Shown piece after piece: positions 1-64,000 of a stretch of DNA of 64,000 nucleotides. A program made the translations under genes and the position numbers. The stretch lies in contig METE01000001.1 in assembly GCA_001771275.1 (NCBI GenBank), forward strand, positions 55,158 to 119,157. The letters run 5' to 3'. Source of the stretch: a candidate division Kazan bacterium RIFCSPLOWO2_01_FULL_48_13. GTDB lineage: Bacteria; Patescibacteriota; Kazan-3B-28; UBA10110. The notes beneath the pieces were generated by a model that made no database searches, had not been told where the DNA came from, and worked only from the letters and a program-made list of their open reading frames with translations. How positions within the stretch are numbered: the stretch's first letter is position 1; every line of letters begins with the position of its first letter.

Positions 1-119
1 CAATGGCTATTTTTAAATCCTCCAGTTTCTTCATACTATTTGATTGCTCAGTTGCTGAATTGCTTAATTATGGTTTTACGGATTGCTGAATTGTTGAATT
101 GCTGAATTGTTGAATTATT

Positions 120-1520
120 TTAATATGCTCCCTTGCACATAATCGCCACCCAGACGGTTTTAAATATCAGTTGGATGTCGAGCCATAACGACCAGTGCTC
201 GATGTAATACATATCTAACTTGAGGTACTCGTCAAACGAAGCGTCACTTCTCCCTGACACCTGCCACGGCCCAGTCATCCCCGGCTTAACCAGCAGTCGC
301 TTAAACTGCCGCTGATTGTACTGGGCAACTTCATCCGACAGCGGCGGCCGCGGCCCCACCAGGCTCATCTCCCCGTTTAGAACATTAAACAATTGCGGTA
401 ACTCGTCCAAACTGGTTCGGCGCATAAACCGGCCAAACCGAGTAACCCGAGGATCATCTTTAATTTTAAACAACAAGCCAGATCCTTCGTTCCGTGTTCG
501 CCTTAGCTCCTCCCGCAGCTGTTCCGCCTGCTCACCGCCATATCGGCCACCAGTTGAGAGATGAGTATACATCGATCGGAACTTGTAAAAGTTAAACTCT
601 TTGCCAAACTGCCCCGGCCGTTTCTGAATATACAAAGCGGGGCCAGGCGAACCCAGCCGCACTAAGATGGCAATCAGCCACATGATGGGGGCTAAAACAA
701 TTAGTCCCAACAAAGATAGAACAATATCAAAGGCGCGTTTAATAATCCTCCCCCAACCATCTAAGGGAGTTGGTCGCAGTTCGATCAACGGATGTCCCAT
801 TATTGTGTCGGTTGCCGCGTGAGCAGAATAGAGTTCGGCCAGGCTTGGCACATACCGGAATCGAATACCGTGCCGTTCGCAGAAATTAATTAACGCCAAG
901 TTGCGCTCTAAGGTCAGCCCCACCGCCACGATCACTTCATCGGTACTATGAGCCGGTACCAACTCATTTAGTCGCTCAATGTCTAACTCCCGTTCCGGCA
1001 GCAATCGAACCACCGATAGCTTTCGCAGATAAAACTGCCGCAGCTCCTCGCCAGCGCCGTTTTCGCCAATGATTAGTACTTGGTGCTGGATAACTTTTAG
1101 GCGCTTAAGCCACCGCTGTAATCCCAACAATGCTAACCGGCCGCACCAGACTAAAATAACGGCAAATCCCCAGGCGTAGGCAGCAATCAGGCGGGAGAAG
1201 AAGGCTTCTTTTAGGCCAAACAGGATAATGATAAATATCGCCAAGCTGACAGACACTCCCACGAATGTTCGATTCCAGATTTGTAAGGGGGTGTAATAAG
1301 ATCCGAGACTATACATCCCGGTAAAGGCAAAAATTGCCAGCCAGGCGATTGCCACCGCCAAGGTCAAGTTAAGATAACCCGAGAATGGCATCATATAACC
1401 AGGCTGCGGCGAGAACCAAGCCGCCTCCCTGGCCCAGTAAGCTAAAGAGAACGCCAATAGCACCATCAGAAAATCGATGGGTAGCTGAAGAAAAGTAAAT
1501 AAAAGTTGAAACCTTTTCAC
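120..1520 (-). CDS. Polyprenyl-phosphate sugar phosphotransferase (bacterial sugar transferase, WbaP/CpsE family)
   Basis: C-terminal region (VGPRPPL...[14 protein letters not shown]...[22 protein letters not shown]) matches the bacterial sugar-transferase (Bac_transf) domain. N-terminal TM helices. Start is probably GTG at 1520. Confidence 0.8.
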
Positions 1521-1744
1521 AGGTCAGAATTAATCCCGTTAGAGATCACCTAACGGCAACCCCGTTTCGAGCGGTGTAAATATTAACTTTATCAATAATA
1601 TCTCTATCTGTATCTCCTATAGTACTAAGTGTTACGATAGGTTGCCTATCTCTAACGGGATTAAGCGCTGTTTACATTATAGCCGAATGGTCATAACTAA
1701 AAAATCCCTCGCTACGAGAGATTTTTTAGGCTGTCTGCAAGCTA

Positions 1745-2458
1745 TAAGCCGAGTTCTGTCCCATCTCCAGTTCCTGGAACTGGGGATGGGGACGACTATC
1801 TATCTAGGCCTTATGTTGCCATAAGGCTCAAGCGTTGGGATCCCGGTCAGCCCGCCTTAACCCTCGGCGTTAGTAGCTGACATCAGGCCCACCCCAACTT
1901 GCACCGAATAGGGTTTACCGGGACACTTCGCTCACGCGGAGGCCTCGCGGGTAGCATACGGACACAAACTATCAGATTTAAACCTGATTTTCTGCGACAC
2001 TTAGGCTTTACCCCGCAACTTTTCACCTTTCCCCATCCCCAGTTTTGGACACAACCTCAAGAGAATTTTTTATTCTCTTGCGTATCTCCACGATTCCCGA
2101 TCCGTGGGATTTCAGCTTGGTTTCGCGAATCCGAGCATCATTTTGATCTACATGTAGTTCGGCATAAACCAGCCGTCAATCAGCATATTTATGCTTGGTG
2201 GATTGATTATTGCCCCTGCGATGCTCGGACAACCTGCGCTTGAGGTTGTTGGTCTCACCGGTATAATACTTTCCGGTAGATGGGTTGTATAGCATATAAA
2301 CCCAGTGCATAACCTCATTATAGATGTCCAAAACTGGAGATGGGTAGTATTGTCTCTGTGGCACTTTCCCTATCCATCTCCAGTTCCGAAAAACTGGGGA
2401 TGGACGGTTTCTGTTAGAAACTATCCGGGTTAATTTAAGGTGCTCGGACTTTCCTCCC
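1745..2458 (-). ncRNA. rnpB: Probable RNase P RNA (bacterial type A-like) with a large internal insertion
   Basis: Minus strand reads GGGAGGAAAGTCCGAGCACC (P4 5' strand) at 2455-2436 and TAACAGAAACC at about 2410. Further 3' it reads GGGGAAAGGTGAAAAGTTGCGGGGTAAAGCC (P10/11 region) and CGGTAAACCCTATTCGGTGCAAG. GCTTGAGCC...GGCCTAGATAGATAGTCGTCC[hairpin]GGACAGAACTCGGCTTATAG gives P15-P18 and the P4 3' strand. P4 shows covariation (CCGAG/CTCGG versus E. coli CCGGG/CCCGG). The gene is about 700 nt instead of about 380 because of roughly 350 nt inserted between the ACAGAAA element and P10. Confidence 0.5.
2176..2310 (-). pseudogene. GIY-YIG nuclease remnant (about 44 aa, C-terminally truncated) inside the rnpB insertion
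   Basis: The translation MHWVYMLYNPSTGKYYTGETNNLKRRLSEHRR carries the canonical GIY-YIG motif and then stops after about 44 aa. The upstream 50 aa of the 94-aa ORF-track entry is translated rnpB P4 sequence. Confidence 0.45.
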
Positions 2459-2640
2459 ATCCGTCAGCTGACGGACAGGCAGTCGTCCACTTACAAACAG
2501 CTCTGTTAGTATACGCCAAAATCCACGCCAATTCCAGCCCCTTGTCATCCTGGACCGACTGGCCAAGGGCCAAGTTCGGATTCAGGATCCAGGCCTGGAA
2601 TGACAGAATAAAGACGGGGAATATTATTGATTAAATTAGT
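2455..2640. repeat. Mosaic palindromic repeat modules (TCCGTCAGCTGACGGA hairpin; GTCATCCTGG...CAGGATCCAGGCCTGGAATGACA)
   Basis: The same modules recur at about 14.5 kb, 21.9 kb and 19.0 kb. Confidence 0.7.
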
Positions 2641-2661
2641 GTTTTATGCTATAATGAGAGT

Positions 2662-3303
2662 ATGGATGAACCAATCAAACCGTTTTTAATAGCAGTTGCC
2701 GGAGGCACAGGCTCCGGCAAAACTTATATCGCGCGAAAGCTGCAGGCGATCGACCCGGCCCGGATCTCAATAGTTTCCCACGATAACTACTACAAAGACC
2801 GCAGCTCAGTCCCCATTGGTGATCGGAAAAAACTAAACTACGACGAACCAGCCGCTTTGGATAACGATCTATTTATCGAACAGCTGAAACAGCTCAGAAA
2901 GGGCATCGGGGTAGATATGCCGCAGTATGATTTTTCTACTCATACTCGCAGACAAGATACTACCCCCTTCTCCCCCACGCCGATAATTATCATCGAAGGA
3001 ATTCTGATATTGGAGAATGCCGATATCCGCCACCTGTTCGATCTTAAAATATTTATCGATGTTGATGCAGATATTAGATTAGCCAGAAGGTTAGAGAGGG
3101 ATGTCGGCGAACGCGATAGAACTTTCCAAGAATCAATTAATCAATATTTGGTATCCGCTCAACCGATGTACGATCTGTATGTCGAACCGGGCAAAGACTT
3201 TGCGGACCTAATCGTGCAGAACAATGGGACAGAAGCCGAATTAGCCAATGCCATCGTAACCATCGAAGCCAGAGTTCGCGAAGTACTTGGCACTTGCCAA
3301 TAA
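2662..3303 (+). CDS. udk: Uridine kinase
   Basis: P-loop AVAGGTGSGKT, IIIIEGILIL, DVDADIRLARRLERD; uridine kinase/PRK family, 213 aa. Confidence 0.85.
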   Translation: MDEPIKPFLIAVAGGTGSGKTYIARKLQAIDPARISIVSHDNYYKDRSSVPIGDRKKLNYDEPAALDNDLFIEQLKQLRKGIGVDMPQYDFSTHTRRQDTTPFSPTPIIIIEGILILENADIRHLFDLKIFIDVDADIRLARRLERDVGERDRTFQESINQYLVSAQPMYDLYVEPGKDFADLIVQNNGTEAELANAIVTIEARVREVLGTCQ

Positions 3304-3326
3304 TATCGCTAACATCATAGTTGACC

Positions 3327-3402
3327 GGGCGATTAGCTCAGTTGGTAGAGCGTCCCCTTGACGTGGGGAAGGTCAGAGGTTCGAGACCTCTATCGCCCAC
3401 CA
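3327..3402 (+). tRNA. tRNA-Val (anticodon GAC)
   Basis: A cloverleaf was folded by hand. Acceptor GGGCGAT/ATCGCCC, D-arm GCTC/GAGC, anticodon stem TCCCC/GGGGA with loop TTGACGT, T-arm AGAGG-TTCGAGA-CCTCT, encoded CCA. Confidence 0.9.
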
Positions 3403-4529
3403 GAAATTAACACCCGCGTTTGTGGGTAGTAATTTTTGTGTTGACCCGTCCATATAAATTGATTGTTCCTCAGAATCTCTAAAATATTATCCAGGAATCG
3501 TTTGCCAATTTTCATATCCAAATCCGGGTAGAACCGGGGCGAGATCCGAATAACTCCCATCAGCCCAAGCGCCAGGCTAACTGCTTGACGAATTTCTTGA
3601 TCTCCCGATTTCGCGATATACATATCCAAAAACCTTTCGCCCAACTCTTGAAAATAGGGGTTGCCGGTTTCGTGGTATAGCCAAAGATACTGTGCCAACC
3701 ACACGCCCACATCAATTCCTCGATCACCCCATGGTATACGCGAATAATCGATCACCCAAATCGAATTATCCCGCCGAAAGAATAGATTAGCGCCCCAGAA
3801 ATCGCCATGCAGGGCCACCAACCTATCCTGTCGATCTCTCCACTTTCTAATCAGACTCAGCATTAGATCAATGTATTGTCCGTGCTCGTTGGCCGGCAAC
3901 AGCGGATGGTCGTCGGTAAAATCGTGAAGCAGCGTCACTATCAGCTCCGGATGAGTTAGGATACTTCGCAGGCTGTCGTTGTAAACATACCTTCTCCGTT
4001 CAATGTCGGCGGAAGGATATGGTATCTGGTGTATTTTGATTATGTAGTCGACAATTTGCGCCAATTCGGCCACATCCGTTTCATCAACTTTCACCTTCTG
4101 TCTCTTGCCCTGAAGCAACGACCGATAGCTAACGCCATTTGGTTGAAATTCTTGAATTTGATAAATGGCAGTGCCTTCGTTTATCTCAGGAAGCATTACG
4201 GCTTCACCGCTGTTGTTGAGGATTACACCAATAGGTCGAGGCCCCTGATTGGAACGACGGCCCATTCCAGTGCTAACCAGCAAAGAAGTAATTTGTCGTT
4301 CTGGAAATTCAAAGCCCAAATCGTGCGACTTCACCCGTTTCAAAAAGAAACAGCCGCCGTCTTTGGCAGTCAGCTTGAATCCATCCGAATGATACCCACT
4401 TCCGATCTTGTCGATCTGAATTATCTCAACCGCCCGGGACAGTTTCTGAGAGATGAGGGCAGAGATTGTACCAAGATCTACATCCTCCATAGTTGCATCG
4501 TATAATAAAAACCCAGAGTAAGCGACCAC
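3390..4529 (-). CDS. Phosphotransferase-family kinase (APH / choline kinase-like)
   Basis: Catalytic-loop motif HGDFWGANLFF...VIDYSR is typical of the aminoglycoside/homoserine-kinase-II phosphotransferase fold. 379 aa. Confidence 0.55.
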   Translation of the reverse strand: MVAYSGFLLYDATMEDVDLGTISALISQKLSRAVEIIQIDKIGSGYHSDGFKLTAKDGGCFFLKRVKSHDLGFEFPERQITSLLVSTGMGRRSNQGPRPIGVILNNSGEAVMLPEINEGTAIYQIQEFQPNGVSYRSLLQGKRQKVKVDETDVAELAQIVDYIIKIHQIPYPSADIERRRYVYNDSLRSILTHPELIVTLLHDFTDDHPLLPANEHGQYIDLMLSLIRKWRDRQDRLVALHGDFWGANLFFRRDNSIWVIDYSRIPWGDRGIDVGVWLAQYLWLYHETGNPYFQELGERFLDMYIAKSGDQEIRQAVSLALGLMGVIRISPRFYPDLDMKIGKRFLDNILEILRNNQFIWTGQHKNYYPQTRVLISGGR

Positions 4530-5342
4530 GCCTATTGGCAGGGCTATCTCTGCCTAACCCTCCTATTTGACGAGGCGCTTGACACATTCAGGCGCCTTTT
4601 GTAACATAGAGCTTGTCGCTATGGGACAGGCTAAAACCCGTCCTATCGAGATACTACTTTGAAAAATCTGCTTACCCCCACTCAAACTTCCGCTGGAAAT
4701 ATTTGATTCATTCTATCCCTAATAGCCCAGCAAAGGATGGAGGGGTCGGCCTCGCCTTGAGGTCGGTAAGCAGCATGTCATAATGTACAAGTAGCCGTCA
4801 GGAGGCCATTTATGGTGCAGCAGCTGAAGCTTCCTTGTACTCCCCTTGATTGAAAAATTTTGAAGAATAACTTGTTGCCCTTTAGGTCGTCGCCCTACAT
4901 CAGCTCCCAGGTAGCTGGAGCTAAATAACGGCGGCGATCGTCAAGCAACGATTTAACAGGGTTTGCCTCATCGGCGCAGTGGTCTATCACTTTTAGTGAG
5001 GGTCGCCAAATTTTTCTATTCGGTGGCCTCGACTGGCTGGGCGCTGCGAAAAATGCTCCCGCCCGATGGCGCTATAAACCCCAGCAGTTATTTCTAAGGA
5101 ATTCTCATCAAGGGAAACCAGCCCCCCAAAGCTCAGAATCCAAAAATACCACGACCACATCTACTTCTTGCCACAAGAAAAGGACGGACGGTCATTCGTC
5201 ACATCGACGAGGTAATACGGGTTACTGCGCCGCGGGGGGCGCTTTTTTACCCCGTTAGAAATCCGCCCTGTTCTGCTATCGGCAGAACACGGCTTACAAC
5301 CGCCTCAAGGCGGTTTATTTGTAACGGGGTAAATCTGTTAAT

Positions 5343-5515
5343 ATAAAGATACTTGTCCCGTTAGAAATCACTTATCGGGACAATCGCAATAAACCTAAGG
5401 TTAAATATAGACGCTAAGCAGATTTGGAAGAGACTTGTCCCGTTAGAAATCACTTATCGGGACAATCGCAATAAACCTAAGGTTGAATATAGACGCTAAG
5501 CAGATTTCTAACGGG
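5343..5515 (+). promoter_or_regulatory. Tandem duplicated ~84-nt leader element ending ...AGATTTCTAACGGG|ATG at the thrS start
   Basis: Two near-identical units: ACTTGTCCCGTTAGAAATCACTTATCGGGACAATCGCAATAAACCTAAGGTT(A/G)AATATAGACGCTAAGCAGATTT. Each contains the hairpin GTCCCG-N15-CGGGAC and the long-range inverted repeat CCCGTTAGAAATC/GATTTCTAACGGG. Confidence 0.6.
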
Positions 5516-7294
5516 ATGGCTAAAGTACAACGCACTAAGAAAACCGATAAGACAAGTGGACTCTCGACCATCCGACATTCGGCCAGTCACATCATGGCCG
5601 AGGCTATTCTTAATTTATATCCTGAGACCAAGTTGGGATTTGGCCCGGCCACCGAGGACGGTTTTTACTATGATTTTGATTTTAAGACGCCTATCACTGA
5701 CGAAGATCTAACTAAGATCGAAGCCGAGATGATCCAGCTGATCGGCCTTGGCCGCACCTTTGAGCGAAGTGAAAAAACTATTACCGAAGCCCTCAAGTGG
5801 GCCGATAAAAATAATCAATCATATAAGGCAGATCTAATTGGTCGGTTAAAAGAGAGGGGCGAAAAAAAAGTTTCTTTCTACACATCGGGTAAATTTACAG
5901 ATCTATGCGAAGGACCGCATATTAAATCGACTAAGGCGATCGGTGCTTTTAAGCTGCTAAGTTTAGCGGGCGCTTATTGGCATGGCAACGAAAAAAATCC
6001 CCAGCTAACTCGTATCTATGGTACCGCTTTTGCAACTCAAAAAGAATTAGACGAATACTTGGTACTGCTCGAAGAGTCCAAAAAAAGAGATCATCGTAAA
6101 TTAGGAAAGGAACTGGAGCTGTTTGCTTTTGATGATGATGTGGGACCCGGCCTGCCATTGTGGCTGCCCAAAGGCACCGTAATAGTCGAAGAACTGGAAA
6201 AATTGGCTAAAGTTACTGAATCCGCCAATAACTATCTGCGCGTGCGCACCCCGCACATCGCCAAGGAATCGATGTATAGGACATCCGGCCATCTGCCCTA
6301 TTACGAGGATACGATGTATCCGCCGATGGAGATGGAGGGCACCAAGTACTACCTTAAGGCGATGAACTGTCCGCATCACCATAAGATATTTGCGGCTATG
6401 CCCAGGAGCTACCGAGATCTGCCGCTGCGGTTGGCTGAATATGGCACCTGTTATCGCTACGAAAAATCGGGCGAGCTGATGGGTTTAATGCGCGTACGGA
6501 TGCTGTCGATGAACGATGCCCACATCTACTGTACTAAAGTGCAGTTCGCCGCCGAGTTTGAGGCGGTAAACCAGATGTATATAAAATATTTTAAATTGTT
6601 TGGCATCGATAAGTATGTGATGCGCTTCTCCACCCATGATCCAGAAAAATTGGGCCAGAAATATGTGGACGAGCCCAAGCTGTGGCAAGAGACCGAGGCA
6701 TTAGTGAGGAAGGTGCTCAAAGAATCTAAAATCCCGTATGTGGAGGTGCCTAACGAAGCCGCTTTTTACGGCCCCAAGATTGATGTGGAAGTCTGGAACA
6801 CCATCGGCCGCGAATTTACCCTGGCTACCAATCAGGTTGATTTTGCCCAGCCCCGCCGATTTGGCCTTACCTACACCAACGAAAAAGGCGAACCCGAAAT
6901 CCCCTTGTGTATCCACCGGGCGCCCCTGGGCACTCACGAGCGATTTATCGGATTCTTGATCGAACACTATGCTGGCGCGTTTCCATTTTGGTTGGCGCCG
7001 GTACAGGCGATGATCACTCCAATCAGCGACAAACAGAATAAATATGCAACCCAACTACTGCAACGATTAAAAACCGCTGGGGTAAGAGCGGAATTAGATG
7101 ATAGAAATGAATCGTTAGGTCGAAAAATTCGTGACGCAGAGGTCCAAAAAGTCCCGCTGGTATTAGTTATCGGTCCAAAAGAAGTTGAATCAAAATCGGT
7201 CACTCTACGCGACCGAGACAAAGGCGATTTGGGTAGTTTGCCGATCGAAGACGCTATCACACGCCTACAACAGGCGGCTGATCAGGTCCGTTGA
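5516..7294 (+). CDS. thrS: Threonine--tRNA ligase
   Basis: Class II aaRS with TGS/second-additional-domain N-terminus, HRKLGKELELF, YGTCYRYE and an anticodon-binding C-terminus. The ORF track starts at 5483, but its first 11 codons are the upstream repeat, so 5516 (MAKVQR...) is the likely start. Confidence 0.9.
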   Translation: MAKVQRTKKTDKTSGLSTIRHSASHIMAEAILNLYPETKLGFGPATEDGFYYDFDFKTPITDEDLTKIEAEMIQLIGLGRTFERSEKTITEALKWADKNNQSYKADLIGRLKERGEKKVSFYTSGKFTDLCEGPHIKSTKAIGAFKLLSLAGAYWHGNEKNPQLTRIYGTAFATQKELDEYLVLLEESKKRDHRKLGKELELFAFDDDVGPGLPLWLPKGTVIVEELEKLAKVTESANNYLRVRTPHIAKESMYRTSGHLPYYEDTMYPPMEMEGTKYYLKAMNCPHHHKIFAAMPRSYRDLPLRLAEYGTCYRYEKSGELMGLMRVRMLSMNDAHIYCTKVQFAAEFEAVNQMYIKYFKLFGIDKYVMRFSTHDPEKLGQKYVDEPKLWQETEALVRKVLKESKIPYVEVPNEAAFYGPKIDVEVWNTIGREFTLATNQVDFAQPRRFGLTYTNEKGEPEIPLCIHRAPLGTHERFIGFLIEHYAGAFPFWLAPVQAMITPISDKQNKYATQLLQRLKTAGVRAELDDRNESLGRKIRDAEVQKVPLVLVIGPKEVESKSVTLRDRDKGDLGSLPIEDAITRLQQAADQVR

Positions 7295-7790
7295 TCCGGC
7301 CAATGCCTAATTGATGATTACCCTGGCCAACCGCCAAGATCTCTCCTGGCTTGTATCGAGGTACGCCAAAATTGGTTCGGGCCGATGGGGATTGGAACTC
7401 AAAGTCCCTCATCAATCGTTTAATGTCATCAAGATCTAACTGAGATATTCTCGGATCGTCAGACAATCCAAACCGCACCTGGCCATCTTCATCCAGCAGG
7501 TCCGACAAGGCCTGATAGCGCTGCTCCCATGCCCCATAAGCCGTTGAATCGTCACCCGATAGATATTTGGCTGCTTCTACCCGGCAGATTATCTCGCTAA
7601 TCAGATCACCGTCCGGATTTTGGCTGACTGCTGCCTGTCGCTCATAAGCATCAGCTAATCTAACTAAGGTCGGGCCCTTCATCTCCGGCACACCCCGGAT
7701 ATCGTAACTCTTCAGATCCATCCGAATAGCATCAATCTCAGCCGAGATAGCAGCGGCACTCTTAAGTTCATTCTCCATCCTCTCGTTCAT
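7257..7790 (-). CDS. Hypothetical protein
   Basis: 177-aa ORF, acidic, no recognisable motif. Its 3' end overlaps thrS by about 38 nt. Confidence 0.3.
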   Translation of the reverse strand: MNERMENELKSAAAISAEIDAIRMDLKSYDIRGVPEMKGPTLVRLADAYERQAAVSQNPDGDLISEIICRVEAAKYLSGDDSTAYGAWEQRYQALSDLLDEDGQVRFGLSDDPRISQLDLDDIKRLMRDFEFQSPSARTNFGVPRYKPGEILAVGQGNHQLGIGRINGPDQPPVVGV

Positions 7791-7956
7791 AACTTATAAT
7801 GATACTATAAGTTAACCAAATGAAAAAATACGGCGAAGACAATATCGACAAGCATGCTAAGGTCCGGGACAAGAAGGTCGATCGGCGCAATCGGCCAACC
7901 GATAATCGAAGCAGTATTAGATTACTGGAAAAATTATCCTCTCGCCCCAAAGCCAA

Positions 7957-8167
7957 ATAACCCCACTGTCATCCTAAAAACACTCATGCCAATAAAAAAT
8001 ATCAAATATAAAATAAAAAACTACCCCCTCTTGTCATCCTGAAAACACCTTACTGGGCCAAAGGCTCCACTTTGGGGCCGTAGGCTCTATAAAATAACTT
8101 ATTCAGGATCTAGGCCTGGATTCCCAATGTCGAGTTGCCTGCAGCACTCGGCTCTGGAATGACAGGA
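7957..8167. repeat. Mosaic palindromic repeat cluster
   Basis: GTCATCCTGAAAACACCTTACTGGGCCAAAGGC...GGGGCCGTAGGC...ATAACTTATTCAGGATCTAGGCCTGGATTCC...GGAATGACAGG. Confidence 0.7.
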
Positions 8168-8195
8168 AGGGCAGTAGCAAAGTAAAGTAAACTTT

Positions 8196-9098
8196 ATGAA
8201 ATCTAAACCCAAAGCGGTAGTTATCTTAGGACCAACTTCGTCTGGTAAAACCGAGATGTCAATTAAGTTGGCCAAACAATTTAATGGCGTTATTATCTCG
8301 GCCGATTCCCGCCAGTTTTATAAAGGGTTAGATATTGCTACAGCTAAAACCACAAAGGATCAGCAAGGTGGCATCCCCCACTATATGATCGACATCGCCA
8401 CTCCCGAGCAAGATTTTAGCCTTAGCCTATACCAAACTACGGTTTACAATCTACTCAACACCATTAATCGGTGGAATTGGATTAGACCTAAAAAAACCCT
8501 GCCCTTTATTGTTGGTGGCACTGGGTTATATATCCAAGCCATCGTGGACGGCTATCAGTTGCCCCGGGTGGCCCCCAACCCCAAACTGCGAGATGAGCTC
8601 AATCAACTGCCGCTGACAGATTTAATTAAAAAGTTAGAAAAGCTCGATCAAAAATCGACAGTGGATTTTAAAAATAAACGCCGCGTAGTGAGAGCAATCG
8701 AGATATTAACTTCTTCGGGTGAATTTGAGCGAAAAGCTAAGCCACCAGATTTTAATTTTTTACAGATTGGCATTAAAAAAGATCCGGCAGAACTTAACCG
8801 CCGCATTCATCAAAAGATTTTAGCGATGCATGATGCTGGCATCGTTAAAGAAACTAAAGCGCTCATCGATCAAGGAGTGGATTTTAGCCAACCCGCTTTC
8901 TCGGCTTTGGGGTATCATCATCTGCGAGATTATCTTAAGGGTAAACTAACCCTCAAACAAGCTTTAGAAAAAATGGAGTCTGATACTAAAAAATTTGCCA
9001 AGCGGCAGATGACCTGGTTTAAACGCGACCAACGCATCCATTGGATTAGTCGCCTGAGTGAAGCCGAAGAATTAATTAAAACTTTCCTAAAAAGTTAG
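8196..9098 (+). CDS. miaA: tRNA dimethylallyltransferase
   Basis: ILGPTSSGKTEMSIKLA...ISADSRQFYKGLDIATAK; IPP transferase family, 300 aa. Confidence 0.85.
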   Translation: MKSKPKAVVILGPTSSGKTEMSIKLAKQFNGVIISADSRQFYKGLDIATAKTTKDQQGGIPHYMIDIATPEQDFSLSLYQTTVYNLLNTINRWNWIRPKKTLPFIVGGTGLYIQAIVDGYQLPRVAPNPKLRDELNQLPLTDLIKKLEKLDQKSTVDFKNKRRVVRAIEILTSSGEFERKAKPPDFNFLQIGIKKDPAELNRRIHQKILAMHDAGIVKETKALIDQGVDFSQPAFSALGYHHLRDYLKGKLTLKQALEKMESDTKKFAKRQMTWFKRDQRIHWISRLSEAEELIKTFLKS

Positions 9099-9099
9099 G

Positions 9100-9860
9100 G
9101 CGCATTCTTTTGTCATCCTAAGGAACTCACCTATCGTCCTTCTGGCAAGTCCGATGCGTCGGACCGCTCCGCCAGCTGGCGGACAGAATCTTATAATTGA
9201 CGACGTTTACCCTGCGTCGTCATCCTCGCCTCGTCGGGGATCGTATACAAGATTCTGGAGTCGCTTCACTCCCCAGAATGACGACATGGAGATTGCGGAG
9301 CCTGTCCCGAGCGAAACGAGGGATCTCTGTCTTCTCGCAATGACAAAAAAGAAGTCATCCTGAAAACCCTCATGCCAATAAAAAATATCAAATATAAATA
9401 ACCCCCAACCGTCATCCTGAAAACACTTTACTGGGCCAAAGGCCCCCCTTTGGGGCCGTAGGCTATATAAAATACCCCCAACCGTCATCCTGAAAACACT
9501 TTACTGGGCCAAAGGCCCCCCTTTGGGGCCGTAGGCTATATAAAATAACCCCCAACCGTCATCCTGAAAACACTTTACTGGGCCAAAGGCCCCCCTTTGG
9601 GGCCGTAGGCCTATATAGATAACTTATTCAGGATCCAGGCCTGGATTCTCGGGTCAAGCCCGAGGATGACAAAAAATAGCCCGGGGATGACAAAGAAGTG
9701 GCCCAATGATACCCCTCGCACTGTCATCCTGAAAACACTTTACTGGGCCAAAGGCCCCCCTTTGGGGCCGTAGGCTTATATAGATAACTTATTCAGGATC
9801 CAGGCCTGGATTCCAGATCGAGTCTGGAATGACAAAATAGCAGCCTCAGAATGACAACAG
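9100..9860. repeat. Large mosaic repeat cluster including a 3x tandem ~70-bp unit (9401-9625)
   Basis: Unit CCCCCAACCGTCATCCTGAAAACACTTTACTGGGCCAAAGGCCCCCCTTTGGGGCCGTAGGCTATATAAAATA is repeated three times head-to-tail with no spacers. Region 9640-9800 is nearly identical to 29860-30060. Confidence 0.8.
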
Positions 9861-9879
9861 AAGTTGTTAATAAGCATCA

Positions 9880-11583
9880 TTAGGGTAAGCGATAGCCTAA
9901 ATTATTATCGTCGGAGTATTGTAATACATACCCTACCCCTTTTAAATACTGCTCATAAATCGTCACGGAATTATTCGTGAGATATTTTTTATGTATTACT
10001 ACCCAATCAGTTTTCCATTTAGTTGGAAAATCATTAGACAATAAGTTAAAACTATTGGCGGAGTTAGCATCCGCTAACGGCAACTGGTCATCACTATAAA
10101 AATCAAAGGTAGAACGCTGGGTGCGCGAAACGCTGCCGATTGCCAGCTTTTTCTGGTGGTAAGTGCCGTAGTAGGCAAACAACGAGATAAATTTGCCTTT
10201 GTCCCAATAGCCCGAATTAATCCCCCACGGGATATCCAGCACCGAAGAAGCTTTGGCATCATTCTTAATTGTTTGATACACCGGCGGAATAGATAGATCG
10301 ATCAGCGGATAAGGAATCGGTAGGAATTCGATCAGGATAAGCACCACCGCTGCCCCGCCCAACCAGCGGCGGCGTTGGGGTAGACGACTAATTGCCATCC
10401 CGATTAGAATGGCCAGACAGAACATCACCATTACCGAGAAGCGCGCCGGCACTCGCCAGCTGCCCCACCCTTCCCACCAGCTGTAAAGCCACAGATATGG
10501 GAGGGAGATGCCGGTAACATGATCTAATCCCTTGAGATGCGGACCAAACGAAAGTATCCCAAACACCGCTCCCAGCACTACCCAGAACCACGGGCTGACA
10601 GAAAAATTTAGTTTAACTCGGCGGCAAATCAGACTGATCAGAAAAATTAAGCCGATCAGCAGGGCGGTCCAGCTCAAGAAGATGGTGTTCTCCACCCCGC
10701 CGGCAAAGGGCCCCGGGATCTTAGCGGCCAAGCTTCCCCACCACGGATGGAGCTGGCTGGGAACAAAATAACGCGCCAAGTCGGCCGAATAAAAATCAAT
10801 TGCCTGAGCGCTTAAAACTTCCGGCGATCCGACTGCGCTGTTTTCTTTGAAGGCCGGGATCAGCCAGATCGACCAGACCGCTATCCAGACCAGGGCCATC
10901 ACCAATCCGCGGCTTAGTAATCTAATGCGATCCGCTACTGAACGAGTAGCGATCAGCTGCCAAATCGCCCAAACAATAATAAAAACAAACAGAAAAATAA
11001 AATTATAGATATCATTTACTGATGCCAGACCGGCCACCAAGCCGGCTGTGATTGGTATCCACCACTGCCGATTCTTAGGCAGTTTTAATACCAGCCAAAC
11101 ACATAACGGGATAAACCATAGGGTGATCAGGTTATAGTGGCCGTAGGCGTGCCTCATAATGTATGGGCTAAACCCAAACAGCACCCCAGCCACCCAGCCA
11201 CCCAAATTTGAACGGGTAATATCTCTAACCACTATGAACATCAGCCAAGCGGTTAACGCGAGCGATAACAGGAAATGGAGATTAAAAGCCATAATGGTAT
11301 TGATCAGCAAAGACAGTCCGGCGATGATCGCCGAATTAACCAATGTCAGCGTATGAAAAACCAAGCTAACGGTCTGCGGATAAAAGATTTGGTCGGTCGA
11401 AAACAGCGAGGCAGAATTAAACCAAACTTGCTTGAGCCACCAAACATCCCACAAAAATAGTGGCGCATCGCCGCCGACTCCCAGAATATGCGAAGGCAAA
11501 TGCAAAATTAGTGGCCAGGTCATCGCCACAACCAAAATTAGATAACCAACAAAGGTCCAAAAAAATAATTTACGCCTATTCAT
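9880..11583 (-). CDS. Polytopic membrane protein, putative GT-C-fold glycosyltransferase
   Basis: 567 aa, more than 10 predicted TM helices plus a C-terminal soluble domain; the N-terminal WPL...GGDAPLFLWDVWW loop resembles PMT/ArnT-like families. Confidence 0.45.
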   Translation of the reverse strand: MNRRKLFFWTFVGYLILVVAMTWPLILHLPSHILGVGGDAPLFLWDVWWLKQVWFNSASLFSTDQIFYPQTVSLVFHTLTLVNSAIIAGLSLLINTIMAFNLHFLLSLALTAWLMFIVVRDITRSNLGGWVAGVLFGFSPYIMRHAYGHYNLITLWFIPLCVWLVLKLPKNRQWWIPITAGLVAGLASVNDIYNFIFLFVFIIVWAIWQLIATRSVADRIRLLSRGLVMALVWIAVWSIWLIPAFKENSAVGSPEVLSAQAIDFYSADLARYFVPSQLHPWWGSLAAKIPGPFAGGVENTIFLSWTALLIGLIFLISLICRRVKLNFSVSPWFWVVLGAVFGILSFGPHLKGLDHVTGISLPYLWLYSWWEGWGSWRVPARFSVMVMFCLAILIGMAISRLPQRRRWLGGAAVVLILIEFLPIPYPLIDLSIPPVYQTIKNDAKASSVLDIPWGINSGYWDKGKFISLFAYYGTYHQKKLAIGSVSRTQRSTFDFYSDDQLPLADANSANSFNLLSNDFPTKWKTDWVVIHKKYLTNNSVTIYEQYLKGVGYVLQYSDDNNLGYRLP

Positions 11584-12350
11584 CGGCTAATTCTATCGTG
11601 GCGCGATACTACTACCGAAGATGAATTATATCTGCCCCGCAGCAGATTTAATTTGACGCGCAGCAGATCGCGCAGCGTTCTTAATGCCTCCCGGCCAGTG
11701 CGGACCTTGCTCTCCATATCGTTGTACCAATCAATCCCTACTTCTTTAAAAGCATAACCTAAATGCCGCGCTATCACTAACACTTCGAAATCAAATCCAA
11801 ATCGATCCAACTTAACATTGGCAAAGATGTTCTTGCCGGCCCGCTGCTCAAATAATTTAAAGCCACATTGAGTATCGTAAATGCCCGGCACAGCCAAAAT
11901 GCGAATCAGCAGGTTGCTGGCTCGGGAGAGCAAAATTCGATGCCGAGACTGAGGAATATGCACATGGGCGCCACGACAGTACCTCGAACCGATTACTACT
12001 GGATATTGAGTAACATAAGGCAGTAATTTATCGACCTGTTCGATCGGAGTGGCATTATCCGCATCAGAAAATAGAATATACTGACCTTTGGCCCCCAATA
12101 CTCCCTGCTTAACCACCGCCCCTTTGCCTTGGTTCACGGAATTAGAAATAAATTTAAGTTCCGGCCAACCTTCGGCGATAATCGATACCACTGCGTCAGT
12201 GGTATCTTTGCTCCCATCGTTGACCACAATAACTTCGTAAACATACGATTGTCTATCCAAAAACTGACGCATCGCCGCTAAGGTTTTACCAATGCGACGC
12301 TCCTCGTTATAAGCCGGCACCACCACTGATAAATAAATACTCTCACCCAT
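11580..12350 (-). CDS. Family 2 glycosyltransferase (polyprenyl-phosphate glycosyltransferase, DPM1/ArnC/GtrB-like)
   Basis: VVVPAYNEERRIGKTL...VVNDGSKDTT...DADN. Start overlaps the stop of the upstream gene. Confidence 0.8.
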   Translation of the reverse strand: MGESIYLSVVVPAYNEERRIGKTLAAMRQFLDRQSYVYEVIVVNDGSKDTTDAVVSIIAEGWPELKFISNSVNQGKGAVVKQGVLGAKGQYILFSDADNATPIEQVDKLLPYVTQYPVVIGSRYCRGAHVHIPQSRHRILLSRASNLLIRILAVPGIYDTQCGFKLFEQRAGKNIFANVKLDRFGFDFEVLVIARHLGYAFKEVGIDWYNDMESKVRTGREALRTLRDLLRVKLNLLRGRYNSSSVVVSRHDRISR

Positions 12351-12364
12351 AATTGTTATATTTT

Positions 12365-12735
12365 ATCTGTCATCTTGAGTTTTACTGCGTCATACCCTCT
12401 TTTTTATTCGTCATTCCCGCCCCCGATCGTAGTCGAGAGTAAACTCCGGCGGCTTCCGGCTCTGAGAGCCTCCAGCTCGGAGAGGAATCCAGACATTAAA
12501 CTAAATAAATTATCATCCTGAGTTTTTGCTGTCATTTTAAGTTTTTTCTTGTCATCCTGAGTTTTTTAGCCACTCCCACATATCCCCTCTCGTCATCCTG
12601 AAAACACTTTACTGCTGTAGGCTATTATATAGATAACTTATTCAGGATCCAGGCCTGGATCCTCGGGTCCCCAGTAGTCGCGGGGCAGGCAAGCCCGAGG
12701 ATGACAAAAAAGGGCGAGAATGACGATGGGGGCGG
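12365..12735. repeat. Mosaic palindromic repeat cluster
   Basis: Multiple GTCATCCTGA / GGATGACA / GAATGACG modules plus the CAGGATCCAGGCCTGGATCCTCGGG module. Confidence 0.7.
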
Positions 12736-12750
12736 AAAGGACAAATTTAA

Positions 12751-13446
12751 TTATTTATAAGCGACAAAAAAGATGTTGGTAAATACCGGATACAGCTTAA
12801 TCGTAGCGAATTTAGTCGTTAACAGCTCTTGGATGTCCTTGGCTACCATCTCATTATGAAACGGTTCTTTAACCTGGTAGTGCCGGCTATTGGAGTGCAA
12901 GGTGATACTTAAAAACCTTAGTTTCCAGAACAGCGACCGCATCGGCACCGAACCGATTAAAACTCCGCCCGGTTTAAGCACCCGGTAGGCCTCAGCCACC
13001 ACCTTCTCTGGATAGATCAGATGTTCCAACACTTCAGCCGCGACTATTAGATCAAAGGTGGCGTCCGGGTAAGGAATGCCCGCCTCCAAATCACACAGTC
13101 GCCCCACCGCCTGTGGCACATATTTTTTCAGCCGCTCTAAGTTGCGCGGGTTAAGATCCAACCCCACCGACCCGACCGGTAAGTGCCTTAAGATCAGACC
13201 GGTCCCACAACCCAGCTCCAATGCCTTGGGGTTAGCAGCCAAACGGGGGCGCAACAGGCGGACTATCCGCCACTCGCGATAGCGATGAAACCAACTTTCG
13301 GGTAGCCACCAGCGATTAACCGTATCAGTCCAATCATAAGTTTCAACCTCTTGATAGTATCGATTGGTCAGCGCTTTATACTCCGGCCAATTTAAATCGG
13401 CCGGCTTGCTTTCGGCGATGCGGCGTTTGTAATCAGGTTCTATCAC
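12751..13446 (-). CDS. Class I SAM-dependent methyltransferase
   Basis: Motif I LELGCGTGLILRHL; post-I VLKPGGVLIGSVP. Confidence 0.7.
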   Translation of the reverse strand: MIEPDYKRRIAESKPADLNWPEYKALTNRYYQEVETYDWTDTVNRWWLPESWFHRYREWRIVRLLRPRLAANPKALELGCGTGLILRHLPVGSVGLDLNPRNLERLKKYVPQAVGRLCDLEAGIPYPDATFDLIVAAEVLEHLIYPEKVVAEAYRVLKPGGVLIGSVPMRSLFWKLRFLSITLHSNSRHYQVKEPFHNEMVAKDIQELLTTKFATIKLYPVFTNIFFVAYK

Positions 13447-13846
13447 TCTGGCGAAAGATAATAAATTTATAAGTTAAGTAGTTGCAGACGGTAAAGATAA
13501 TCGCCGAGACTATTTTGGCTAAATTGTACTGCCACCAGTACGGCCAGCCGGGAAACTGGCCTATTAGCATCTGGGTGCCAAAATGAACCAACACATCATA
13601 AATAACTATCCAGATCAGGTTGACGGTAACAAACAGTGGCAACTGCCGAAGATGATTAGGTCGCTTATCGCCAAAGGTCCAGTATTTATGCCAGATGTAA
13701 CCATTAGTAATGGCCAGCGCTGCCGAAAGAGTGTTGGCTGGAATTAACTGCCAATGAAACACCTGCACCAACAAATTAAGCATCCCGATATCGATCGCAG
13801 CGTTGCTGGTTCCGACTATCGAATATCTAATTAACTGTTTGATCAT
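13433..13846 (-). CDS. GtrA-family membrane protein
   Basis: 137 aa, 4 TM; N-terminal IRYSIVGTSNAAIDIGMLNLL is typical of GtrA. Confidence 0.65.
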   Translation of the reverse strand: MIKQLIRYSIVGTSNAAIDIGMLNLLVQVFHWQLIPANTLSAALAITNGYIWHKYWTFGDKRPNHLRQLPLFVTVNLIWIVIYDVLVHFGTQMLIGQFPGWPYWWQYNLAKIVSAIIFTVCNYLTYKFIIFRQSDRT

Positions 13847-14766
13847 ATCTTTTTAGCCAAAATAAATACGCTACTGCCAAATGGCAGGCTGATATATCTA
13901 ATCAGCCACGCTTCTATCCAGCCTAAACCGATCAATAACCGGCTGATGGGATGGGGCGCAGCATTATACCCGGCTCCCCGGCCTAAACTTTTGGCCAGCA
14001 GCCGCTGGGCTACGAAGATCGGGAAGGTAAACATAAATACATACGAAGAAAATATCGGTTTAAATCCAGCTTGGGAAAGTTTAGCTGCTAACTTGCTTAA
14101 GGTATAGCGGCGCTGATGCAACAAGGCTTTATCATGCGGGCCATACAGCCACTGATACGCCGGTACGGAGATCGCCACACACCCACCAATGGTTAGAACA
14201 CGATGCCACTCTTTAAGCGCCGCTTCATCATCTAACAGATGTTCCAATACATCGAAAGCGGTGATCAGATCGATCGATTCATCCGGCCGAGGCAATTGCA
14301 GAGCATCGCCCTGTTCCGCTTCCCCGTGCTGCTTGGCCGAAACCAGCGCCACCTCGCTTTGATCAATGCCAGTAACCTTTCCCCACCGCCGCAAGAACTC
14401 TAAATTAAAACCCCCGCCGCACCCCACATCCAATATCTCCATTCCTTTTGTTGAAGCGTCATTGCGAGTAATCTCCCCCCATTTTGTCATTCCAGACTCG
14501 ATCTGGAATCCAGGCCTGGATCCTGAATCCGAACTTGGCCCTTGGCCAGTCGGTCCAGGATGACACATCAAGTCGTTATTCTGGGTAGGCCGTTCTCCAT
14601 CGTCATTCTGGGGAGTCCGTCGGCTGACGGACGACTCCAGAATCTTAGGATTATCAGATTCTAATAGCCACTTGTCTAATATCGAACGCCAGACCAGCCT
14701 CCGGCAGATATGCCACCAGTAAAACTGCTCCTGTTCGCCCATTTCGGCTACATCGCTTTCTTGCAT
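13843..14766 (-). CDS. Class I SAM-dependent methyltransferase (N-terminal region contains translated repeat element)
   Basis: ILDVGCGGGFNLEFL, ITAFDVLEHL. Residues ...MCHPGPTGQGPSSDSGSRPGFQIESGMTK... are encoded by the palindromic repeat at 14441-14700, so the true start may be a downstream Met such as MEILDVG. Confidence 0.55.
   Translation of the reverse strand: MQESDVAEMGEQEQFYWWHICRRLVWRSILDKWLLESDNPKILESSVSRRTPQNDDGERPTQNNDLMCHPGPTGQGPSSDSGSRPGFQIESGMTKWGEITRNDASTKGMEILDVGCGGGFNLEFLRRWGKVTGIDQSEVALVSAKQHGEAEQGDALQLPRPDESIDLITAFDVLEHLLDDEAALKEWHRVLTIGGCVAISVPAYQWLYGPHDKALLHQRRYTLSKLAAKLSQAGFKPIFSSYVFMFTFPIFVAQRLLAKSLGRGAGYNAAPHPISRLLIGLGWIEAWLIRYISLPFGSSVFILAKKI
14441..14700. repeat. 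Palindromic repeat modules lying in-frame in the 5' part of the methyltransferase ORF
   Basis: GTCATTCCAGACTCGATCTGGAATCCAGGCCTGGATCCTGAATCCGAACTTGGCCCTTGGCCAGTCGGTCCAGGATGACA followed by GTCATTCTGGGGAGTCCGTCGGCTGACGGACGACTCCAGAATC. Confidence 0.75.
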
Positions 14767-14929
14767 ACCCCTATTCTACCCTGATAGTAGAAATTGTCAT
14801 GGCTTCGCCCCTCCCTCGTCATTCTGGTAAGTCCGTCAGCTGACGGACGCATCCAGAATCTCAGGATTAATAAGATCCTGGACAAGCCAGGATGACGAGA
14901 GGGGGTTCAAGAGAGGTTTGAATTATAGG

Positions 14930-17356
14930 TTAGGCGATGGTGAAGGTGAGGGTGCCAGTGTAGTTTTCTACCTCTGCTCCAGCAGGGATGTCTATTTGAA
15001 TGGTTGGCCGGACATTAGTTTCATCCCCAACTGACCCGCTACTTCGCGTCCCGACAGTCTGGGGGGTGTCCAATGCGTAAGTATTAGCGGCTGGCTCTGT
15101 CACATTAGAAGTTGTGCCAGACCAAATGGTTTTTGTATCACCACCACCCCCGACCGTACCATCGGTTCGGAGTTTCACATTAGCGGCGGAGATAACATAA
15201 GTAGTCGGAGCTCCAGTAATTGCAGAAGATGATACAGTCAAACTCCACCCCGCACCAGCATCAGTTGCGGTAACCAATTCATCAGCCGCGAAGGTGGTTT
15301 CTACCGTAAATCCTCTGTTGCCATCATTCAATACTATATCAGCTGGCGCAGTTAAACCCAGTTGCGGCCCCTGAATTTCCACTGCCGCAGTTTTGGTATA
15401 GGCTGTAAACGCAGTAGTAGAAGCGTACGCCCTAAGATAATAGGTGTTAACTGTTGCGCTATATATAGACCACTCGTATTCGGTAAAAGACCACGCCGTC
15501 AACGCAACCAAGCTGGTAGCTATATCGGAGGTTTCCACCACCCTACCTACAGCAAAATCCCATCCATTGGCGGTCTCATCAGTTAATTGCCTGGTAGTGG
15601 CTTCGTTGTGAGTAACCAGTGCTGAGGTTACTATTTTTACATCTGTAGTGGTATTAGTTACTTGTGTATAAGTACCGCCCTCAGAGGTACTATAATACAG
15701 CAGGGGCGAGAAGGTGCCAGTTTCTCCCCCATCATTCCTAAACTGAATCCGAACGCGATAATTAGTGCTGACATCGTAAAGCACGGTAGTATCATCCTCA
15801 GTAGTGGCGCCAGCTTTATCGGTCCAAGCAATATGGGTTTCGTCGTCATCATCGGTATCAAATTGAAAATGAGTCTGTTGATATGACACCGCTTGATACT
15901 GCAGTGGCGTGGGGGTGGAGGCAGAGTCCATCGGCGGGATGATAGCGCTATCGTAAGTGGTGGTTGAGGGGGCAGTGGCCGAACCAAACCGAAAAATAAC
16001 ATTACTGGCAGTGATGGCAGCTAAACTAACCAATTCCACATCCAGACATACTCGCTCACCAGCAGTGATCGTGGCCGCAGAGCCCGCCAACACAGCTTCC
16101 AATTGATTATCGGTAGTGGTGCTATTGAACTCGTTACCATTAGCGCGGGCATAAATAGTATCTCCAATAGTATCATCCGCGTCCCAAGTGTATATCATAG
16201 TTCGCGGAGCGGCGTTGTTGCCCAAAGTTGATTCATTCCCGTGAAGGTGAAATATCCAGTTGCCAGCCGGGATGGTTTGGGCGGCCAATGGTGGAGAACA
16301 CCAGATATTCATTTGATAGTAATAGGGATTTCCGGTAGTTTCTACGGCTTGGGTGTTAGATTCGGCGCCCGCTCCGGCCACCGTGCTCATTCGTCGGCTA
16401 TCCATAGTACTCGATCGAAAACTGTCGGCCCCCTGATGAGCATTGGGAATGGGAGCACGATCCGTGCTGGTCGGTTGCAGATAGATCGGATCAAAGGTAT
16501 CTACCGTGGTCGTGTTAACTGTAATATAACTGGCCGCATTACCAGCGTTAGTGATAGATCGGTCCGTGATAGCCCCATTACCCCCCCAGCACAGCGTGAC
16601 GGTGCGGGCGTTAGAGGTTCGGGTAGTGGCATCTACCCAAAACTCCACCGCCAGATAATCGTAGTTATTACTGCTATAACTACTGCCACCGACAGCATTA
16701 GTTACCGGCCAAACATATCCGGTTAACGAAGTGGTCAGCTCGTTAGTGGGGTGTGAGGTTGGCCCGGCTAAGACTTTAGCACTATTATTATCATTAGAAT
16801 CGTAAACATAAACATAAGCCCGCAGATAACCGTTGAGGGCACCGTGGCTCTCGCTGGCCGACATCCCAACCGTAAAACTGGTATCACTGGTAAAGGTAGT
16901 GTTGTTACCCAATGGCATAATAAAGGTTCTAAACCATGCCATATCCACATCTGGAGTGTTAGTAAAAGCGGCGCTGGTTACCCGGTAAGCATTTATCGAT
17001 AACGAGGTGGCGTTAGGCTGGATTGGTCCCGCGATCGGAATCATCCCCAACGCAGTGGCCTGACCAGACACCACCATGCCAGAAGCATCGCTACTATTTT
17101 CCACGGTCGGACCAGCCACCCCAAAATAGTTGTTAGCAGTGCGGGTGGGTGTAACGACACTATCGGCTTTAAAATAGAAAGTGCTTTGCGTGGCGGCCTG
17201 CGCTTCGGCTTTCGGAATCGAGTTTGGGATAAAGCTAAAATCGATAAAATCCCAGTGGAGATAGTTAATTAATATCGATAAAGCTAACAGCCAGCTAATG
17301 CGGGCCAAAATTAAGCGACGGCGTGAACTGATTAAACTATCTCCCCTATGGTGCAT
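14930..17356 (-). CDS. Large secreted surface protein with WxL-like C-terminal domain (csc 'C'-like)
   Basis: N-terminal signal/anchor; Thr/Ser/Asn-rich beta-type composition; C-terminal GAGWSLTV... and terminal ...NYTGTLTFTIA shared with the 46502 paralog (TVGTRSSGSVGDETNVRPTIQIDIP vs TVGTRSSGTSGDSTTTRPSIQVVIP). Confidence 0.5.
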   Translation of the reverse strand: MHHRGDSLISSRRRLILARISWLLALSILINYLHWDFIDFSFIPNSIPKAEAQAATQSTFYFKADSVVTPTRTANNYFGVAGPTVENSSDASGMVVSGQATALGMIPIAGPIQPNATSLSINAYRVTSAAFTNTPDVDMAWFRTFIMPLGNNTTFTSDTSFTVGMSASESHGALNGYLRAYVYVYDSNDNNSAKVLAGPTSHPTNELTTSLTGYVWPVTNAVGGSSYSSNNYDYLAVEFWVDATTRTSNARTVTLCWGGNGAITDRSITNAGNAASYITVNTTTVDTFDPIYLQPTSTDRAPIPNAHQGADSFRSSTMDSRRMSTVAGAGAESNTQAVETTGNPYYYQMNIWCSPPLAAQTIPAGNWIFHLHGNESTLGNNAAPRTMIYTWDADDTIGDTIYARANGNEFNSTTTDNQLEAVLAGSAATITAGERVCLDVELVSLAAITASNVIFRFGSATAPSTTTYDSAIIPPMDSASTPTPLQYQAVSYQQTHFQFDTDDDDETHIAWTDKAGATTEDDTTVLYDVSTNYRVRIQFRNDGGETGTFSPLLYYSTSEGGTYTQVTNTTTDVKIVTSALVTHNEATTRQLTDETANGWDFAVGRVVETSDIATSLVALTAWSFTEYEWSIYSATVNTYYLRAYASTTAFTAYTKTAAVEIQGPQLGLTAPADIVLNDGNRGFTVETTFAADELVTATDAGAGWSLTVSSSAITGAPTTYVISAANVKLRTDGTVGGGGDTKTIWSGTTSNVTEPAANTYALDTPQTVGTRSSGSVGDETNVRPTIQIDIPAGAEVENYTGTLTFTIA

Positions 17357-17418
17357 ACAAAAACATCGTCCTTAAAGTTACTTATATTTTACAATAAATT
17401 TTATGGTCGGCCTATCTT

Positions 17419-18963
17419 TTGCTCGGATCATATTGCTATACTAAAACTATGGTGCGAATTGGGCAGATTGGTCAGCGAATAAAAAAATGGTGGAAAATTA
17501 CTGATCCAGTTAATTGGTTGCTTTTGGTGGTGGCGGTGGGGTTCTGTGCCTATCCGTTAACTGACCCTGACTTCGGTTGGCAGTTACGCTCAGGTCTGGA
17601 TTTGCTAAAAACTCATCAATTACCCCAGTTTGACCCCTATTCTCACACTCTGCCCAACTGGCATTGGGTTAATTTAGAGTGGTTGAGTGAAGGAACGATA
17701 GCATTTATTTACCAGCATTTAGGGGCAGCATCGCTAATCTTTGCTTTTGCGCTAATGGCCGTCGCTATGTTAATAATTGCGGCATCGTGGTCAACAGGAG
17801 TTAGCCTAAAAGCCAAATTAGCAGTTGCTGTCTTGGCAGTTCTGGCCAATGTGGGGCGTTGGGGTGTACGGCTACAACTTATTACCCAACTGGGATTAGC
17901 AATCGTGCTGTGGTTATTTTCTCGCTATCGAATCGGCGCTATTAAGCATCTGTGGTGGTATATTCCGCTATTTTGGCTGTGGGCTAATCTCCATGGCGGG
18001 TTTTTTAGCGGGTTAGCAGTCTTAGGGTTGCTCTGGGTAGTAGAAGGGATTAAATGGCTCAATCGGCCTCGCCATCGTCACACTGTTTCATCAAGGATAA
18101 CCGAGCCCACCCTGCAACTGCCACAGCTAAGGCATTTGATGGTCGTTGGCTTATTGTCGGGCGCGGCGACCTTGATTAATCCATATGGCTGGCGGATATA
18201 TGAGGATATTTACCGGCTATTCTCTACCTCTTTCGTGTTGAAAGCCATCGCGGAGTGGAAACCGTTCTCGATCAGCGAATCCGGCAACTATTTTCTGTGG
18301 CTTTACTTTTGCTTGCTGATCATCGCTATGATATTTACCTACCGCAAAGTTGAACCTACTCGCTGGGTAGTGACCATATTTTTCTTTATTATGATGATTA
18401 CTGCCAACCGCAACTTGGCGTTATTCCTACTGATCAGCTCTGGATTTTTTGCCGAGGCGATCAACGGGCCGATGAAGTGGCTGACCTACCGTCTAATCCG
18501 ACTGCGGTGGTTGGCTGTCGCCATTACTGTTGGTGGATTCTATTGGGTAACCCCCAGCATACTGCGGTTTACTGAGACGGCGGATGATATTAAAACCATT
18601 TCCCAGATCGGACGCTACCCTCTATCTGCCATCGAGTGGGCTAAGGCCCACCCAGACCAGATTGGAGACCGGCTGTTCAATATGTACGGCCAGGGCGGGT
18701 TTTTGCTGTGGCAACTGCCAGAGAAAAAGATCTTTATTGATGGGCGGATGTCGTATTGGCAGATAGATAATCGGTGGGTTTTTCGAGATAGCATTGCAAT
18801 TAATGGAGCCTACCCCGGCGCGGTGCAGATGATGGAGGAAAAATATCAGGTCGACTGGGTGTTAGTTGACCCGCGAATAAAGTTGGCACTGGAACTGAGC
18901 CAACGACCCGACTGGCAGTTGGTCTATCAAGATTCGTTGGCGGTTATTTATACCAAAAAATAA
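17419..18963 (+). CDS. Polytopic membrane protein, 'DPDFGWQLRSG' family (putative GT-C-like), paralog of 21029 and 43514
   Basis: 514 aa; about 10 TM plus a C-terminal domain with FNMYGQGGFLLWQLPEKKIFIDGRM, conserved in all three paralogs. Confidence 0.55.
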   Translation: MLGSYCYTKTMVRIGQIGQRIKKWWKITDPVNWLLLVVAVGFCAYPLTDPDFGWQLRSGLDLLKTHQLPQFDPYSHTLPNWHWVNLEWLSEGTIAFIYQHLGAASLIFAFALMAVAMLIIAASWSTGVSLKAKLAVAVLAVLANVGRWGVRLQLITQLGLAIVLWLFSRYRIGAIKHLWWYIPLFWLWANLHGGFFSGLAVLGLLWVVEGIKWLNRPRHRHTVSSRITEPTLQLPQLRHLMVVGLLSGAATLINPYGWRIYEDIYRLFSTSFVLKAIAEWKPFSISESGNYFLWLYFCLLIIAMIFTYRKVEPTRWVVTIFFFIMMITANRNLALFLLISSGFFAEAINGPMKWLTYRLIRLRWLAVAITVGGFYWVTPSILRFTETADDIKTISQIGRYPLSAIEWAKAHPDQIGDRLFNMYGQGGFLLWQLPEKKIFIDGRMSYWQIDNRWVFRDSIAINGAYPGAVQMMEEKYQVDWVLVDPRIKLALELSQRPDWQLVYQDSLAVIYTKK

Positions 18964-18965
18964 CC

Positions 18966-19320
18966 CCACCCGCGCCAATAAAAAATATCAAATATAAAAT
19001 AAAAAATCACCCCCTTTTTGTCATTCCCGAGCCGAGTGCCGTAGGCAACTCGACATCGGGAATCCAGGCCTGGATCCTGAATCCGAACTTGGCCTTTGGC
19101 CAGTCGGTCCAGGATGACACCTCTTTTGTTATTCCTGTCCACTTCGTCATTCTGGGGAGTCCGTCGGCTGACGGACGACTCCAGAATCTTGTATACGATC
19201 CCCGACGAGGCGAGGATGACGACGCAGGGTAAACGTCGTCAATTATAAGATTCTGGGCGCATTTGCCATGGGCAAATTTGCCGGAATGACGGAAGGTGAG
19301 TCGGGCAGGATGACAGCAGG
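18966..19320. repeat. Mosaic palindromic repeat cluster
   Basis: CATGCCAATAAAAAATATCAAATATAAA module; GTCATTCCCGAG...GGAATCCAGGCCTGGATCCTGAATCCGAACTTGGCC...CCAGGATGACA; GTCATTCTGGGGAGTCCGTCGGCTGACGGACGACTCCAGAATC; GGGTAAACGTCGTCAATTATAAGATTCTGG. Confidence 0.75.
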
Positions 19321-19329
19321 TAGAACACC

Positions 19330-20982
19330 TTACTTACTGCGTTTCTTTTTGTTGGATTTTGGCTTAGCTACCGATTTGGTTGATGGAGCAGCCTTTTTAG
19401 TCACCCGTTTAGGTTTAACGGTTGTCTTATGCGCAATTGGCACTAATATCTCTTGGCCAGCCCGCAAGCGATATGGCGGCCGAAGATTATTTAACCGAAC
19501 AATTTCTTGAATGCTAATACCAGCAAACTCGGAAATATCGTAGATGGTGTCACCCTTTTCGGCCACCAACGCCTCCATTGCCACCGTCGGCACTCCCCCT
19601 TTCGTCATTCTGGGGAGTGAAGCGACTCCAGAATCTTGAGATTCTGGATGCGGTCCGATGAGTCGGACCTTACCAGAATGACGAGCGGTGGAGACAACAC
19701 CCATGTTACGGCGGCGGAAGCGAATCTTACCCAACAACGCACCAACAAACTTCAAATCGGTTAGCCATACCTTGCGCTGTTCGGCCTTATAGTAAGCGTT
19801 CCAGTCATCACCCATTGTCAGACGCTCACCCCTACTCATCTGGCCTTGGGGAATTAATAACACATCATCCACATTTAATTCGTACGGCCAGCGAAGCAGA
19901 TTAAACTTAGCTAACTTTTTAGGATGCACGCCATAAAGCTGGGCTACCGACATTAGCGTTTCGCCCTTTTTAACTTTATGTTTTTTGGTGCGGGTATTTA
20001 ACCTGCTTTGGATTAACAACCACAACCAGAGATTACGAATTAACAGCAACAGAATAATCCCGCCGATAAACCATAGAATCTTAATCCACTGAATTATCCA
20101 AAACACATATCGCACATCGATGTACTCATCCTTAACATATTCACCTTTAAAATCCTTTTCACCGTAGTGCAGCCGGAAATCCGCCACAAATCGGCCAAAG
20201 GCTGGCGGGTTTTTCTGCCAGGGCAGCTGAGCGGTAATTTCAGATCCCCTCAGCAACATTCCGATCTCTGCACCACTCTGCGACCCTACCTTGCCAAACA
20301 ATCCTCGCAAAGTTACATCGGCAATAGCATTAAGTTGCACATTGCCGTTATTCTTTAACCGAAGAAAGAAATAGAGTAGGCCGTTGCCAATAGAGTGCCT
20401 GATCTGCTTAACCTCCAACCGCCTTTGGATCTCACCCGGTACTGTTAAATACATCCGCGCCGCTATCCGAGTTACGACTGTCAACTGGCTGCTATTCTTT
20501 TTCTTAGCTCCCAAGGTGCTCGCCTCAGCCGGTTTTTCCAAAACGACTATCCCACCAGGGTGACTACCAACATCAGCATTGTCCGGTACTGTTACTGTAA
20601 AATTCAGAATTTGATTAGATTTAGGTGGTAGAGTCACTTCTGTTTTCTCCAACTCTACCCAAGTGCCAATGTCCTTGTTATCGGCCATGCTACCGATTAA
20701 GGTATAGCCGCCATTTTGAGACACTGCGCCATCTAAGGCCGCTACTATTAAATTAACGGACTTGTTGCCCCGATTTATTACATTGACCCGATCTTTAATT
20801 ACGGTCTTGGCTTCAGCCTCATAAACAAACCAGGACCGATTGGCCGGATAATCTTTGGTGGCTGCCGGCATTACGCCGATACCTCCAGTTTCAACCGCAT
20901 AAGCCATTGGTTGGCCGGACAACAAAAATACCGCTACCAATAGCAGCCAAACAACTACAAAAAGGATTTTTGTTTTTTTCAT
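19330..20982 (-). CDS. DUF916/DUF3324-like (CscA-like) surface protein with TM segment, two LysM domains and a Lys-rich tail; an in-frame repeat insertion lies between the LysM domains
   Basis: Signal peptide; NRSWFVYEAEAKTV...DIGTWVELEKTEVTLPPKSNQILNFTVTVPDNADVGSHPGGIVVLE (DUF916-like); TM FWIIQWIKILWFIGGIILLLLI; LysM 1 HKVKKGETLMSVAQLYGV...LLIPQ; LysM 2 VAEKGDTIYDISEFAGISIQEIVRLNNL...ILVP. Residues RLIGPHPESQDSGVASLPRMTKGG are encoded by the repeat at 19603-19685. Confidence 0.6.
   Translation of the reverse strand: MKKTKILFVVVWLLLVAVFLLSGQPMAYAVETGGIGVMPAATKDYPANRSWFVYEAEAKTVIKDRVNVINRGNKSVNLIVAALDGAVSQNGGYTLIGSMADNKDIGTWVELEKTEVTLPPKSNQILNFTVTVPDNADVGSHPGGIVVLEKPAEASTLGAKKKNSSQLTVVTRIAARMYLTVPGEIQRRLEVKQIRHSIGNGLLYFFLRLKNNGNVQLNAIADVTLRGLFGKVGSQSGAEIGMLLRGSEITAQLPWQKNPPAFGRFVADFRLHYGEKDFKGEYVKDEYIDVRYVFWIIQWIKILWFIGGIILLLLIRNLWLWLLIQSRLNTRTKKHKVKKGETLMSVAQLYGVHPKKLAKFNLLRWPYELNVDDVLLIPQGQMSRGERLTMGDDWNAYYKAEQRKVWLTDLKFVGALLGKIRFRRRNMGVVSTARHSGKVRLIGPHPESQDSGVASLPRMTKGGVPTVAMEALVAEKGDTIYDISEFAGISIQEIVRLNNLRPPYRLRAGQEILVPIAHKTTVKPKRVTKKAAPSTKSVAKPKSNKKKRSK
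19603..19685. repeat. Palindromic repeat element inserted in-frame inside the CDS 19330..20982
   Basis: CGTCATTCTGGGGAGTGAAGCGACTCCAGAATCTTGAGATTCTGGATGCGGTCCGATGAGTCGGACCTTACCAGAATGACGAG. Confidence 0.75.
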
Positions 20983-21028
20983 TCTAAAAATCTGTTCTAC
21001 TGTGTTTTATTATACCATTCCCCTCTGA

Positions 21029-22642
21029 TTAGTTAAGCTTAGTTGTGAGAACTCGACCAAATAGCCAGCAATTATTGTCTTGATATAGTGCTTCCCAGCC
21101 ATCGGAGTTACGCAGAAAATACTGCGCAAATTGACTTTGTTTTTTAATCAAGATTAAATCGGCCTTATATTTATTTAAGATGGCTGTGGTCGGCTCATCC
21201 TCTACCGATAACGAGGTGTACTCCTTGAATAGATTTTGAGTGGGAGTCTGCCAGATTGCCATCCGCCCATCAATAAATACCGGTTTTTCGGGCAGCTGCC
21301 AGATTAGATAACCACCCCAGCCATACTCGTTAAACAAGTTACCAGGCAGGTGATGCTCTTTTATATACTGCACTGCGCCCACTGGATAGCCGGCGGCCCT
21401 GAACAATGATTCTTGATTGGTCGATAGGGGCACCACGCTGAGAGATTGAACATAACCGTAGTATCCCACCCCAATCAATAAGGCAAATCCTATCCAGACC
21501 GATCGAGTATAGTAGCTAATGCCGGCTGGTAGCAATACGGCAACGGCATCGGCTAAGAGTGGTAAAGTAACTAATGGGAATAACGGCATATTTCGCCAGC
21601 TGCTGATAGAAATTACAAAAAATACTATCCCAATAAATATTTTAGTGCCATCCATTTTACGCCAACTCATCAGCACAAATATCGCTAACAAGATTGCATA
21701 GATCAGTAGATTAAAGCCATTAACGCTGCCTAAATCCACCGGTAGCCATTCCGAGATATTAGATTTAACTAAATCGTTAAAGACCGTTCTAACAAATTCC
21801 TCATACACTCGCCAAGTGTATGGATTAACCAGAGTCACCGCACCCGACAACAGACCCACCCAGACTAACTGCCACAACTCTTTAGCCGATAGAAATCCAG
21901 CTCCTTTTGTCATTCCAGACTCGATCTGGAATCCAGGCCTGGATCCTGAATCCGAACTTGGCCCTTGGCCAGTCGATCCAGGATGACAGTTTTGTAATTT
22001 AGGATGACGCCCAGACCGCTTCCATATATACTTAGCCAACTCAAACACTCCAAACGCGCCCATTAAAATTAGCCCAGCCATAAATCCACCATGCAGATTT
22101 ACCCAGATCAGCATCAAGGGGATCAGCCAAAATATTAATTTGTTTTCTGGCTTTTCTCGCCATCGAAATAGAATCCACAAGATAGCCGCCAACCCTAATA
22201 ATGTAATCAGCTGAGGCCGGACTCCCACGATTGGGTAAGCTACTAATATGGCAATCAGTGTGGTCAACACGGTCGCTGGCCAACTAACCCGGGATACCCG
22301 AGAGGCCAATAGATAGGCGGCGACGGCGATCAAGGCAAATAAAACTACTAAAAATAATAGGCCCCAATAATGTGACCCAAGATATAGTAGCACATCAGTT
22401 AGCCACTCGTGCGATATCCACGGATAGCCCGGCATAGTATACGAGTAGCTGTCGCCCCGCGGGACTCCAAATTTTAAGATATCTTCCCCGTTTCTAAGAT
22501 GCCAGCCCAAATCCGGATCACGAGGTGAACGCAAGGTTAATAAAAAAGCCAATGTTAAAGTGAGTGCTATAAACGATCGATCACGCAGAATCGCCACTTT
22601 TGACGAGAATCTATTCATTGCCTGTATTAATAAATTTAACAT
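21029..22642 (-). CDS. Polytopic membrane protein, 'DPDLGWHLRNG' family (putative GT-C-like), with in-frame repeat insertion
   Basis: 537 aa; paralog of 17419 and 43514 (conserved FNEYGWGGYLIWQLPEKPVFIDGRM). The segment ...LQNCHPGSTGQGPSSDSGSRPGFQIESGMTKGAGF... is absent from the paralogs and is encoded by the repeat at 21908-22010. Confidence 0.55.
   Translation of the reverse strand: MLNLLIQAMNRFSSKVAILRDRSFIALTLTLAFLLTLRSPRDPDLGWHLRNGEDILKFGVPRGDSYSYTMPGYPWISHEWLTDVLLYLGSHYWGLLFLVVLFALIAVAAYLLASRVSRVSWPATVLTTLIAILVAYPIVGVRPQLITLLGLAAILWILFRWREKPENKLIFWLIPLMLIWVNLHGGFMAGLILMGAFGVFELAKYIWKRSGRHPKLQNCHPGSTGQGPSSDSGSRPGFQIESGMTKGAGFLSAKELWQLVWVGLLSGAVTLVNPYTWRVYEEFVRTVFNDLVKSNISEWLPVDLGSVNGFNLLIYAILLAIFVLMSWRKMDGTKIFIGIVFFVISISSWRNMPLFPLVTLPLLADAVAVLLPAGISYYTRSVWIGFALLIGVGYYGYVQSLSVVPLSTNQESLFRAAGYPVGAVQYIKEHHLPGNLFNEYGWGGYLIWQLPEKPVFIDGRMAIWQTPTQNLFKEYTSLSVEDEPTTAILNKYKADLILIKKQSQFAQYFLRNSDGWEALYQDNNCWLFGRVLTTKLN
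21908..22010. repeat. Palindromic repeat element inserted in-frame inside the CDS 21029..22642
   Basis: GTCATTCCAGACTCGATCTGGAATCCAGGCCTGGATCCTGAATCCGAACTTGGCCCTTGGCCAGTCGATCCAGGATGACAG...AGGATGACG; same module as 14468-14570. Confidence 0.8.
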
Positions 22643-24281
22643 GATCAGCCTGGGCTAAAAATTCTCTAACGGAAGGTAGAGAGAGGTCATAGTAGGTAAT
22701 ATGACCGATCCGCTCAGGCAATGTAATCGCTGATAATTTATTAGCAACTGGATCATTCCAGTTTTCCCTCACCACCACCATCCAATTATCTCCAGGCGCT
22801 AATTCCAGATCATCCACTAACTCATATCTTTGGCCATAAGCTCTATACCAGTTTTTATGCTCGGGATTAGCTATTCCCCACGCTATCCGCTGGTAGGTAA
22901 CATGGTTCGGAAAATAGTATTGAAAATGCTCTAAGCCCCAATGTATAAATGGTTGATCAATGGCTATAACCGTATTTTGAGGATTAAATTCTTGGTTAAT
23001 AGTCGGTATAAGATTATTCCACAGCCGATCTATCGTATAGATGGTGTAATGAGTTGGTACATTGGGCTCAATAATCTGGCGCCCAGACCTTAAATAAATC
23101 CAGGTGTTGCCGGCGATCAATAATGATATGACACTAATCAGATAGGCAGTTGGCCAAAATCGTTGTGCCGATGGTAGATGAGCTAATAATTGAACCGTTA
23201 CATCAACTAAGATGGTAATTGTTCTGGCAATCAAGATCGTTAGCCCAGGGATGAGTACTAACAAATAACCCGGAAGAGTATAGACACCGAAGATATAGAA
23301 CAAACTGGCCGGCAAAACTAATACTAACCAAAAGTATAAATTGAATAAATTAATCTTGTTGGTGTTAGTTCGCGGGACAGCCAGTAGCGCTAAGAATAGC
23401 ACCAAAGCCGCGCTGGAAAAATTGAAATTGATCAATAAGCCCTTGAATATCATATTAAACTGATCCCACGCAGCGCTTAAGCCATGGTTAAGCGACACGA
23501 ATTTGTCCATCCCGGGCGCTAACAACAGCGCACTAACTGCTGCCCAAAATTTTAACCATCCGCCACTAAGAGCTGCCGCTGGCCAGACCCAACTTAAAGT
23601 AATTAGCCCAATAACCCCCACATTCAAAAGCGCCACTCGCCAACTGCGTTGTCGCCAAATCATCCATAGCCACAACGGCGCCATAAACAATACCGAAGTG
23701 GGCCTAAACCCACCACTAATGGCTAATACCACACTCGCCCACAACGCTAATCGTGGGTTAGCCTTTTTGGTCGATAGAATCTGATACGCTAAATAACCAA
23801 ACCAAGACATAAACAACGCATCGGATAAATAGTTGAGTGCTACTTGGCCGTAGAACCAAACTACTGGCGCTGATATAAACATCGACACCGCCACCCACGC
23901 CGTTGGCTGGCCATATATTTTTTTGGCTAAATAATAGAGGGTATACAGCGCCCCAATTGAGAAGATGATGCTAACAATAATGAGAGCAGTATTAGCATCT
24001 CCCATTAACCAATAGATTGGTTTAGTAAACAGAATGTACAACGCGTAGCCCATTGGATGAGGCCGGTGGATTGACACATCGTATTTATCTAAGGCTAAAG
24101 CGTATTTGACCGCATCGACCGAATAGAGAAACTGGCTATGACCAACCCAACGGGTAACAATTATGGTAATAGCTAAAATCCCTAACCATAACTGCTCAGG
24201 CTGATTTGCAAACCATTTGTATATAAGTTTTATTGACAGCCGCTGGTTGGCCAATCGTTTTTTACTTAAACCTAACTTCAT
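22611..24281 (-). CDS. Polytopic membrane glycosyltransferase-like protein (GT-C, ArnT/PMT-like)
   Basis: 556 aa, about 12 TM, N-terminal loop with YSVDAVKYALAL; start overlaps the downstream gene by 32 nt. Confidence 0.45.
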   Translation of the reverse strand: MKLGLSKKRLANQRLSIKLIYKWFANQPEQLWLGILAITIIVTRWVGHSQFLYSVDAVKYALALDKYDVSIHRPHPMGYALYILFTKPIYWLMGDANTALIIVSIIFSIGALYTLYYLAKKIYGQPTAWVAVSMFISAPVVWFYGQVALNYLSDALFMSWFGYLAYQILSTKKANPRLALWASVVLAISGGFRPTSVLFMAPLWLWMIWRQRSWRVALLNVGVIGLITLSWVWPAAALSGGWLKFWAAVSALLLAPGMDKFVSLNHGLSAAWDQFNMIFKGLLINFNFSSAALVLFLALLAVPRTNTNKINLFNLYFWLVLVLPASLFYIFGVYTLPGYLLVLIPGLTILIARTITILVDVTVQLLAHLPSAQRFWPTAYLISVISLLIAGNTWIYLRSGRQIIEPNVPTHYTIYTIDRLWNNLIPTINQEFNPQNTVIAIDQPFIHWGLEHFQYYFPNHVTYQRIAWGIANPEHKNWYRAYGQRYELVDDLELAPGDNWMVVVRENWNDPVANKLSAITLPERIGHITYYDLSLPSVREFLAQADHVKFINTGNE

Positions 24282-24493
24282 ATATCTATTCTATCGGTAA
24301 GCGGTGATTTAAAAAAGCGCCCAGCATGATAGTAGGACGCTCGACCGATTGATTCTTACACTGCCCTAATTAGCTCAGAGTGTAAGTAAGTTCCCATAAC
24401 TTTAGGGCGACAGACAAATTGTCTGCCGCCCATTTTTTATATAAAAACAGCCGCTCAGAGATAGCGGCGCTTAGTAAGTCCGATGAGTAATAT

Positions 24494-25081
24494 TTAAGTA
24501 AGGGTAAAGGTAGCTATGCCAGTATAAACACCGGCTGCGTCGGTGCCGGTAACATTCAATAGAAACTCTGAGTTATCATAACCAAACGCGCCACTCGCCT
24601 GAGTAGAGCCATTAAGAATGGTGCTGCCGCCGTCGTTAAGCGGGCCGTCTCCCGACATCAGGGCAACTCGGTTGGTATCTCCCGCTGAGATATTGCGGAT
24701 AGTACCATTATTAGTGATCTTTAGCCGACTGGCCGAGATGATATTGGTACCAGCCTGCATATTATTAGCACTAACGGTCACATTCCATTCAGTGCCGCTA
24801 CCGCGCAAATCAGTAATTTCGACTCCATCTGTTTCTGTGTCACCGACATGAGCCGAGTTACTCTCGCCATAGTTCATCATCGGGAAATTGACGCCTTCTG
24901 GCGCGTTAACAATAGTAAAAGCCCCAGCGTTAACATTAAATGAGACATTAGTTAAATCAGTGTCTGCCCACACCACTCCCAAAGTGTTGCCGATCATCAG
25001 AGCGGCTACCAAAAGGGCAAGACCGCCAAATAGTTGCTGTCTGACCTGATTTTCCGCCTTTTTGAGAATAGTGTTATCCAT
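24494..25081 (-). CDS. Small secreted WxL-like surface protein (csc 'B'-like)
   Basis: N-terminal TM/signal; GTEWNVTVS (WxL-like); extreme C-terminus ...YTGIATFTLT matches the C-terminal motif of 42790, 46502 and 14930. Confidence 0.45.
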   Translation of the reverse strand: MDNTILKKAENQVRQQLFGGLALLVAALMIGNTLGVVWADTDLTNVSFNVNAGAFTIVNAPEGVNFPMMNYGESNSAHVGDTETDGVEITDLRGSGTEWNVTVSANNMQAGTNIISASRLKITNNGTIRNISAGDTNRVALMSGDGPLNDGGSTILNGSTQASGAFGYDNSEFLLNVTGTDAAGVYTGIATFTLT

Positions 25082-25428
25082 TGCTTTTTAGGGGTTGTTT
25101 TTAACCTGTTATCTTATTATATCACTATATAAACAACCTGTCAAGAGATATATTCTACCCTCTCGACCGGTTCAGTGATCGCCCAAAATGAGACCCCTCC
25201 TTGATGATGTCCACCCATGACATTTAAACTGCTCTCATTAAAACATAAATAGTTTTTTGCTGTCAAACATTTTGTAAAAAATAATGTGGATAATTATTAG
25301 GTTTAACACACTTCATAAATATTTCCGCTATACTTGATTGGGAATAAGTTTGATAATCCACCATCGGGGCGTGGCCTATCCCCAAAGGGGCCCCTTCGGG
25401 GTAGCATTATTCGATGGAGGGTTATGGC

Positions 25429-25503
25429 CGGGGCGTAGCGCAGTGGTAGCGCGCCGCGTTTGGGACGCGGAGGTCGCAGGTTCGACTCCTGTCGCCCCGA
25501 CCA
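25429..25503 (+). tRNA. tRNA-Pro (anticodon TGG)
   Basis: Hand fold: acceptor CGGGGCG/CGCCCCG, anticodon stem CCGCG/CGCGG with loop TTTGGGA, T-arm GCAGG-TTCGACT-CCTGT, encoded CCA. Confidence 0.85.
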
Positions 25504-25589
25504 TAACTCTTTCATCTGGCGGTCCGACTGGTCGGACAGGCTCGCCCCGAAGCACATCGGGGCGCACCCCGACCATAAAAATATCATCA

Positions 25590-25660
25590 CCCCTCCACTT
25601 CATTCCGTCATTCTGGCAAATCCGTCAGCTGACGGATGCGTCCAGAATCTTTACAATGAA
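25590..25660. repeat. Palindromic repeat module (GTCATTCTGGCAAATCCGTCAGCTGACGGATGCGTCCAGAATC) immediately upstream of the GIY-YIG gene
   Basis: Same hairpin module as at 14800-14850, 19140-19190 and 26090-26140. Confidence 0.75.
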
Positions 25661-25663
25661 CTC

Positions 25664-25975
25664 ATGATTAAGGGAGGGTTTGTTTATATTATGGGGAGTT
25701 ATAAATTAACTCTGTACACAGGGGTAACCAATAATTTAATTCGTAGGGTATACGAACATAAATACAGCTTGGTTCCTGGATTTACAGCTAAATACAAATG
25801 CCACAATTTACTTTATTACGAGACCTCTGATTTTATAGAGCCTGCTATTATTCGAGAAAAGCAAATTAAGGATTTAAATCGAATCGATAAGATTAAACTA
25901 ATTAAAACCATCAACCCCAACTTAGAGGATTTGTACTCACAGATTCTGGGCGCGTCTGCTGACTTGCCAGAATGA
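25664..25975 (+). CDS. GIY-YIG nuclease family protein (small, YhbQ/COG2827-like)
   Basis: FVYIMGSYKLTLYTGVTNNLIRRVYEHK...LLYYE...AIIREKQIK; start taken at Met69 of the ORF-track entry. The stop codon lies inside a 60-bp unit that is tandemly duplicated downstream. Confidence 0.75.
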   Translation: MIKGGFVYIMGSYKLTLYTGVTNNLIRRVYEHKYSLVPGFTAKYKCHNLLYYETSDFIEPAIIREKQIKDLNRIDKIKLIKTINPNLEDLYSQILGASADLPE

Positions 25976-26420
25976 CGATATTAAGAGGATTTGTACTCAC
26001 AGATTCTGGGCGCGTCTGCTGACTTGCCAGAATGACGATAGAGAAATTCGGAATAATAAGACGGCGACTCAGAACGAAAAAATAAACCGTCATTCTGGTA
26101 AGTCCGTCAGCTGACGGACGCATCCAGAATCTTATATACAATTCTGGACAACTTAGAATGACGAGGAGGGTAGGATGACGATATTAAGAGGATTTGTATT
26201 CACAGATTCTGGGCGCGTCTGCTGACTTGCCAGAATGACGATGAAGAAAGATTCTGGATCACCGCTTTCGCGGGGATGACGATGAGAAGTAAACGGCGTC
26301 AATTATACGATCCTGGACGAAGCCAGGATGACGCCACAAGGTAAACGGCGTCAATTATACGATCCTGGACGAAGCCAGGATGACGCCACAAGGTAAACGG
26401 CGTCAATTATCACCTGTGAG
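25921..26420. repeat. Tandem and mosaic repeat array downstream of the GIY-YIG gene
   Basis: 60-bp unit TTAAGAGGATTTGTACTCACAGATTCTGGGCGCGTCTGCTGACTTGCCAGAATGACGATA x2 (25921-26040), with a third copy at about 26183. 54-bp unit GTAAACGGCGTCAATTATACGATCCTGGACGAAGCCAGGATGACGCCACAAG x2.4 (26289-26420). TCCGTCAGCTGACGGA hairpin at 26100. Confidence 0.8.
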
Positions 26421-26508
26421 TATGGGTTTTTGGTATAAAAAGGTTTACGCATCGCCCCCATACTCCTATACTTTTTTTGTTAATAGAGATTTAAATTCTA
26501 AGGAATAA

Positions 26509-27840
26509 ATGGCAGAAGAAAATCAGCCGCCGGGGGAAGACAAGAAGAAATTTTTATTCGTTTCGTACGACGCGTTAATCACCGATATCGCTTGGCAGGT
26601 TACCAAAGAAGGTCACGAAGTTAAATATTACATTGATAACAAAGAAGAAGCCGACATCGCTGACGGTTTTGTTAATAAATCGACCGATTGGAAGACGGAT
26701 GTCGATTGGGCAGATGTAATTGTATTTGACGATGTGTTGGGTTTTGGCACCGAAGCCGACAAGCTGCGCAAACAAGGGAAACTGGTAGTCGGCGGCACGC
26801 CGTACAGCGATAAATTAGAAGACGATCGCAGTTTTGGCCAAGAAGAGTTAAAGAAGCAAGGGATCAATATTATCCCCTACCGCGACTTTACCGATTTTGG
26901 CGAAGCGATCGAATACATTAAACAAAACCCAGACGAATATGTGATCAAGCCCAGCGGTGAGGCCCAGAACTACAAGGGTTTACTTTTTGTTGGTGTAGAA
27001 AAAGACGGCAGCGATGTTATTAGAATGCTCGAAGCCTACAAGCGGGTGTGGTCCGAGGTGATCAAAGTCTTTCAACTGCAGAAGCGGGTGAGCGGCATCG
27101 AGGTAGCGGTCGGCGCGTTCTTCAACGGCCGTAAATTCATCTATCCGATCAATGTCAACTTCGAGCATAAAAAGCTCTTCCCCGGCAACATCGGCCCCTC
27201 CACCGGTGAGATGGGCACCTCGATGTTTTGGAGCGATCCCAATCGGCTATTTAACAGCACCCTATTAAAGATGGAGGCCGCCTTGGCCGCCGATAACTAT
27301 GTTGGCTATATCGACCTCAACTGTATCGTTAATGGCTACGGTATCTACCCGTTAGAGTTCACCTCGCGGTTTGGCTACCCCACTATCAGCATCCAGCAGG
27401 AAGGGATGATTACCCCCATCGGCGAGTTTCTCTACGCGCTGGCGGCTGGCCAGGATGTTCAGCTTAAAACTAAGAAGGGGTTTCAGATCGGCGCTCGAGT
27501 AGTGGTGGCCCCGTTCCCCTTCCGCGACAAAAAGACCTTCGAGCAGGATTCGAAAGGCACCACCATCGTCTTCAAAAATAAGAATGGCAAAGACCCGGAA
27601 GGCATTCACATCGAAGATATCAAACTGGTCAATGGCGAGTGGGTAGTCACCGGTTCATCCGGAACTGCGCTAATCGTGGTCGGTACCGGTCTGTCGATGA
27701 AACAGGCCCAGCAGCAGATGTATAATCGCATCCAGAATATTGTCCTGCCCAATATGTACTACCGCGACGATATCGGCGACCGGTGGCAGGAGGAGGATAG
27801 CGACCGGCTGCACAGCTGGGGCTACCTCCGCGAACAATAA
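26509..27840 (+). CDS. ATP-grasp enzyme, phosphoribosylamine--glycine ligase (PurD)-like
   Basis: PGNIGPSTGEMGTS resembles PurD GPNTGGMG; C-terminal YYRDDIG resembles PurD (F/Y)R(K/D)DIG; 443 aa. Confidence 0.45.
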   Translation: MAEENQPPGEDKKKFLFVSYDALITDIAWQVTKEGHEVKYYIDNKEEADIADGFVNKSTDWKTDVDWADVIVFDDVLGFGTEADKLRKQGKLVVGGTPYSDKLEDDRSFGQEELKKQGINIIPYRDFTDFGEAIEYIKQNPDEYVIKPSGEAQNYKGLLFVGVEKDGSDVIRMLEAYKRVWSEVIKVFQLQKRVSGIEVAVGAFFNGRKFIYPINVNFEHKKLFPGNIGPSTGEMGTSMFWSDPNRLFNSTLLKMEAALAADNYVGYIDLNCIVNGYGIYPLEFTSRFGYPTISIQQEGMITPIGEFLYALAAGQDVQLKTKKGFQIGARVVVAPFPFRDKKTFEQDSKGTTIVFKNKNGKDPEGIHIEDIKLVNGEWVVTGSSGTALIVVGTGLSMKQAQQQMYNRIQNIVLPNMYYRDDIGDRWQEEDSDRLHSWGYLREQ

Positions 27841-28114
27841 CGGGTTACTGCGCCCATCATCGCTCCGTCATGCTGAATTTAGCTCAGCATCTTCCTATTA
27901 TTCTTTTGCTACCATTTTGCTCGTCCAAAACGGTAGCGCCAAAAGGACGGCCAGTCGTCAGAACTATCAATTGGCTAAATCCTTGGGCGCTCTCGCTGAA
28001 CTCGTCGTTACACTCCTCAAACAACAGCTCCACCCAACCAGGATTTAGCTCAATTGAGGACATTCCTCCTCCGATGGCGTAAAAGTCCACAGAAAGAACT
28101 GTTATAATCGGATT

Positions 28115-29419
28115 ATGAGATACACGCAAAGTTTTCTTAAAACTAGCAAGCAAGCGCCGAAGGACGCCGAAACCATCTCACATCAGTTTTTGACCAGAGG
28201 CGGATTTATTCACACGCTGGGAGCTGGTTTTTATTCAATGCTACCAATGGGGTTTCGAGTCCGCGAGAAGGTAATGCAAATTATTAAAGAAGAGCTGAAT
28301 GCTATTGGGGTCGAGGATATGATCATGCCGGTGGTCCATCCAGCCAAGCTGTGGAAGGAGACCGGACGGTTCGAGACTATTGGCCCAGAACTTTGGCGGA
28401 TAAAAAACCGAAGCAAGGAGGATTTTGTGCTGGCGATGACTCATGAGGAGATCGTTACTGATGCGGCCAAGCCGATAATTAATTCATACAAGGATCTGCC
28501 CAAATTAGTTGGCCAAATTCAAATTAAGGTGCGGGACGAAGCGCGGGCGCGGGGTGGGTTACTAAGAACCCGCGAATTCACTATGCAAGATGCTTACTCA
28601 TTCGATCGCGACGAGGCCGGATTAAATAAAAATTACGATAAATTTATCGGTGCTTACAAAAAAATATTTAAACGAGTCGGCGTCGAAACAGTTATGATCA
28701 AGTCAGATACAGGAGCAATGGGAGGGTTGGATGCCGATGAGTTTATGATGGTAGCTGATAACGGAGAAGATAGGATCTTCACCTGTCCCGTATGTGGCTA
28801 CGCCGCTAATGCTGAGTATTTAGAAGCTGTGAGTTTGCACCAAGAGCCAGACGACATACCGCTGACAAAAGACGAAAAAAGTCAGGCTGTATCAAAATCT
28901 TCAGATTGCCCCCGCTGTCTATTGATGGACACCAAACACACAAAAATGGGAATTACACGAGGCATCGAAGTCGGGAACACATTCAAACTTGGCACTAAGT
29001 ACAGCGGACCGTTGAAGTTAAATTACAAAGACGAGAAAAACCAGGAACACTCGGTGGTGATGGGTAGCTACGGTATCGGAGTTGAACGATTGATCGCCTC
29101 GGTGGTCGAGGCGAGCCACGATGATAGTGGTATTATCTGGCCGGTTAATATTGCGCCGTACCGCGTTTATCTCATCAGTATTGGAGAAGATAAAGCAGCC
29201 GATAAGCTTTATCAACGGCTAATTAAGGCTGGGGTTGAAGTATTCTACGACGATAGAGATGTTAGCCCGGGCGAGAAGTTTGCCGACGCCGATCTATTCG
29301 GCATGCCATATCGGGCGGTCGTAGGGGCTAAGGCCAAGGGCAAGGTTGAGTTAAAGAAGCGCGATGCGAAAAAAGTGGAGTTACTATCGGTCACCGAATT
29401 TTTGCGCAAAGTTAAGTAA
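28115..29419 (+). CDS. proS: Proline--tRNA ligase (short form lacking editing insertion)
   Basis: Class II motif 2 RDEARARGGLLRTREFTMQDAYSF; motif 3 region GSYGIGVERL; anticodon-binding C-terminus. tRNA-Pro lies nearby. Confidence 0.75.
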   Translation: MRYTQSFLKTSKQAPKDAETISHQFLTRGGFIHTLGAGFYSMLPMGFRVREKVMQIIKEELNAIGVEDMIMPVVHPAKLWKETGRFETIGPELWRIKNRSKEDFVLAMTHEEIVTDAAKPIINSYKDLPKLVGQIQIKVRDEARARGGLLRTREFTMQDAYSFDRDEAGLNKNYDKFIGAYKKIFKRVGVETVMIKSDTGAMGGLDADEFMMVADNGEDRIFTCPVCGYAANAEYLEAVSLHQEPDDIPLTKDEKSQAVSKSSDCPRCLLMDTKHTKMGITRGIEVGNTFKLGTKYSGPLKLNYKDEKNQEHSVVMGSYGIGVERLIASVVEASHDDSGIIWPVNIAPYRVYLISIGEDKAADKLYQRLIKAGVEVFYDDRDVSPGEKFADADLFGMPYRAVVGAKAKGKVELKKRDAKKVELLSVTEFLRKVK

Positions 29420-29439
29420 GTCGCCTCCGCCATCTCTGA

Positions 29440-29551
29440 CTTTATTCTTGTCATCTATAGCATTCCCCCTCACTGTCATCCTGAGAGTTACCCCTGCTGT
29501 CATCCCAGAGCCGGAGGCGATAGCCATCCGACATCTGGGATCCAGGCGAAA
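29440..29551. repeat. Repeat modules upstream of GIY-YIG gene
   Basis: CTGTCATCCTGAGAGTTACCCCTGCTGTCATCCCAGAGCC...GGGATCCAGG. Confidence 0.6.
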
Positions 29552-29902
29552 ATGAAACAGTACTATGTTTATATCCTTGCCAGTAATCGTAACGGAACCT
29601 TGTATGTCGGGGTAACCTCTGTGTTGATTAAAAGAGTCCACGAACACAAGACGGACATCACAGCAGGGTTCACCAAAGAACACCGCGTACATCGGTTAGT
29701 ATATTACGAAGTAACCAACGACATAGAATCGGCCATTGCCCGAGAAAAACAGCTGAAATCATGGAATAGAAAATGGAAAATCGACCTGATTGAAAATACT
29801 AATCCGCAGTGGGAAGATTTATACCCGAACATTATCGGTCAAGATAGTGGCCTGGATCCTCGGGTCAAGCCCGAGGATGACAAAAGAATAGCCCGAGGAT
29901 GA
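29552..29902 (+). CDS. GIY-YIG nuclease family protein (small, YhbQ/COG2827-like); C-terminus runs into repeat array
   Basis: YYVYILASNRNGTLYVGVTSVLIKRVHEHK...LVYYE...AIAREKQLK; the last ~15 codons and the stop are inside the GGATCCTCGGGTCAAGCCCGAGGATGACAAAA repeat. Confidence 0.7.
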   Translation: MKQYYVYILASNRNGTLYVGVTSVLIKRVHEHKTDITAGFTKEHRVHRLVYYEVTNDIESAIAREKQLKSWNRKWKIDLIENTNPQWEDLYPNIIGQDSGLDPRVKPEDDKRIARG

Positions 29903-30170
29903 CAAAAAATAGCCCGAGGATGACAAAGAAGTGGCCCAATGATACCCCTCGCACTGTCATCCTGAAAACACTTTACTGGGCCAAAGGCCCCCCTTTGGGG
30001 CCGTAGGCCTATATAGATAACTTATTCAGGATCCAGGCCTGGATCCTCGGGTCAAGCCCGAGGATGACAAAAAATAGCCCGAGGATGACAAAAAATAGCC
30101 CGAGGATGACAAAGAAGTGGCCCAATGATACTAAAATGTACAGACTCAGAATGACACCAAGATAATTCAA
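29850..30170. repeat. Mosaic repeat cluster; segmental near-duplicate of 9640-9800
   Basis: AGCCCGAGGATGACAAA x5; CCTCGCACTGTCATCCTGAAAACACTTTACTGGGCCAAAGGCCCCCCTTTGGGGCCGTAGGCCTATATAGATAACTTATTCAGGATCCAGGCCTGGATCCTCGGGTCAAGCCCGAGGATGAC. Confidence 0.8.
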
Positions 30171-30172
30171 TA

Positions 30173-31960
30173 ATGCTAACGCTCGCAGACCTACTCACCG
30201 AAAAGGTTAAGCAAGCGGCCACAAGGTTGTGGCCGGAGATTAAGTTGCCGCCGTTTGATATTGTCGAACCACCCTCGACTGAATTTGGCGATCTCTCCAC
30301 CGCTCTCCCTCTGACTCTGGCGAAACTAACCAGCGAAAAGCCCACCACCATCGCCAAACAACTTAAATCAGCTATTAATGTTTCGGATATCGAGCATATT
30401 AAAGAAATCACTGTTACCGAGCCGGGCTATCTCAACTTTAAAATCGACTATATCGCACTCGGCTCTCATCTAATTACTAAAATTATCGGACAAGGCTCTG
30501 AGTACGGTACGTTTAGAGAGGATCTCGGTAACGCCTCAATCGAGCACACCTCGGTTAATCCCAATAAGGCGGCTCATGTGGGGCATTTGCGTAACGCTTG
30601 TTTGGGCGATACTTTGGCGCGGATTTTAAGCGCTTCGGGTTATCGAGTAGAGGTCCAAAACTACATTGACGATTTAGGGTTGCAAGTAGCTGATAGCGTA
30701 GTGGCTTGGGAGACTTTAGGTAAAGCTCCTAAAAATACTCCGATCGATAAATGGCTCTGGCGAATCTACGCCGAGATCAATACTAAATACAAAGACCAAC
30801 CGAAACTGTTGGAACGCCGTCAGCAAATCTTGGGAGAGATGGAGCAAGGCACTAATCAAACTGCCAAAGATATTGTGGCTGGTATTGTTACGGCTCAACT
30901 TAAAACTTTTGCTAAATTTGATATTAACTACGATTTATTAGTTTACGAACATGATATCGTCGAGAATCATCTGTGGGAGAATCTGTTTGAGGAATTAAAA
31001 CGGAAAAAACTAATTATTAATCCTAAGGATGGTCCTAACGCTGGGGCTTGGATAGTAAAGTTTGGCGAAACGGATAGGGAGGATAAAATTTTAGTAAAAA
31101 GTAACGGCCTGCTCACCTACACTGCCAAAGATTTAGCTTATGCTCTTTGGAAGTTCGGCAAACTACCCGAGATGCCCACTTACGAAAAAAGATTACAGCC
31201 ATTGGCATTACATGTTAATGTTATCGACAACCGCCAGACCTACCCGCAGGAAGTAATTAAACATGTGATGCAACAGCTTGGGTTCGAGTCCGAATCGGAG
31301 CACTACCAGCATTTGGCCTATGGGGTAGTTAAACTATCAGATAAGGCCATGAAGGTGTTGGGGCACAAGGTAGAAGCTGGCTCCACTCACTCGATGTCGG
31401 GACGAACTGGGGTTGGGGTAATGGTGGATGATTTATTGAATTTAGCTATTAAAAAACAGATAGCCGAACACCAGACCGAACCTGAAACAGCGCAGGCAAT
31501 TGCAACTGGGAGTATCCGCTACTATATGCTCCACAATCGACCAGAGAAAGATATTATCTTCGATTTTGACGAAGCGCTAAAAAATGATGGGAACACCGGC
31601 GTCTATCTGCAATATGCCTATGCTCGCTGCTGCAATATTTTGAACAAAGTCCCTGATTGGCGGCCGCAGACAGAGCGACTAACTGTTCCCGAGCTAACCC
31701 CCGAAACCACCGCGGTGATCAAATTATTAGAAAGCTACCCGATGCATATTAAGACAGCCGCCGAGGAGCTGGATCCATCGCTGCTCACCGACTTTGCCTT
31801 TGAGTTGGCTAACCGGTTTGCCAGTTTTTACGAGAAGAATCCGGTACTCAAAGCCGATGAGGAAGTTAAAAACTTCCGCCTACATTTGATCGTTAGCGTT
31901 AAACAAATTTTAGAGAACACCCTAAAACTATTGGGCATACCCGCGCTAACCAAGATCTAA
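30173..31960 (+). CDS. argS: Arginine--tRNA ligase
   Basis: SVNPNKAAHVGHLRNACLGD (HIGH region), DALR anticodon-binding C-terminus; 595 aa. Confidence 0.9.
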   Translation: MLTLADLLTEKVKQAATRLWPEIKLPPFDIVEPPSTEFGDLSTALPLTLAKLTSEKPTTIAKQLKSAINVSDIEHIKEITVTEPGYLNFKIDYIALGSHLITKIIGQGSEYGTFREDLGNASIEHTSVNPNKAAHVGHLRNACLGDTLARILSASGYRVEVQNYIDDLGLQVADSVVAWETLGKAPKNTPIDKWLWRIYAEINTKYKDQPKLLERRQQILGEMEQGTNQTAKDIVAGIVTAQLKTFAKFDINYDLLVYEHDIVENHLWENLFEELKRKKLIINPKDGPNAGAWIVKFGETDREDKILVKSNGLLTYTAKDLAYALWKFGKLPEMPTYEKRLQPLALHVNVIDNRQTYPQEVIKHVMQQLGFESESEHYQHLAYGVVKLSDKAMKVLGHKVEAGSTHSMSGRTGVGVMVDDLLNLAIKKQIAEHQTEPETAQAIATGSIRYYMLHNRPEKDIIFDFDEALKNDGNTGVYLQYAYARCCNILNKVPDWRPQTERLTVPELTPETTAVIKLLESYPMHIKTAAEELDPSLLTDFAFELANRFASFYEKNPVLKADEEVKNFRLHLIVSVKQILENTLKLLGIPALTKI

Positions 31961-33001
31961 ATGAAACCAAAAACAACCGACGACCAGGCGATTATGTATT
32001 GGGCGTTAGCTATTATTGTTATCGGCCTGGGGCTGTGGGGCTGGCTGGGACGATCACCTAAGGCCGACCTATCTGTTAATACCCCGTCGGCTATCAATCT
32101 ATTGGCGGTGGGCGATATTAATATGGGCCGGCAAACTGGCCAAAAGATCCTGGCTGGCGATACTAATTATGCCTTTAAATATATCAGCAGTGAACTGCAA
32201 AAGCCGGATATCACCTTCGGCAACTTAGAAAGCCAGCTGGCCGATTTAGGTGGTGAAACCCAATCCCCCACCAATGAATATCGATTTGCCGGCCCGCCTA
32301 CGAGCGCCGATGGGATAAAAAACGCCGGGTTTGATATTGTGTCGATCGCCAATAATCATATGTGGGACTATGGCCGTGACCGGCTATTTGAAACAATCGA
32401 TAATTTGGAGCGGGTCGGAGTAAAATATGTCGGCGCCAGCCAGGATCCGGCGAAGGTGTACGAACCGACAATCTTGGAGGTTAACCGGCAAAAGATAGCT
32501 TTCTTCGCTGTAACTGATATCTTAAACGGCTACGAAAAATCTGGCGCCACCGAATATGTGGCCTGGGCCGATCCCGATAAGCTGATCCCAGCTATCATTG
32601 CCATCAAGGATACCGTGGACTGGATCGTGGTCTCGATTCACTGGGGTTCTGAGTATATGGCTCAGCCAAGTAAAGCTCGGGTTGAATTAGGCCACCGATT
32701 AATTGACGCCGGCGTTGCTGTAGTAATTGGGCACCATCCCCATGTACCGCAGGGCGTCGAAGAATACAACGGCGGAGTGATCTTCTATTCGCTGGGAAAT
32801 TTTGCCTTCTGGCAGCCAATGACCTACTGGACCCAGCACAGCTTTATGGCCGACATTCAATTGCGCCCTACCGGCCGAGTCGAATATAATCCTGTTGCCA
32901 TTGCTGCCGGCTGGCAGCCCCGGCTGGCTCCTGATACAGCTACCGAGGAAAAGATCCTCAAATACATCGCCCAACTCTCCGAGCCCTTCACAAAAAAATA
33001 G
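31961..33001 (+). CDS. CapA-family (poly-gamma-glutamate capsule / metallophosphatase) protein
   Basis: N-terminal TM; VGDINMGRQ, IANNHMWDYG, VVIGHHPHVPQG, YSLGNFAF. Confidence 0.75.
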   Translation: MKPKTTDDQAIMYWALAIIVIGLGLWGWLGRSPKADLSVNTPSAINLLAVGDINMGRQTGQKILAGDTNYAFKYISSELQKPDITFGNLESQLADLGGETQSPTNEYRFAGPPTSADGIKNAGFDIVSIANNHMWDYGRDRLFETIDNLERVGVKYVGASQDPAKVYEPTILEVNRQKIAFFAVTDILNGYEKSGATEYVAWADPDKLIPAIIAIKDTVDWIVVSIHWGSEYMAQPSKARVELGHRLIDAGVAVVIGHHPHVPQGVEEYNGGVIFYSLGNFAFWQPMTYWTQHSFMADIQLRPTGRVEYNPVAIAAGWQPRLAPDTATEEKILKYIAQLSEPFTKK

Positions 33002-33026
33002 CCCAGCGTTTCAGTTTTAGACGATT

Positions 33027-33686
33027 ATGAGCGTTAAAAAACATGCTTTCAAAATTCCGACGAGCAGATTGAAAGGTATTCGCGGAATTTTATTAGATTT
33101 GGACAATACGCTCTATCGCTATGAGCCTTGCCAGCAAGCAGCTTTAAAATCAGCTTACATGCTGATACGACGCAAAGCCCCAATGGATTTTAGCGAGCTT
33201 AAACTCCGATACGAGGAAGCCCGCAATAATATAAAGAAGCCACTTATCGGCAAGGCGGCTTCACACTCACGGCTACTTTATTTTCAAAATCTTTTGGAGG
33301 CCTGTTTAAGGGGCACCGATGCTAAATTTGCGCTCGAGGTGGAGAGCGCTTATTGGGCCGGTTACTTCACGCGGATGAAGCTGCGTCCGGGGGTACTAGA
33401 TTTCTTGACCTGGTGCAGAAAAAATGGTATTGTGACTTGTATATTAACCGACCTCACGGCCGATATCCAGTTTAAAAAAATGATCCACCTCAAGATCGAT
33501 AAATTAATCGACTGGGTGGTCTCTTCTGAAGAGGCCGGAGCGGACAAACCACACAAAAGTATGTTCAGGCTGGCTCTAAAAAAAATGGGGCTAAGCCGAA
33601 GTGATGTTCTAATGATAGGCGACAACTACCACAAGGACATTCTCGGCGCTAAAGCTTTGGGTATTCGCACAGTACTCTCTAAGTAA
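33027..33686 (+). CDS. HAD-superfamily hydrolase
   Basis: LLDLDNTLY (motif I), ILTDLT, MIGDNYHKDILGAKALGIRTV (motif IV). Confidence 0.7.
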   Translation: MSVKKHAFKIPTSRLKGIRGILLDLDNTLYRYEPCQQAALKSAYMLIRRKAPMDFSELKLRYEEARNNIKKPLIGKAASHSRLLYFQNLLEACLRGTDAKFALEVESAYWAGYFTRMKLRPGVLDFLTWCRKNGIVTCILTDLTADIQFKKMIHLKIDKLIDWVVSSEEAGADKPHKSMFRLALKKMGLSRSDVLMIGDNYHKDILGAKALGIRTVLSK

Positions 33687-33713
33687 AATCAGGCGGGGCT
33701 TCAGCATATCTTT

Positions 33714-35882
33714 ATGATGCAACTCATAAAAACATACTTATACGATAGGAACGGTGATTTTAAGATACGCGTATTCAAAGATTCGCTATTCTGGAGTATC
33801 TTGGCTCTGAAGTTGGTGGCGTCTTGGTTTTTGGCCTCCCACCATCTCACCGATCTCTTCGCCAGATTTGTTAACTACTTTGTTGTCAGCGGACTAAAGA
33901 ATCCGTACGATTTTTTTGCCCAGTCCGGCGCTATCGATAGCTTCCCCTATCCTGGCTTGATGCTTTGGCTGCTAGCGATCCCGCGCGCCATCTTTAATTT
34001 TTTACTGGGCGCCGACTACACCGCCGTCTTTCATCTGCACATATTTCTCTACCGCCTCCCGGTTCTGTTGGCCGATATCGCCATTTTGGCAGTGCTGGCC
34101 CTCTGGCTCAAGGACAAGCCCCGCAGTGTGCTGAAATACTACTGGTGCTCTCCGATCCTGTTCTACATCAGCTACATCCACGGCCAACTGGATGCTATCC
34201 CCATCGCCCTTCTATTTGTCTCGCTGTATCTGCTGTTTAAAGAACGGCTCTTCTCGGCCATGACAATGCTGGGCCTGGCCATCTCCGCCAAGCTCGGGAT
34301 GCTAATCGTGTGGCCATTTATGATCTCCTATCTATTTCTCAAGCGAGTGGGATTAAAAAAGATCCTGCTGCTTTCGCTGGTTCCGTTAGCGCTGTTTGCG
34401 CTGTTTAATGCCGGCTATCTTTTCTCGGACGGTTTTAGGCAGCTGGTTTTGGCCACGCCCCAGCAGTTTAAGATCTTTGATTTTAAAATTAACTTCGGCG
34501 GTAATTTTGTTATCTACCTTGTGCCGTTTGCCTATCTGCTGCTGTTTATCAACAGCCTCAGCTATAAGACCTACAACCGCGATATATTCCTGATGTTCCT
34601 GGGCTTTAGTTTTGGCATCCTGACGTTTTTTATCCCGCCCATGCCAGGTTGGTACTACTGGATAGTGCCTTTCTTTGTTTATTTTTATATCAAACAAAAC
34701 CGCGCTCCGGTTATCAGCTGGGTCGCCCTCAACGCGCTTTACTTCCTTTATTTCTTGGTTATTCCTACCTCCGACCTATTTGCGGTTTTTGGCCCCACCT
34801 CGCCCACTATCGCTCAACTGCCTAACCTATACACCCTACTCTCCGCCTACGGGATCAACGCGCCGATCGTGGTTAATTCCATCTTCAGCCTGCTGCAAGC
34901 CGCACTACTTTTAAACGTATTTTGGATCTATCGCAAAGGCATCGAGAGCACCATGCGTTGCAAGCTGAGCTACGAACCGTACCTCATTGGCTTATCGGGA
35001 GATTCGGGCAGCGGCAAGAGCACCACCGCCTCGTTATTGCAGGATGTGTTCGGCGCTAAAAACATCGCCCTGCTCGCAGGCGACGATATGCATAAGTGGG
35101 AACGCGGCAGCGAGATGTGGAAAACATTTACCCACTTAGACCCCCGCGCCAACAACCTACATACCGATCTGTTCCAGGCGATCCGACTTAAAGAAGGGTC
35201 GGGGGTTTACCGCAAGCACTACGACCACTCAATTGGCCGGTTTACCCTGCCCAGAAAGTTAGAATCAAAAAAGGTGATCATCTTTGAAGGGCTACACTCC
35301 CTGTTTTTGACCAGGATGCGCGATATGCTCAATCTAAAAGTTTTTCTCAAGCCCGACGAACGCTTGCGGATACATTGGAAGATAGTCCGCGATACTTTGG
35401 AGCGCGGCCACGACAAAGACCGGGTACTGGCGCAGGAACAATCCCGTTTTGAGGATGCCGAGCAGTATATCCGCACTCAGGAGAAATACTCGGACATAAC
35501 TATCTCGCTTATCAGCGACGCGCAGCTGGACGATAACCTAGGGAATACCAATATCACTCCCCCGATTCACCTATCGCTCAAATGTCCTAACCACCTCAAC
35601 ATGGATCCGTTGCTTTCGAGATTAGCCGAGGAGCCTGGCGTTGGCCAGCTTGAGCATTCGTTCTCCGAAGAATTTCAAACTATTACTATGGCGGGCGATA
35701 TTAGCGCCGAACAGATCGATCGAGTGGCCCACTCGCTTTTCCCCGAACTATGGGACGTGATCACCCATGAGCCAAAATGGGCGGACGATTATCGGGGATT
35801 GATCCAGCTAAATATCTGTTACCGCATCTTCGAGCAGCTCAAGTTAGAAGACTATGAAAAAGGAATTACGCGATCTTATTAA
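33714..35882 (+). CDS. Fusion protein: N-terminal polytopic membrane domain (about 400 aa) + C-terminal phosphoribulokinase/uridine-kinase-family P-loop kinase domain
   Basis: About 10 TM helices, then YLIGLSGDSGSGKSTTASLL...VIIFEGLHSLF...KPDERLRIHWKIVRD (PRK/Udk family). Confidence 0.55.
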   Translation: MMQLIKTYLYDRNGDFKIRVFKDSLFWSILALKLVASWFLASHHLTDLFARFVNYFVVSGLKNPYDFFAQSGAIDSFPYPGLMLWLLAIPRAIFNFLLGADYTAVFHLHIFLYRLPVLLADIAILAVLALWLKDKPRSVLKYYWCSPILFYISYIHGQLDAIPIALLFVSLYLLFKERLFSAMTMLGLAISAKLGMLIVWPFMISYLFLKRVGLKKILLLSLVPLALFALFNAGYLFSDGFRQLVLATPQQFKIFDFKINFGGNFVIYLVPFAYLLLFINSLSYKTYNRDIFLMFLGFSFGILTFFIPPMPGWYYWIVPFFVYFYIKQNRAPVISWVALNALYFLYFLVIPTSDLFAVFGPTSPTIAQLPNLYTLLSAYGINAPIVVNSIFSLLQAALLLNVFWIYRKGIESTMRCKLSYEPYLIGLSGDSGSGKSTTASLLQDVFGAKNIALLAGDDMHKWERGSEMWKTFTHLDPRANNLHTDLFQAIRLKEGSGVYRKHYDHSIGRFTLPRKLESKKVIIFEGLHSLFLTRMRDMLNLKVFLKPDERLRIHWKIVRDTLERGHDKDRVLAQEQSRFEDAEQYIRTQEKYSDITISLISDAQLDDNLGNTNITPPIHLSLKCPNHLNMDPLLSRLAEEPGVGQLEHSFSEEFQTITMAGDISAEQIDRVAHSLFPELWDVITHEPKWADDYRGLIQLNICYRIFEQLKLEDYEKGITRSY

Positions 35883-36813
35883 GATAGCCCAGCAGTTCCG
35901 CGGCCGCCCTGACTTGGTTCAGGGCGCTGGGGGAAATCTGTCAGTTAAACTTAACCCCACCACGATGCTGATCAAGGCTTCTGGCTTGAGATTTAGCGAA
36001 CTTAAGGATCAGCGCGGATTTGTGGCGGTTAACTATGCTATGCTTCGCGCGCGCTACGCTAAAAATCGAAGGTTTGATGAGAAACAGGAGTCCCAGTTTC
36101 TTTTGCGTTGCGCTAATAGTTCTAGCGGAAAAAACGCTCCGCGGCCATCGATGGAGGCTGGCTTTCACGCGTTTTTGGGCCGATATGTGCTCCATACTCA
36201 TTCGGTCTATGCCAATACGCTCAACTGCTCTAGGGGCGGCCGAAAGATCGCGTTGGCACTCTGCCGCGACCTGGGAATTGATGCGGCGGCTTTAAACTAC
36301 TACCACCCCGGCCCCGATCTGGCCGCAGCGGTTCATCAGCTGGCAGATGAGCGCGCCACCTTACCGACCGTGATCTTTCTGGGCAATCATGGCCTGGTTA
36401 TCTCCGGTGATACCGCTAAAGAGGTGGTAGCCTTACATCAAAAAGTAAACACCGGCATTAAGCGCGCGCTTAAGCTGGATAAATATCCGCTCGTAGGCAT
36501 CCGGGCGGGATCTTTGGGGTTTACGTCCAAACACTTACGCGGGGTTAATAGTGCCAAATTAAAAAAATTGGTCTTGTTCCCCGATCAGGCGGTTTTTTGC
36601 GCCAATGAGATCAAGCGGCATAAAACTGGCCGGCCAACCTACGCCACCAAACGTGGCGAGGCCATGGTAATGGAAGAGATAATAAATGCGTGGAGTTATA
36701 TCCTCCGCTCCATCACCCGCCACAAGTGGTCACCGCTAATCCTGGATCGATCGGCCATACAGTATCTAACTAATATGGAAGCGGAGAAACATCGCAAAAA
36801 AATAGCTAGCTAA
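35854..36813 (+). CDS. Class II aldolase/adducin-family protein
   Basis: PSMEAGFHAFL...VLHTHSVYAN...FLGNHGLVISGDT (class II aldolase metal-binding His pattern). Overlaps the upstream gene by 29 nt. Confidence 0.5.
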   Translation: MKKELRDLIKIAQQFRGRPDLVQGAGGNLSVKLNPTTMLIKASGLRFSELKDQRGFVAVNYAMLRARYAKNRRFDEKQESQFLLRCANSSSGKNAPRPSMEAGFHAFLGRYVLHTHSVYANTLNCSRGGRKIALALCRDLGIDAAALNYYHPGPDLAAAVHQLADERATLPTVIFLGNHGLVISGDTAKEVVALHQKVNTGIKRALKLDKYPLVGIRAGSLGFTSKHLRGVNSAKLKKLVLFPDQAVFCANEIKRHKTGRPTYATKRGEAMVMEEIINAWSYILRSITRHKWSPLILDRSAIQYLTNMEAEKHRKKIAS

Positions 36814-36822
36814 GATAATTAT

Positions 36823-37437
36823 ATGAAACAGCCGATCATAGTTGCCCATCGAATAAATAAGATCTCGGAGCTGACAAACGTTCCATCAAGGTACGGAGTG
36901 GAGATTGATGTGCGTCACGATAAAGCTACCGATTCGCTCTATCTTAGCCACGACATTGGCCAGCCCGGACTCACCTACGACAGCCTGGATGAATATTTAA
37001 AACACTTTAATCATCGGTTCGTTATTTTTAATATTAAAGAAGCTGGGATCGAAGAACGCTGCATCGCTCTGGCAGCTCAATTTGGCATCCCTCGGGCCAA
37101 TTATTTTCTGCTAGATGTCGAGTTCCCCTATCTCTACCGGGCATCTCGCCAGGACAAGATAAGAGAGCTGGCCGCCCGCTATAGCGAGGCGGAACCGATC
37201 GAATTTGCGGAGGCGCAGAGAGGTTTTGTGGATTGGGTCTGGATCGATACCAACACTAGACTATCGCTCGATTTAACTAGCCCCAAAAAACTGGCCGGCT
37301 TTAAAACCGCACTGGTATCACCCGATCGGTGGGGTCGGCCGGAGGATATCCCCGCTTATCGGGCGGCGTTGGAGGCGATCGATTTTAACTTAGATCTAGT
37401 AATGTGCAGCCTGGAACAGGCGCGCTCGTGGGAATAA
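36823..37437 (+). CDS. Glycerophosphodiester phosphodiesterase (GDPD)-like protein
   Basis: N-terminal IIVAHR...VEIDVRHDKATDSLYLSHD resembles GDPD IIAHRG...ExDVxxTKDGxxVxxHD; 204 aa. Confidence 0.4.
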   Translation: MKQPIIVAHRINKISELTNVPSRYGVEIDVRHDKATDSLYLSHDIGQPGLTYDSLDEYLKHFNHRFVIFNIKEAGIEERCIALAAQFGIPRANYFLLDVEFPYLYRASRQDKIRELAARYSEAEPIEFAEAQRGFVDWVWIDTNTRLSLDLTSPKKLAGFKTALVSPDRWGRPEDIPAYRAALEAIDFNLDLVMCSLEQARSWE

Positions 37438-37441
37438 GCCT

Positions 37442-38332
37442 ATGAAAGTAATTATTCCGATGTCCGGCGCCGGCGATCGATTTAAGCGGGCTGGCTACAC
37501 CACCCCCAAGCCCATGATCTTGGTGGACGGTCGCCCGATGATCGATCATGTGGCGGACCTCTTTTCGCCGGATGACGAATTTATTTTTGTCTGTAACCAG
37601 GATCACCTCAACGATGTGTCGCTTAGGCTAGCCGACCATCTAAAAAACCTGCGCCCCAACGTAACGGTGATCGGGCAAGAGCCTAAGAAACTCGGGCCAA
37701 ACTACGCTATCCTGGCAGCCGCCGAATTTCTAAACGATGAGCCGGTGTTGGTAAGCTACTGCGACTATGCCCTGAGGTGGAATCGGGCCGACTTTTTGGA
37801 CAAGGTTCAGGCGCTGCATCCGGATAGCGCGTCGATCTGTTATATCGGTTTTCATCCACACCTGTTAGGCCCTAACCTATATGCCGGCGTACGAGTAGAT
37901 CAAGATGGCCGGGCGCTTGAGGTAAGGGAAAAACATTCCTTTACCGAAGATAAGATGCAGACCTGGCAGCAGGCCGGGTTGTTTTACTTTTCGTCTGGAC
38001 AGCTGCTAAAACGATACTGCGAACGGGCGCTCAAAGAGGGTTGGCTGCTAAATGGCGAATCATATACCAGCCTGCTATTTAACCCAATGCTCCAAGATGG
38101 GCTTAGTTCTTTGGTGTATCCGGCGGATTATTTCTGCCAGCGGGGCACCCCGGAGGATCTAGAGGAGTACGAGGCTTGGTCGCGGTTGTTAGCCCAAGAA
38201 CAGGGCCGAATTAAAGGAGTAACCGATATCCCGGCTAGCCGGTTAGCCAATGTCGGAATAAAATTTAGCCCCAACTCCCCTGAATACCAACGATCATACG
38301 CCTATTGGAAAAGTTATTTCGAGAATAAATAA
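37442..38332 (+). CDS. Sugar-phosphate nucleotidyltransferase (NTP_transferase fold)
   Basis: MKVIIPMSGAGDRFKRAGYTTPKPMILVDGRPMIDHV; stop TAA overlaps the ATG of the downstream paralog (TAATG). Confidence 0.6.
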   Translation: MKVIIPMSGAGDRFKRAGYTTPKPMILVDGRPMIDHVADLFSPDDEFIFVCNQDHLNDVSLRLADHLKNLRPNVTVIGQEPKKLGPNYAILAAAEFLNDEPVLVSYCDYALRWNRADFLDKVQALHPDSASICYIGFHPHLLGPNLYAGVRVDQDGRALEVREKHSFTEDKMQTWQQAGLFYFSSGQLLKRYCERALKEGWLLNGESYTSLLFNPMLQDGLSSLVYPADYFCQRGTPEDLEEYEAWSRLLAQEQGRIKGVTDIPASRLANVGIKFSPNSPEYQRSYAYWKSYFENK

Positions 38333-39159
38333 TGGCAACTAATGTCATACCAATGTCGGGGGCAGGCGCTCGCTTTGCCGAGCAGGGTTATGTGCTACCT
38401 AAGCCGCTGATCCCGGTTTCTGGTCAGCCGATGATAGCACGAGTAATCCAGGCACTCCCGCCGGCCGATAAGTGGATATTTATTGTCCGCCCGGAGCATG
38501 TGGCCAACTACGGGATCGATCAGATCATCCAAAGAATCGTGCCGGGCGCTATCATAGTTCCAGATCCGAACCCGCACGGCCAGGCTACCAGCTGTCTATT
38601 AGCGCTCCCTCATTTAGACCCAGACGAAGACATCTTCATCGCTGCTTGTGATAACAGCTTTCTGTACGATCAACAGCGGCTTTCAAATATCATCGCTCGA
38701 CCCGATGTTGATGCCGCGTTATGGACCTTTACTCAAGACGAGCTGCTCACCGCCCAACCCGAGGCGTGGGGGTGGGCTAAATTGGCTGCTGATGGAGAAA
38801 CTATAGTGGACATGTCAGTTAAAATTCCAATCTCCCCCGATCCATTTAACGATCACGCGGTGGTGGGCGCTTTTTACTTTAAAAAGGCTAATCAGTTCGC
38901 CGAAGCCTGCGCCCTAATGATGAGAGAAGAATACAAGGTAAACGGCGAATACTACATTGACGCCCTCCCCATCTTCTATAATCGGCTGGGCTGGAAGAGC
39001 GTTATCTTCGATGTCGATCTGTATGTGGGCTGGGGCAAGCCTGCCGATCTGCGCCAATACCAGGAGCGGGAGCGGCAGTATCTCTCGGGGGGGCATTTAA
39101 CCGGGGATGATCAAAAAGATCGCCTCTGGGCTAAATTTTTTGACATTAGCGCGAAATAA
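38332..39159 (+). CDS. Sugar-phosphate nucleotidyltransferase (tandem paralog)
   Basis: MATNVIPMSGAGARFAEQGYVLPKPLIPVSGQPMIARV. Confidence 0.6.
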   Translation: MATNVIPMSGAGARFAEQGYVLPKPLIPVSGQPMIARVIQALPPADKWIFIVRPEHVANYGIDQIIQRIVPGAIIVPDPNPHGQATSCLLALPHLDPDEDIFIAACDNSFLYDQQRLSNIIARPDVDAALWTFTQDELLTAQPEAWGWAKLAADGETIVDMSVKIPISPDPFNDHAVVGAFYFKKANQFAEACALMMREEYKVNGEYYIDALPIFYNRLGWKSVIFDVDLYVGWGKPADLRQYQERERQYLSGGHLTGDDQKDRLWAKFFDISAK

Positions 39160-39194
39160 GCGATATGCTCCGAGTGTAATAAAAGAGCGTCTTT

Positions 39195-39950
39195 ATGCTA
39201 GATTCCCCAAACCAACCACCACCTGCCCCAACCCCCGAACGGGCGGGATCAAAAACGTTCAACCTGCTTAAAAACAGCCTGGCGCTGCAAGATATGGTGG
39301 TCGGTTTTGTCACCTCAATCCACCCGGTCGTGATGCACAACCTGGGCAAGATCGAGGTGCTAAAAAAGGCACTATGGCACTGCGAGCTAGAGAATATCCT
39401 GGGCAGCTACTTTGAATTTGGCGTCTTTCAGGGAACTTCGCTGCTGGCGGCGGCTCGAGCATTTAGAAATCTGAAGTCTTCCACCCCTAGGCGATTCTAT
39501 GGCTTTGACGCGTTCGATACTGGATTCAAATATTTTGACAACCGCGATCAGCATCCGTTCTTTCAGGAGGGCGGATTTTCGGTGCCGTACGAACGGGTAG
39601 CCCGCCGCCTACGGAGATACCCGGAGATCGAACTGATTCGCGGTTACTTTGAGCATTCGTTCACCGAACCTCGGGCCGTGGCGTTGCGCGGCCAGGAAAA
39701 ATGCGCAATCGCCTTTATCGATTGCGATCTAATGAACCCGGCCCTGCTCTCGCTGGAATACGTCAAACCGCTATTGCAGGCCGGATCAGTTATCATCCTG
39801 GATGATTACTGGGCGTATAAAGGCGATGCGACGTTAGGCATTGCTGGCGCACTCAAATCATTTTTAGAAAATAATCCCGGCATCCACTTGCGAGAATTTT
39901 ATCGGTACGGATACGGAGGCACCTCTTTCATCGTAGAGCGGGTATCATAA
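39195..39950 (+). CDS. TylF/MycF-like class I SAM-dependent O-methyltransferase
   Basis: GVFQGTSLLAAA...IDCDLMNPALLSLEYVKPLLQAGSVIILDDYW. Confidence 0.45.
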   Translation: MLDSPNQPPPAPTPERAGSKTFNLLKNSLALQDMVVGFVTSIHPVVMHNLGKIEVLKKALWHCELENILGSYFEFGVFQGTSLLAAARAFRNLKSSTPRRFYGFDAFDTGFKYFDNRDQHPFFQEGGFSVPYERVARRLRRYPEIELIRGYFEHSFTEPRAVALRGQEKCAIAFIDCDLMNPALLSLEYVKPLLQAGSVIILDDYWAYKGDATLGIAGALKSFLENNPGIHLREFYRYGYGGTSFIVERVS

Positions 39951-39956
39951 CCTAGC

Positions 39957-41909
39957 TTGGTCAGGTTTTCGGGAGCTAAGAACGAGATGTACAAACTATT
40001 AAAGAAGATCGATTGGGAGAGGAGGGTTTTTGCTTTGCCCACCAACTGGGCAGGAGCACTGACCCTAGTTGCGCTGTGGGCATATGGATTTTTTGGCGCG
40101 CTTTCCTCTGATTCTCATACGCTCAATTTATTCATTTCTCTGATATTGCTGTCCATCTACCTGCTATTTTTGTTCGTTTGGCAAAAGCAGGATCCCCTAT
40201 TCAAAGACAGGTTGGTTATAAAAATGGGTGATGTCTGGGTGGTGGCTATACTGTTTGTCTTTTTATTTATATTTTCTTGGTCCGCATTAGCCATCCCCCT
40301 GGTCAACGACGAACTAGCTCACGCGCAACAAGCCGAACTGCACGGGCTATCGCTCATCTACCTCTTAGTTGGGGGGTGGGGGTGGTTGAATGGACTGACT
40401 TTCGCAGGTGTCCTCTGGGTGATCAACGTAGCCGCCTTAGTCTTAGGAATAGTATCTTATCTGTTTCTCAAACAAAAGGGACTGTGGCTAAAGCTGGTGG
40501 CTTTCTCGTCTGTATTTATTTTATTTCGCCTATTGATCATGGGTTTTGGAGGAAGTGGTGGACAGCACCCGCCATTTCGGCTTTTCCCGCTTTGGCTATC
40601 GGGAACCATTCTATCCCCCTCAGATTTCAGCTTTCGCTTCGCCCAGTTTATTGGGTTGGTAATTTTTGGCTGGTTGATCTGGCGCTTTATTGAAAAACGG
40701 GCTGGACATCTTTTGGCGCTCCTGATCGCTATGACCGCGGTGACCATCCCCGTACTTTGGTATGTCGGTGTTTTGGTTGGGCCATCCATCTGGACAACGA
40801 TGGCCTGGAGTTTGGTTCTGCTGTACATGTATCTGAAACCCAACCTCATCGCCAAGGATTTTCTCCGCCTAGTGGCGATCGTTTCCATCGCCACGCTAAT
40901 GCGGCAGACAGCATTTGTAGCTCTGGTACCGATTTTTTTGCGCCTGGCTTACGATCTATGGAAAAGGGGGTTAACTTTCCGAGAGGTACTGTTGATCTCT
41001 TCTCCTCTGCTGGTGATGGTGCCGTTCTTGCTAATAAGTTTTATCTCCGGCACACCGGCAAGTTATGTGCCAGGAGCAACATCCTATTTCCCCCCAGAGA
41101 CGTCCGGTCTTGGTCGGGTTTGGTTTGCGCTCAGCTCAGGATTAGCTTGGACAGCGATCCGCAACTCGGTTCAGCCGCTCTGGCTGGTATTTGGTGGGGT
41201 GTCGTTGATCTGCCTACTAAAAACTCCGCGGAGGTTTTTAGAAAACATCTTCTTCTTGGCCGGCGGAGTAGGTGTTTTTTATCTAATCAGCCCGTTGCTT
41301 TGGGGCAACGGTCGGTACCAAGCTGAGTACATTATACCTTTCTCAATCCTGGGTTTGATCATGGTAATAATCTTTCTGCGGGAAAAAGTTGGCTGGTTAA
41401 AGTATCACCTGCTTCTCGGCGCATTAGTGATGATCGGCTACAACACTTATTCTTTTATAAAAATCCCCCGACTTAACGCTCCGGTCAATACCTTAATCTC
41501 AACTCGTTACGACCTGATGAAAAAGCTGGGGGAATACAGTATTATCTCTCAGCTCCCCTACGACTACCGTTCGGCAATGACGGCAGCTAAGGATAGCAAT
41601 TATGCCGACTCGCTTTATATCGTTGGATCTACCTACGGAGTTTTCCCCCAGATACTAGACGGTTTTACTATTGGAGAAGCTATTGCCAATAAAAAATTGC
41701 TTGGCAAAGGAGGTTTACTCCGTAACGAAAGTGGCGATTTAACTCCGGCTGATATTAACTCAAACAAGGATATAAAATTGGTATTGGTTTCAGATGTGCC
41801 CAACGCCAATTATTTCTTGGATCAGTTAACGTCCTTGGGTTGGGTAATGTGGGAAGAGTTTAAGGATGAGCGGTTCGGTTCAACTATATTTGGCTTGATT
41901 AGAGAATAA
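39957..41909 (+). CDS. Polytopic membrane protein, putative GT-C-fold glycosyltransferase
   Basis: 650 aa, more than 12 TM helices, C-terminal soluble domain. Confidence 0.45.
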   Translation: MVRFSGAKNEMYKLLKKIDWERRVFALPTNWAGALTLVALWAYGFFGALSSDSHTLNLFISLILLSIYLLFLFVWQKQDPLFKDRLVIKMGDVWVVAILFVFLFIFSWSALAIPLVNDELAHAQQAELHGLSLIYLLVGGWGWLNGLTFAGVLWVINVAALVLGIVSYLFLKQKGLWLKLVAFSSVFILFRLLIMGFGGSGGQHPPFRLFPLWLSGTILSPSDFSFRFAQFIGLVIFGWLIWRFIEKRAGHLLALLIAMTAVTIPVLWYVGVLVGPSIWTTMAWSLVLLYMYLKPNLIAKDFLRLVAIVSIATLMRQTAFVALVPIFLRLAYDLWKRGLTFREVLLISSPLLVMVPFLLISFISGTPASYVPGATSYFPPETSGLGRVWFALSSGLAWTAIRNSVQPLWLVFGGVSLICLLKTPRRFLENIFFLAGGVGVFYLISPLLWGNGRYQAEYIIPFSILGLIMVIIFLREKVGWLKYHLLLGALVMIGYNTYSFIKIPRLNAPVNTLISTRYDLMKKLGEYSIISQLPYDYRSAMTAAKDSNYADSLYIVGSTYGVFPQILDGFTIGEAIANKKLLGKGGLLRNESGDLTPADINSNKDIKLVLVSDVPNANYFLDQLTSLGWVMWEEFKDERFGSTIFGLIRE

Positions 41910-41913
41910 AGCG

Positions 41914-42615
41914 ATGAAATTATCAATTGTGGTTCCATGCTATAACGAAGCACAGAATATCCCACTAATCTTGGAGCGGTTCCAATCAGCGATCCGGCGC
42001 AACGACATAGAAGTTATTTTGGTAGATAACAACTCGGTCGATGGCTCGGATAAGGTGTTGGCCGAGCTGGTACCCAGATACGCTTTCGCGCGCAGTCTAT
42101 CCGAGCCTAGCCCCGGCTACGGCCACGCAGTAGTCGCCGGCCTTAAGATAGCCCACGGAGAATACATCGGCTGGACCCATGCCGATATGCAGACCGATCC
42201 CAAAGATCCTATCCGCGCCTTGGGGATGATCGAAAACCTCGGAAACCCTACAAATATCTATCTGAAGGGTAGACGGTTATCCCGTCCTTGGTTAGACACC
42301 ATATTAACTTGGGGTATGAGCGTGTTCGAAACACTATACCTAGGTCGGGTGCTATTTGACATCAATGCTCAGCCCAATATTTTTCATAAAAACTTTTTTG
42401 CCGCCTGGCAGAACCCACCGGGAGATTTTGCACTTGATCTCTATGCCCTCTATCTAGCCAAAAAGGTAGGGATTCATATCATTCGTTTTGATGTTACTTT
42501 CTTAAAACGAGTTTACGGCGAATCAAGCTGGAACAAGGGCTTAGCTTCAAGGTGGAAATTTATTAAACGGACTATTAAATTTAGTGTGGGATTAAAGAGA
42601 CGGCTGGCACTATAA
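41914..42615 (+). CDS. Family 2 glycosyltransferase
   Basis: MKLSIVVPCYNEAQNIPLIL...VDNNSVDGSDKVL. Confidence 0.75.
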   Translation: MKLSIVVPCYNEAQNIPLILERFQSAIRRNDIEVILVDNNSVDGSDKVLAELVPRYAFARSLSEPSPGYGHAVVAGLKIAHGEYIGWTHADMQTDPKDPIRALGMIENLGNPTNIYLKGRRLSRPWLDTILTWGMSVFETLYLGRVLFDINAQPNIFHKNFFAAWQNPPGDFALDLYALYLAKKVGIHIIRFDVTFLKRVYGESSWNKGLASRWKFIKRTIKFSVGLKRRLAL

Positions 42616-42628
42616 CCGCTACAAAAGT

Positions 42629-42727
42629 ATGGGGGTTACAACTTTAGCTAAGATCAAAAGCGCGGTATCAATTGGCAGCCACCCTTTCACCTTCACGGCC
42701 AGGAGGTCAAATATAAGGTTGACATAA
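42629..42727 (+). pseudogene. Diverged, truncated duplicate of the comM 5' end
   Basis: GTTACAACTTTAGCTAAGATCAAAAGCGCGG (31 bp) is identical to 49288-49318 at the comM start. Translation MGVTTLAKIKSAVSIGSHPFTF... compares with comM MPVTTLAKIKSAASLGLEP, then terminates. Confidence 0.45.
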
Positions 42728-42789
42728 TCAAAAAAGTATGTTATACTAAGATAATTAGGTTCCCAAATAAACCTAACCTAAACAATAAA

Positions 42790-43416
42790 ATGAAAAACAA
42801 ACTTAGTGGATTTTTCCAGACCCAGGCAGAAATAAACCGGCAGATGTTGGTGTTGGGCTCAGTGCTGTTTTTTGCCGGCGTGATGGCCATTGGGACAATT
42901 CAGCTGGCTAATGCCGGGCTGACGGCTGATACAAATGTGGCGCAAAATGTGACAGCTGGCTCTCTGGCGATTACGGCTAATACCCAGTTAAACTTTAACT
43001 CTGGTTCAATCAGCCAAACAACTCTCGCCAACACTGGCGCATCTACTGCTATTGTTCTGCAAGATACTTCCGGCAGCGGCAATGGCTGGTCAGTCACGGG
43101 TTATTTCAACACCAATTTCGTGGCTGCCAATCCTGCTGTTCAGATGGCAATCGACTCGGACATGGCCTGGTACCCAGGCGATATGCAGGTGGCCAACAAT
43201 GGCACCAGCAACAATGCCAGCGTTAATAAAGGTGGTAATGGCGCTTTTGTGGGTATCGCCTCTGGTAATAATAAAACTCTGGCTACATCCAACAACAGTC
43301 ACGGCGATAAAGGGGCTGGCACATATGATGTGTGGAATTTGCCGCTCAACTACACCATTCCATTAAGCGCAACCGCTACCGACTACACAACTAGTTTTCG
43401 ATTGACGATTGCCTAA
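42790..43416 (+). CDS. Small secreted WxL-like surface protein (csc 'B'-like)
   Basis: N-terminal TM/signal; GNGWSVTGYF; C-terminus ...DYTTSFRLTIA. Confidence 0.45.
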   Translation: MKNKLSGFFQTQAEINRQMLVLGSVLFFAGVMAIGTIQLANAGLTADTNVAQNVTAGSLAITANTQLNFNSGSISQTTLANTGASTAIVLQDTSGSGNGWSVTGYFNTNFVAANPAVQMAIDSDMAWYPGDMQVANNGTSNNASVNKGGNGAFVGIASGNNKTLATSNNSHGDKGAGTYDVWNLPLNYTIPLSATATDYTTSFRLTIA

Positions 43417-43513
43417 ATAAAACCTACCAAGCACAATTGCTGAATCTTGGGTTGACCTGCGCGATACCGCAGGTTTTTTGTTATCCAATGGATAGTTTTG
43501 ATAAGATGGGAGG

Positions 43514-45079
43514 GTGGTAAGCAAGAGAAAATCAAAGAAGCAATTAAGCAATTCTAAAATATCTAACTGGTGGCAACGCCTGATGAGTTCTATGACAGCG
43601 TTAGACCGATTGGGCCTGTTATTGTTGGTGGGGTTGGGATTGCGGCCAATATTAGACCCCGACTTTGGTTGGCATTTGCGTTCGGGGACTGATTTACTAA
43701 ACTATCTAGCTGTCCCCAGAACTGACCCATATTCTCATACCCTACCCGACTGGCCGTGGGTAAATCATGAGTGGTTAAGCGATGTAGTAGTGGCCTTTAC
43801 CCATAATCACTTAAGCTCACTGGTGGTGATTATACTCTTTACTATATTGATAACTACGATTTTTCTGTTGGCCGCCTCAGTCGAGCCAGTCGGTTGGCCC
43901 TATAAAATACTGGCTGCTGTAGTTGGGTTACTGGCAGCGCTACCGATACTGGGGGTGAGAATGCAGATGATCACTTTACTTGGGATGGCCTGGCTAATTT
44001 GGATTTTGTACCGACATCGGCGCGGGGACTTAAAAAATTTGTGGTGGCTACCAATTGCCTTTCTACTATGGGCCAACCTGCATGGTGGATTTGTCATCGG
44101 TTTGGTGATTTTGGTGGTTTGGTGGCTGTGCGAAGGGGCGAAGTATCTGATACTACACTGGCGGCCAGTGTGGTATTCCAAACTGCAGATTACCGAACTG
44201 GCATTGGATCGATCACAGTTAAGACATTTGTTTGGCATCAGTTGGCTGGCTGGTATCGCCACTCTGATAAACCCTTACGGTTGGGGCCTGTATGCCGATT
44301 TTTATAAGCTGTTTACCAATCCATTTGCTATTCAACACATTAGCGAGTGGCAACCGGTGTCGTTAGATAACGCCCTATCACTGAACTTCACTCTATATCT
44401 GATCCTGTTCGGGCTGGTACTACTAATGACCTACCGCAAGATTGAACCAACCCGCTGGATAATGTCCGGCTTGTTTTTGTATTTATCGCTGTTGTATTGG
44501 CGCAATATGCCGTTTTTTATGATAATCAGCGTCGGATTTTTAGCGGAGATTCTTCAGCAACATACCCATCTTATAATCAGATCCCTGAGCAAAAATAAAT
44601 GGGTCCTCACCGGTGCCGTAATAATAATTAGCATTATTATTGGCCAGAGAATTGATGATGTAGCGGGCAAGCTGATCAACCCAACAGCCAGTCTTCGCTC
44701 TGGCGGATATCCGATTGATGCCGTCCAGTGGGCAAAAGCCAACCCAGACAAAATTGGCAAGACAATGTTTAACGAATATGATTGGGGCGGATTTCTCATC
44801 TGGCAGTTCCCCGAACAAAAAGTCTTTGTAGACGGCCGAATGCCGTATTGGAAGACCAGCAATCGGTTTCCTTTTCTGGAAGAGCAATACGCTATATCCG
44901 CCCAATCAGGATCCATCGAAATGTTGGAAAATACATATGGGGTTGATTGGATAATGATCAGACCCGGGCGCCAGTTGGCGTTGGTTTTGTCGGGACAAAA
45001 AGATTGGAAATTAGTCTACCATGACACTATCGCAATGATTTATTATAGAATAGATGGTAGTGATAAAAATAACACCTAA
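43514..45079 (+). CDS. Polytopic membrane protein, 'DPDFGWHLRSG' family (putative GT-C-like)
   Basis: 521 aa; paralog of 17419 and 21029; FNEYDWGGFLIWQFPEQKVFVDGRM. Confidence 0.55.
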   Translation: MVSKRKSKKQLSNSKISNWWQRLMSSMTALDRLGLLLLVGLGLRPILDPDFGWHLRSGTDLLNYLAVPRTDPYSHTLPDWPWVNHEWLSDVVVAFTHNHLSSLVVIILFTILITTIFLLAASVEPVGWPYKILAAVVGLLAALPILGVRMQMITLLGMAWLIWILYRHRRGDLKNLWWLPIAFLLWANLHGGFVIGLVILVVWWLCEGAKYLILHWRPVWYSKLQITELALDRSQLRHLFGISWLAGIATLINPYGWGLYADFYKLFTNPFAIQHISEWQPVSLDNALSLNFTLYLILFGLVLLMTYRKIEPTRWIMSGLFLYLSLLYWRNMPFFMIISVGFLAEILQQHTHLIIRSLSKNKWVLTGAVIIISIIIGQRIDDVAGKLINPTASLRSGGYPIDAVQWAKANPDKIGKTMFNEYDWGGFLIWQFPEQKVFVDGRMPYWKTSNRFPFLEEQYAISAQSGSIEMLENTYGVDWIMIRPGRQLALVLSGQKDWKLVYHDTIAMIYYRIDGSDKNNT

Positions 45080-46460
45080 AATCTTCGGTGGCATTGTAGC
45101 GGTAGTCGTGGCGATTAGTTTGTCGCCGCTAACGACCTGGGCCATGTCGGCTGGTGGAATGAGTATTGCCCCGGCTCCCAACCCCACATTCCCCGATCGA
45201 AATAAGGGTTGGTTTATTTATGAACAAGTTGAGCCCGGCACAGTGATCGAAGATGTGGCGCGGGTAATAAATTTGGACAGTAGCACAGCCACCATAACCA
45301 TTGAGACTGTGGATGCGGGGATGAACGAAGATGGCGGTTTTGGTTTAGTGGGAAGCCCGGAGGAAAACATAGATATTGGCAGATGGATAGAGCTATCGAA
45401 AACCGAGGTGACCTTACCAGCCAACCGGGAAGAGATTGTTCCTTTTAAAATAACAGTTCCGGCGGATGCGGAGGTGGGCGACCATATTGGAGCATTGGCG
45501 GTTTATCAAATTAGTCCAGCAACAGATAAGACTGCAAAAATTGGCGGGTCGCAGGTAAGTATCAGTACCCGAGTGGGGGCCAGGATTTATCTGACCGTCA
45601 AGGGAGATATCGTGCGTGGATTAAAATTACTTAAAGGGTCGTTGTATGGTCGAGGGCAGTCTTTGATGTTTGGTTTAAAAGTGAAGAATTTAGGCAATGT
45701 GCGGGCGGATTTGAGGATGACAGCAAAAATATATAGCATTTGGGGGGTGTATGACAAAAAAGAAGCCATCCAAATTGGTCAGGTTTTCCCCAGAAAAACA
45801 ATTAGCATTCAGGCGCCTTGGCCAGGAAAATCTCGTCCGATTTTTGGTTTGTATTGGGCGAGTGTCACCATTGAAGATGCTTTTAAGGGATTAAATCCGA
45901 TTAATAGTCCGCTGCCAGCCAGCCAGCCAATTCATACTTGGGTGGTTACTTTCTTTATTCCGTGGACCCAAACAGCGATTTTGGTATTACTATTGTTTTT
46001 GATTTGGTTCTTTATTCAGCTAAGAAGATGGCGGCAGATGGTAGCTCTTTCCACCACACCGGTGGTGGCTTATAAGATAAAACCGGGCGATCATTTGGCA
46101 AATATCGCGGCTCGATATGGTATCAGTTGGAAACTATTGGCCCACTTAAATGAAATCAAACCACCATACAGTCTGCATGGAGTCGCTCAAATTTATGTAC
46201 CAGACGCTAAGGGTAGCCGGCAGGGCATGAGAGCTCCGCGCTTCCTGGCGTATTTAATTAAGCCACTTCATCGTTTCTGGCGCCGCAGATCACCAGATGT
46301 GATCGTGGTGGAACCAGGCGACACTAAGACAGATGTCGAAAAATTTACTGGCTTATCGTGGAAAAGGTTGGCAGCTTATAATCAGCTATCCCCTACTTCG
46401 GCACTAAAGAGCGGCCAAGAGTTGAGGGTGCCATCGACTTACCGAAGGAATACTCGCTGA
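45054..46460 (+). CDS. DUF916/DUF3324-like (CscA-like) surface protein with TM segment and two LysM domains
   Basis: NKGWFIYEQVEPGTV...DIGRWIELSKTEVTLPANREEIVPFKITVPADAEVGDHIGALAVYQ; TM WVVTFFIPWTQTAILVLLLFLIWFFI; LysM 1 YKIKPGDHLANIAARYGISWKLLAHLN...IYVP; LysM 2 VVEPGDTKTDVEKFTGLSWKRLAAYNQL...LRVP. Confidence 0.6.
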   Translation: MVVIKITPKIFGGIVAVVVAISLSPLTTWAMSAGGMSIAPAPNPTFPDRNKGWFIYEQVEPGTVIEDVARVINLDSSTATITIETVDAGMNEDGGFGLVGSPEENIDIGRWIELSKTEVTLPANREEIVPFKITVPADAEVGDHIGALAVYQISPATDKTAKIGGSQVSISTRVGARIYLTVKGDIVRGLKLLKGSLYGRGQSLMFGLKVKNLGNVRADLRMTAKIYSIWGVYDKKEAIQIGQVFPRKTISIQAPWPGKSRPIFGLYWASVTIEDAFKGLNPINSPLPASQPIHTWVVTFFIPWTQTAILVLLLFLIWFFIQLRRWRQMVALSTTPVVAYKIKPGDHLANIAARYGISWKLLAHLNEIKPPYSLHGVAQIYVPDAKGSRQGMRAPRFLAYLIKPLHRFWRRRSPDVIVVEPGDTKTDVEKFTGLSWKRLAAYNQLSPTSALKSGQELRVPSTYRRNTR

Positions 46461-46501
46461 GAATCCCTATCAGCAAAGGTTAGAACAAGCGAGGTTAGTT
46501 T

Positions 46502-48016
46502 ATGAGCAGATCGAGGCTGCAAAAATTAGTTATTTGGATAATAGTGGGGGGACTATCTCTGGTGAATGCCAGCAGTTTAGTTTTACGGTTTCCCCGACCA
46601 GCCTATGCCGTAACCAAAATGCTACTATTATGGGACGACGGCACCTACGGCGCTGTGCCATCGGGCTGGACAACTGATGCGACCTATAACGACCTGATGT
46701 TACGGGGCAACACGACAGCCGGCGGAACTGGAGGGAGCGATACTCACACCCATACCATTACTAATGCCAATGTTGACACAGTCAACACCGGTAGTAACGC
46801 CCAGCAGAAAAAAGGCTCGGCTACAGTATCGGCCCAAAGCCATACTCATGCGATTACCAGTTCATCGATGTCGAACGAATCTTCCTTGCCGCCATATCGC
46901 GGACTAATGGTAATTGCCAACGATAGCGGTATTCCAACCACCTTGCCGTTAAATATAATCGTGTTGTTTGATACAGCCAGTCTCTCCGGTGATTTTAGCC
47001 GATATTCAGCCCAAGATAACTATTTTGTGCGCGGGGCATCGACAGCCGGAGGCACAGGGGGCTCTTCGGCGCTACACGGACATAGTAGTGTGGCTTTTGG
47101 CACTGGCAACCCGAATTCGACCGAAGCCGCCATGGTGACTGGCGCGGCGGTGACTGCCAACACCAGTACCCACTCTCACTCCTTAACCGGCAGCACTACT
47201 GATACGGATGGTGATATTGCGCCGCCACATGTTAATACGGTGTTAGCCAGAGTAACAACTGACGGCATCGCTATTCCGGCGGAAATGATCTCCATATTTG
47301 ATGCCGCCCCCGGAACTGGTTGGAATTCATTAAGTGGTGTGGGTGGTGATTTTAACCAAAAATACATTGAAGGAACATCAACTTATGCTGCGGCTCAAGG
47401 CAATGCCACCCATAACCACAACAAAACTGGCGGGTATACAACTAATACCGTCTCAACCGGTACCGGTTTGGGTACTGGGACCCCCGCTAAGGGGGTGGCC
47501 ACTAGCCATGCGCATCCGTTGGCAAGTCCAACTTTTAGTGACGGCAACAACGCGCCAGCCTATAAAGATGTGATCGTTGGCAAGAAGTTGGCTGAACTGG
47601 GGGTAACTGCCCCCGCCAATATTACTTTGACGGCTGGTAATCCCAGCCAGACACTGGATACTACTTTTCCTGGTGGCAGTGAGGTGACTGTGACGGATGG
47701 CGGCAATGGGTGGAGTATAACGGTCATTATGCAGACTACTCTGACATCTGGCGGCAACACCATTCCGAATGCCAATGTAAAAATTCGCAAGGATGGATTA
47801 GTTGATAGCGGAAGTTACACTATTTGGGGAGGAACCTACACTAATGTGGCTGAAACAAATGCTACCGAATCACTGGATGTTTCTCGGACTGTAGGCACTC
47901 GAAGTAGCGGGACAAGTGGAGATTCCACGACGACACGACCGAGTATCCAAGTAGTTATCCCCGGGATACAGGCGGCTGGAGATTATGTCGGCGCAATGAG
48001 ATTTACGGTGGCCTAA
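46502..48016 (+). CDS. Large secreted surface protein with WxL-like C-terminal domain (csc 'C'-like)
   Basis: N-terminal signal/anchor; GNGWSITVI; terminal ...DYVGAMRFTVA; C-terminal 130 aa homologous to 14930. Confidence 0.5.
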   Translation: MSRSRLQKLVIWIIVGGLSLVNASSLVLRFPRPAYAVTKMLLLWDDGTYGAVPSGWTTDATYNDLMLRGNTTAGGTGGSDTHTHTITNANVDTVNTGSNAQQKKGSATVSAQSHTHAITSSSMSNESSLPPYRGLMVIANDSGIPTTLPLNIIVLFDTASLSGDFSRYSAQDNYFVRGASTAGGTGGSSALHGHSSVAFGTGNPNSTEAAMVTGAAVTANTSTHSHSLTGSTTDTDGDIAPPHVNTVLARVTTDGIAIPAEMISIFDAAPGTGWNSLSGVGGDFNQKYIEGTSTYAAAQGNATHNHNKTGGYTTNTVSTGTGLGTGTPAKGVATSHAHPLASPTFSDGNNAPAYKDVIVGKKLAELGVTAPANITLTAGNPSQTLDTTFPGGSEVTVTDGGNGWSITVIMQTTLTSGGNTIPNANVKIRKDGLVDSGSYTIWGGTYTNVAETNATESLDVSRTVGTRSSGTSGDSTTTRPSIQVVIPGIQAAGDYVGAMRFTVA

Positions 48017-48064
48017 AACCAAAACCGGTTGGGCAGATAGAGATCTCCCGCTTATAATAGAACT

Positions 48065-49222
48065 ATGAGGTGGCTTTGGAAATTAATTACTGCCGAGTTA
48101 GAAGTAACCCTGGCCCTGTTAATGCTGTTGGGGAGCATGGTGGTGTTGTCTGGGGTTTATGCCAACACTGCAGATATAAATGTTTCCCTCACTGTTCTGG
48201 AAGAGACCGAAGAGGAGAATGGCGACGGAGGGAGTGGGAGTGGTGGTAGTGGCGGGAGTGGAATCTCGTTACCAATCCCATCAACATCCACATCGCCCGT
48301 ACTAACTATGCCGTTACCGGAAAAACCCAAACCGCCAGAGGAGTTTAAATTGGTAGATTATGTGCCCAAAGTGATACCTGTACATCGCGATGCGCTAATC
48401 GTGCTGTACGGCTATGGTTTCCCATCAGATTTTAAAATCGTGATAAAGGCCAAAGATGCGATGTTGGTAGCGGACAGCGCTATGGTGAATAAGAAAACTG
48501 CCATCATCGAGGGGGCTGTGCTCGAGGCCGTGCAGTATGTCATCCCAGCGAAAACATTATCGCCGGGCGAGGCAGTATTGGTGATTCAGGAAGCTAATCA
48601 AGTATTGACCCCACCATTGCGAATACTGGTGTACGATCCCGCCCAAGCAATAAAATTGCGGGCGCAGATCGCTCAACGAACGATCAACATAACCGTTGCC
48701 AGTGGTCAGTCTGCCAATGTCGCCGTTAAATTTAAAAATATCGGATTAACTGAATGGGACTATTTGCTTCAACCATTACATATTGGGACTGACCAACCTC
48801 GTGACCGGCAATCCCGATTTGTTCATCAAGATTGGCCTTATAATAATCGGGTGGCGAAAATAAGTTTGCCAACGAATATAAATACTGGGGAATCATTTGA
48901 TGCCATTTTTTCCATACAAGCTCCAGTGGTAAAACGAACCACCCGATATACCGAGAATTTCGCGCTGGTGGCAGAGGGTATCGCTTGGATCTCAGGTTCT
49001 AATTTCACTGTCCGCATCACCGTTACCGCACCAGTGGCAATAAAGACGGTTAGATCGATTATCAAAACGACTCCCCCGGCGCCGGCCATCAAAAAGCCCG
49101 CCGCCCCCTATAAGACCCCCGGCGCCATACCAACAACTGGTGGTCAAAGTGGTGTCTGGTTGAACGGAATAAAATCATTCTTTACGCGGCTGTTCAGCTT
49201 TCTTATTATCACGCCTCGGTAG
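48065..49222 (+). CDS. Secreted/surface protein with Gly-Ser linker (hypothetical)
   Basis: N-terminal TM, GDGGSGSGGSGGSG linker, beta-rich body, hydrophobic C-terminal tail. Confidence 0.4.
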   Translation: MRWLWKLITAELEVTLALLMLLGSMVVLSGVYANTADINVSLTVLEETEEENGDGGSGSGGSGGSGISLPIPSTSTSPVLTMPLPEKPKPPEEFKLVDYVPKVIPVHRDALIVLYGYGFPSDFKIVIKAKDAMLVADSAMVNKKTAIIEGAVLEAVQYVIPAKTLSPGEAVLVIQEANQVLTPPLRILVYDPAQAIKLRAQIAQRTINITVASGQSANVAVKFKNIGLTEWDYLLQPLHIGTDQPRDRQSRFVHQDWPYNNRVAKISLPTNINTGESFDAIFSIQAPVVKRTTRYTENFALVAEGIAWISGSNFTVRITVTAPVAIKTVRSIIKTTPPAPAIKKPAAPYKTPGAIPTTGGQSGVWLNGIKSFFTRLFSFLIITPR

Positions 49223-49277
49223 TAAATAATTATTGGGTAGATAGACCCGCCGGGGTCGGATTTGTTACAGTAGGGAT

Positions 49278-50804
49278 GTGCCTGTTACAACTTTAGCTAA
49301 GATCAAAAGCGCGGCCTCACTGGGGTTGGAGCCGATCCTGATCGATGTTGAGGTAGATATCAGCAATGGTCTGCCGAATTTTTTAATAGTTGGCTTGCCG
49401 GACAAGGCGGTGGATGAGGCGCGCGAACGAGTGCGGGCCGCCATTAAAAACAGCAATGTCCAGTTCCCTACCCGTCGGATCACGGTTAATTTAGCGCCGG
49501 CGGACATCCGCAAAGAAGGCCCGGCTTACGACTTGCCGATTGCAATCGGATTACTTTTAGCCGGTGAACAGATCTACCCACCAGAAAACAGTCTGTTTTT
49601 AGGCGAACTGGCGCTAAATGGTGAGGTCCGCCCAATTAGTGGCGCAATTTTATTTGCCTCTTTGGCACAAAATCGAGGCGTAAAAACTTTATATGTACCA
49701 GCCGCCAACGCGGCTGAGGCAGCGTTAATATCCGGCATAGAAGTAATCCCGGTAGATAATTTAATCAATTTAATTGCACATTTACGGCGAGAAAAGATTA
49801 TCCCTGCCCTGCCCCCTACCCCCATCGATCCGCAAGCCGCGTTGTTTATCAATAGCGCGTTCGATCTAAAATATGTCGCTGGCCAAGAACACGCCAAAAG
49901 AGCATTGGAGATCGCGGCGGCTGGGCGACATAATATTTTAATGAGCGGCCCACCGGGTAGCGGAAAAACTATGTTGGCCAAAGGCTTAATTACGATTCTG
50001 CCACCACTCAGTGTTAACGAAGCGTTAGAAGTAACTAAAATCCATAGCATCAGCGGTTTAATGGACCCCGGTCAGCCATTAGTATGGCAGCGGCCATTTA
50101 GAAGTCCGCATCACACCGCCTCGGCTGTCGCGATTACTGGTGGCGGTAACTGGCCCAAACCTGGCGAGATCTCGCTCGCCAATCAGGGCGTATTATTTTT
50201 AGATGAACTGCCGGAGTTCCCGAGGAGCGTATTAGATGCCCTAAGACAACCTCTCGAAGATAGAGTAGTCTATATTTCCAGAGCGGCGATGACCACCAGC
50301 TTCCCAGCTAATTTTATGTTGGTAGCCGCCCAAAATCCTTGCCCCTGCGGTTTCTTTGGCGATCCACAAAAACCTTGTAAATGCAGCGCTGGACAAATTT
50401 TAGGTTATCAAAAAAGAGTATCGGGACCATTGTTGGATAGAATTGACTTACATATTAATGTCCCAAGAATTTCTTACGAAAAATTGACCGGCGCGGCTGA
50501 ATCAGAGAATTCAGCGGATATTCGTGCTCGGGTGATGGCCGCTTGGAGTATTCAACAACAAAGATTTTCCGGAACAAAAACCACCAGCAGCTCCGAGATG
50601 AATACTGAACAGACTAAACAATACTGCCAGCTTAGTGAAGATAGCCATCGCCTAATGCAAGCAGCTGTTGATCGAATGAATCTCTCTGGCCGCGGAGTTA
50701 ACCGCACGCTCAAAGTGGCGCGCACCATCGCTGACCTCGCCAAATCGCCGCAAATTACCGCAACCCACATCGCAGAAGCCCTCAGTTACCGCCTCCAAAA
50801 TTAA
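49278..50804 (+). CDS. comM: YifB/ComM-family Mg-chelatase-like AAA+ ATPase
   Basis: Lon-protease-like N-terminal domain; Walker A GPPGSGKTMLAKG; Walker B VLFLDELPEF; Mg-chelatase C-terminal domain. Confidence 0.85.
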   Translation: MPVTTLAKIKSAASLGLEPILIDVEVDISNGLPNFLIVGLPDKAVDEARERVRAAIKNSNVQFPTRRITVNLAPADIRKEGPAYDLPIAIGLLLAGEQIYPPENSLFLGELALNGEVRPISGAILFASLAQNRGVKTLYVPAANAAEAALISGIEVIPVDNLINLIAHLRREKIIPALPPTPIDPQAALFINSAFDLKYVAGQEHAKRALEIAAAGRHNILMSGPPGSGKTMLAKGLITILPPLSVNEALEVTKIHSISGLMDPGQPLVWQRPFRSPHHTASAVAITGGGNWPKPGEISLANQGVLFLDELPEFPRSVLDALRQPLEDRVVYISRAAMTTSFPANFMLVAAQNPCPCGFFGDPQKPCKCSAGQILGYQKRVSGPLLDRIDLHINVPRISYEKLTGAAESENSADIRARVMAAWSIQQQRFSGTKTTSSSEMNTEQTKQYCQLSEDSHRLMQAAVDRMNLSGRGVNRTLKVARTIADLAKSPQITATHIAEALSYRLQN

Positions 50805-50829
50805 CCCCTGCCTCATCTCTCACTTCTCC

Positions 50830-50960
50830 ATTGTCATCCTCAACCGAAGCGAAGCATACCACACATTGTCATCCTGAAAACACCTTACTGCCGTAGGCTA
50901 ATATAAATAACTTATTCAGGATCCAGGCCTGGATTCCGGATCAAGTCCGGAATGACAGAA
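50830..50960. repeat. Mosaic palindromic repeat cluster
   Basis: GTCATCCTCAACC...GTCATCCTGAAAACACCTTACTGCCGTAGGC...ATAACTTATTCAGGATCCAGGCCTGGATTCCGGATCAAGTCCGGAATGACAG. Confidence 0.7.
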
Positions 50961-50969
50961 TGGGTAGGC

Positions 50970-51263
50970 CTAAAATATCTTGCCAACCATACGAGCCAAC
51001 ACCGCGCCAAAGGCGGTGGTTTCGGCTAACAAGTTCAGACCGATCAAAGCGGCTATCATCACCACGATTAAGCCAAGCAATACTAGCAGATCACGCTTAA
51101 CATAGCCATGATGATGCGATACTGTCGCCGTTTGACCATGCGCGACAGCGGGCCGATTAACCACCGACTGCGATACGCCAATGGGCTGACTGGTGTTAGC
51201 AGACTGATACAGGTTCTGCAATCTTTGTAGTTCCCGTGCGGCTTTTTTCGCTTTCTTATTCAT
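50970..51263 (-). CDS. Small hypothetical protein with C-terminal TM helix
   Basis: 97 aa; the start codon directly abuts the ...TCTAACGGG leader element (see 51260-51345). Confidence 0.4.
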   Translation of the reverse strand: MNKKAKKAARELQRLQNLYQSANTSQPIGVSQSVVNRPAVAHGQTATVSHHHGYVKRDLLVLLGLIVVMIAALIGLNLLAETTAFGAVLARMVGKIF

Positions 51264-51345
51264 CCCGTTAGAAATCTGCTTAGCGTATATGTTTGGCTAT
51301 TGGCCTATTTCGAACGTCCCGATAAGTGATTTCTAACGGGACGAG
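51260..51345 (-). promoter_or_regulatory. Copy of the ~85-nt CCCGTTAGAAATC...GATTTCTAACGGG leader element abutting the start codon of 50970..51263
   Basis: Minus strand reads CCCGTTAGAAATCACTTATCGGGACG...AACATATACGCTAAGCAGATTTCTAACGGG|ATGAATAAG; it is the same unit as the tandem pair upstream of thrS. Confidence 0.6.
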
Positions 51346-51382
51346 TACTTCGATTATACCACACCCCGTAATGCGTCGGCGG

Positions 51383-51670
51383 TCACAGTTCGATCCTGAT
51401 GGCTCTACCTCGGACAATCGCCTCCGCTAATTTGGTTTGGGCCGACCGGAGCGTGCGATGAAAGGTGCTTTGGGATACCCTCATCCGACGGGCAGCTTTA
51501 GTTTGGGGTAGTTTTAATAGATATTTTAATCTTAACGCTTCGCTCTCAGCCAAAGTAAGGGCGACTGAATCCAGATTCCTCAATGGTACCCCAGCCGGCT
51601 TAAAATAAACCGACCGAGGCAAAAAACCAATTTTTCTATTTTTTCTTTCGATCATTTTAGCAGAACTCAC
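51383..51670 (-). CDS. DUF134 (UPF0251) family putative DNA-binding protein
   Basis: KIGFLPRSVYFKPAGVP...LTLAESEALRLKYLLKLPQTKAARRMRVSQSTFHRTLRSAQTKLAEAIVRGRAIRI (sigma-70 region-4-like HTH). Confidence 0.55.
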   Translation of the reverse strand: MSSAKMIERKNRKIGFLPRSVYFKPAGVPLRNLDSVALTLAESEALRLKYLLKLPQTKAARRMRVSQSTFHRTLRSAQTKLAEAIVRGRAIRIEL

Positions 51671-51860
51671 CCTTCATCATCGTACCGCACTTTGGGCAAG
51701 TAATCTGTGAACATGGCACTCCCCGTTGAATATGCGGCTCCTGGTTTCCACATTTGGGACAGGTACAGGTACCTGATCCAAGTGGACGTCTTTGGCCTCG
51801 ACCTACCCCCCAGCCTACACCTCGGCCACCCCCCATCACCCCACCATCACGATTAGGCAT
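51657..51860 (-). CDS. Small Gly/Arg-rich double-CxxC protein (DUF5320-like), start overlapping the DUF134 gene end
   Basis: GGGRGVGWGVGRGQRRPLGSGTCTCPKCGNQEPHIQRGVPCSQITCPKCGTMM. Confidence 0.4.
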   Translation of the reverse strand: MPNRDGGVMGGGRGVGWGVGRGQRRPLGSGTCTCPKCGNQEPHIQRGVPCSQITCPKCGTMMKGEFC

Positions 51861-52137
51861 ATTGCCTCCCTTAATTTAACGATATCACTATGAATATATA
51901 TTCATAAGCAATTCCTGTCAACCTCGCCATCAGAGGAGAGGGCACTATTTACGCCCCGTGGAGATAGTTGCCCCCATCACCCATGGAGCCAATTATGTCA
52001 GCCAATAGCAAAACCGCCGTTTGGCGCGGCTGTTGTTTGAGCCCCGAGATATAGGTATCGGGGCGAGTTCAGCCAATTGCGCCAAGTAAGGCAGGTTTTG
52101 GTGTTTGGGTAATAATTGGCGATTGGGGTGTCTTTTG

Positions 52138-52295
52138 GGGCGCCACCCCGTCCGTCAGCCGACGGATGGGGTGGCAAAAAGAATATTAGGTTAAGATCCT
52201 GAAACAAGTTCAGAATGACAGTATTGGGTAAGATTCTGGACCCCAGTAGTAGAGCAAAGCTCACTACGGGGCGCGGCAAGCCAGAATGACGAAAA
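52138..52295. repeat. Palindromic repeat modules
   Basis: CCCGTCCGTCAGCCGACGGATGGG hairpin; CAGAATGACAG; GATTCTGG...CCAGAATGACG. Confidence 0.6.
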
Positions 52296-52333
52296 GAGGT
52301 TCACGCTGGTGGGGAGGGTTGCGATACTCTCCC

Positions 52334-52367
52334 ATAGAAAAAACCGCCCTTTGAGGGGCGGTTTTCC
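52334..52367 (-). terminator. Rho-independent terminator after 5S rRNA
   Basis: Minus strand reads GAAAACCGCCCCTCAAAGGGCGGTTTTTTCTAT, a GC-rich hairpin followed by T6. Confidence 0.7.
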
Positions 52368-52373
52368 CAAAAT

Positions 52374-52484
52374 TTGGCAACGACCTACTTTCACAACCCG
52401 AAAGTTACTATCATCGGCGCTGAAGGGCTTAACTGCTGTGTTCGAGATGGGAACAGGTGTGGCCCCTTCGCGAGAGTCACCAAG
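52374..52484 (-). rRNA. rrf: 5S rRNA
   Basis: The minus strand aligns to bacterial 5S (ACTATCATCGGCGCTGAAGGGCTTAACTGCTGTGTTCGAGATGGGAACAGGTG as the reverse complement of the conserved core). Terminal helix I is TTGGTGAC/GTCGTTGCCAA. Confidence 0.75.
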
Positions 52485-52572
52485 TTCTACTTCTCTGGGG
52501 GAAGAGAAGCAGAACTCGATTACCCTCGTAAGATCCCGGGTAAACCGGGATGCCGCGGCAAGGTAAACCGCG

Positions 52573-52878
52573 TCACTTCTTGTCTAATAGCTCGCGCAGT
52601 TTTTTGAGGTTCTCCTCCATCGAGAGGAAGACCTGCAACAGTTCGGCCGCCGCAAAAAATACAATGCCGTAAAGTACGCCGCCAATCAAAACGACCAGCG
52701 CGGACATCCACGCCGAATCATACGGCGAGGCCATGCCAACCTGGGAGATAACACCGGGGAACGCCAGCCAAATAATGGCTATAAGCAGTCCACCCAATAC
52801 ACTCACCCAAGCGAGTACCCAGAGCAACAGTATGGTAGTCTTCAGCATTTTAAATCTGCTGTTTGTATTCTTTTTCAC
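52573..52878 (-). CDS. Small two-TM membrane protein encoded in the 23S-5S spacer
   Basis: 101-aa ORF with two clear hydrophobic helices and a charged C-terminal tail (EENLKKLRELLDKK); same strand as the rRNAs. Confidence 0.4.
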   Translation of the reverse strand: MKKNTNSRFKMLKTTILLLWVLAWVSVLGGLLIAIIWLAFPGVISQVGMASPYDSAWMSALVVLIGGVLYGIVFFAAAELLQVFLSMEENLKKLRELLDKK

Positions 52879-53119
52879 CCCGTAGAAGAATTTAGAAATT
52901 ATATTCTCTTCTTGTCTTGGGCATTATCGTTTAAAAACTGCCCCATCAATAGTTGTCACAGTTATGCTTATCCGCGGAGAATATAGCTTTCGCCAAAGGC
53001 GTTCTAAATTTCTCTACGGGGCATGACACTCTTAGTTTACCACAAAAAATAACTCCAGATTCCCGCCGGAGTTTATCCCGACTAGTCGGGGCGGGAATGA
53101 CGGGTGGGAAAGAAATGTG

Positions 53120-53161
53120 CGTTTCTTATGATCGCCGATTAAGAGACAAGCTCTTAAGAGT
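53120..53161 (-). other. 3' strand of 23S processing stem (pairs with 59991-60031)
   Basis: The reverse complement of 53120-53159 is TCTTAAGAGCTTGTCTCTTAATCGGCGATCATAAGAAACG. This nearly equals the plus-strand TCTCAAGAGCTTAGTCTTAATCGGCGATCACAAGAAACG at 59993-60031, making a ~39-bp inverted repeat that brackets the mature 23S. Confidence 0.7.
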
Positions 53162-53487
53162 AGAGTCAAGTGATCGGATTATTAGTACAACTCGGCTGAA
53201 TCCCTTACGGGACTTACACCTGTTGCCTATCAACCAAGTAGTCTACTTGGATCCTTATCCCGCCAATTTAAGGTTCGTATGGCATACCGTCAGCCAAAAT
53301 AGCAATGAGCTAAATTAGATGGAGTAAATCACACACCAGCCCTAAATTGGCGGGAGGGAAATTTATCTTGAGGTTGGCTTCACACTTAGATGCTTTCAGC
53401 GTTTATCCAATCCGAACATAGCTACCCAGCACTGCCCTTGGTAGAACAACTGGTATACCAGCGGTCCGTTCGCTTCGGTCCTCTCGT

Positions 53488-54292
53488 CACTTATTCCCCT
53501 ATCACTAGGAGCGTAGACTATATCTTCACCCATTCTGCTTTTGCAACAGAATTAGGGTGGCGGCGTATTACCTATATGTATCTGTCTGCTAAAATCAGCG
53601 GACTTTCCAATGACATATAAGTCCGTTCTGGTGTTTTTGAACAACAGAACAAGTCGTTACGGGGTCAAACCTAAAACTTTGTATAACTCCACTTTAGTCT
53701 TCTTTTTCTTAGTGACATAATTTTCACCCTGAATCACCAAGATCAGATCGATTAAAGTTTTTAGAGTCTTACTCTCCAGCATATTTTTGGCATTGTCAGA
53801 CAAGATTTCGGCTGCCGTATGTAACGCAACAGCTTGAATCTTTTTAAATCGGATAAATGGCAACAGACTCCCGAGAATATCTCGAACCTGTTGATACCCA
53901 TTGATACGAAGCTCGGTCATGCCATCGTTCCTCGTGGAATGATAGCCTATGCCCAAAACTTCGCGAATCCAATGCAGAGCCTTTGCATGGCGTGTGTCCT
54001 GATAGAAACAGATGGTGGTCATAAAACGAATTTTTGATCTTCCATCTTTACGCTTCTTGATTTGAAGCATCAGACTTCCATCTCCATCAAGGAAACCCGC
54101 TATGTACGCTAGATCCGTTTTAGATCGACTTCCCACGGTATTGTCTTATTTCGTTCTGGTCCTCAAGTGAATTGTACCATAATCGCAAGAACCGTTAGCA
54201 ATTATGGCTATCAACGGATACAGAGCTGATAAGATTCCACCGTTATTAGCCGCATTGTCATCGTAGATTACTCTACGAAGTAGCAATTCTTT
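53488..54292 (-). mobile_element. Group I intron 1 in 23S, inserted between ...GCTTCTAGT and ACGAGAGGACCG (immediately 5' of the sarcin-ricin loop core); encodes LAGLIDADG endonuclease
   Basis: The 5' exon ends in U and the intron ends in G (…AATAAGTG|ACGAGAGG). The intron contains the R/S-like core elements (rc of CAAGTCGTTACGGGG and AGACTATATCTTC) and ORF 53657..54136. Confidence 0.65.
53657..54136 (-). CDS. LAGLIDADG homing endonuclease (intron 1)
   Basis: [18 protein letters not shown] (LAGLIDADG motif); 159 aa. Confidence 0.8.
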   Translation of the reverse strand: MGSRSKTDLAYIAGFLDGDGSLMLQIKKRKDGRSKIRFMTTICFYQDTRHAKALHWIREVLGIGYHSTRNDGMTELRINGYQQVRDILGSLLPFIRFKKIQAVALHTAAEILSDNAKNMLESKTLKTLIDLILVIQGENYVTKKKKTKVELYKVLGLTP

Positions 54293-54355
54293 ACTAGAAG
54301 CGACTCCCCTCAAATTTCCTACGTCAACAGCAGATAGAGACCGAACTGTCTCACG

Positions 54356-55099
54356 CATGATCTTCCACTATTACTAATGGCATAGACTATATCTTCTTCC
54401 TTTTAGCCCACCGGCTAAGGAGGAGTTGGCGTGTGATAATCGACATAACAACTATCGACTATCTCATCGATCCACTGGCCTTCAGCGAATCGAATCAGTC
54501 GTTACGGGGAAAGAGATTATGTTCTTGCAGAAATTGTTTAACCGTTGCTCGCGTGGTCGTGCGTTTCTTGGAGTAATTGTACGCTGCGGTTTCATCCACC
54601 AGAGCCGCTCTTTTGAGCAACTCGGTGGGAGAGATTCTTTTGGGTGAAGACTTAATTCCCATTACACATAGGTTGATAACTTTTTGCGCAATGGTCTTTT
54701 TTAGCCGCAGATATGGTAACAATTTGGTTAAAACTTCGTAGACCGACTGATACCCCACAATGGTGTATTCAGCCATATGATCATTACGAACACGAACATA
54801 TCCATACTTCAGTTGGCCCTTGAGCCATTCGAGAAAATATTTTTTGCTTTCTTTTTGATAGAAAACAACACTCACTCGAATCTGATAGCCATGAACATAT
54901 CCACTCCGTTTAACCAGTTGCGCCATAATGCAACCGTCTCCGTCTAAGAATCCCGCAATGTAGGCAAATAACTTTTCTGCCATAACCTCGATCTTCCCTC
55001 GGGGTTGCCCTCTCTTCGTTCGGTATAAAAGAGTAGGGGTTCTCCGATATAAGCCAAATTTATTGTATCGCATTTCTGCGATAGAACGCAATGTAACTT
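54356..55099 (-). mobile_element. Group I intron 2 in 23S at the GGGTTCAGAACGT|CGTGAGACAG site (E. coli about 2593); encodes LAGLIDADG endonuclease
   Basis: Exon junction read directly; the intron ends in G. S-like element (rc of AGACTATATCTTC at 54385) and R-like element (rc of CAGTCGTTACGGGG). Confidence 0.7.
54495..55091 (-). CDS. LAGLIDADG homing endonuclease (intron 2)
   Basis: [18 protein letters not shown]. The ORF-track start at 55091 is a TTG codon; ATG alternatives are MRYNKF (55073) or MAEKLF (54983). Confidence 0.75.
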
Positions 55100-55132
<33 letters not shown>

Positions 55133-55182
55133 TGGCGAACAGCCAAACCCTTCCCACCTGCTTCAGCGGGAGGATGCGACGG

Positions 55183-56078
55183 GCCGACATCGTATGATGA
55201 TGTTCCATTATTACTAATGGCACAGACTATATCTTCACCCTGCGCCCGGATGTGGGTCTTTAGACCTACCATCCTTGGGTTGGTATAGCAGGGGCTGGCG
55301 TATTACCCTTTCATAAATGAAAGAGTTTCCCTTTTCAGGTCAGTCGTTACGGGGTCATACATAGCTTATATCGGAAGCATGGGAGAATGTGCGGCTTAAT
55401 AATTTCCAACATCGTTTTAGTACTGTCTGTACTAACACGAATTCTCCAATACTTCTTATCTCGATTGAGCAAACTTTTTATCCTGAATGTTCTCCACAAT
55501 ATTGTCTGTAAGAGCTGCTGCTCTGCCATACTAAATTGTTGAGTGTTGAGATAAAAAGCCGAACGGATCTTGGAGCCATCATCCATAAACCATACGGCTA
55601 AAGACAATGGATCAAGTTCGAGATTAGACGGCACACTTTTCTTCCCTGACCCATAGAACCAATTATAGTAACTGGTAATGGTAGGAATACTTTGTGTGGT
55701 AAACCGATACGCAACACGGCTCCCGTTACCTGGACGGGTTTTGGGCGGGGTTAGAACATACAATCGAAAATGCTGCCATTTCCAATCCACATATTCTCGA
55801 TACTTAAACGAATGATTCACTTCCAATAGAGCATCTATGCGCGTGCCCTGCCGGCGTAATGTCCCATCGCCAAGCAAAGTCCCAACCAAAATTGCGTGTT
55901 GAGCTGATGATAGACTTCCCACGGTATTGCCCCCGTTCATATTATCCAATCCTGGACAAGGCCAGGATGATGATGTAAAGAATACACCATTATTTTACCA
56001 CTTGATGAACGGTTGGGTTCCACCGTTATAAGCCAAATTTTTGGTACAGAATCACTTCTGTAGCACCCCAATGTCTTA
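55183..56078 (-). mobile_element. Group I intron 3 in 23S within GTTTGGCACCT|CGATGTCGG (E. coli about 2500); encodes LAGLIDADG endonuclease
   Basis: Exon blocks GTTTGGCACCT (56079-56089) and CGATGTCGGCC (55174-55182) are separated by about 0.9 kb. S-like element (rc of AGACTATATCTTCACCC at 55228). Exact junction uncertain by 1-2 nt. Confidence 0.6.
55347..55949 (-). CDS. LAGLIDADG homing endonuclease (intron 3)
   Basis: HAILVGTLLGDGTLRRQG (LAGLIDADG-type motif); 200 aa. Confidence 0.65.
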   Translation of the reverse strand: MDNMNGGNTVGSLSSAQHAILVGTLLGDGTLRRQGTRIDALLEVNHSFKYREYVDWKWQHFRLYVLTPPKTRPGNGSRVAYRFTTQSIPTITSYYNWFYGSGKKSVPSNLELDPLSLAVWFMDDGSKIRSAFYLNTQQFSMAEQQLLQTILWRTFRIKSLLNRDKKYWRIRVSTDSTKTMLEIIKPHILPCFRYKLCMTP

Positions 56079-56626
56079 AGGTGCCAAACCGGGTCGTCGA
56101 TGTGGACTCTTGGACCCGATAAGCCTGTTATCCCCGGGGTAACTTTTATCTGTTGAGCTTCGGCGCACCCATGTGCAACCGTCGGATCACTATATCCTGC
56201 TTTCGCATCTGCTTGACTTATAGGTCTCGCAGTTAAGCTCCCATATACTATTGCGCTATCACACCGGTTTCCATTCGGTGCTAGGGAACCTTTGAACGCC
56301 TCCGTTACTCTTTGGGAGGCAACCGCCCCAGTTAAACTACCCATCAAACACTGTCCCCATACCAGGTAATGGCACAGGTTAGAATCAAGCGAGAGTAAGG
56401 GTGGTATTTCAACGGTGACTCCACCTCGACTAGCGTCGAGGCTTCTAAGTCTCCCACCTATCCTACACACACAAACACTTAATCCAATATCAGATTGTAG
56501 TAAAGCTCCACGGGGTCTTTTTGTCTTGCTGCTGATATCCGGCATCTTCACCGGCAATGTAGTTTCACCGAGTCCCTCGTTGAGACAGTCTTCAGACCGT
56601 TCCGCTATTCGTGCGGGTCGGAACTT

Positions 56627-56928
56627 CACGAACAAAATTATTTTGTGAGTGAACCCCGCACTTTATGCATTGCATGATAGTGCGCGGGTTACCACTAATT
56701 TCGTCATCTCAATTTTTCAATTGGGCGTGGACTATATCTTCCCCGAATGTTCTTCAATACATCGGAGGATGGCGTGTAGTCTCTACGGGGTCAAACCCAA
56801 AACCTGAATATAGTGAAGATTGTTTGGTTTGGGTCGACTTCCCACGGTATCACCATACTGCCCCACACGGACAGGTTAGGCTCCACCGTTACAGCCATCA
56901 GTTTAACGTCGGGCTTGTTTCTCGACTC
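56627..56928 (-). mobile_element. ORF-less group I intron 4 in 23S at CCTTGTCGGGT|AAGTTCCGACC (E. coli about 1931)
   Basis: 302 nt; begins GAGTCGAG and ends ...TGTTCGTG; contains GAAGATATAGTCC (S element) and CCCCGTAGAGACTACACGCC. Confidence 0.65.
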
Positions 56929-56946
56929 ACCCGACAAGGAATTTCG

Positions 56947-57682
56947 CTCGGAGTCTTACTTAATTCACATTAAGTTGCCAACATATTGAGCTGTTGGCAC
57001 TGCATATCGCTATGCAGATGGGACTATATCTTCTCGACCTTTTGTGATCGAGCTTGGCGTGTAGTCTCTGAGGATTCTGATCAGTTTTATCCGAGATTTT
57101 TTATGGTTCATCAGTTGTGTAAGTCTTGCCATCTTTACCATACCCTCAACATTGAGGTGTTCTTTTTTAGACATAGACCTTACACACTGAGCAAACAACG
57201 CAAAGTCATTTCGCTTTGATGTTTGCAATGCACTTTTCTCGAAGAAGGGTATTATCACTTTTAACAAGTCTGCTCTTTTCCCAACTTTATAGCTGAATAA
57301 ATCTTCTTTATGGTTGTCATGCCTACGATTTCTATAAATCTGGCCGACACCGAAGAAAGATTTGATTCTTTCGAGCGCGGCTAAACCGCGCTCACCTTGC
57401 GTCACTGCAAAGTGATGGGAAATTTGGTAACCTGTTTTATACCCCCGGCGGATTCTGGTTTTTTCTTGACGATCAGGTTGTCTCGCAAAATTAATTGAGA
57501 AACATCCTTCTCCGTCAACAAAACCTATAATCCAACCGATCAGCCTTTCCTGCTGATTGTCTGCAGGAGATACATTGTCACTGATTTTCATTCAGACAAG
57601 GAATAGTGTTCACTTGTCTTAATTGTATCTCAGTAGTACTCCATACACCAGAGTTTCCAGCATATAGCCAAGTTTTACTAAG
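56947..57682 (-). mobile_element. Group I intron 5 in 23S at CCTAAGGTAG|CGAAATTCC (E. coli about 1917); encodes LAGLIDADG endonuclease
   Basis: Exon junction read directly; the intron ends in G; contains the rc of GGGACTATATCTTC. Confidence 0.7.
57010..57591 (-). CDS. LAGLIDADG homing endonuclease (intron 5)
   Basis: LIGWIIGFVDGEGCFSINF; 193 aa. Confidence 0.75.
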   Translation of the reverse strand: MKISDNVSPADNQQERLIGWIIGFVDGEGCFSINFARQPDRQEKTRIRRGYKTGYQISHHFAVTQGERGLAALERIKSFFGVGQIYRNRRHDNHKEDLFSYKVGKRADLLKVIIPFFEKSALQTSKRNDFALFAQCVRSMSKKEHLNVEGMVKMARLTQLMNHKKSRIKLIRILRDYTPSSITKGREDIVPSA

Positions 57683-57691
57683 GCAGCTTTC

Positions 57692-57722
<31 letters not shown>

Positions 57723-58728
57723 ATTCACCAGGGCTTAATTTCAAAGCTTTTCCATCTCCAGTTCCAAAGAACTGGGGATGGATAACCTATCCACGTGACC
57801 TTCTGGCATTGGGCAAGCGTCAGTCCCTATACATCCTCTTTCGAGTTAGCAGAGACCTGTGTTTTTGCTAAACAGTCGCCTGAAGTCTTTTGCTGTGGCC
57901 CCGCCATTTTAAAGTTCGTGCGTGGTTATCACCAACCAAACTAACTCAACTGTTAATTGATCGGTAAGCTATCACACTAACCCTAAAATGGCGGGGCAGT
58001 CCTTATCCCTAAGTTACGGACGCTATTTTGCCGAGTTCCTTAACGAGGGTTCTCTCGATCGCCTTGGTCTACTCGACCCACCCACCTGTGTCGGTTTGCG
58101 GTACGAGTGCTGATTGTTCTCGCAGAGAGGGTTTTCCGGTCAGTTTGGCTCAGTTAAATCGCCTGCCGGCAAGCCGGCAAACTTTCCATCACTGATCATG
58201 GTTACCCCTAAAATTAGGGAGATCTCCCGGATTTGCCAAAGAGATCCCACTAGCAGCTTAGACGGGCAAACCTCTACCCGCTCAACCTACCATCCTGCGT
58301 CACCCCATAGCTAGGCGCGGTGCATCTGCAACCAAGTGTCCATCCCGGTAAACCGGAACAACCTCCTTGGCGTAGAACGCAACGAACCTGTGGCGAACAA
58401 ACAGCAGTACAGGAATATTAACCTGTTATCCATCGCCTACGCCTTGCGGCCTCGGCTTAGGTCTGACTAACCCTGAGATGATTAACATAGCCCAGGAAAC
58501 CTTGGGTTTACGGCGCGCAGGTTTTTCACCTGCGTTAATACGTTACTCGTGCCAACATTCTCACTTCTGCCCGCTCCACCACACCTCACGGTGCAACTTC
58601 ACAGCCGAGCAGAACGCTCTCCTACCACCACGCTAAAAGCGTGATTCGCAACTTCGGTGTTAGGCTTGAGCCCCGGTAAATTTTGGGCGCGAACACACAT
58701 CGACCAGTGAGCTGTTACGCTATCTTTA

Positions 58729-58759
<31 letters not shown>

Positions 58760-59336
58760 TTGTCTATGTGCCCTCACTTCCTTTAACACTTAGCCTAAAC
58801 TGAGGGACCTTAGTTGGCGATCTGGGCTTTTCCCCTCTCGACAATGGCGCTTAGCCGTCACTGTCTGACTCCCATGCTATTGACTCACAAGTATTCGGAG
58901 TTTAATTGGACGCGGTACGGTTTCCCGCCCGAATCCATTCAGTAGCTCTACCACTTGGAGGAACACATGAGGCTATACCTCAATATATTTCGGAGAGAAC
59001 CAGCTATCTCCGGGTTCGATTGGAATTTCTCCGCTAATCACAGTTCATCCCCTCACTTTTCAACGTAAGTGGGTGCGGCCCTCCACTGCTTTTTAGGGCA
59101 GCTTCAGCCTGACCATAATTAGATCACCCGGTTTCGGGTCTAATCCCAGCAACTTAAACGCGCTATTCACACTCGCTTTCGCTACGGCTCCGCCCTCTAA
59201 CAGGGCTTAACCTTGCTACTGAGATTAACTCGTTGGCTCATTCTACAAAAGGCACGCCGTCATCCGTCAGCTGACGGACTCCGACTCTTAGACGGGCTAT
59301 TGGTTTCAGGTACTATTTCACTCCCCTCATCGGGGG

Positions 59337-59376
<40 letters not shown>

Positions 59377-60117
59377 GAGAAGTAGTATTTAGCCTTACCA
59401 GATGGTCCTGGCAATTTCCGACAGAATTTCACGGGTTCCGTCGTACTTAAGTTTGGTTACTCGGAGTTATTTTCTTTTCGCGTACAGGACTATCACCTTC
59501 TCTGGTGGCCCTTTCCATGGACCTTCTGCTAAGAAAATAATTTTTTACTCCTGACTTGCTCTACAGATCAAGATGTAACGACTTATAACCCTCTCGTTGC
59601 AAGGCCTGTAGGCTTTAACACAACAAGAGTTTAGGCCATTCCCTTTTCGCTCGCCGCTACTAAGGGAATAAACATTTGTTCTCTTTTCCTCACGGTACTA
59701 AGATGTTTCAGTTCCCGCGGTTCCCTCTCGCAAATCTATGTATTCAATCTGCAAGTATCCGCCCTGTTTCTACGCACAACTTCTACGCCTTTGCTCGTCA
59801 CGACTTCGTCACAAGAGCTTAGGCGCAAAAATAATTTTGCGCAGAAATAGGGCGGATGGATTGCTCCATTCGGACATCCCCGGCTCAAAGGTTGCTTGAC
59901 ACCTCCCCGAGGCTTATCGCAGTCTGCTACGTCCTTCATCGGCTACTTCTCCCAAGGCATTCACCAATAGCCCTTGAGTAACTTGACTCTGTTCTCAAGA
60001 GCTTAGTCTTAATCGGCGATCACAAGAAACGACATTTCTTATGATTTTGTTATTTTTGTGGCTTTACTGCAAATTGTTAAGTTGCACGCAAGTTCAAATA
60101 TAAAAATCTTTTTCCCC

Positions 60118-60228
60118 TTGTCATCCTGAAAACACTTTACTGCCGTAGGCCTACTATAAATAACTTATTCAGGATCCAGGCCCAACCCATCCGGCGTCCG
60201 TCAGCTGACGGACTTTGGAGGGTAACCC
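60118..60228. repeat. Mosaic palindromic repeat cluster upstream of the 23S operon
   Basis: GTCATCCTGAAAACACTTTACTGCCGTAGGCCTACTATAAATAACTTATTCAGGATCCAGGCCC...GTCCGTCAGCTGACGGAC. Confidence 0.7.
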
Positions 60229-60749
60229 TTAAAAGGTAAAAAGGGTTAAAAAATAAGGGCCTCAGCCCTTTGCTTTTTAAAAAGGCGGAGTAAATTTAAC
60301 TCTTAAACCAGACCGATTTTAAATACAACGACACCAAGCTAAAACTCTTAAAATAAGCTTCGATGGTTTGCAATGTGTTCAAGATTGATTTGATCTTAAA
60401 ATCTATTCGTTTTGTTTGCTTTTGCATAATATCAGAGGGGTTTAGGTAATGCAATAGTATTACACCCATTATCTGCCATCTTGTCAATAAAGTAGCCGCC
60501 AGAGCTGAAAAAACCCTTCCAAACACCGTCATTCTGGCTTGCCCAGAATCTTACACTACCCAGATGACTCCCCCTGTATATAGTAGAGTACACTATATAT
60601 ATGGACCCCGTAGAGAAATTTAGAACGCCTTGGGCGCAGGATATAGACTTTGTGGGGTATCATCAGGGTAGTCGATTAATCATGTCCGAGACTAAACGGG
60701 ACAATGCCCAAGTCGACTAAAGGCTATATCTTCTAAATTCTTCTACGGG

Positions 60750-61022
60750 GTGGACGACCTCAAAACTACCCTATCCAAGCACTTCTCAGCCAAGCGGAAT
60801 CCCCACCTTCACTCCGACTTACATTTATTAGTAGATGAGGCCCGGACCTTATTTAAAGAGAAGGCGGTTAAAGGCCCCGGCTCGTTTGCTTTTTATCTGG
60901 GGTTTTTTAAGAGATTAGGAGTACAAAAAGTCCGCCAACTATTGGCGGAAGTAAAAGATAGCAATGCTACCGATTCTGGAAAACTCTTTTGGTGGAAAAT
61001 CAAACAAGAGTTAAAAAAATAA
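60750..61022 (+). CDS. Hypothetical protein
   Basis: 90-aa ORF, Lys-rich, no motif recognised. Confidence 0.3.
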   Translation: MDDLKTTLSKHFSAKRNPHLHSDLHLLVDEARTLFKEKAVKGPGSFAFYLGFFKRLGVQKVRQLLAEVKDSNATDSGKLFWWKIKQELKK

Positions 61023-61330
61023 CTCTTCCTATTACCTTTTGCCACCATTTGGTCCGGCAAACGGTGGCACCAAACCGGCCGCCAGTCGTCGGGCTTGTTC
61101 GTCTAACAAAATTAGCTTTCTTCGCTTTCGCTGAACTCCTCGTTTCACTCCTCAAACAACAGCTTCGCCTGCGCTAATTTTGTTGACTCAATACAGCCCT
61201 CCTCCGATGGCGTAAACAACCACGCTTGACTAGCTACATGACTATTCGTATGATTAACCTGTGCTTGTGGGCGCAAGCCCCGTTCGGCTAAAGAATTTCT
61301 CAAGCCGAAGACAAGCACACCTAAACAGAT

Positions 61331-61849
61331 TTATTCGTCTTCCAGGGCCGCGGTGTTCTCACCAGCGGTTCTTGTCTTATTCTGGCCCTGTTGATTATAT
61401 TTCCATCTGGGAATAACACTCCAAAAATGGAAGTTGCCATCACCAACACGCCGCACTATTACTCGGCACTTAATCCTCTTATCTTTGTCGAGCGACTCAA
61501 AGGCATAGTATTGAACCATACTGGTCTTTCTGAACCCATCATGCCCAACTTTACCTACGGGCTGTAAAACCGTCCTATAGTATTGCAGGGTCCCAGATGC
61601 TCGTATTGTGTCGACAACGTATGTTATCAACAGTTTAAACTTTATGAGTTGCATTATTTTTGGACGCTCAGACCGCGCACCGTCATATCTCAAGTGGTGC
61701 CAACCATCCGAGGTAAAACTGACTGTATTTTGCAAATACGGACAGGTGATTGGGGGCAAACCATTATAATAGCTCTCGGCCTTTTGCTTAATTTTAAGAA
61801 ATGCCGGTCGATCAAATTGAATTTTATTTACCTTGGATGGTACATACAT
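61331..61849 (-). CDS. Hypothetical protein
   Basis: 172-aa ORF, no motif recognised. Confidence 0.35.
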   Translation of the reverse strand: MYVPSKVNKIQFDRPAFLKIKQKAESYYNGLPPITCPYLQNTVSFTSDGWHHLRYDGARSERPKIMQLIKFKLLITYVVDTIRASGTLQYYRTVLQPVGKVGHDGFRKTSMVQYYAFESLDKDKRIKCRVIVRRVGDGNFHFWSVIPRWKYNQQGQNKTRTAGENTAALEDE

Positions 61850-62018
61850 GTCAGATATTGATCTTCAAAATAATTCAAATTTCGGAAGTTATTGGGCCCG
61901 GTCGAGGGGGTTGGTGAAGCGGAGGTAGAAGCCGAAGGGGTCTTTCATGCCCTAAGTATACGCCTTGCCAGAATCCGCCTCCAGAGCTACAATAATGCTT
62001 CCGAGGAGGTGAAGCCGG

Positions 62019-62600
62019 ATGAACACCCTAAGCGTCGTGCTTAGCTGCATCATCCCATTCGTTCACTTCTCCGCGTTCATTATCTACTACAGAGCAGTAG
62101 CGAGAGGCCAATCCACCCTTTACACCGCCATGTGGGTGCTCACCATCGTCAGCTCCATCCTAAATGGAGTAACCTATTTGGCGATGACCAGAAGCCTGGT
62201 AATGAGCGCCACACCAGTCACCAACGCCGTCGCCGTATGCGGCGTGTTAATTATTGGCTGGCGGTATCGGAAGTTCCGACCATTCCAAACGCTAGACTGG
62301 GTGGTACTGGGAATTGGATCGGTAGTAATTGGACTATGGATAACATCTGGCAACGCCAGCTACGCGAATCTATTACTCCAATTAGCATTGATGTTGGCGA
62401 TCATCCCGGCATACGCAGGAGTATGGCAAGGCGAACGAGAAAATCCATGGCCCTGGGCCCTGTGGTCCGTTTCTCACATCATTAACCTATCCATCCTGTT
62501 TATGCTCTGGAACGACAGCTACAATGCGTTCGTATCGCCCATTTTGTACATCATCGCCAATACTGGCATGGTGATGCTGATAATGCGGAGAAGATCATAG
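62019..62600 (+). CDS. Hypothetical 6-TM membrane protein
   Basis: 193 aa with six predicted hydrophobic helices. Confidence 0.4.
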   Translation: MNTLSVVLSCIIPFVHFSAFIIYYRAVARGQSTLYTAMWVLTIVSSILNGVTYLAMTRSLVMSATPVTNAVAVCGVLIIGWRYRKFRPFQTLDWVVLGIGSVVIGLWITSGNASYANLLLQLALMLAIIPAYAGVWQGERENPWPWALWSVSHIINLSILFMLWNDSYNAFVSPILYIIANTGMVMLIMRRRS

Positions 62601-62630
62601 GCCGGCAATGCAAATTGACCGGCCCATTTT

Positions 62631-63233
62631 TTATTTAATACCTTTAATTAGCTCGACAAGTTCGGGGAATTCGGGTTGGGTAAAGTGATCGCCGCCCTGG
62701 ATAGTTACGAGCTTGGCATTGGGCAATTCTTTGAGATATTTTTCGGCATGGCTGTAAGGAACAATCGGGTCTGCGTCGCCGTGGACTATATATATGTTGC
62801 TGCATTGCTGGGCAAGTTGAGCCAAGGGTTTTGTCAGCACAAAATCAGCCAACGGGGGCTCGAGGCCTTCACTATCGTATGGCGGCGAAACCAAAACAAC
62901 GGCTTTGATTTTCTTTGGAAAAATGTTTTCCGAGAGATATTTCGGTAAAAATATTCCGCCCAAAGAGTGGCCAACTAGAATCAAATCGTCATCGAGGAAC
63001 GGAAACATTTTTTCAAACCAAATCTTCCATTCTTCGTAGCGAGCGTTTTCCGAGTTCGGCATCTCGGGCGTAAACACCTGATACCCCTCCCCTAATCGTT
63101 CCGCCAAAGTTCTCTTCCACCGTTTTTTGGGGAGAAACTCCTCGATCTCGGGCTGGTACGCTTTGAGGTTTTTTATATACTCCTCGTACGATCTAAAATC
63201 TTCTCCGCCGTGAATCAATACAACCTGCTGCAT
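62631..63233 (-). CDS. Alpha/beta serine hydrolase, RBBP9/YdeN-like
   Basis: LVGHSLGG nucleophile elbow; VHGDADPIVP; 200 aa. Confidence 0.6.
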   Translation of the reverse strand: MQQVVLIHGGEDFRSYEEYIKNLKAYQPEIEEFLPKKRWKRTLAERLGEGYQVFTPEMPNSENARYEEWKIWFEKMFPFLDDDLILVGHSLGGIFLPKYLSENIFPKKIKAVVLVSPPYDSEGLEPPLADFVLTKPLAQLAQQCSNIYIVHGDADPIVPYSHAEKYLKELPNAKLVTIQGGDHFTQPEFPELVELIKGIK

Positions 63234-63243
63234 ATATTTTGAG

Positions 63244-63765
63244 TTACAAATAATTTAATATTTCTGGGAAAGGAGATTCGCCGAAGTGGCCCTTGTCTGG
63301 CAGAATGATCGGTTTAACTTCCAGCAGGTTGGCCCACTGCCGAGCGTGCTTAACTGGTACATAGGGATCGTCTTCGGAGCCGATGACCGTAAACTCCGTA
63401 TCAATCAGCGCTTGAGCCGGGATACCCCACGACTTCTCCAAGAAATTATTGATATCCGGTATCTCAATTATCTTTTCAAACGGAGCAGCAACTAATATAA
63501 CCTGCCCGGGTTTGCCGCCCGCTTCAACATACCGCATGGCTAAAGTTCCACCAAGACTGTGGCCGATGACGGTTCCTTCACCATTGGTTTTGATGGCCGC
63601 CTGCAGAGTCGCCATCCACTCGTCGAGTTGCGGCGCCTCGGTATGCGGCAGTAACGGGACGATAACTTTACCTCCCAGCTTTTCTAATTCCGCCTTCAGC
63701 CACGGAAACCAGTTTTCTTCGGGATAACCGTTATACCCATGCAAAATGTAATAGATTTTATGCAT
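63244..63765 (-). CDS. Alpha/beta serine hydrolase, RBBP9/YdeN-like (tandem paralog)
   Basis: YILHGYNG...VIGHSLGG...IGSEDDPYVP...DKGHF. Confidence 0.6.
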   Translation of the reverse strand: MHKIYYILHGYNGYPEENWFPWLKAELEKLGGKVIVPLLPHTEAPQLDEWMATLQAAIKTNGEGTVIGHSLGGTLAMRYVEAGGKPGQVILVAAPFEKIIEIPDINNFLEKSWGIPAQALIDTEFTVIGSEDDPYVPVKHARQWANLLEVKPIILPDKGHFGESPFPEILNYL

Positions 63766-64000
63766 TGCGACGGATAAAGAGAACCTTGTTGCCGTCGGGA
63801 TCCAGGAGGCTAAACTCTTTGCCCCACGGCTTTTCGGTTATCTCGGTGTATAGTTTTAGCCCTATATCTTTTATTTTCTGGTAGGTAGTTTCAATTTGAG
63901 AATCGGAGATAAACACTGTCTGGTGTCCCGGTTTCTCCCGTTCCTCAGAGGTAGTTTTAACCCCCAGCCGACCGCCGCCCTGGAATATAAACGAAACGAA

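Follow-up and report, generated by a model that had tools for sequence, protein, structure and literature searches.

The repeat upstream of thrS in this Kazan bacterium is probably a member of a previously undescribed family of small mobile elements that occurs in many bacterial phyla. Considering all of the comparisons together, we find it likely that the repeat units in the window (the 64-kb stretch of DNA analyzed here) are copies of a non-autonomous, MITE-like mobile family which inserted at gene starts, with two of them, elements B and C, serving as leaders. The repeat anatomy, target duplications, empty sites, start-codon adjacency, orientation bias, and enrichment of in-frame ATG codons were directly observed; the elements would have been mobilized in trans by a transposase. 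Neither the repeat sequence nor a description of such an element was found in the searchable literature.

Repeat Elements in the Window

Four loci in the window, labeled A to D, are each bounded by CCCGTTAGARAT and ATYTCTAACGGG. Sequences within two mismatches of CCCGTTAGARATC occur 13 times (8 of the 13 are exact copies), compared with a mean of 2.5 in shuffled sequences, none of which reached 13 in 100 shuffles. The features of these loci are listed here, with gene starts inferred from open reading frames (ORFs).

1534-1660, minus strand: element D, terminal repeats TCCCGTTAGAGAT / ATCTCTAACGGGA (G/C variant), 99-nt interior
5250-5329, plus strand: element A, terminal repeats CCCCGTTAGAAAT / ATTTGTAACGGGG, one mismatch in the right arm
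5339-5344, plus strand: predicted -10 box TAATAT preceded by TGT, read from the sequence
5351-5432, plus strand: element B, tandem unit 1, with ACTTGT, left terminal repeat, internal CGGGAC, and variable center
5433-5515, plus strand: element B, tandem unit 2, an intact Kazan-type unit of 83 nt whose CGGG end abuts the thrS ATG (5516)
5516-7294, plus strand: thrS, threonine--tRNA ligase, 592 aa, without the N-terminal TGS domain
50970-51263, minus strand: gene encoding a 97-aa protein that is conserved among Kazan relatives and has a hydrophobic stretch at the C terminus
51264-51346, minus strand: element C, 83-nt Kazan-type unit, with ACTCGT at 51341-51346 and terminal repeats at 51328-51340 and 51264-51276
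51353-51358, minus strand: predicted extended -10 box TGGTATAAT, located 6 nt before element C begins

The preliminary description had reported an inverted-repeat leader at thrS, at the minus-strand gene, and at the sugar-transferase gene, and it is present at or near the positions given for all three. There are indeed two tandem units at thrS, but their period is 82 nt rather than about 84 nt. The second ends in GATTTCTAACGGG directly before ATGGCT (ATG at 5516), as reported, and the reverse-oriented copy at 51264-51340 abuts ATGAATAAG of the minus-strand gene, whose ATG occupies 51263-51261. The variant at the sugar-transferase gene (1535-1659) exists, with an interval of 99 nt instead of the reported 95 nt, and ends 14 nt before the GTG. 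The internal hairpin (GTCCCG-N15-CGGGAC, at 5355-5381 in element B) and the 13-bp long-range stem are both found.

Units 1 and 2 of element B share 98% identity, and element C is 82% identical to the thrS unit across 91 nt. The right terminal repeat of unit 1 is cut off after AGATTT, and the junction in a sister species (L131) is built in the same way. The number of tandem units at thrS is 1, 2, or 3 among otherwise near-identical contigs; such tandem copies break assemblies, and because one contig (METC01000027) has an N gap inside the repeat, the variation in number may be partly an assembly effect.

Element A, directly upstream of the thrS units and with a degenerate right arm, had been missed. 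It lies between an intrinsic terminator (5227-5248) and the thrS promoter, and is missing from the homologous spacer in two relatives (L130 and L131). Its cargo is predicted to form a GC-rich three-way junction (-48.6 kcal/mol, z = -10), the last hairpin of which is followed by UUUAUUU and resembles a terminator (site at 5298-5315). The same architecture, built from other stem sequences, occurs in Elusimicrobia and Patescibacteria copies. The cargo of element A is terminator-like. Element D, in the 5′ region of the sugar-transferase gene (GTG at 1520), is flanked by TTAA at 1530-1533 and 1661-1664, with a TATAAT (1676-1681) and the RNase P RNA terminator upstream; it would be an ordinary insertion with a TTAA duplication.

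A Family Shared by Many Phyla

Species-representative genomes were scanned with the pattern CCCGTTAGARAT-N40-70-ATYTCTAACGGG, and at least 120 stretches matched. This sample leans toward intact copies, because two perfect arms and a spacer of 40-70 nt were required. Hosts among the matches listed include Patescibacteria, Planctomycetota, Deltaproteobacteria/Thermodesulfobacteriota, Omnitrophota, and Elusimicrobia, along with Nitrospiraceae, KSB1, WOR-3, and others, with some of the matches on contigs of up to 1.2 Mb. Like MITEs, family members are short (47-125 bp), contain no ORF, and carry terminal repeats, here the 13-nt YCCCGTTAGARAT, around a variable interior. They are also multi-copy, with four loci in 64 kb here and several per 8-kb locus elsewhere (e.g. 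L044 and L036). That the 13-nt repeat is nearly identical from one phylum to the next is not typical of MITEs and could reflect a host-level constraint instead.

The terminal inverted repeat has the consensus (C/T)CCCGTTAGA(A/G)AT and, across 120 copies among the matches listed, grows by one complementary base in 97%. In the same 120 copies, the next four flanking bases form direct repeats (71-84% per position, against 43-45% for neighboring bases). A perfect 4-bp duplication, mostly TNNA, flanks 77 of 121 copies among the matches listed, with TGAA in 29 and TAAA in 22.

Subfamilies carry unrelated cargo. Kazan-type units comprise nine copies of 83 ± 1 nt, all abutting an ATG, with conserved ends, a variable 29-nt center, and imperfect inverted repeats of about 27 nt. 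A metagenome scan with a Kazan-type 25-mer matched four contigs only, adding further copies that are too few for a census. Many copies, among them a 93-nt deltaproteobacterial subfamily, are intergenic and away from starts; BLAST with this subfamily returned nothing from plasmid or phage collections, and a BLAST search of IMG/VR gave only three matches.

A 13-nt sequence so highly conserved near promoters and starts across many phyla could also be read as paired operator half-sites for a conserved DNA-binding protein, which would define a regulon. We find this scarcely credible, as the half-site spacing is variable (about 23-99 nt), the genes next to the copies have unrelated functions, and target duplications and empty sites exist. 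Moreover, in each copy the inner positions of the two arms covary (GAGGT/ACCTC, GAAGT/ACTTC, and others), which fits pairing or common descent and not a fixed protein site.

Empty Sites and Mobility

Precise empty sites were found in related species for elements D, B, and C. At element D, L130 and L131 have a single TTAA and flanks of equal length. The site of element B is empty in L130 (TACAAT-AGAGCT-ATGGCA) and filled in L080 and L131 (TATAAT-ACAGGT-[83 nt]-ATGGC), and in a ThrS tree L130 is nested among filled relatives. That of element C is empty in L139, L140, and L142 (TGGTATAAT-N6-ATGAGT) and filled in L141 and the window; its TGGTATAAT -10 box is conserved in filled and empty orthologous sites alike. 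Elements B (at thrS) and C (at the small membrane protein gene) are exact 83-nt insertions between position -1 and the A of the ATG.

Judged against these empty sites, B and C have no target duplication, and copies of their type have an additional, conserved ACYYGT at the left end. Neither feature is explained by simple DDE cut-and-paste transposition. ACYYGT is unlikely to be a mutated copy of the duplication, since it is identical at nine genes with differing second codons.

The proposal in the preliminary description of a mobile promoter or leader module is thus supported as to mobility, on the grounds of the duplications, the empty sites of D, B, and C, the multi-phylum distribution, and the variable interiors. 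The promoter is not part of the element in the window copies, as the -10 box belongs to the host DNA immediately upstream, which the empty sites also have. We also considered an internal promoter, with a -10 box sought at a fixed distance from in-element ATGs or the main ATG, but do not claim one because the spacing is inconsistent and the right-arm ATTTCT makes a poor match to a -10 box.

About 1 Mb of loci and the window yielded neither an autonomous copy nor a transposase, and no TnpA or TnpB gene lies near the elements. Intact repeat pairs 250-4,000 nt apart were sought in all loci; each one found merely combined arms of small copies that are separate from one another, and none enclosed an ORF. 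A Pfam scan of 20 large window ORFs gave no transposase domain (6 of the 20 had no Pfam match of any kind), and all-versus-all clustering of 788 ORFs from 120 loci revealed no recurrent neighboring protein family.

These data also bear on recombination sites as an explanation, either as attC-like boundaries of integron cassettes or as a small promoter switch that inverts between flanking inverted repeats. Imperfect palindromes of 47-125 bp with conserved ends, variable centers, and GTTAGA/TCTAAC cores fit such sites, as do the location at gene boundaries and the presence of several copies within a few kb (L044, L036). We nevertheless consider them very improbable. The polarity of attC is 5′-RYYYAAC...GTTRRRY-3′, the reverse of the 5′-GTTAGA...TCTAAC-3′ seen here on both strands, and with no recurrent neighboring protein either, an integron attC site was rejected. 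Neither an integrase nor any other recurrent neighbor accompanies the 120 loci, whose hosts are housekeeping genes such as thrS and murE. Against an inverton, all nine thrS-carrying contigs have the element in one orientation, and site-specific inversion would need a longer interior than 51 nt. Neither system is expected to leave 4-bp duplications.

Adjacency to Start Codons

The cassette had been described as shared at translation starts, and this association proved general. An ORF of at least 60 codons begins at offset 0 on 52 of 231 element sides, compared with 0-3 at each offset from 1 to 12. Zero spacing to an ORF start was seen in 52 of 121 copies among the matches listed, and in Patescibacteria in 45 of 65 listed loci (69%). 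Copies flanked by TGAA lie at ORF starts in 34 of 45 cases, against 8.6% expected from the available TGAA sites (P about 2 × 10−27). Orientation is also strongly biased, with gene-adjacent copies containing internal CGGG only in 24 cases and CCCG only in 1.

By their construction, the element ends appear to make an insertion at the start of a gene tolerable. A terminal A or G joined to a duplication beginning with TG remakes an ATG or GTG flush with the element, and native SD-like or -10-like signals lie upstream of the left (original) copy of the start codon. The left arm is open in the frame of that original codon. In the frame of the gene, the right arm (ATT-TCT-AAC-GGG) contains no stop and reads I-S-N-G; its second frame contains a TAA, and in its third frame an overlapping TGA arises. 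Among the copies that regenerate GTG only, 13 of 20 have an internal in-frame ATG open into the gene (3.3 expected; 0 of 2,000 shuffles), compared with 4 of 33 ATG-type copies (5.5 expected).

Leaderless Genes and a Candidate 5′ Leader

In 17 of 90 Kazan genes, exactly 6 nt separate the end of a -10-like hexamer from the ATG, and no SD peak was seen. Judging from these sequence signals, genes in this bacterium would typically be leaderless (-10 box, 6 nt, ATG). The same -10/N6 geometry is found upstream of most of the 12 copies with an ACYYGT left end. At thrS, the first base of element B (A5351) is the predicted transcription start because the -10 box sits 6 nt upstream. Since elements B and C lie between -1 and the A of the ATG, leaderless genes have probably become leadered through their insertion.

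Given the upstream -10 box, the host promoter most likely now transcribes the element as an 83-nt 5′ leader. In it, the imperfect inverted repeats of about 27 nt would pair into a long helix reaching the AUG and taking in part of it, and a competing 5′-terminal hairpin (GTCCCG...CGGGAC) would take up the left arm. In RNA folds the long stem dominates, with 17-23 predicted base pairs that take in the AUG via wobble pairs. A regulatory role for this pairing beside, and partly with, the AUG is plausible from the models, and the helix may affect translation or mRNA stability. Of the RNA structure and covariation analysis suggested in the preliminary description, folding predicts the long stem; no pair of this predicted helix covaries, and for that reason nothing specifically supports an RNA structure.

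We weighed the converse, that the unit is a host-encoded cis-regulatory RNA leader with alternative helices, conserved for translation initiation or mRNA stability, next to which the flanking repeats are incidental. Several points fit it: the modeled helix stops exactly at the AUG and the predicted 5′ hairpin is mutually exclusive with it; the terminal ~31 and 23 nt are almost invariant among orthologous thrS copies, with a center that has diverged by ~40-50% as judged by eye; orientation relative to the gene is strongly biased; and the element has been kept at thrS in several Kazan lineages. However, the 4-bp direct repeats are statistically clear, the empty site of element D is a textbook case, many copies lie between genes and off starts (the 93-nt deltaproteobacterial subfamily among them), cargo is unrelated across subfamilies, and the predicted helix shows no covarying pair. 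We therefore think a purely host-encoded leader unlikely, though a leader role would be compatible with secondary domestication of a mobile element.

A thrS-specific autoregulatory leader was excluded because the module also precedes murE, the small membrane protein gene, and others, and the closest sister does not have it at thrS. The E. coli thrS operator and the Gram-positive T-box are likewise structured leaders before thrS, next to the start codon. The module here differs in lacking an anticodon-like loop, in preceding unrelated genes, and in being absent from the thrS of a sister species. The observation that no anticodon-like loop is evident was upheld, as we found none, nor any T-box or other Rfam match: the whole window at gathering thresholds and both element regions at E ≤ 10 returned no family, with chance-level matches only.

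Returning to the mobile family, we tentatively entertain a stronger version in which a cross-phylum family actively homes in on the opening nucleotides of a transcript or ORF and its 83-nt type has been domesticated; this is possible, though we would not presume it. The target would be +1 to +6 in leaderless Patescibacteria genes and the ATG plus codon 2 elsewhere. Evolution would have shaped the ends so that expression of an interrupted gene continues: the start codon is regenerated, two frames allow termination-reinitiation, and the third gives an in-frame fusion. The 83-nt type would insert exactly at +1 without duplication, possibly via another route, open-complex-directed or RNA-templated. 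Once domesticated, it would act as a 5′ leader and turn leaderless genes into regulated, leadered ones.

Comparison with Known Elements

Correia/NEMIS of Neisseria, ERIC/IRU, RUP, and similar elements are tiny, ORF-less, multi-copy bacterial MITEs. They resemble the present family in their terminal inverted repeats, short target duplications, and location in 5′ regions, and are co-transcribed with neighboring genes and able to fold into long hairpins with effects on expression. In contrast to Correia-type MITEs, which duplicate TA and are confined to the genus level, the family here has an unrelated repeat sequence, a 4-bp (TNNA) duplication, and a multi-phylum distribution. Its ends regenerate the start codon, 69% of listed Patescibacteria loci are flush with an ORF start, and one subfamily inserts exactly at +1 of predicted leaderless genes without duplication. 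MITEs are reviewed in PMC3184786 and PMC10969869.

Rickettsia palindromic elements (RPEs) are also small, palindromic, mobile, and tolerated in genes via in-frame translation, to which the in-frame I-S-N-G of the right arm and the in-frame ATG of the 13 GTG-type copies correspond here. RPEs occur throughout coding regions in one genus, whereas this family is concentrated at the first two codons or the transcription start in many phyla.

IS1380 and piggyBac-like DDE transposons have a 4-bp duplication with T...A ends and termini beginning with CCC. The 4-bp duplication (TTAA at element D) and CCC termini here are similar; the duplication here is TNNA and not strictly TTAA, and no transposase was found.

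Palindrome-associated transposable elements of the IS200/IS605-derived kind (PATE) have no terminal inverted repeats and no duplication, and insert 3′ of a fixed tetra- or pentanucleotide. Only the Kazan-type copies are comparable, as they have no duplication, always lie beside ATG (CAT when read on the opposite strand), and carry a single subterminal hairpin, at one terminus only. The wider family has 4-bp duplications and true terminal inverted repeats, which Y1-transposase elements lack, and a PATE identity was rejected for the family as a whole. REP/REPIN with RAYT, in which a ~35-nt palindrome with a conserved GTAG head and no target duplication accompanies a Y1 RAYT gene, was also rejected; the architecture differs, duplications are present, and no associated gene was found. 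A CRISPR-like repeat-spacer arrangement was considered and rejected as well.

Implications

Common to Patescibacteria, Planctomycetota, Thermodesulfobacteriota, and other uncultivated phyla, this family would, if the mobile reading is true, be among the most widely distributed small mobile-element families known. Its behavior would also be unusual, in that it lands on start codons or transcription starts and the start codon is repaired by the terminal base of the element. It would provide a concrete case of mobile DNA adding 5′ leaders, upstream ORFs, and new N-termini to housekeeping genes, and likewise terminators or promoter-proximal hairpins in streamlined genomes, as well as a route by which leaderless genes become leadered. 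For annotation, gene callers would set starts at the regenerated ATG or GTG or inside the element. The conserved 13-mer is a simple probe of recent gene flow among groundwater and sediment lineages.

A Second Repeat Family

The preliminary description also missed a second family, CCCCGTAGARRAATTTAGAA, which is related to the main one and has two copies in the window, flanking the 23S rRNA region.

52878-53021, unstranded: second family copy 2a, terminal repeats CCCCGTAGAAGAATTTAGAA / TTCTAAATTTCTCTACGGGG
60606-60750, unstranded: second family copy 2b, in the opposite orientation to 2a, with TCCA as flanking 4-bp duplication

In Kazan bacterium 44_14 (L132), an element of this second family abuts the thrS ATG.

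Inverted-repeat elements in the window

The arm sequence CCCGTTAGARATC occurs 13 times in the window at up to 2 mismatches, compared with a mean of 2.5 in shuffled sequences, none of which (0/100) attained 13. These occurrences group into four loci, each a copy of an ORF-less element whose inverted-repeat arms enclose a variable interior, or cargo.

Element copies in the window
A, 5250-5329: one mismatch in the right arm
B, 5351-5515: two 82-nt tandem units, 98% identical to each other
C, 51264-51346, minus strand: directly abuts the ATG of gene 50970-51263
D, 1534-1660, minus strand: arm is a G/C variant, interior of 99 nt

The inverted-repeat leader units reported in the preliminary description are present in the sequence. 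All three of its copies were confirmed, while copy A had been overlooked. The two tandem units ending at the thrS ATG stand, at 82 nt each and not ~84; the variant arm before the GTG at 1520 was also recovered, with an interior of 99 nt and not 95. The second unit of B ends in CGGG, followed without a gap by the thrS ATG at 5516, and C is 82% identical to B across 91 nt. Element D ends 14 nt before its GTG and adds a structured 125-nt block to the 5' region. The cargo of copy A is terminator-like, with the U-tract supplied by the arm (ATTTCT).

The window's ThrS is 100% identical to a protein of Kazan bacterium RIFCSPHIGHO2_01_FULL_49_10 (Patescibacteria). Among nine contigs encoding identical ThrS, the tandem number at thrS is 1, 2, or 3; because an N gap interrupts the repeat in one of the three-copy contigs, assembly may account for some of these differences. 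A sister species, L131, also has two diverged units at thrS with the same junction structure as the window's, which indicates that the tandem copies are real.

A multi-phylum family of miniature elements

The finding extends well beyond the window. Scanning one genome per GTDB species with the pattern CCCGTTAGARAT-N40-70-ATYTCTAACGGG returned at least 120 matching stretches, a sample skewed to intact copies. The matches listed span many Patescibacteria classes, Planctomycetota, Deltaproteobacteria/Thermodesulfobacteriota, Omnitrophota, Elusimicrobia, Nitrospiraceae, KSB1, WOR-3, Stahlbacteria, and Edwardsbacteria, with Gammaproteobacteria and Clostridia represented by single MAGs; contigs of 0.1-1.2 Mb carry several of them. 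Element interiors are wholly unlike one another from subfamily to subfamily. A 93-nt deltaproteobacterial subfamily has two GC hairpins, a GC-rich three-way-junction subfamily of 66-80 nt includes window copy A and keeps its pairing while stem sequences vary among copies, and an AT-rich group occurs in Patescibacteria.

The arms, in turn, are constrained as pairs. The A/G position of one arm agrees with the T/C position of the other in 119 of 120 listed copies, and further copies in the same loci carry inner-arm variants (GAGGT/ACCTC, GAGTT/AACTC, GAAGT/ACTTC, GAAAG/CTTTC, GAGAC/GTCTC) in which the two arms of a copy are always mutually complementary. Clusters of 3-4 copies in ~3 kb were observed in a Planctomycetaceae MAG (L044, 4459-7345) and a Buchananbacteria MAG (L036, 2011-5141); in these, one copy is a 47-nt mini-element, and others lie within a TTGAC -35 box or directly past a -10 box.

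Target duplications and empty sites

The flanks of the 120 listed copies define the ends of the element. The first base beyond CCCG is complementary at both ends in 97% of them, extending the arm to YCCCG...CGGGR. Outside this arm, four bases form a direct repeat (83, 71, 78, and 84% agreement per position), while the bases bordering this 4-bp repeat agree at merely 43-45% and the remaining registers are at background. The duplication is perfect in 77 of 121 listed copies, most often TGAA (29), TAAA (22), TCCA (6), or TCAA (5), and the consensus among the matches listed is TNNA.

Insertion is confirmed by empty sites for D, B, and C. At D, GCGC-TTAA-[T CCCG...CGGG A]-TTAA-TTCTGACCTGTG in the window corresponds to GCGT-TTAA-TCCCGACTTGTG in two related species, where TTAA is single and the flank has equal length. 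At B, the relative L130 (ThrS 84% identical) is empty, CCCCTACAAT-AGAGCT-ATGGCA, and L131 and L080 (contig META01000002, Kazan RBG_13_50_9) are filled, CCCCTATAAT-ACAGGT-[ACTTGT CCCG...CGGG]-ATGGC. At C, the relatives L139, L140, and L142 read TGGTATAAT-N6-ATGAGTAAG, and an 83-nt unit separates N6 from the ATG in L141 and the window. In the ThrS tree, empty L130 is sister to filled L131, with the filled window outside the pair; this pattern implies precise deletion, recombinational replacement, or repeated gain at one site. The upstream region of thrS in L080 is almost base-for-base that of L130, and its ThrS has an N-terminus resembling the window's with an overall identity of just 54%, suggesting that the catalytic core may have been recombined or replaced.

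These elements make up a family of miniature mobile elements, undescribed so far and spread over multiple phyla, with a marked association with start codons and transcription starts. With 4-bp duplications across the family and empty sites for D, B, and C, the earlier suggestion of a mobile leader module was essentially right. The family has the features of MITEs except for a known autonomous partner; an autonomous partner or transposase was sought in the loci and the window, and none was found. A 4-bp duplication with T..A ends, together with CCC termini, hints at a possible link to the IS1380/piggyBac group. Correia/NEMIS-like elements are alike in size, position, and hairpin potential, and Rickettsia RPEs in their partial translation. 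Searches of Rfam, of phage and plasmid collections, and of the searchable literature gave no match.

Several other identities were ruled out: attC sites (the element's core runs in the opposite polarity, and no integrase turned up in the loci), REP/REPIN, IS200/IS605 PATE (for the wider family, by its duplications), and a thrS operator or T-box.

Association with gene starts

The association with starts is marked, and of mechanistic interest. Scoring ATG/GTG/TTG codons that open ORFs of at least 60 codons, with starts inferred from ORFs, we found a start at offset 0 on 52 of 231 element sides among the matches listed, compared with 0-3 at each offset from 1 to 12. Start-flush loci make up 45/65 of those listed in Patescibacteria and 6/46 in other named phyla; members of the deltaproteobacterial subfamily lie mainly between genes, at GTAAAC sites. 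Start adjacency arises because the terminal A/G of the element followed by a TG-initial duplication creates a flush ATG/GTG. The association nevertheless exceeds sequence preference: ORF starts account for 34 of 45 listed TGAA-flanked copies, yet predicted starts hold just 8.6% of the available TGAA sites in the same loci (intergenic plus start codons; binomial p about 2e-27).

The left copy is the original start codon: RTGNNY is present in the left flank of 37 of 53 listed gene-adjacent copies, and spacing signals fit that copy (SD-like at 5-8 nt, -10-like at 6-7 nt). Alternative registers include one insertion whose TATG duplication encloses the ATG, and insertions in TTGAC -35 boxes, where the duplication restores the box. 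Gene-adjacent copies also have an orientation bias: in 24, a partial third copy of the arm (AACGGGR) sits close to the arm farther from the gene, and in 1 the arrangement is reversed.

Several features hint that expression survives insertion. The left arm (CCC GTT AGA AAT) has no stop in the original start's frame, and the right arm (ATT TCT AAC GGG) has none in the gene's frame; its second frame contains TAA, and its third an overlapping TGA if codon 2 begins with A.

Predicted translation from the left start (37 copies)
Earlier stop within the element: 21
Stop at the arm TAA: 9
In-frame fusion to the gene: 7

Among listed GTG-only copies, 13 of 20 contain an interior ATG that reads in frame, without a stop, into the gene (3.3 expected; 13 attained in 0/2000 shuffles); its distance from the arm varies by eye from ~1 to 8 codons but stays in frame. 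Listed ATG-type copies had no such enrichment (4/33 vs 5.5 expected). In a single example, an element with a degenerate right arm (L049, 1264-1400) lies within the part of a type IV pilin-like gene that encodes the signal peptide. Its in-element ATG supplies the new N-terminus MITKISKRGFTLIELL (M-I-T-K-I-S-K-R-G-F-T-L-I-E-L), in which the G|FTLIE processing motif is retained.

Kazan-type units separate a promoter from its ATG

Across 90 predicted genes of the window and related Kazan contigs (L130-L134), 17 have a TANN[AT]T -10-like hexamer ending exactly 6 nt 5' of the ATG (background ~2), and there is no Shine-Dalgarno peak upstream. This organism's default layout is therefore leaderless: -10 box, 6 nt, ATG. 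B and C are insertions that part such a leaderless-type promoter from the ATG by 83 nt.

They belong to a subfamily with nine independent copies, all 83 +/- 1 nt and all adjoining an ATG, at thrS (three species), a small membrane protein gene, murE (two species), and three other genes. The unit order is ACYYGT, CCCGTTAGAAATC, ACTTATCGGGAC, a variable 29 nt, and ACGCTAAGYAGATTTCTAACGGG, so that the conserved ends are effectively ~27-nt imperfect inverted repeats. Target duplication is absent from these copies and ACYYGT is constant whatever the second codon of the gene; a plain cut-and-paste model fails to account for this. A -10-like hexamer lies 6-7 nt before the first A in most of 12 copies with an ACYYGT left end, the same geometry as at empty sites, so the host promoter should initiate at the element's first base.

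In the consensus fold, 23 pairs form a helix, and its outer pairs take in the AUG via G-U; no pair covaries, which is neutral as to an RNA role. Single-sequence folds reach -27 to -33 kcal/mol (z -3.5 to -5.4). A predicted 5' hairpin, (T)TGTCCCG/CGGGACA(A), with a seventh pair that is T-A, C-G, or T-G depending on the copy, vies with the long helix for the left arm. Judging from these layouts, transcripts of thrS and the small gene would begin with an 83-nt leader, the long helix of which ends at the AUG. Expression would then depend on the competing hairpin leaving the right arm single-stranded, on the long helix melting, or on processing at the helix base; the 5'-terminal hairpin could additionally stabilise the mRNA.

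Other repeats and structured RNAs

A second related family has terminal repeats CCCCGTAGARRAATTTAGAA. Its window copies (52878-53021 and 60606-60750, ~145 nt each) are mutually inverted on either side of the 23S rRNA region, giving ~145 nt of long-range complementarity around it; one has a 4-bp TCCA duplication. Another member adjoins the thrS ATG in Kazan bacterium 44_14 (L132, about 9800-10000).

Matches on the minus strand to RNase P RNA (1729-2498, 770 nt vs a 367-nt model) and 23S rRNA (56029-59988, 3960 nt vs 2925) are overlong, implying large insertions in both genes. A repeat with ~850-nt spacing (53488, 54357, 55197) lies in the 3.5 kb between the 23S and the 5S rRNA (52372-52484) downstream of it; no 16S rRNA was detected within the window. 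A 32-nt hairpin motif, TCCATCTCCAGTTCC...GGAACTGGGGATGGA, occurs in the RNase P RNA span (1760-1791, 2373-2404) and the 23S span (57751-57782), suggesting that an inserted module or a protein-binding hairpin is common to both.

The region 4530-5250 (plus strand), ~700 nt without a long ORF, is a candidate unannotated structured RNA. It has a promoter-like site (4579-4607), an intrinsic terminator at its end (5227-5248), partial conservation 5' of thrS in L130 and L131, and a fold z of -4.0, with no match to Rfam or tmRNA.

The window is also unusually rich in further short repeat families, chiefly intergenic and in mosaic combinations (7967-9840, 12579-12723, 14481-14905, 19036-19260, 21905-21988, 25594-26423, 29839-30131, 50855-50964, 60107-60196). 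Examples are a 73-nt unit present six times, ATTCAGGATCCAGGCCTGGA present 11 times, 21-nt tandem AGCCCGAGGATGACAAAAAAT arrays, and hairpin units with GGATGAC/GTCATCC ends.

Follow-up and report, generated by a model that had tools for sequence, protein, structure and literature searches.

Three protein-coding genes in a 64,000-nucleotide stretch of a candidate division Kazan genome (the whole stretch of DNA that was analysed, henceforth referred to as the window) contain in-frame copies of the hairpin repeats that populate its intergenic spacers. These inserts are probably inverted dimers of CGTC-tagged REP (NTS/SRM) hairpins, that is, ORF-less derivatives of ssn cassettes which have survived within genes by selection. 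A preliminary description had claimed that spacer-type hairpin repeats lie inside three open reading frames without breaking the frame; this we confirmed, as translation showed that the ORFs of all three host genes are uninterrupted and encode the peptides quoted. The host genes are as follows.

19330..20982, minus strand: 550-aa protein with a WxLIP_PGBD-like domain, a transmembrane helix and two LysM domains
21029..22642, minus strand: 537-aa polytopic membrane protein, with paralogs at 17419..18963 and 43514..45079
13843..14766, minus strand: 307-aa class I SAM-dependent methyltransferase (Methyltransf_11)

A Pfam search with the membrane protein returned no match. Within the three genes the repeat-derived segments were delimited as listed below.

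19603..19683, minus strand: 81-nt inverted dimer of CGTC-headed hairpin units in the LysM gene, encoding RHSGKVRLIGPHPESQDSGVASLPRMT (aa 434-460)
19595..19602, minus strand: CCCCCTTT extension adjoining one head of the LysM dimer, encoding the KGG of 'MTKGG'
21908..21988, minus strand: 81-nt inverted dimer of TGTC-headed, CCA-tailed units ('module B') in the membrane-protein gene, encoding CHPGSTGQGPSSDSGSRPGFQIESGMT (aa 219-245)
21896..22009, minus strand: full repeat-derived stretch of the membrane-protein gene (38 aa), in which the dimer is joined by a remnant of a solo head (CGTCATCCTAAA...) and by a AAAGGAGCTGG extension
14485..14565, minus strand: 81-nt module B dimer (family D9) in the methyltransferase gene, encoding CHPGPTGQGPSSDSGSRPGFQIESGMT (aa 68-94)
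14601..14646, plus strand: lone hairpin unit of family D6 with a CGTC head, in the methyltransferase gene
14458..14661, minus strand: whole methyltransferase insert (about 68 aa), between a conserved N-terminal YWWH..R helix and motif I (ILDVGCG)

The loci first described were thus right and their limits required refinement: the LysM insert had been placed at 19603-19685, the membrane insert at 21908-22010 (now a dimer inside a longer stretch) and the methyltransferase insert at 14441-14700 (now about 14458-14661). The core dimers in all three genes measure exactly 81 nt, or 27 codons, and start at a codon boundary, and all the intragenic inserts are multiples of three and stop-free in the host frame. 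The LysM dimer consists of one unit at about 19603-19637 (plus) and another at 19638-19683 (minus), one of which is an exact copy of spacer sequence 9252-9282, and the surrounding region (19595-19692) is predicted to fold with a dG of -50.3 kcal/mol (z -7.0). Its C-run extension is also found upstream of the left hairpin of the ssn cassettes described below and upstream of many spacer units (families D14 and D20). The module B dimers of the methyltransferase and membrane-protein genes are 99% identical and share an exact 64-nt module that occurs precisely twice, at 14486-14549 and 21909-21972, where shuffles expect 0, which bears out the earlier proposal that two of the inserts derive from one module. 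Over a wider set of head-to-head units, 14 of 18 intragenic but only 8 of 30 intergenic ones have a length divisible by three (p = 9e-4, the copies being non-independent). Of the six reading frames, just one is open in the LysM dimer and three are in module B; we therefore rejected the idea that the repeats are 'designed' to be translatable, as selective survival suffices.

The inserts belong to a large repeat population, whose directional units comprise a [C/T]GTC head, a stem beginning with AT, a loop and a short tail. Because the published SRM expression, HGTCWYN(0-2)YYVSBRHN(0-5)WNVSBRGN(0-2)RNCYNB, recovered only 3 of about 33 units in its strict form (against 0.2 matches expected), leaving the stem variants ATTCTGG and ATTCCAGA unmatched, we used a custom head-plus-hairpin finder. 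This detected 38 units in the window compared with 7.8 ± 3 in shuffles, the finder being permissive (about 8 hits per shuffle). Of about 33 real units, about 26 lie in spacers and about 7 (about 20%) within genes, all of the latter in frame. The real units are all headed CGTC or TGTC and have stems of 7-11 bp of the form AT...AT, with columns 5, 6, 24 and 25 invariant in the alignment (A7). In short TGTC units the loop measures 5 nt and the tail is CCA; CGTC units are tailed CTT, CTC or CGT, and many units have loops of 10-26 nt that hold a second hairpin. No Rfam family was found across the repeats. Inverted dimers occur at 14485-14565, 14817-14897, 19019-19119, 19603-19683 and 21908-21988, and shared modules are present in spacers at 2543-2599, 9791-9838, 19036-19119 and 50914-50964. 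The principal spacer features are given here.

9112..9860: largest spacer array, of mosaic units, holding the 9252-9282 copy of the LysM-insert unit
14811..14905: intergenic 81-nt dimer (14817-14897) with the architecture of the LysM insert and with C-run and G-run extensions; fold dG -50.4 kcal/mol, z -7.2
19004..19315: array of like units in the spacer between 18963 and 19330, with a module B copy at 19036-19119

These features correspond to the CGTC-tagged REPs (Di Nocera, De Gregorio & Rocco 2013, PMC3733652), a class known from five phyla, mostly alpha-proteobacteria, which includes RPE-4 and RPE-6 of R. conorii. Its members have a CGTC head (variants TGTC and CCTC), a stem of 8-9 bp opening with an A-T and a T-A pair, a loop of 4-5 nt and an unpaired tail with the consensus CCA; they are mostly extragenic, occur in high copy and in pairs of opposite orientation, and some intragenic dimers encode 20-30 aa, with no dedicated transposase. 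The Kazan units likewise have CGTC or TGTC heads and stems starting with AT, the short ones combining a stem of 8 bp with a loop of 5 nt and the tail CCA; in the window they are numerous, mostly intergenic and paired in opposite orientation, with some intragenic inverted dimers (here of 27 aa) and no associated RAYT gene. They differ from the published class in their host (Patescibacteria), in the 10-26-nt loops with a second hairpin, in one flavour being tailed CTT/CTC instead of CCA, and in flanking a dedicated nuclease gene, not found in that paper. That the element class and its intragenic 20-30-aa dimers are already known in other phyla had been overlooked in the preliminary description.

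Also overlooked was that, judging from their sequences, the repeats are the likely cognate hairpins of two GIY-YIG ssn genes within the window.

25606..25977, plus strand: ssn cassette 1, with left hairpin 25606-25651 (plus), GIY-YIG gene 25664..25975 (g1, 103 aa) and right hairpin 25940-25977 (minus)
29498..29902, plus strand: ssn cassette 2, with left hairpin 29498-29544 (plus), GIY-YIG gene 29552..29902 (g2, 116 aa) and right hairpin 29853-29882 (minus)

Each paralog lies between two hairpins of a flavour of its own, whose heads point outward. The pair in cassette 1 has the CGTCATTCTGG...CCAGAATC flavour, and the GAATGAC of its right member provides the stop codon of the gene; the pair in cassette 2 has the TGTCAT...ATCCA flavour, and its right member, which forms the 3' flank of g2, is one of the three matches to the published SRM motif. 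Hairpins stand on both sides of the two window genes and of every one of the 8 homologs from related loci, and a GTCATYC hairpin upstream together with GRATGAC at the stop was seen in all 10 of these genes. Over 90 aa, g2 and g1 are 56% and 42% identical, respectively, to the 94-aa SsnA-locus protein of N. gonorrhoeae, the single homolog there, which is embedded among 12 NTS copies. Both contain a Pfam GIY-YIG domain (E = 2e-15 and 1.5e-8); NCBIfam held no model for them, and a PDB search yielded only a weak UPF0213 match (1ZG2, E = 0.0026). On this homology we take the window genes to be ssn homologs encoding putative ssDNA nucleases. Ssn proteins, among them SsnA of N. meningitidis (CDD cd10448), are small GIY-YIG enzymes that cut single-stranded DNA sequence-specifically, just upstream of the NTS/SRM hairpins that they recognise, with nuclease activity and a role in transformation, and not mobility, having been reported (Chenal et al. 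2025, PMC11893778). The Kazan system resembles the Neisseria one (dRS3/NTS) in its single-domain GIY-YIG protein of about 95-115 aa with 42-56% identity to the SsnA-locus protein, in the bracketing of the gene by directional hairpins that start with CGTCAT and end with ATC, as in NTS-ssnA-NTS, and in its orphan hairpins clustered in spacers, hundreds of them in Neisseria. Unlike in N. meningitidis, where just 2% of NTS lie within genes (Chenal et al. 2025), about 7 of 33 window units do; unlike Neisseria, the window has two paralogous nuclease/hairpin pairs, and the stems are ATTCTGG, ATTCCAGA and ATCCTCGGG as opposed to ATTCCCGCG in Neisseria NTS. Since Chenal et al. already describe such a pairing, we dropped the GIY-YIG/repeat link as a novelty.

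Alignment with orthologs and paralogs showed that the inserts are restricted to particular lineages and occupy linkers or loops. Apart from the window gene, a single ortholog (L005) carries the membrane insert; this insert is lacking in 11 orthologs, is absent in L006, the sister of L005, and, as had been claimed, is missing from both paralogs (17419 and 43514). The methyltransferase insert is lacking in 20 of 36 homologs, and two LysM orthologs (L010 and L013) have repeat-free linkers of 19-20 aa. Within two subclades the fixed LysM site is occupied now by a type A and now by a type B dimer, and a protein 97% identical to the methyltransferase (P0190) carries an in-frame 56-aa duplication of the insert (protein level). 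AlphaFold models, built with database hits as input alignments, gave pLDDT below 50 and coil for aa 420-466 of the LysM protein and for aa 39-103 of the methyltransferase (the remainder of which exceeded 90), which places these two of the three inserts in predicted disordered linkers.

The RPE-like behaviour proposed earlier is therefore supported, because the inserts are in-frame, lineage-specific copies of intergenic repeats in linkers or loops. As in the Rickettsia elements, so far as these are summarised in PMC10969869, palindromic repeats stand in frame in unrelated protein genes, contribute peptide segments at fold-compatible positions and have copies in spacers; unlike RPE-1 (about 150 bp; Ogata et al. 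2000, summarised there), the Kazan elements are 81-nt dimers of 25-45-nt hairpins and belong to another phylum. By sequence, the resemblance appears to go beyond behaviour, as head, stem and tail are those of the CGTC-tagged class in which Di Nocera et al. 2013 place RPE-4 and RPE-6. The phenomenon is thus known from Rickettsia, and the nuclease partner is likewise already described; the Kazan genome is a fresh instance. In agreement with the earlier remark that this was undescribed for such genomes, literature searches, the supplementary tables of Chenal et al. 2025 excepted, revealed no earlier report of such repeats in Patescibacteria, and those on GIY-YIG with palindromic or intergenic repeats, on COG2827/UPF0213/YhbQ and on MITE/RPE in Patescibacteria returned nothing relevant. 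The MITEs that fuse in frame (ERIC/YPAL, Correia and Coxiella QMITE; PMC5896051, PMC2229807) are also small noncoding repeats with inverted ends that add residues when intragenic. An IS-derived MITE was nevertheless rejected: despite the inverted heads, neither the three coding sites nor a comparison with empty orthologous sites revealed a target-site duplication, Pfam and NCBIfam searches of the two cassette genes found no transposase domain, the partner being a putative GIY-YIG ssDNA nuclease instead of an IS transposase, and the units are directional hairpins as opposed to simple terminal inverted repeats.

Because the 81-nt dimers reproduce the bracket of an ssn cassette minus the gene, they resemble ORF-less derivatives of it. 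The repeats are constrained as nucleic acid: stems vary by compensatory pairs, even in orthologous coding copies (CCAGA/TCTGG in the window vs CCGGA/TCCGG in L005), and repeat modules share 95-98% identity across genomes in which the host proteins share 65-70%. Such dimers would have spread via spacers, piling into mosaic arrays and occasionally landing within coding sequence, where selection would leave only those that kept the frame, introduced no stop in it and sat in a tolerant linker or loop; the surviving copies would then be translated as additional disordered peptide. Ssn cleavage may drive the copying or exchange of dimers. More tentatively, and with doubts outweighing our confidence, we suggest that in the Kazan group dimers could be inserted, excised or exchanged at fixed genic sites by Ssn-initiated copying, a nuclease-driven cassette swap that would remodel envelope-protein linkers and sometimes fuse neighbouring genes. 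If true, this would supply the long-missing enzyme for CGTC REPs and RPE-type in-frame elements.

Alternatively, the repeats could be immobile REP-like structural elements (terminators, mRNA stabilisers or recombination sites) that multiply only by slippage, duplication and gene conversion between existing copies, the coding copies being converted or recombined from spacer arrays and Ssn having an unrelated role, such as transformation control. Same-species contigs do differ by the copy number of tandem arrays and by a ~10-kb inversion across an 85-nt inverted repeat (9179-9263 / 19176-19260), if gene conversion were primed on the shared heads, a swap of dimer type at a single position would be the expected outcome, and Chenal et al. 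demonstrate a transformation phenotype and no mobility (PMC11893778). However, conversion requires a resident copy and therefore cannot explain the first arrival of a repeat in the membrane-protein loop or at the methyltransferase junction. The mirroring of the ssn-cassette bracket by the dimer also speaks against immobility, as does the recurrence of one module at unrelated loci across genomes that share only 65% protein identity. We consider this alternative unlikely.

Still less probable is that the peptides were recruited for a function, such as that of a flexible or charged linker in an envelope protein, and owe their retention to protein-level selection. The hosts are indeed envelope- or glycosylation-related, one and the same linker or junction (LysM, methyltransferase) is occupied in many lineages, and the coding copies all have one orientation, giving ...MTKG. 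Yet the peptides diverge freely between close relatives while the hairpins remain paired; in addition, many orthologs are without the insert, the models predict disorder, and the same peptide turns up in unrelated proteins. Finally, although the contigs were assembled from metagenomes and repeats are notorious for causing misassembly, we give almost no credence to artefacts or to host pseudogenes open by chance, since contigs from four separate samples (ENA, JGI) encode an identical 550-aa LysM protein, which excludes assembly error for that gene, the assembly k of 141 exceeds the length of the dimers, the flanking protein parts are conserved (including the YWWH..R helix) and the inserts are all 3n and stop-free; for the membrane-protein and methyltransferase genes, same-species contigs are 99.9% identical and their inserts show no differences.

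Inserts derived from ssn-type dimers would bring together, in one very small CPR genome, three lines that have been treated separately: Rickettsia-type inserts, CGTC-tagged REPs, and Ssn nucleases with their hairpins. Because the three co-occur in the window, the question of whether Ssn copies or exchanges hairpin dimers, also inside genes, becomes testable, and the locus is useful for such a test as it offers two nuclease/hairpin pairs in one genome along with natural alleles in which defined coding sites hold a dimer, lack it or hold a different one, with the near-identical strain carrying the in-frame insert duplication as further material. For the annotation of CPR genomes, it means that many 'novel' low-complexity segments (...RHPGPTGQ..SGMTKG..., ...LGGRNDG..., ...DSRLRGND...) are repeat read-through and not protein innovation. 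Predicted peptides crossing the insert junctions in the genes studied here include LIGPHPESQDSGVASLPR and PGFQIESGMTK.

The preliminary description had placed copies of the intergenic hairpin repeats inside three ORFs without a break in frame, and we found that all three ORFs are intact and encode the peptides quoted for them. The features concerned are as follows.

13843..14766, host gene for a class I methyltransferase (Pfam)
14485-14565, methyltransferase dimer, 81 nt
14601-14646, single unit in the methyltransferase gene, besides the dimer
19330..20982, LysM host gene, 550 aa, with a WxLIP_PGBD-like domain and two LysM domains (Pfam)
19603-19683, LysM dimer, 81 nt
21029..22642, membrane-protein host gene, without a match in a Pfam search
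21908-21988, membrane-protein dimer, 81 nt
25606..25977, + strand, first ssn cassette, in a repeat-rich spacer, with the small GIY-YIG gene g1 (25664..25975)
29498..29902, + strand, second ssn cassette, in a repeat-rich spacer, with the small GIY-YIG gene g2 (29552..29902)

The LysM protein has a 100%-identical counterpart in candidate division Kazan bacterium RIFCSPLOWO2_01_FULL_48_13, a Patescibacteria (CPR) genome. Assembly error, named beforehand as a possible source of the inserts, is excluded for the LysM gene, as the identical 550-aa protein is encoded on contigs (assembled with k = 141) of four separate samples. Contigs of the same species are 99.9% identical to the window, show zero differences at all three inserts and differ from the window nearly only in repeat arrays.

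The basic repeat unit consists of a [C/T]GTC head, a stem always starting with AT, a loop of 5 nt, or of 10-26 nt with an inner hairpin, and a tail starting with C. A simple finder returned 38 units in the window (about 33 of them convincing) compared to 7.8 +/- 3 in dinucleotide shuffles, and the motifs GTCATYC and GRATGAC (n=72) are enriched in the ~24% of the window outside long ORFs. Units come in two flavours, TGTCAT...ATCCA and CGTCATTCTGG...CCAGAATCTT. The core of every coding insert is an inverted, head-outward dimer measuring exactly 81 nt (27 codons) from head to head, and all three coding dimers start at a codon boundary; the methyltransferase insert, comprising dimer, single unit and degenerate remnants, adds ~68 residues altogether. 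Many spacers hold modules also found in the three inserts, and the LysM dimer resembles the intergenic dimer at 14811-14905 in its fold (dG ~ -50 kcal/mol, z ~ -7 each). The proposal that two inserts derive from one module was borne out by exact copies of a 64-nt module at 14486-14549 and 21909-21972, in the methyltransferase and membrane-protein genes, where chance predicts none. Unrelated to these units is an 80-nt unit present as two tandem copies (5346-5507; 98% identical, hairpin GTCCCGTTAGAAATCACTTATCGGGAC) upstream of ORF 5483..7294 and as an inverted copy 46 kb away (51256-51347), for which Rfam at gathering thresholds gave zero matches.

Ssn proteins, GIY-YIG nucleases of a single domain, cleave single-stranded DNA beside NTS/SRM hairpins (CGTCATTCCCGCG...GCGGGAATC), which flank the ssn gene and also occur as hundreds of orphan copies; the NTS-ssnA-NTS layout looks insertion-sequence-like to its authors (Chenal et al. 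2025, PMC11893778). In the window, g1 and g2 each have a hairpin unit directly upstream and an inverted unit at the stop codon, with a single flavour per gene, and all 8 homologs of related loci are flanked in the same way. The products of g2 and g1 are 56% and 42% identical, respectively, to the sole N. gonorrhoeae homolog, a 94-aa ORF surrounded by 12 NTS copies in 1.47 kb; the published SRM motif has 3 matches in the window against 0.2 expected, one being the 3' flank of g2; and the g2 core has >7500 homologs at E <= 1e-8, with 65-70% identity in several phyla. These three lines of sequence evidence place both proteins in the Ssn family as predicted members. The module shared by the membrane-protein and methyltransferase genes (module B) consists of GTCAT-hairpin-GATCCAGGC joined to GCCTGGAT-hairpin-ATGAC, and the LysM-type dimer matches the ends of the first cassette and of its relatives at loci L006 and L011. 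Judged by sequence, the dimers mirror the bracket of the ssn cassettes and lack its ORF. Their relationship to the cassettes is MITE-like, but the partner here is a nuclease and not a transposase, and no target-site duplication was seen for the dimers; we infer that they may move via Ssn. Cassettes frequently adjoin tRNA genes (window, L006, L011, L012), the one at 25606-25977 lying ~100 nt downstream of tRNA-Pro (25429-25503). In the more distant Kazan-like genomes L017 and L012, ssn is flanked by hairpins near-identical to Neisseria NTS (TGTCATTCCCGCGTAGGCGGGAATCCA); three heads and an inverted unit lie in frame within a 667-aa ORF (L017:2326-2437 in 889..2892), and one ssn protein of these genomes ends in ...DSRLRGNDS, a repeat read-through.

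A scan with one genome per species yielded 15 syntenic loci from Kazan-like Patescibacteria, and alignment with orthologs and paralogs established the inserts as lineage-specific. The membrane-protein insert is confined to the window and L005; 11 other orthologs and both window paralogs lack it. In 20/36 methyltransferase homologs (236-250 aa), no extra segment separates the N-terminal YWWH..R helix from motif I, and some of the others carry different repeat-derived segments at this junction. LysM orthologs L010 and L013 have repeat-free linkers of 19-20 aa, and most closer relatives have repeat peptides (e.g. RHPGPTGQ...SGMTKG, LGGRNDG, PLVRGGVGG). The expected loop or linker placement was seen in AlphaFold models of two hosts: the LysM insert region (aa 420-466; pLDDT below 50, zero secondary structure) lies between a long helix and LysM2, and the methyltransferase insert (aa 39-103) is a predicted unstructured loop in a model otherwise above pLDDT 90. 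The methyltransferase and downstream GtrA-family genes, separate with a 4-nt overlap in the window, form one fused ORF of 450-710 aa with repeat-encoded linkers in relatives (L009:4445-6577, L012:14457-15809; P0208). Relatives also show in-frame read-through of a second, unrelated palindromic family (CTCCCCTTACATAAGGGGAG type; L021:~2120-2170, L012, L005:7898-7945, L011), whose peptides, e.g. TPPNLPLHKGRRG and PLVRGGVGG, occur in LysM, membrane-protein and methyltransferase orthologs.

Between genomes with 65-70% identity in the host proteins and about 80% in flanking coding DNA, the modules are 95-98% identical. Head and tail are constant and stems differ by compensatory changes: in a set of 10 distinct short units, picked for perfect pairing and so informative for diversity only, 4/8 stem pairs have changed at both positions. 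In the window and L005, respectively, the orthologous coding copies read CCAGA/TCTGG and CCGGA/TCCGG, which alters the peptide and keeps the hairpin. At the LysM site, with flanks aligned, a type A dimer (CGTC flavour) is found in the window, P0004 and L007 and a type B dimer (TGTC flavour) in P0002, P0003, L005 and L006; because type differs within both pairs window/P0002 (81% identity) and P0004/P0007 (78%), at least two swaps have occurred. The membrane insert has identical flanks in the window and L005 (CAAAAC|xGTCAT), but L006, sister to L005 with 80.6% identity, lacks it, which indicates clean loss or re-insertion. At the protein level, homolog P0190 (97% identical to the window methyltransferase) has 56 residues, the dimer among them, duplicated in tandem and in frame. 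When ~9646-9674 and ~25924-26040 were compared in 99.9%-identical strains, L001 had one additional 21-nt half-unit and L004 a different arrangement of a 60-nt unit beside the 3' end of g1. In L002 and L004 (same species; different samples, ENA k = 141 and JGI), window position 19176 is joined directly to 9184, an inversion of a ~10-kb segment between 85-nt inverted repeat arrays (9179-9263, 19176-19260; 98% complementary); L001 and L003 are arranged as in the window, and the pattern resembles an inversion polymorphism mediated by the repeats.

That the elements are built for translatability was rejected, since the LysM dimer is open in 1/6 frames and module B in 3/6. Survival of harmless insertions suffices to explain the in-frame copies observed. 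Head-to-head unit length is a multiple of three in 14/18 genic versus 8/30 intergenic cases (Fisher p = 9e-4, with copies non-independent), and in all eight genic dimers examined, in part related by descent, a C-run extension lies 3' with respect to the host coding strand and yields the peptide ...MTKG(G).

CGTC-tagged REPs have a CGTC/TGTC head, an AT-starting stem and a CCA tail, frequently form inverted dimers that within genes encode 20-30 aa, have no known dedicated transposase and include RPE-4 and RPE-6 of R. conorii (Di Nocera et al. 2013, PMC3733652). The window units share head, stem start and inverted dimers with this class, and the short TGTC units its CCA tail as well, so the RPE-like behaviour originally proposed is supported and the relationship is probably one of kind, beyond behaviour alone. 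In-frame palindromic inserts, CGTC REPs and Ssn/SRM pairing are all previously known, the GIY-YIG gene/hairpin association having been published in a paper that does not mention Patescibacteria (Chenal et al. 2025, PMC11893778). Literature searches gave no report of any of the three for Patescibacteria and none joining RPE with CPR, in keeping with the suggestion that the phenomenon, though known otherwise, is undescribed for such genomes. What stands out is the high genic fraction of units (about 7/33, against 2% intragenic NTS in N. meningitidis; Chenal et al. 2025, PMC11893778), two cognate nuclease/hairpin pairs within one small genome, the repeated occupation and swapping of the same coding sites, and the methyltransferase-GtrA fusion via repeat-coded linkers in relatives.

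RNA genes of the window also carry inserts. At 3960 nt, the 23S rRNA gene (56029-59988) exceeds its 2925-position model, and ORFs 56665..56973 and 57010..57591 lie within it; the RNase P RNA match (1729-2498) spans 770 nt against a 367-position model and therefore holds ~400 nt of insertions. Insert-rich RNA genes are known for CPR, which both genes fit, and ORF-bearing insertions in CPR rRNA genes are typical of introns or homing endonucleases. A palindromic repeat (TCCATCTCCAGTTCC...GGAACTGGGGATGGA) occurs at 1760 and 2373 in the RNase P RNA span and at 57751 within the 23S gene. The rRNA region is flanked by inverted repeats of 25-53 nt (52876-53144 against 60007-60752), and the 5S-23S interval holds three tandem paralogous ORFs with a common 45-nt repeat (53488-55241).

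Follow-up and report, generated by a model that had tools for sequence, protein, structure and literature searches.

Two probable Ssn-type GIY-YIG nuclease genes in hairpin-repeat cassettes, accompanied by gene-less repeat doublets, in a candidate division Kazan bacterium

The Ssn family (cd10448), comprising GIY-YIG nucleases of ~94 aa, and its NTS/SRM hairpins (SRM, Ssn-related motif) were described by Chenal et al. (2025, Nat Commun 16:2388; PMC11893778). Binding of the hairpin by Ssn and cutting of single-stranded DNA just upstream of it were demonstrated biochemically, and SRMs were reported in the flanks of 71% of Ssn homologues, on both sides in 42% (PMC11893778). The NTS-ssnA-NTS arrangement was noted in the same paper, Rickettsia was placed among the SRM-rich genera, and the analogy with IS200/IS605 and REP/RAYT was drawn (PMC11893778). 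The sole demonstrated biological role of Ssn is the modulation of transformation in Neisseria, and a mobilising role is a hypothesis in that work also (PMC11893778).

Other described systems share parts of this layout. In the REP/RAYT and REPIN systems of Proteobacteria, one or a few gene copies are flanked by inverted hairpins, and abundant gene-less doublets resemble non-autonomous derivatives; RAYT, however, is an HUH/Y1 single-strand transposase acting through a covalent intermediate, and Ssn a GIY-YIG nuclease acting by hydrolysis. GIY-YIG homing endonucleases of the I-TevI type share the catalytic fold and have a selfish-gene character, but they possess extra DNA-binding domains, cut double-stranded DNA and reside in introns or phage genomes. 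Rickettsia palindromic elements (RPEs) are short palindromic elements found in frame in protein-coding genes, where they are tolerated as extra peptide segments.

The window analysed here is a 64-kb stretch (64,000 nucleotides) of contig METE01000001.1 from the candidate division Kazan bacterium RIFCSPLOWO2_01_FULL_48_13. Three GIY-YIG reading frames, g1, g2 and g3, are present in it, and the coordinates of all features are given in Table 1. Taken together, the data are best explained if g1 and g2 are single-domain GIY-YIG nucleases of the Ssn family lying in SRM cassettes, the hairpins of the window are SRMs, and the gene-less pairs of hairpins (doublets) are mobile, with Ssn cleavage perhaps behind their spread; we regard this explanation as probable, the cleavage step less so. 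In the first-pass annotation, the association of these genes with the repeats was presented as a potentially new repeat/nuclease pairing. The pairing is in fact a member of the published Ssn/SRM system (PMC11893778) and, being already in the literature, the novelty claim as worded adds little. What is new here is the coexistence of two Ssn paralogues, each paired with its own repeat flavour, and evidence from sequence comparison that gene-less repeat pairs insert at new sites.

Table 1. Coordinates of the GIY-YIG reading frames, SRM hairpins and gene-less doublets in the window
Feature	Position	Strand	Details
g3, predicted non-Ssn GIY-YIG ORF, P12 loop of rnpB	2023..2310	-	95 codons; one in-frame TGA at 2176-2178
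Gene-less tail-to-tail SRM doublet	12592..12705	.	joined by exact CCAGGCCTGG
Further doublet	14486-14564		joined by CCAGGCCTGG
Further doublet	19020-19118		joined by CCAGGCCTGG
C-class SRM doublet	19604..19682	.	in frame, inside LysM-protein ORF 19330-20982
81-nt SRM doublet	21908..21988	-	in frame (27 codons), inside membrane-protein ORF 21029-22642
Further doublet	21909-21987 (the 81-nt doublet of the preceding row)		joined by CCAGGCCTGG
5' SRM of g1 cassette, C-class	25606..25652 (hairpin 25607-25648)	+	CGTCATTCTGG-loop-CCAGAATCTTT
g1, divergent Ssn-type GIY-YIG gene	25664..25975	+	103 aa; Pfam PF01541 E=1.5e-8, residues 5-73
3' SRM of g1 cassette, C-class, inverted	25943..25977 (hairpin 25943-25976)	-	overlaps last 11 codons and stop
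Tandem duplicate of g1 3' end (last ~17 codons and 3' SRM)	25977..26036	+	60-nt unit
Gene-less SRM array downstream of g1	26089..26384	mixed	
Array element	26089-26130	+	
Array element	26206-26239	-	
Array element	26258-26280	-	
Array element	26310-26332	-	
Array element	26362-26384	-	
5' SRM of g2 cassette, T-class	29498..29545 (hairpin 29499-29541)	+	TGTCATCCCAGAG-loop-TCTGGGATCCAGGC
g2, canonical Ssn-type GIY-YIG gene	29552..29902	+	116 aa; Pfam E=2.1e-15, residues 3-77
3' SRM of g2 cassette, T-class	29852..29882 (hairpin 29856-29881)	-	TGTCATCCTCGGGCTTGACCCGAGGATCCAG; fits published SRM search pattern
Gene-less composite downstream of g2	29956..30110	.	long-loop SRM, CCAGGCCTGG junction, SRM 30039-30069 (-), half-site repeats
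Further doublet	50868-50956		joined by CCAGGCCTGG

PF01541 was the sole domain recovered for g1 and g2 in a Pfam search, which detected no second (DNA-binding) domain in either protein. No family-level name was obtained from NCBIfam, where TIGR01453 reached 17 bits for g2, well below its cut-off of 56, and nothing matched g1; the only match in a PDB sequence search was 1zg2 (E=0.0026), and no intron was found by an Rfam search. As bare catalytic domains in repeat cassettes, g1 and g2 are unlike the I-TevI-type enzymes, and with a single GIY-YIG domain and a size of about 95-116 aa they resemble the published Ssn proteins.

Membership in the Ssn family was judged by proxy, from homology to proteins enclosed by exact NTS consensus sites, which took the place of N. 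meningitidis SsnA (NMV_0044). When Neisseria ssnA was sought by a scan for inverted NTS ends, Neisseria loci were recovered, with ssnA in none of them, and Betaproteobacteria proteins flanked by NTS sites were taken as its stand-in. Against the NTS-enclosed 94-aa proteins of Nitrosomonadales (L046) and Methylotenera (L004), g1 showed 48-49% identity (E~1e-27) and g2 58-61% (E~1e-38); for g2, the identity to proteins with canonical NTS sites in their flanks is 58-66%, and the identity between g1 and g2 is 50%. All 32 near-invariant residues of the family are present in g2, which has 7,609 homologues across phyla, many at 65-70% identity. In g1, residues Y8, Y18, G20, R28, H32, E53, E65 and N84 are kept and three conserved tryptophans are substituted (W71L, W75D, W87L), and the protein may be impaired, a point that was counted against the preferred explanation.

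The repeat motifs are abundant, with 33 copies of GTCATYC and 39 of GRATGAC grouped in some 15 clusters, most of them intergenic. The published SRM pattern, HGTCWYN(0-2)YYVSBRHN(0-5)WNVSBRGN(0-2)RNCYNB, gave 3 matches in the window vs. 0.26 expected, including the 3' SRM of g2. Since this pattern allows a loop of at most 5 nt and most local loops are longer, it undercounts the repeats, and a structural search was used instead. In the 64 kb of the window this yielded 42 hairpins of the GTC-stem-loop-stem type, compared to 2.7 +/- 1.6 in 50 dinucleotide shuffles. The local repeats are oriented and read YGTCAT-stem-loop-stem-ATCYRG, and the many gene-less copies are mainly intergenic, as in the published system. 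In contrast to that system, many of the local loops are long (17-41 nt, often with a nested hairpin) and fall outside the published search pattern. The host also differs, being a candidate-phyla-radiation bacterium with two paralogues and two repeat flavours.

Each gene is accompanied by a distinct flavour of repeat. Stems of CGTCAT-ATTCTGG or CGTCAT-ATCCTGG with ATCTTR/ATCGTA tails (C-class) go with g1, and TGTCAT stems with ATCCAG tails (T-class) go with g2. The same pairing was observed at related loci: SRMs with the ATTCTGG stem occur with g1-like genes in L002, L127, L128/L129 and L130 (for L002 this is true of the 3' SRM alone, the 5' one having the stem ATCCTGG), and TGTCAT...ATCCAG SRMs accompany the g2 orthologues in L001 and L002. 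The base preceding GTCAT (T or C) was considered as a specificity mark across phyla and rejected; it varies within single cassettes elsewhere and tracks the tail only in this lineage.

Both intact genes had been proposed to be flanked by the repeat on both sides, and this was confirmed: the upstream modules are real hairpins, and inverted partners lie over the 3' ends. The 5' SRM of g1, with a nested palindrome (TCCGTCAGCTGACGGA) in its loop, ends 15 nt upstream of the ATG, and that of g2 ends 10 nt upstream. As single-stranded DNA the flanking SRMs of both genes fold well, three of the four at z of about -4 to -5, with -11 kcal/mol (z=-4.05) for the 5' SRM of g1, -12.8 kcal/mol (z=-4.17) for the 5' SRM of g2 and -10.1 kcal/mol (z=-5.0) for the 3' SRM of g2; the 3' SRM of g1 folds more weakly (z=-1.56). 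The stop codons were likewise correctly placed inside repeat units, both lying in the ATGAC end of a repeat; the TGA of g1 is within CCAGAATGAC. The SRM encodes the C-terminal tail of g2 (GLDPRVKPEDD...) and is followed by half-site repeats to about 29925.

The reported duplication of the g1 3' end was also found, the third copy of the unit lying at about 26177-26240 (tblastn 26188-26238, 100% over 17 aa), and a comparable three-fold duplication is present in L002. As a general hallmark of such genes this feature was rejected, as a scan of 119 genes found it in just 3 (L002, L067, L205), while missing the g1 of the window itself. In the downstream array, element 26258-26280 lies inside a 28-nt NTS alignment (26254-26281) that departs from the Neisseria NTS consensus at 3 positions.

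Inverted NTS ends separated by 300-360 nt were sought in an unbiased scan, which recovered 120 loci from many phyla, with at least a dozen groups among those listed, and in 32 of them the interval is filled by an Ssn ORF. In these 32 cassettes, SRM(+) lies 2-23 nt before the ATG and SRM(-) lies 4-11 nt past the stop or over the last codons, a geometry shared by the g1 and g2 cassettes. Among metagenome relatives of g1, GTCAT or ATGAC was found within 100 nt in 64 of 68 (94%), vs. 7% of control windows. By the strict hairpin definition, an upstream SRM was present in only 21 of 74 g1 relatives, which was counted against the preferred explanation.

The third frame, g3, had been described as a truncated remnant adjoining the repeat family like the other two. 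It is instead a full-length ORF, running from 2310 to 2023 with a single in-frame TGA, that fills loop P12 of the RNase P RNA; with the TGA read through, it matched Pfam GIY-YIG at E=9.6e-16. Against the Ssn profile it scored 38 bits, compared to 107 for g1 and 171 for g2, and the C-terminal NPxWxDL motif is absent. No GTCAT hairpins were found flanking or within the rnpB insertion, the nearest (2544-2588) being outside rnpB. Judged from these features, g3 is a different GIY-YIG type, outside the Ssn/SRM system. Consequently, two of the three GIY-YIG copies, g1 and g2, are embedded in the repeat family, not all three as had been claimed.

Several doublets in the window consist of two SRMs joined tail to tail by CCAGGCCTGG. 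As the g2 cassette reads CCAGGC-gaaa-ORF-GCCTGG, such a doublet looks like the cassette minus its gene. The 81-nt doublet in the membrane-protein ORF is carried by 3 of 121 homologues and absent from the other 118; it is 91% identical to the copy in L209, while the flanking coding DNA is only 67-68% identical. No clear target-site duplication was found at this insertion, the flanks (67%) being too diverged to decide; this was counted against the preferred explanation. The LysM-protein ORF holds a C-class doublet, and its orthologues in L207 and L209 have a T-class one within the same short linker region. The in-frame position inside genes recalls the RPEs and departs from N. meningitidis, where only 2% of NTS are intragenic. 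ORF 17419-18963, looked up exactly with a view to strain variants of a repeat cluster, is absent from the records.

The site of g1 (tRNA-Pro/GARS) is empty in L001 and occupied by an inverted cassette in L002; in L127, which is more distant, it contains a pseudogene cassette of 79% identity. In L001 and L002 the proS-argS site, where g2 lies, likewise has g2 orthologues (79-81% identity), and their divergence matches that of the host (77-88% for the neighbouring GARS, ArgRS and ProRS). With one syntenic site in three genomes, g2 looks resident and vertically inherited and not like an active jumper, which was also counted against the preferred explanation. An apparent second g2 locus on a contig of the same species (L123) joins window positions 29305-30131 to 9555-11831 via a shared SRM array; an assembly chimera and a real recombination were indistinguishable there, and the contig was left out of the evidence. 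Contigs of the same species occur in JGI sample 3300002502. Comparison of the in-gene doublets and of the g1 site indicates that the repeats reach new positions, some of them in frame within genes; that Ssn moves them is a hypothesis.

In the mechanism proposed here, the standard cassette is SRM(+), about 10-15 nt, ssn and SRM(-), with the YGTCAT ends facing outward. If it works like the enzymes tested from Neisseria and Wolbachia, the Ssn protein would bind the SRM hairpin once the DNA becomes single-stranded, recognise the YGTCAT flank in its orientation together with the ATC-tail, and nick a few nucleotides to the 5' side of the motif. The spread of doublets would then be started or biased by cuts at the ends that face outward, with joining by host replication or repair, a step that we infer and to which we give slightly less than an even chance. 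Since GIY-YIG nucleases act by hydrolysis, with no covalent intermediate, strand transfer by Ssn alone is impossible, and this too weighs against the preferred explanation. Alternatively or in addition, Ssn may act as in Neisseria by cutting SRM-bearing single-stranded DNA in transformation and recombination. A further-reaching claim would be that cassettes and gene-less doublets form a true system of the autonomous-IS-plus-MITE type, driven by a bare GIY-YIG single-strand nuclease in place of a transposase, active in candidate-phyla-radiation genomes, inserting 81-nt doublets in frame and comprising co-evolving nuclease/repeat specificities in one genome; this is advanced only tentatively, as something that may hold but on balance is doubtful.

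The layout alone, with a gene between inverted hairpins and REPIN-like doublets, would fit strict REP/RAYT-type transposition, in which a single-strand transposase moves hairpins via a covalent intermediate. This was refuted at the level of enzyme class, the protein being a GIY-YIG nuclease (Pfam GIY-YIG only) and not an HUH/Y1 transposase; the repeat head is GTCAT here and GTAG in REP, and the flanking hairpins lie on opposite strands, in contrast to the one-strand processing of IS200/IS605 ends. Such transposition is practically untenable. What stands of the earlier RAYT analogy is the specific partnership of nuclease and hairpins and a layout like that of an autonomous element with non-autonomous derivatives; the RAYT-like mechanism does not. 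It is also very improbable that small selfish genes and unrelated repeats merely gather in the same permissive intergenic DNA. The gene does occur in only 2 of about 15 repeat clusters of the window, but spacing and orientation are alike in the 32 cassettes from many phyla, the motif is enriched beside the gene well above the controls, and binding and cleavage are published (PMC11893778). Homing-type spread would treat the doublets (..ATCCAGG meeting CCTGGAT..) as empty targets that Ssn nicks, repair from a filled copy then placing the gene at the centre. In its favour, g2 lies exactly at the doublet junction, in place of the CCAGGCCTGG of five or six naked doublets; homing endonucleases exist among other GIY-YIG families, and the genome is rich in such genes, with four LAGLIDADG ORFs in the rRNA region and the GIY-YIG ORF in rnpB. 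Homing is nevertheless unlikely, as at least five empty T-class doublets are unfilled in 64 kb vs. one filled copy, the CCAGGCCTGG junction is missing from C-class doublets, and the published enzyme cuts single-stranded DNA only, at a point upstream of the hairpin instead of the junction (PMC11893778).

The alternative deserving most attention is that Ssn is a resident host function which restricts or shapes recombination of SRM-bearing single-stranded DNA from transformation, the SRMs multiplying by other routes, for instance slippage, gene conversion or unrelated recombination. The syntenic position of g2 and its divergence in step with the host in three genomes agree with this, as do the half-sites and tandem units in the arrays, which are typical of slippage. 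Candidate-phyla-radiation bacteria are generally thought to depend on DNA uptake, which was counted in its favour. It is also consistent with the only role so far demonstrated for Ssn, in transformation (PMC11893778). A resident function would, however, not account for the exact position of the gene, in many phyla, between SRMs that face outward, for the match of gene-less doublets to the g2 cassette minus the gene, or for the arrival of a complete 81-nt doublet in frame within a gene. It is considered a real possibility, though one falling clearly short of an even chance, and mobile doublets spread with the help of Ssn cleavage are the preferred explanation.

The locus bears on a question left by the 2025 paper, namely whether Ssn/SRM units are mobile elements or have been domesticated as tools of the host. 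In this small and repeat-dense genome, the dated insertion of a whole doublet into a conserved gene is one asset for the question of mobility, and a second is an orthologous site found empty, filled and inverted among close relatives. With two nuclease/repeat flavours side by side, the genome is also a natural system in which to test specificity and mobilisation. The use of Ssn enzymes to cut single-stranded DNA is being proposed as well, and the long-loop SRM variants described here widen the known substrate range.

Each of the two small GIY-YIG genes of the window, g1 and g2 (50% identical to each other), was preceded by a plus-strand hairpin repeat whose end lies 15 nt (g1) or 10 nt (g2) upstream of the ATG, and a minus-strand repeat overlapped its last codons, so that the GTCAT ends of both cassettes face outward like terminal inverted repeats. 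The stop codon of either gene is a TGA within the ATGAC repeat end. The tandem 60-nt duplication described at the 3′ end of g1 in the first-pass annotation is real, as is the third copy of this unit near 26183. The window belongs to a Patescibacteria (candidate phyla radiation) genome; its closest contigs carry Patescibacteria annotations.

Ssn proteins are GIY-YIG single-strand nucleases of ~94 aa (CDD cd10448) whose binding site is an oriented hairpin repeat (Chenal et al. 2025, PMC11893778). The repeat is CGTCATTCCCGCGMAVGCGGGAATCYRG in Neisseria (NTS) and has the Ssn-related motif (SRM) as its general form; ssDNA is cleaved just upstream of it, while duplex DNA and RNA stay uncut (PMC11893778). 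SRMs occur in the flanks of 71% of Ssn homologues, on both sides in 42%, and specificity differs among homologues (PMC11893778). The first-pass annotation correctly regarded nuclease and repeats as partners, but the pairing that it proposed as new had already been published, including the comparison of NTS-ssnA-NTS with an insertion sequence and the analogy with IS200/IS605 and REP elements (PMC11893778); its own RAYT analogy holds for the layout and no further.

Coordinates of the features discussed (window positions)
Feature	Position	Strand	Description
g1	25664-25975	+	intact ORF, 103 aa; GIY-YIG the sole Pfam domain (E = 1.5e-8)
g2	29552-29902	+	intact ORF, 116 aa; GIY-YIG the sole Pfam domain (E = 2.1e-15)
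rnpB	1729-2498	-	insertion of ~320 nt at about 2040-2345, P12 terminal loop
g3 ORF	2310-2023	rnpB strand	95-codon GIY-YIG ORF, nearly fills the insertion
LAGLIDADG endonuclease ORFs (n = 4)	57010-57591, 55347-55949, 54495-55091, 53657-54136
CCGTCRGCTGACGG sites	2461, 14617, 14833, 19161, 25622, 26104, 52152, 59264, 60198
Surface gene beside SRMs	22611-24281		PMT_2-type glycosyltransferase-like protein
Surface gene beside SRMs	21029-22642		membrane protein related to the PMT_2-type one
Surface gene beside SRMs	19330-20982		LysM protein
Surface genes beside SRMs			DUF6311 protein; WxL protein

Inverted NTS ends (GTCATTCCCGC...GCGGGAATGAC) spaced by 300-360 nt were sought in an unbiased way across 185,579 species genomes; at least 120 loci were found, among them loci of Neisseria, other Betaproteobacteria, Dehalococcoidia, Binatia, Saccharibacteria, Moraniibacteriota and Parcubacteria. 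For 32 of the 120 listed loci, the ORF in the interval matched the g2-homologue profile (E from 1e-22 to 1e-51), and the geometry of these cassettes was constant, with SRM(+) lying 2-23 nt upstream of the ATG and SRM(-) either 4-11 nt past the stop codon or overlapping the final 22 nt. In two betaproteobacterial cassettes with flanks identical or close to the NTS consensus, the 94-aa proteins were 58-61% identical to g2 and 48-49% identical to g1. All near-invariant family residues are present in g2; g1 keeps the catalytic residues and has lost three conserved tryptophans. From the SRM matches, cassette geometry, identities and conserved residues, g1 and g2 were filed as Ssn family members, with g1 divergent, a sequence-based assignment made through the NTS-flanked betaproteobacterial proteins.

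Repeats with ends of the forms GTCATYC (n = 33) and GRATGAC (n = 39) surround g1 and g2 and recur in about 15 further clusters, most of them intergenic. A structural search, which required a stem immediately after GTC and its complement beyond a loop of at most 45 nt, returned 42 elements in the window, compared with 2.7 ± 1.6 in dinucleotide shuffles. The repeat consensus is YGTCAT-stem-loop-stem-ATC-tail, preceded at −9 to −1 by a pyrimidine-rich stretch. Of the four SRMs that flank the genes, three folded well as ssDNA (z about −4 to −5); folding was weaker for the 3′ SRM of g1 (z = −1.56) and for an NTS-like copy (z = −2.59). The published SRM pattern matched three times in the window, against 0.26 expected, the 3′ flank of g2 being one of the matches; most local copies have loops longer than this pattern allows. 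One repeat (alignment 26254-26281) differs from the NTS consensus at 3 of 28 positions.

The window repeats fall into two classes. Across phyla, the base before GTCAT is an unreliable mark. The T class (TGTCAT...ATCCAG) flanks g2 and its orthologues in the relatives' contigs L001 and L002; the C class (CGTCAT...ATCTTR/ATCGTA), with stems ATTCTGG or ATCCTGG, flanks g1 and its relatives in L002, L127, L128/L129 and L130. These two flavours fit the differing homologue specificity reported in PMC11893778. Complete flanks were available for 68 metagenomic relatives of g1: GTCAT/ATGAC lay no farther than 100 nt away on one side or both in 64 of them, and on both in 42, against a control rate of 7%. 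Under a strict perfect-stem definition an upstream SRM was present in only 21 of 74 relatives; imperfect hairpins were seen on inspection. The clade is thus not one that is common without repeats, the finding that the first-pass annotation had named as contrary to its proposal.

The palindrome CCGTCRGCTGACGG (9 sites in the window, 0 expected) makes up the loop in several C-class SRMs. It is also the P3 hairpin of rnpB (2461-2474), lies inside the 23S rRNA gene (59264-59277), and stands alone after tRNA-Pro in L001. SRM clusters adjoin cell-surface genes (19330-24281, 9880-11583, 24494-25081), an anecdotal echo of Neisseria, where NTS cluster near surface-protein genes.

The first-pass annotation was largely right in placing the GIY-YIG genes within repeats, as regards g1 and g2. 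The rnpB copy, g3, which it had counted as a third, repeat-adjacent copy, is by its sequence features a different thing: its Ssn-profile score was only 38 bits, the family C-terminal motif is absent, and no SRM flanks were found. Large insertions are present in both the RNase P RNA and 23S rRNA genes. An extended P12 stem of 20 bp closes the P12 insertion, and g3 has a single in-frame TGA where its homologues, only five among 5.8 billion proteins, have Trp. An intact 92-aa version of the ORF occupies the identical P12 position in rnpB of the related contig L125 (3832-4533). The insert has no room for a group I intron core; it is similar to the intervening sequences of 23S rRNA that carry ORFs. 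We know of no earlier description of a protein gene lying within RNase P RNA. One LAGLIDADG ORF lies inside the 23S rRNA match (56029-59988; 3960 nt versus the 2925-nt model) and three lie in the 3.5 kb that separate this match from the 5S gene (52372-52484); several insertions may split the 3′ region of the 23S gene.

The interval from tRNA-Pro to GARS varies among relatives. The site is empty in L001 (166 nt, SRM absent) and is occupied in L002 by a g1-like gene of 61% identity in opposite orientation. In L127, from a more distant host (ProRS 64.5%, PMT 45% identical), a 79%-identical g1-like copy with an in-frame TGA adjoins tRNA-Pro, GARS not being a neighbour there. This TGA replaces CGA in the REKQ motif (gene at 3001-3297); with the rnpB ORF, two GIY-YIG ORFs carry one TGA interruption each. 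A second, partial tRNA 3′ end (..CACCCCGACCA) lies between tRNA-Pro and the g1 cassette (25504-25606), and a remnant in L002 (2036-2115, GATCGGAGGTGCAAGTCCTCTCGCCCCGACCA) is a near match to the L127 tRNA-Pro in its 3′ half, not to L002's own gene. This may be a trace of integration or replacement at the tRNA.

Gene-less doublets, in which two SRMs stand tail to tail, also bear on mobility. Five T-class doublets have exactly CCAGGCCTGG at the junction and the g2 cassette reads CCAGGC-gaaa-ORF-GCCTGG, so the doublet resembles a cassette minus its gene. An 81-nt doublet (21908-21988) adds 27 codons (CHPG...SGMT) in frame to the conserved membrane-protein gene. It was present in 3 of 121 homologues (the window, a same-species copy and the 71%-identical orthologue in L209) and absent from 118; the L001 and L002 orthologues are without it. 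The window and L209 copies of the element share 91% identity, compared with 67-68% for the flanking coding DNA. The neighbouring LysM-protein gene carries a C-class doublet in frame within a short linker region (19604-19682, ~27 codons, residues 434-460), where its L207 and L209 orthologues have one of the T class. Such in-frame doublets inside protein-coding genes are reminiscent of Rickettsia palindromic elements.

In L123 (JGI 3300002502, 2945 nt), from the same species, the g2 locus is joined to the DUF6311 locus (window 29305-30131 to 9555-11831) across ~180 nt of shared SRM array, which is either an assembly chimera or real inter-array recombination. Several points argue against active movement: the position of g2 is syntenic in three genomes and its divergence is in line with that of the host, no target-site duplication was readable at the doublet insertion, and GIY-YIG enzymes, being hydrolases, cannot join DNA unaided. 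A search for follow-up literature demonstrating Ssn/SRM mobility found none. For the hypothesis of mobilisation by Ssn, the evidence at this locus is supportive, not decisive.
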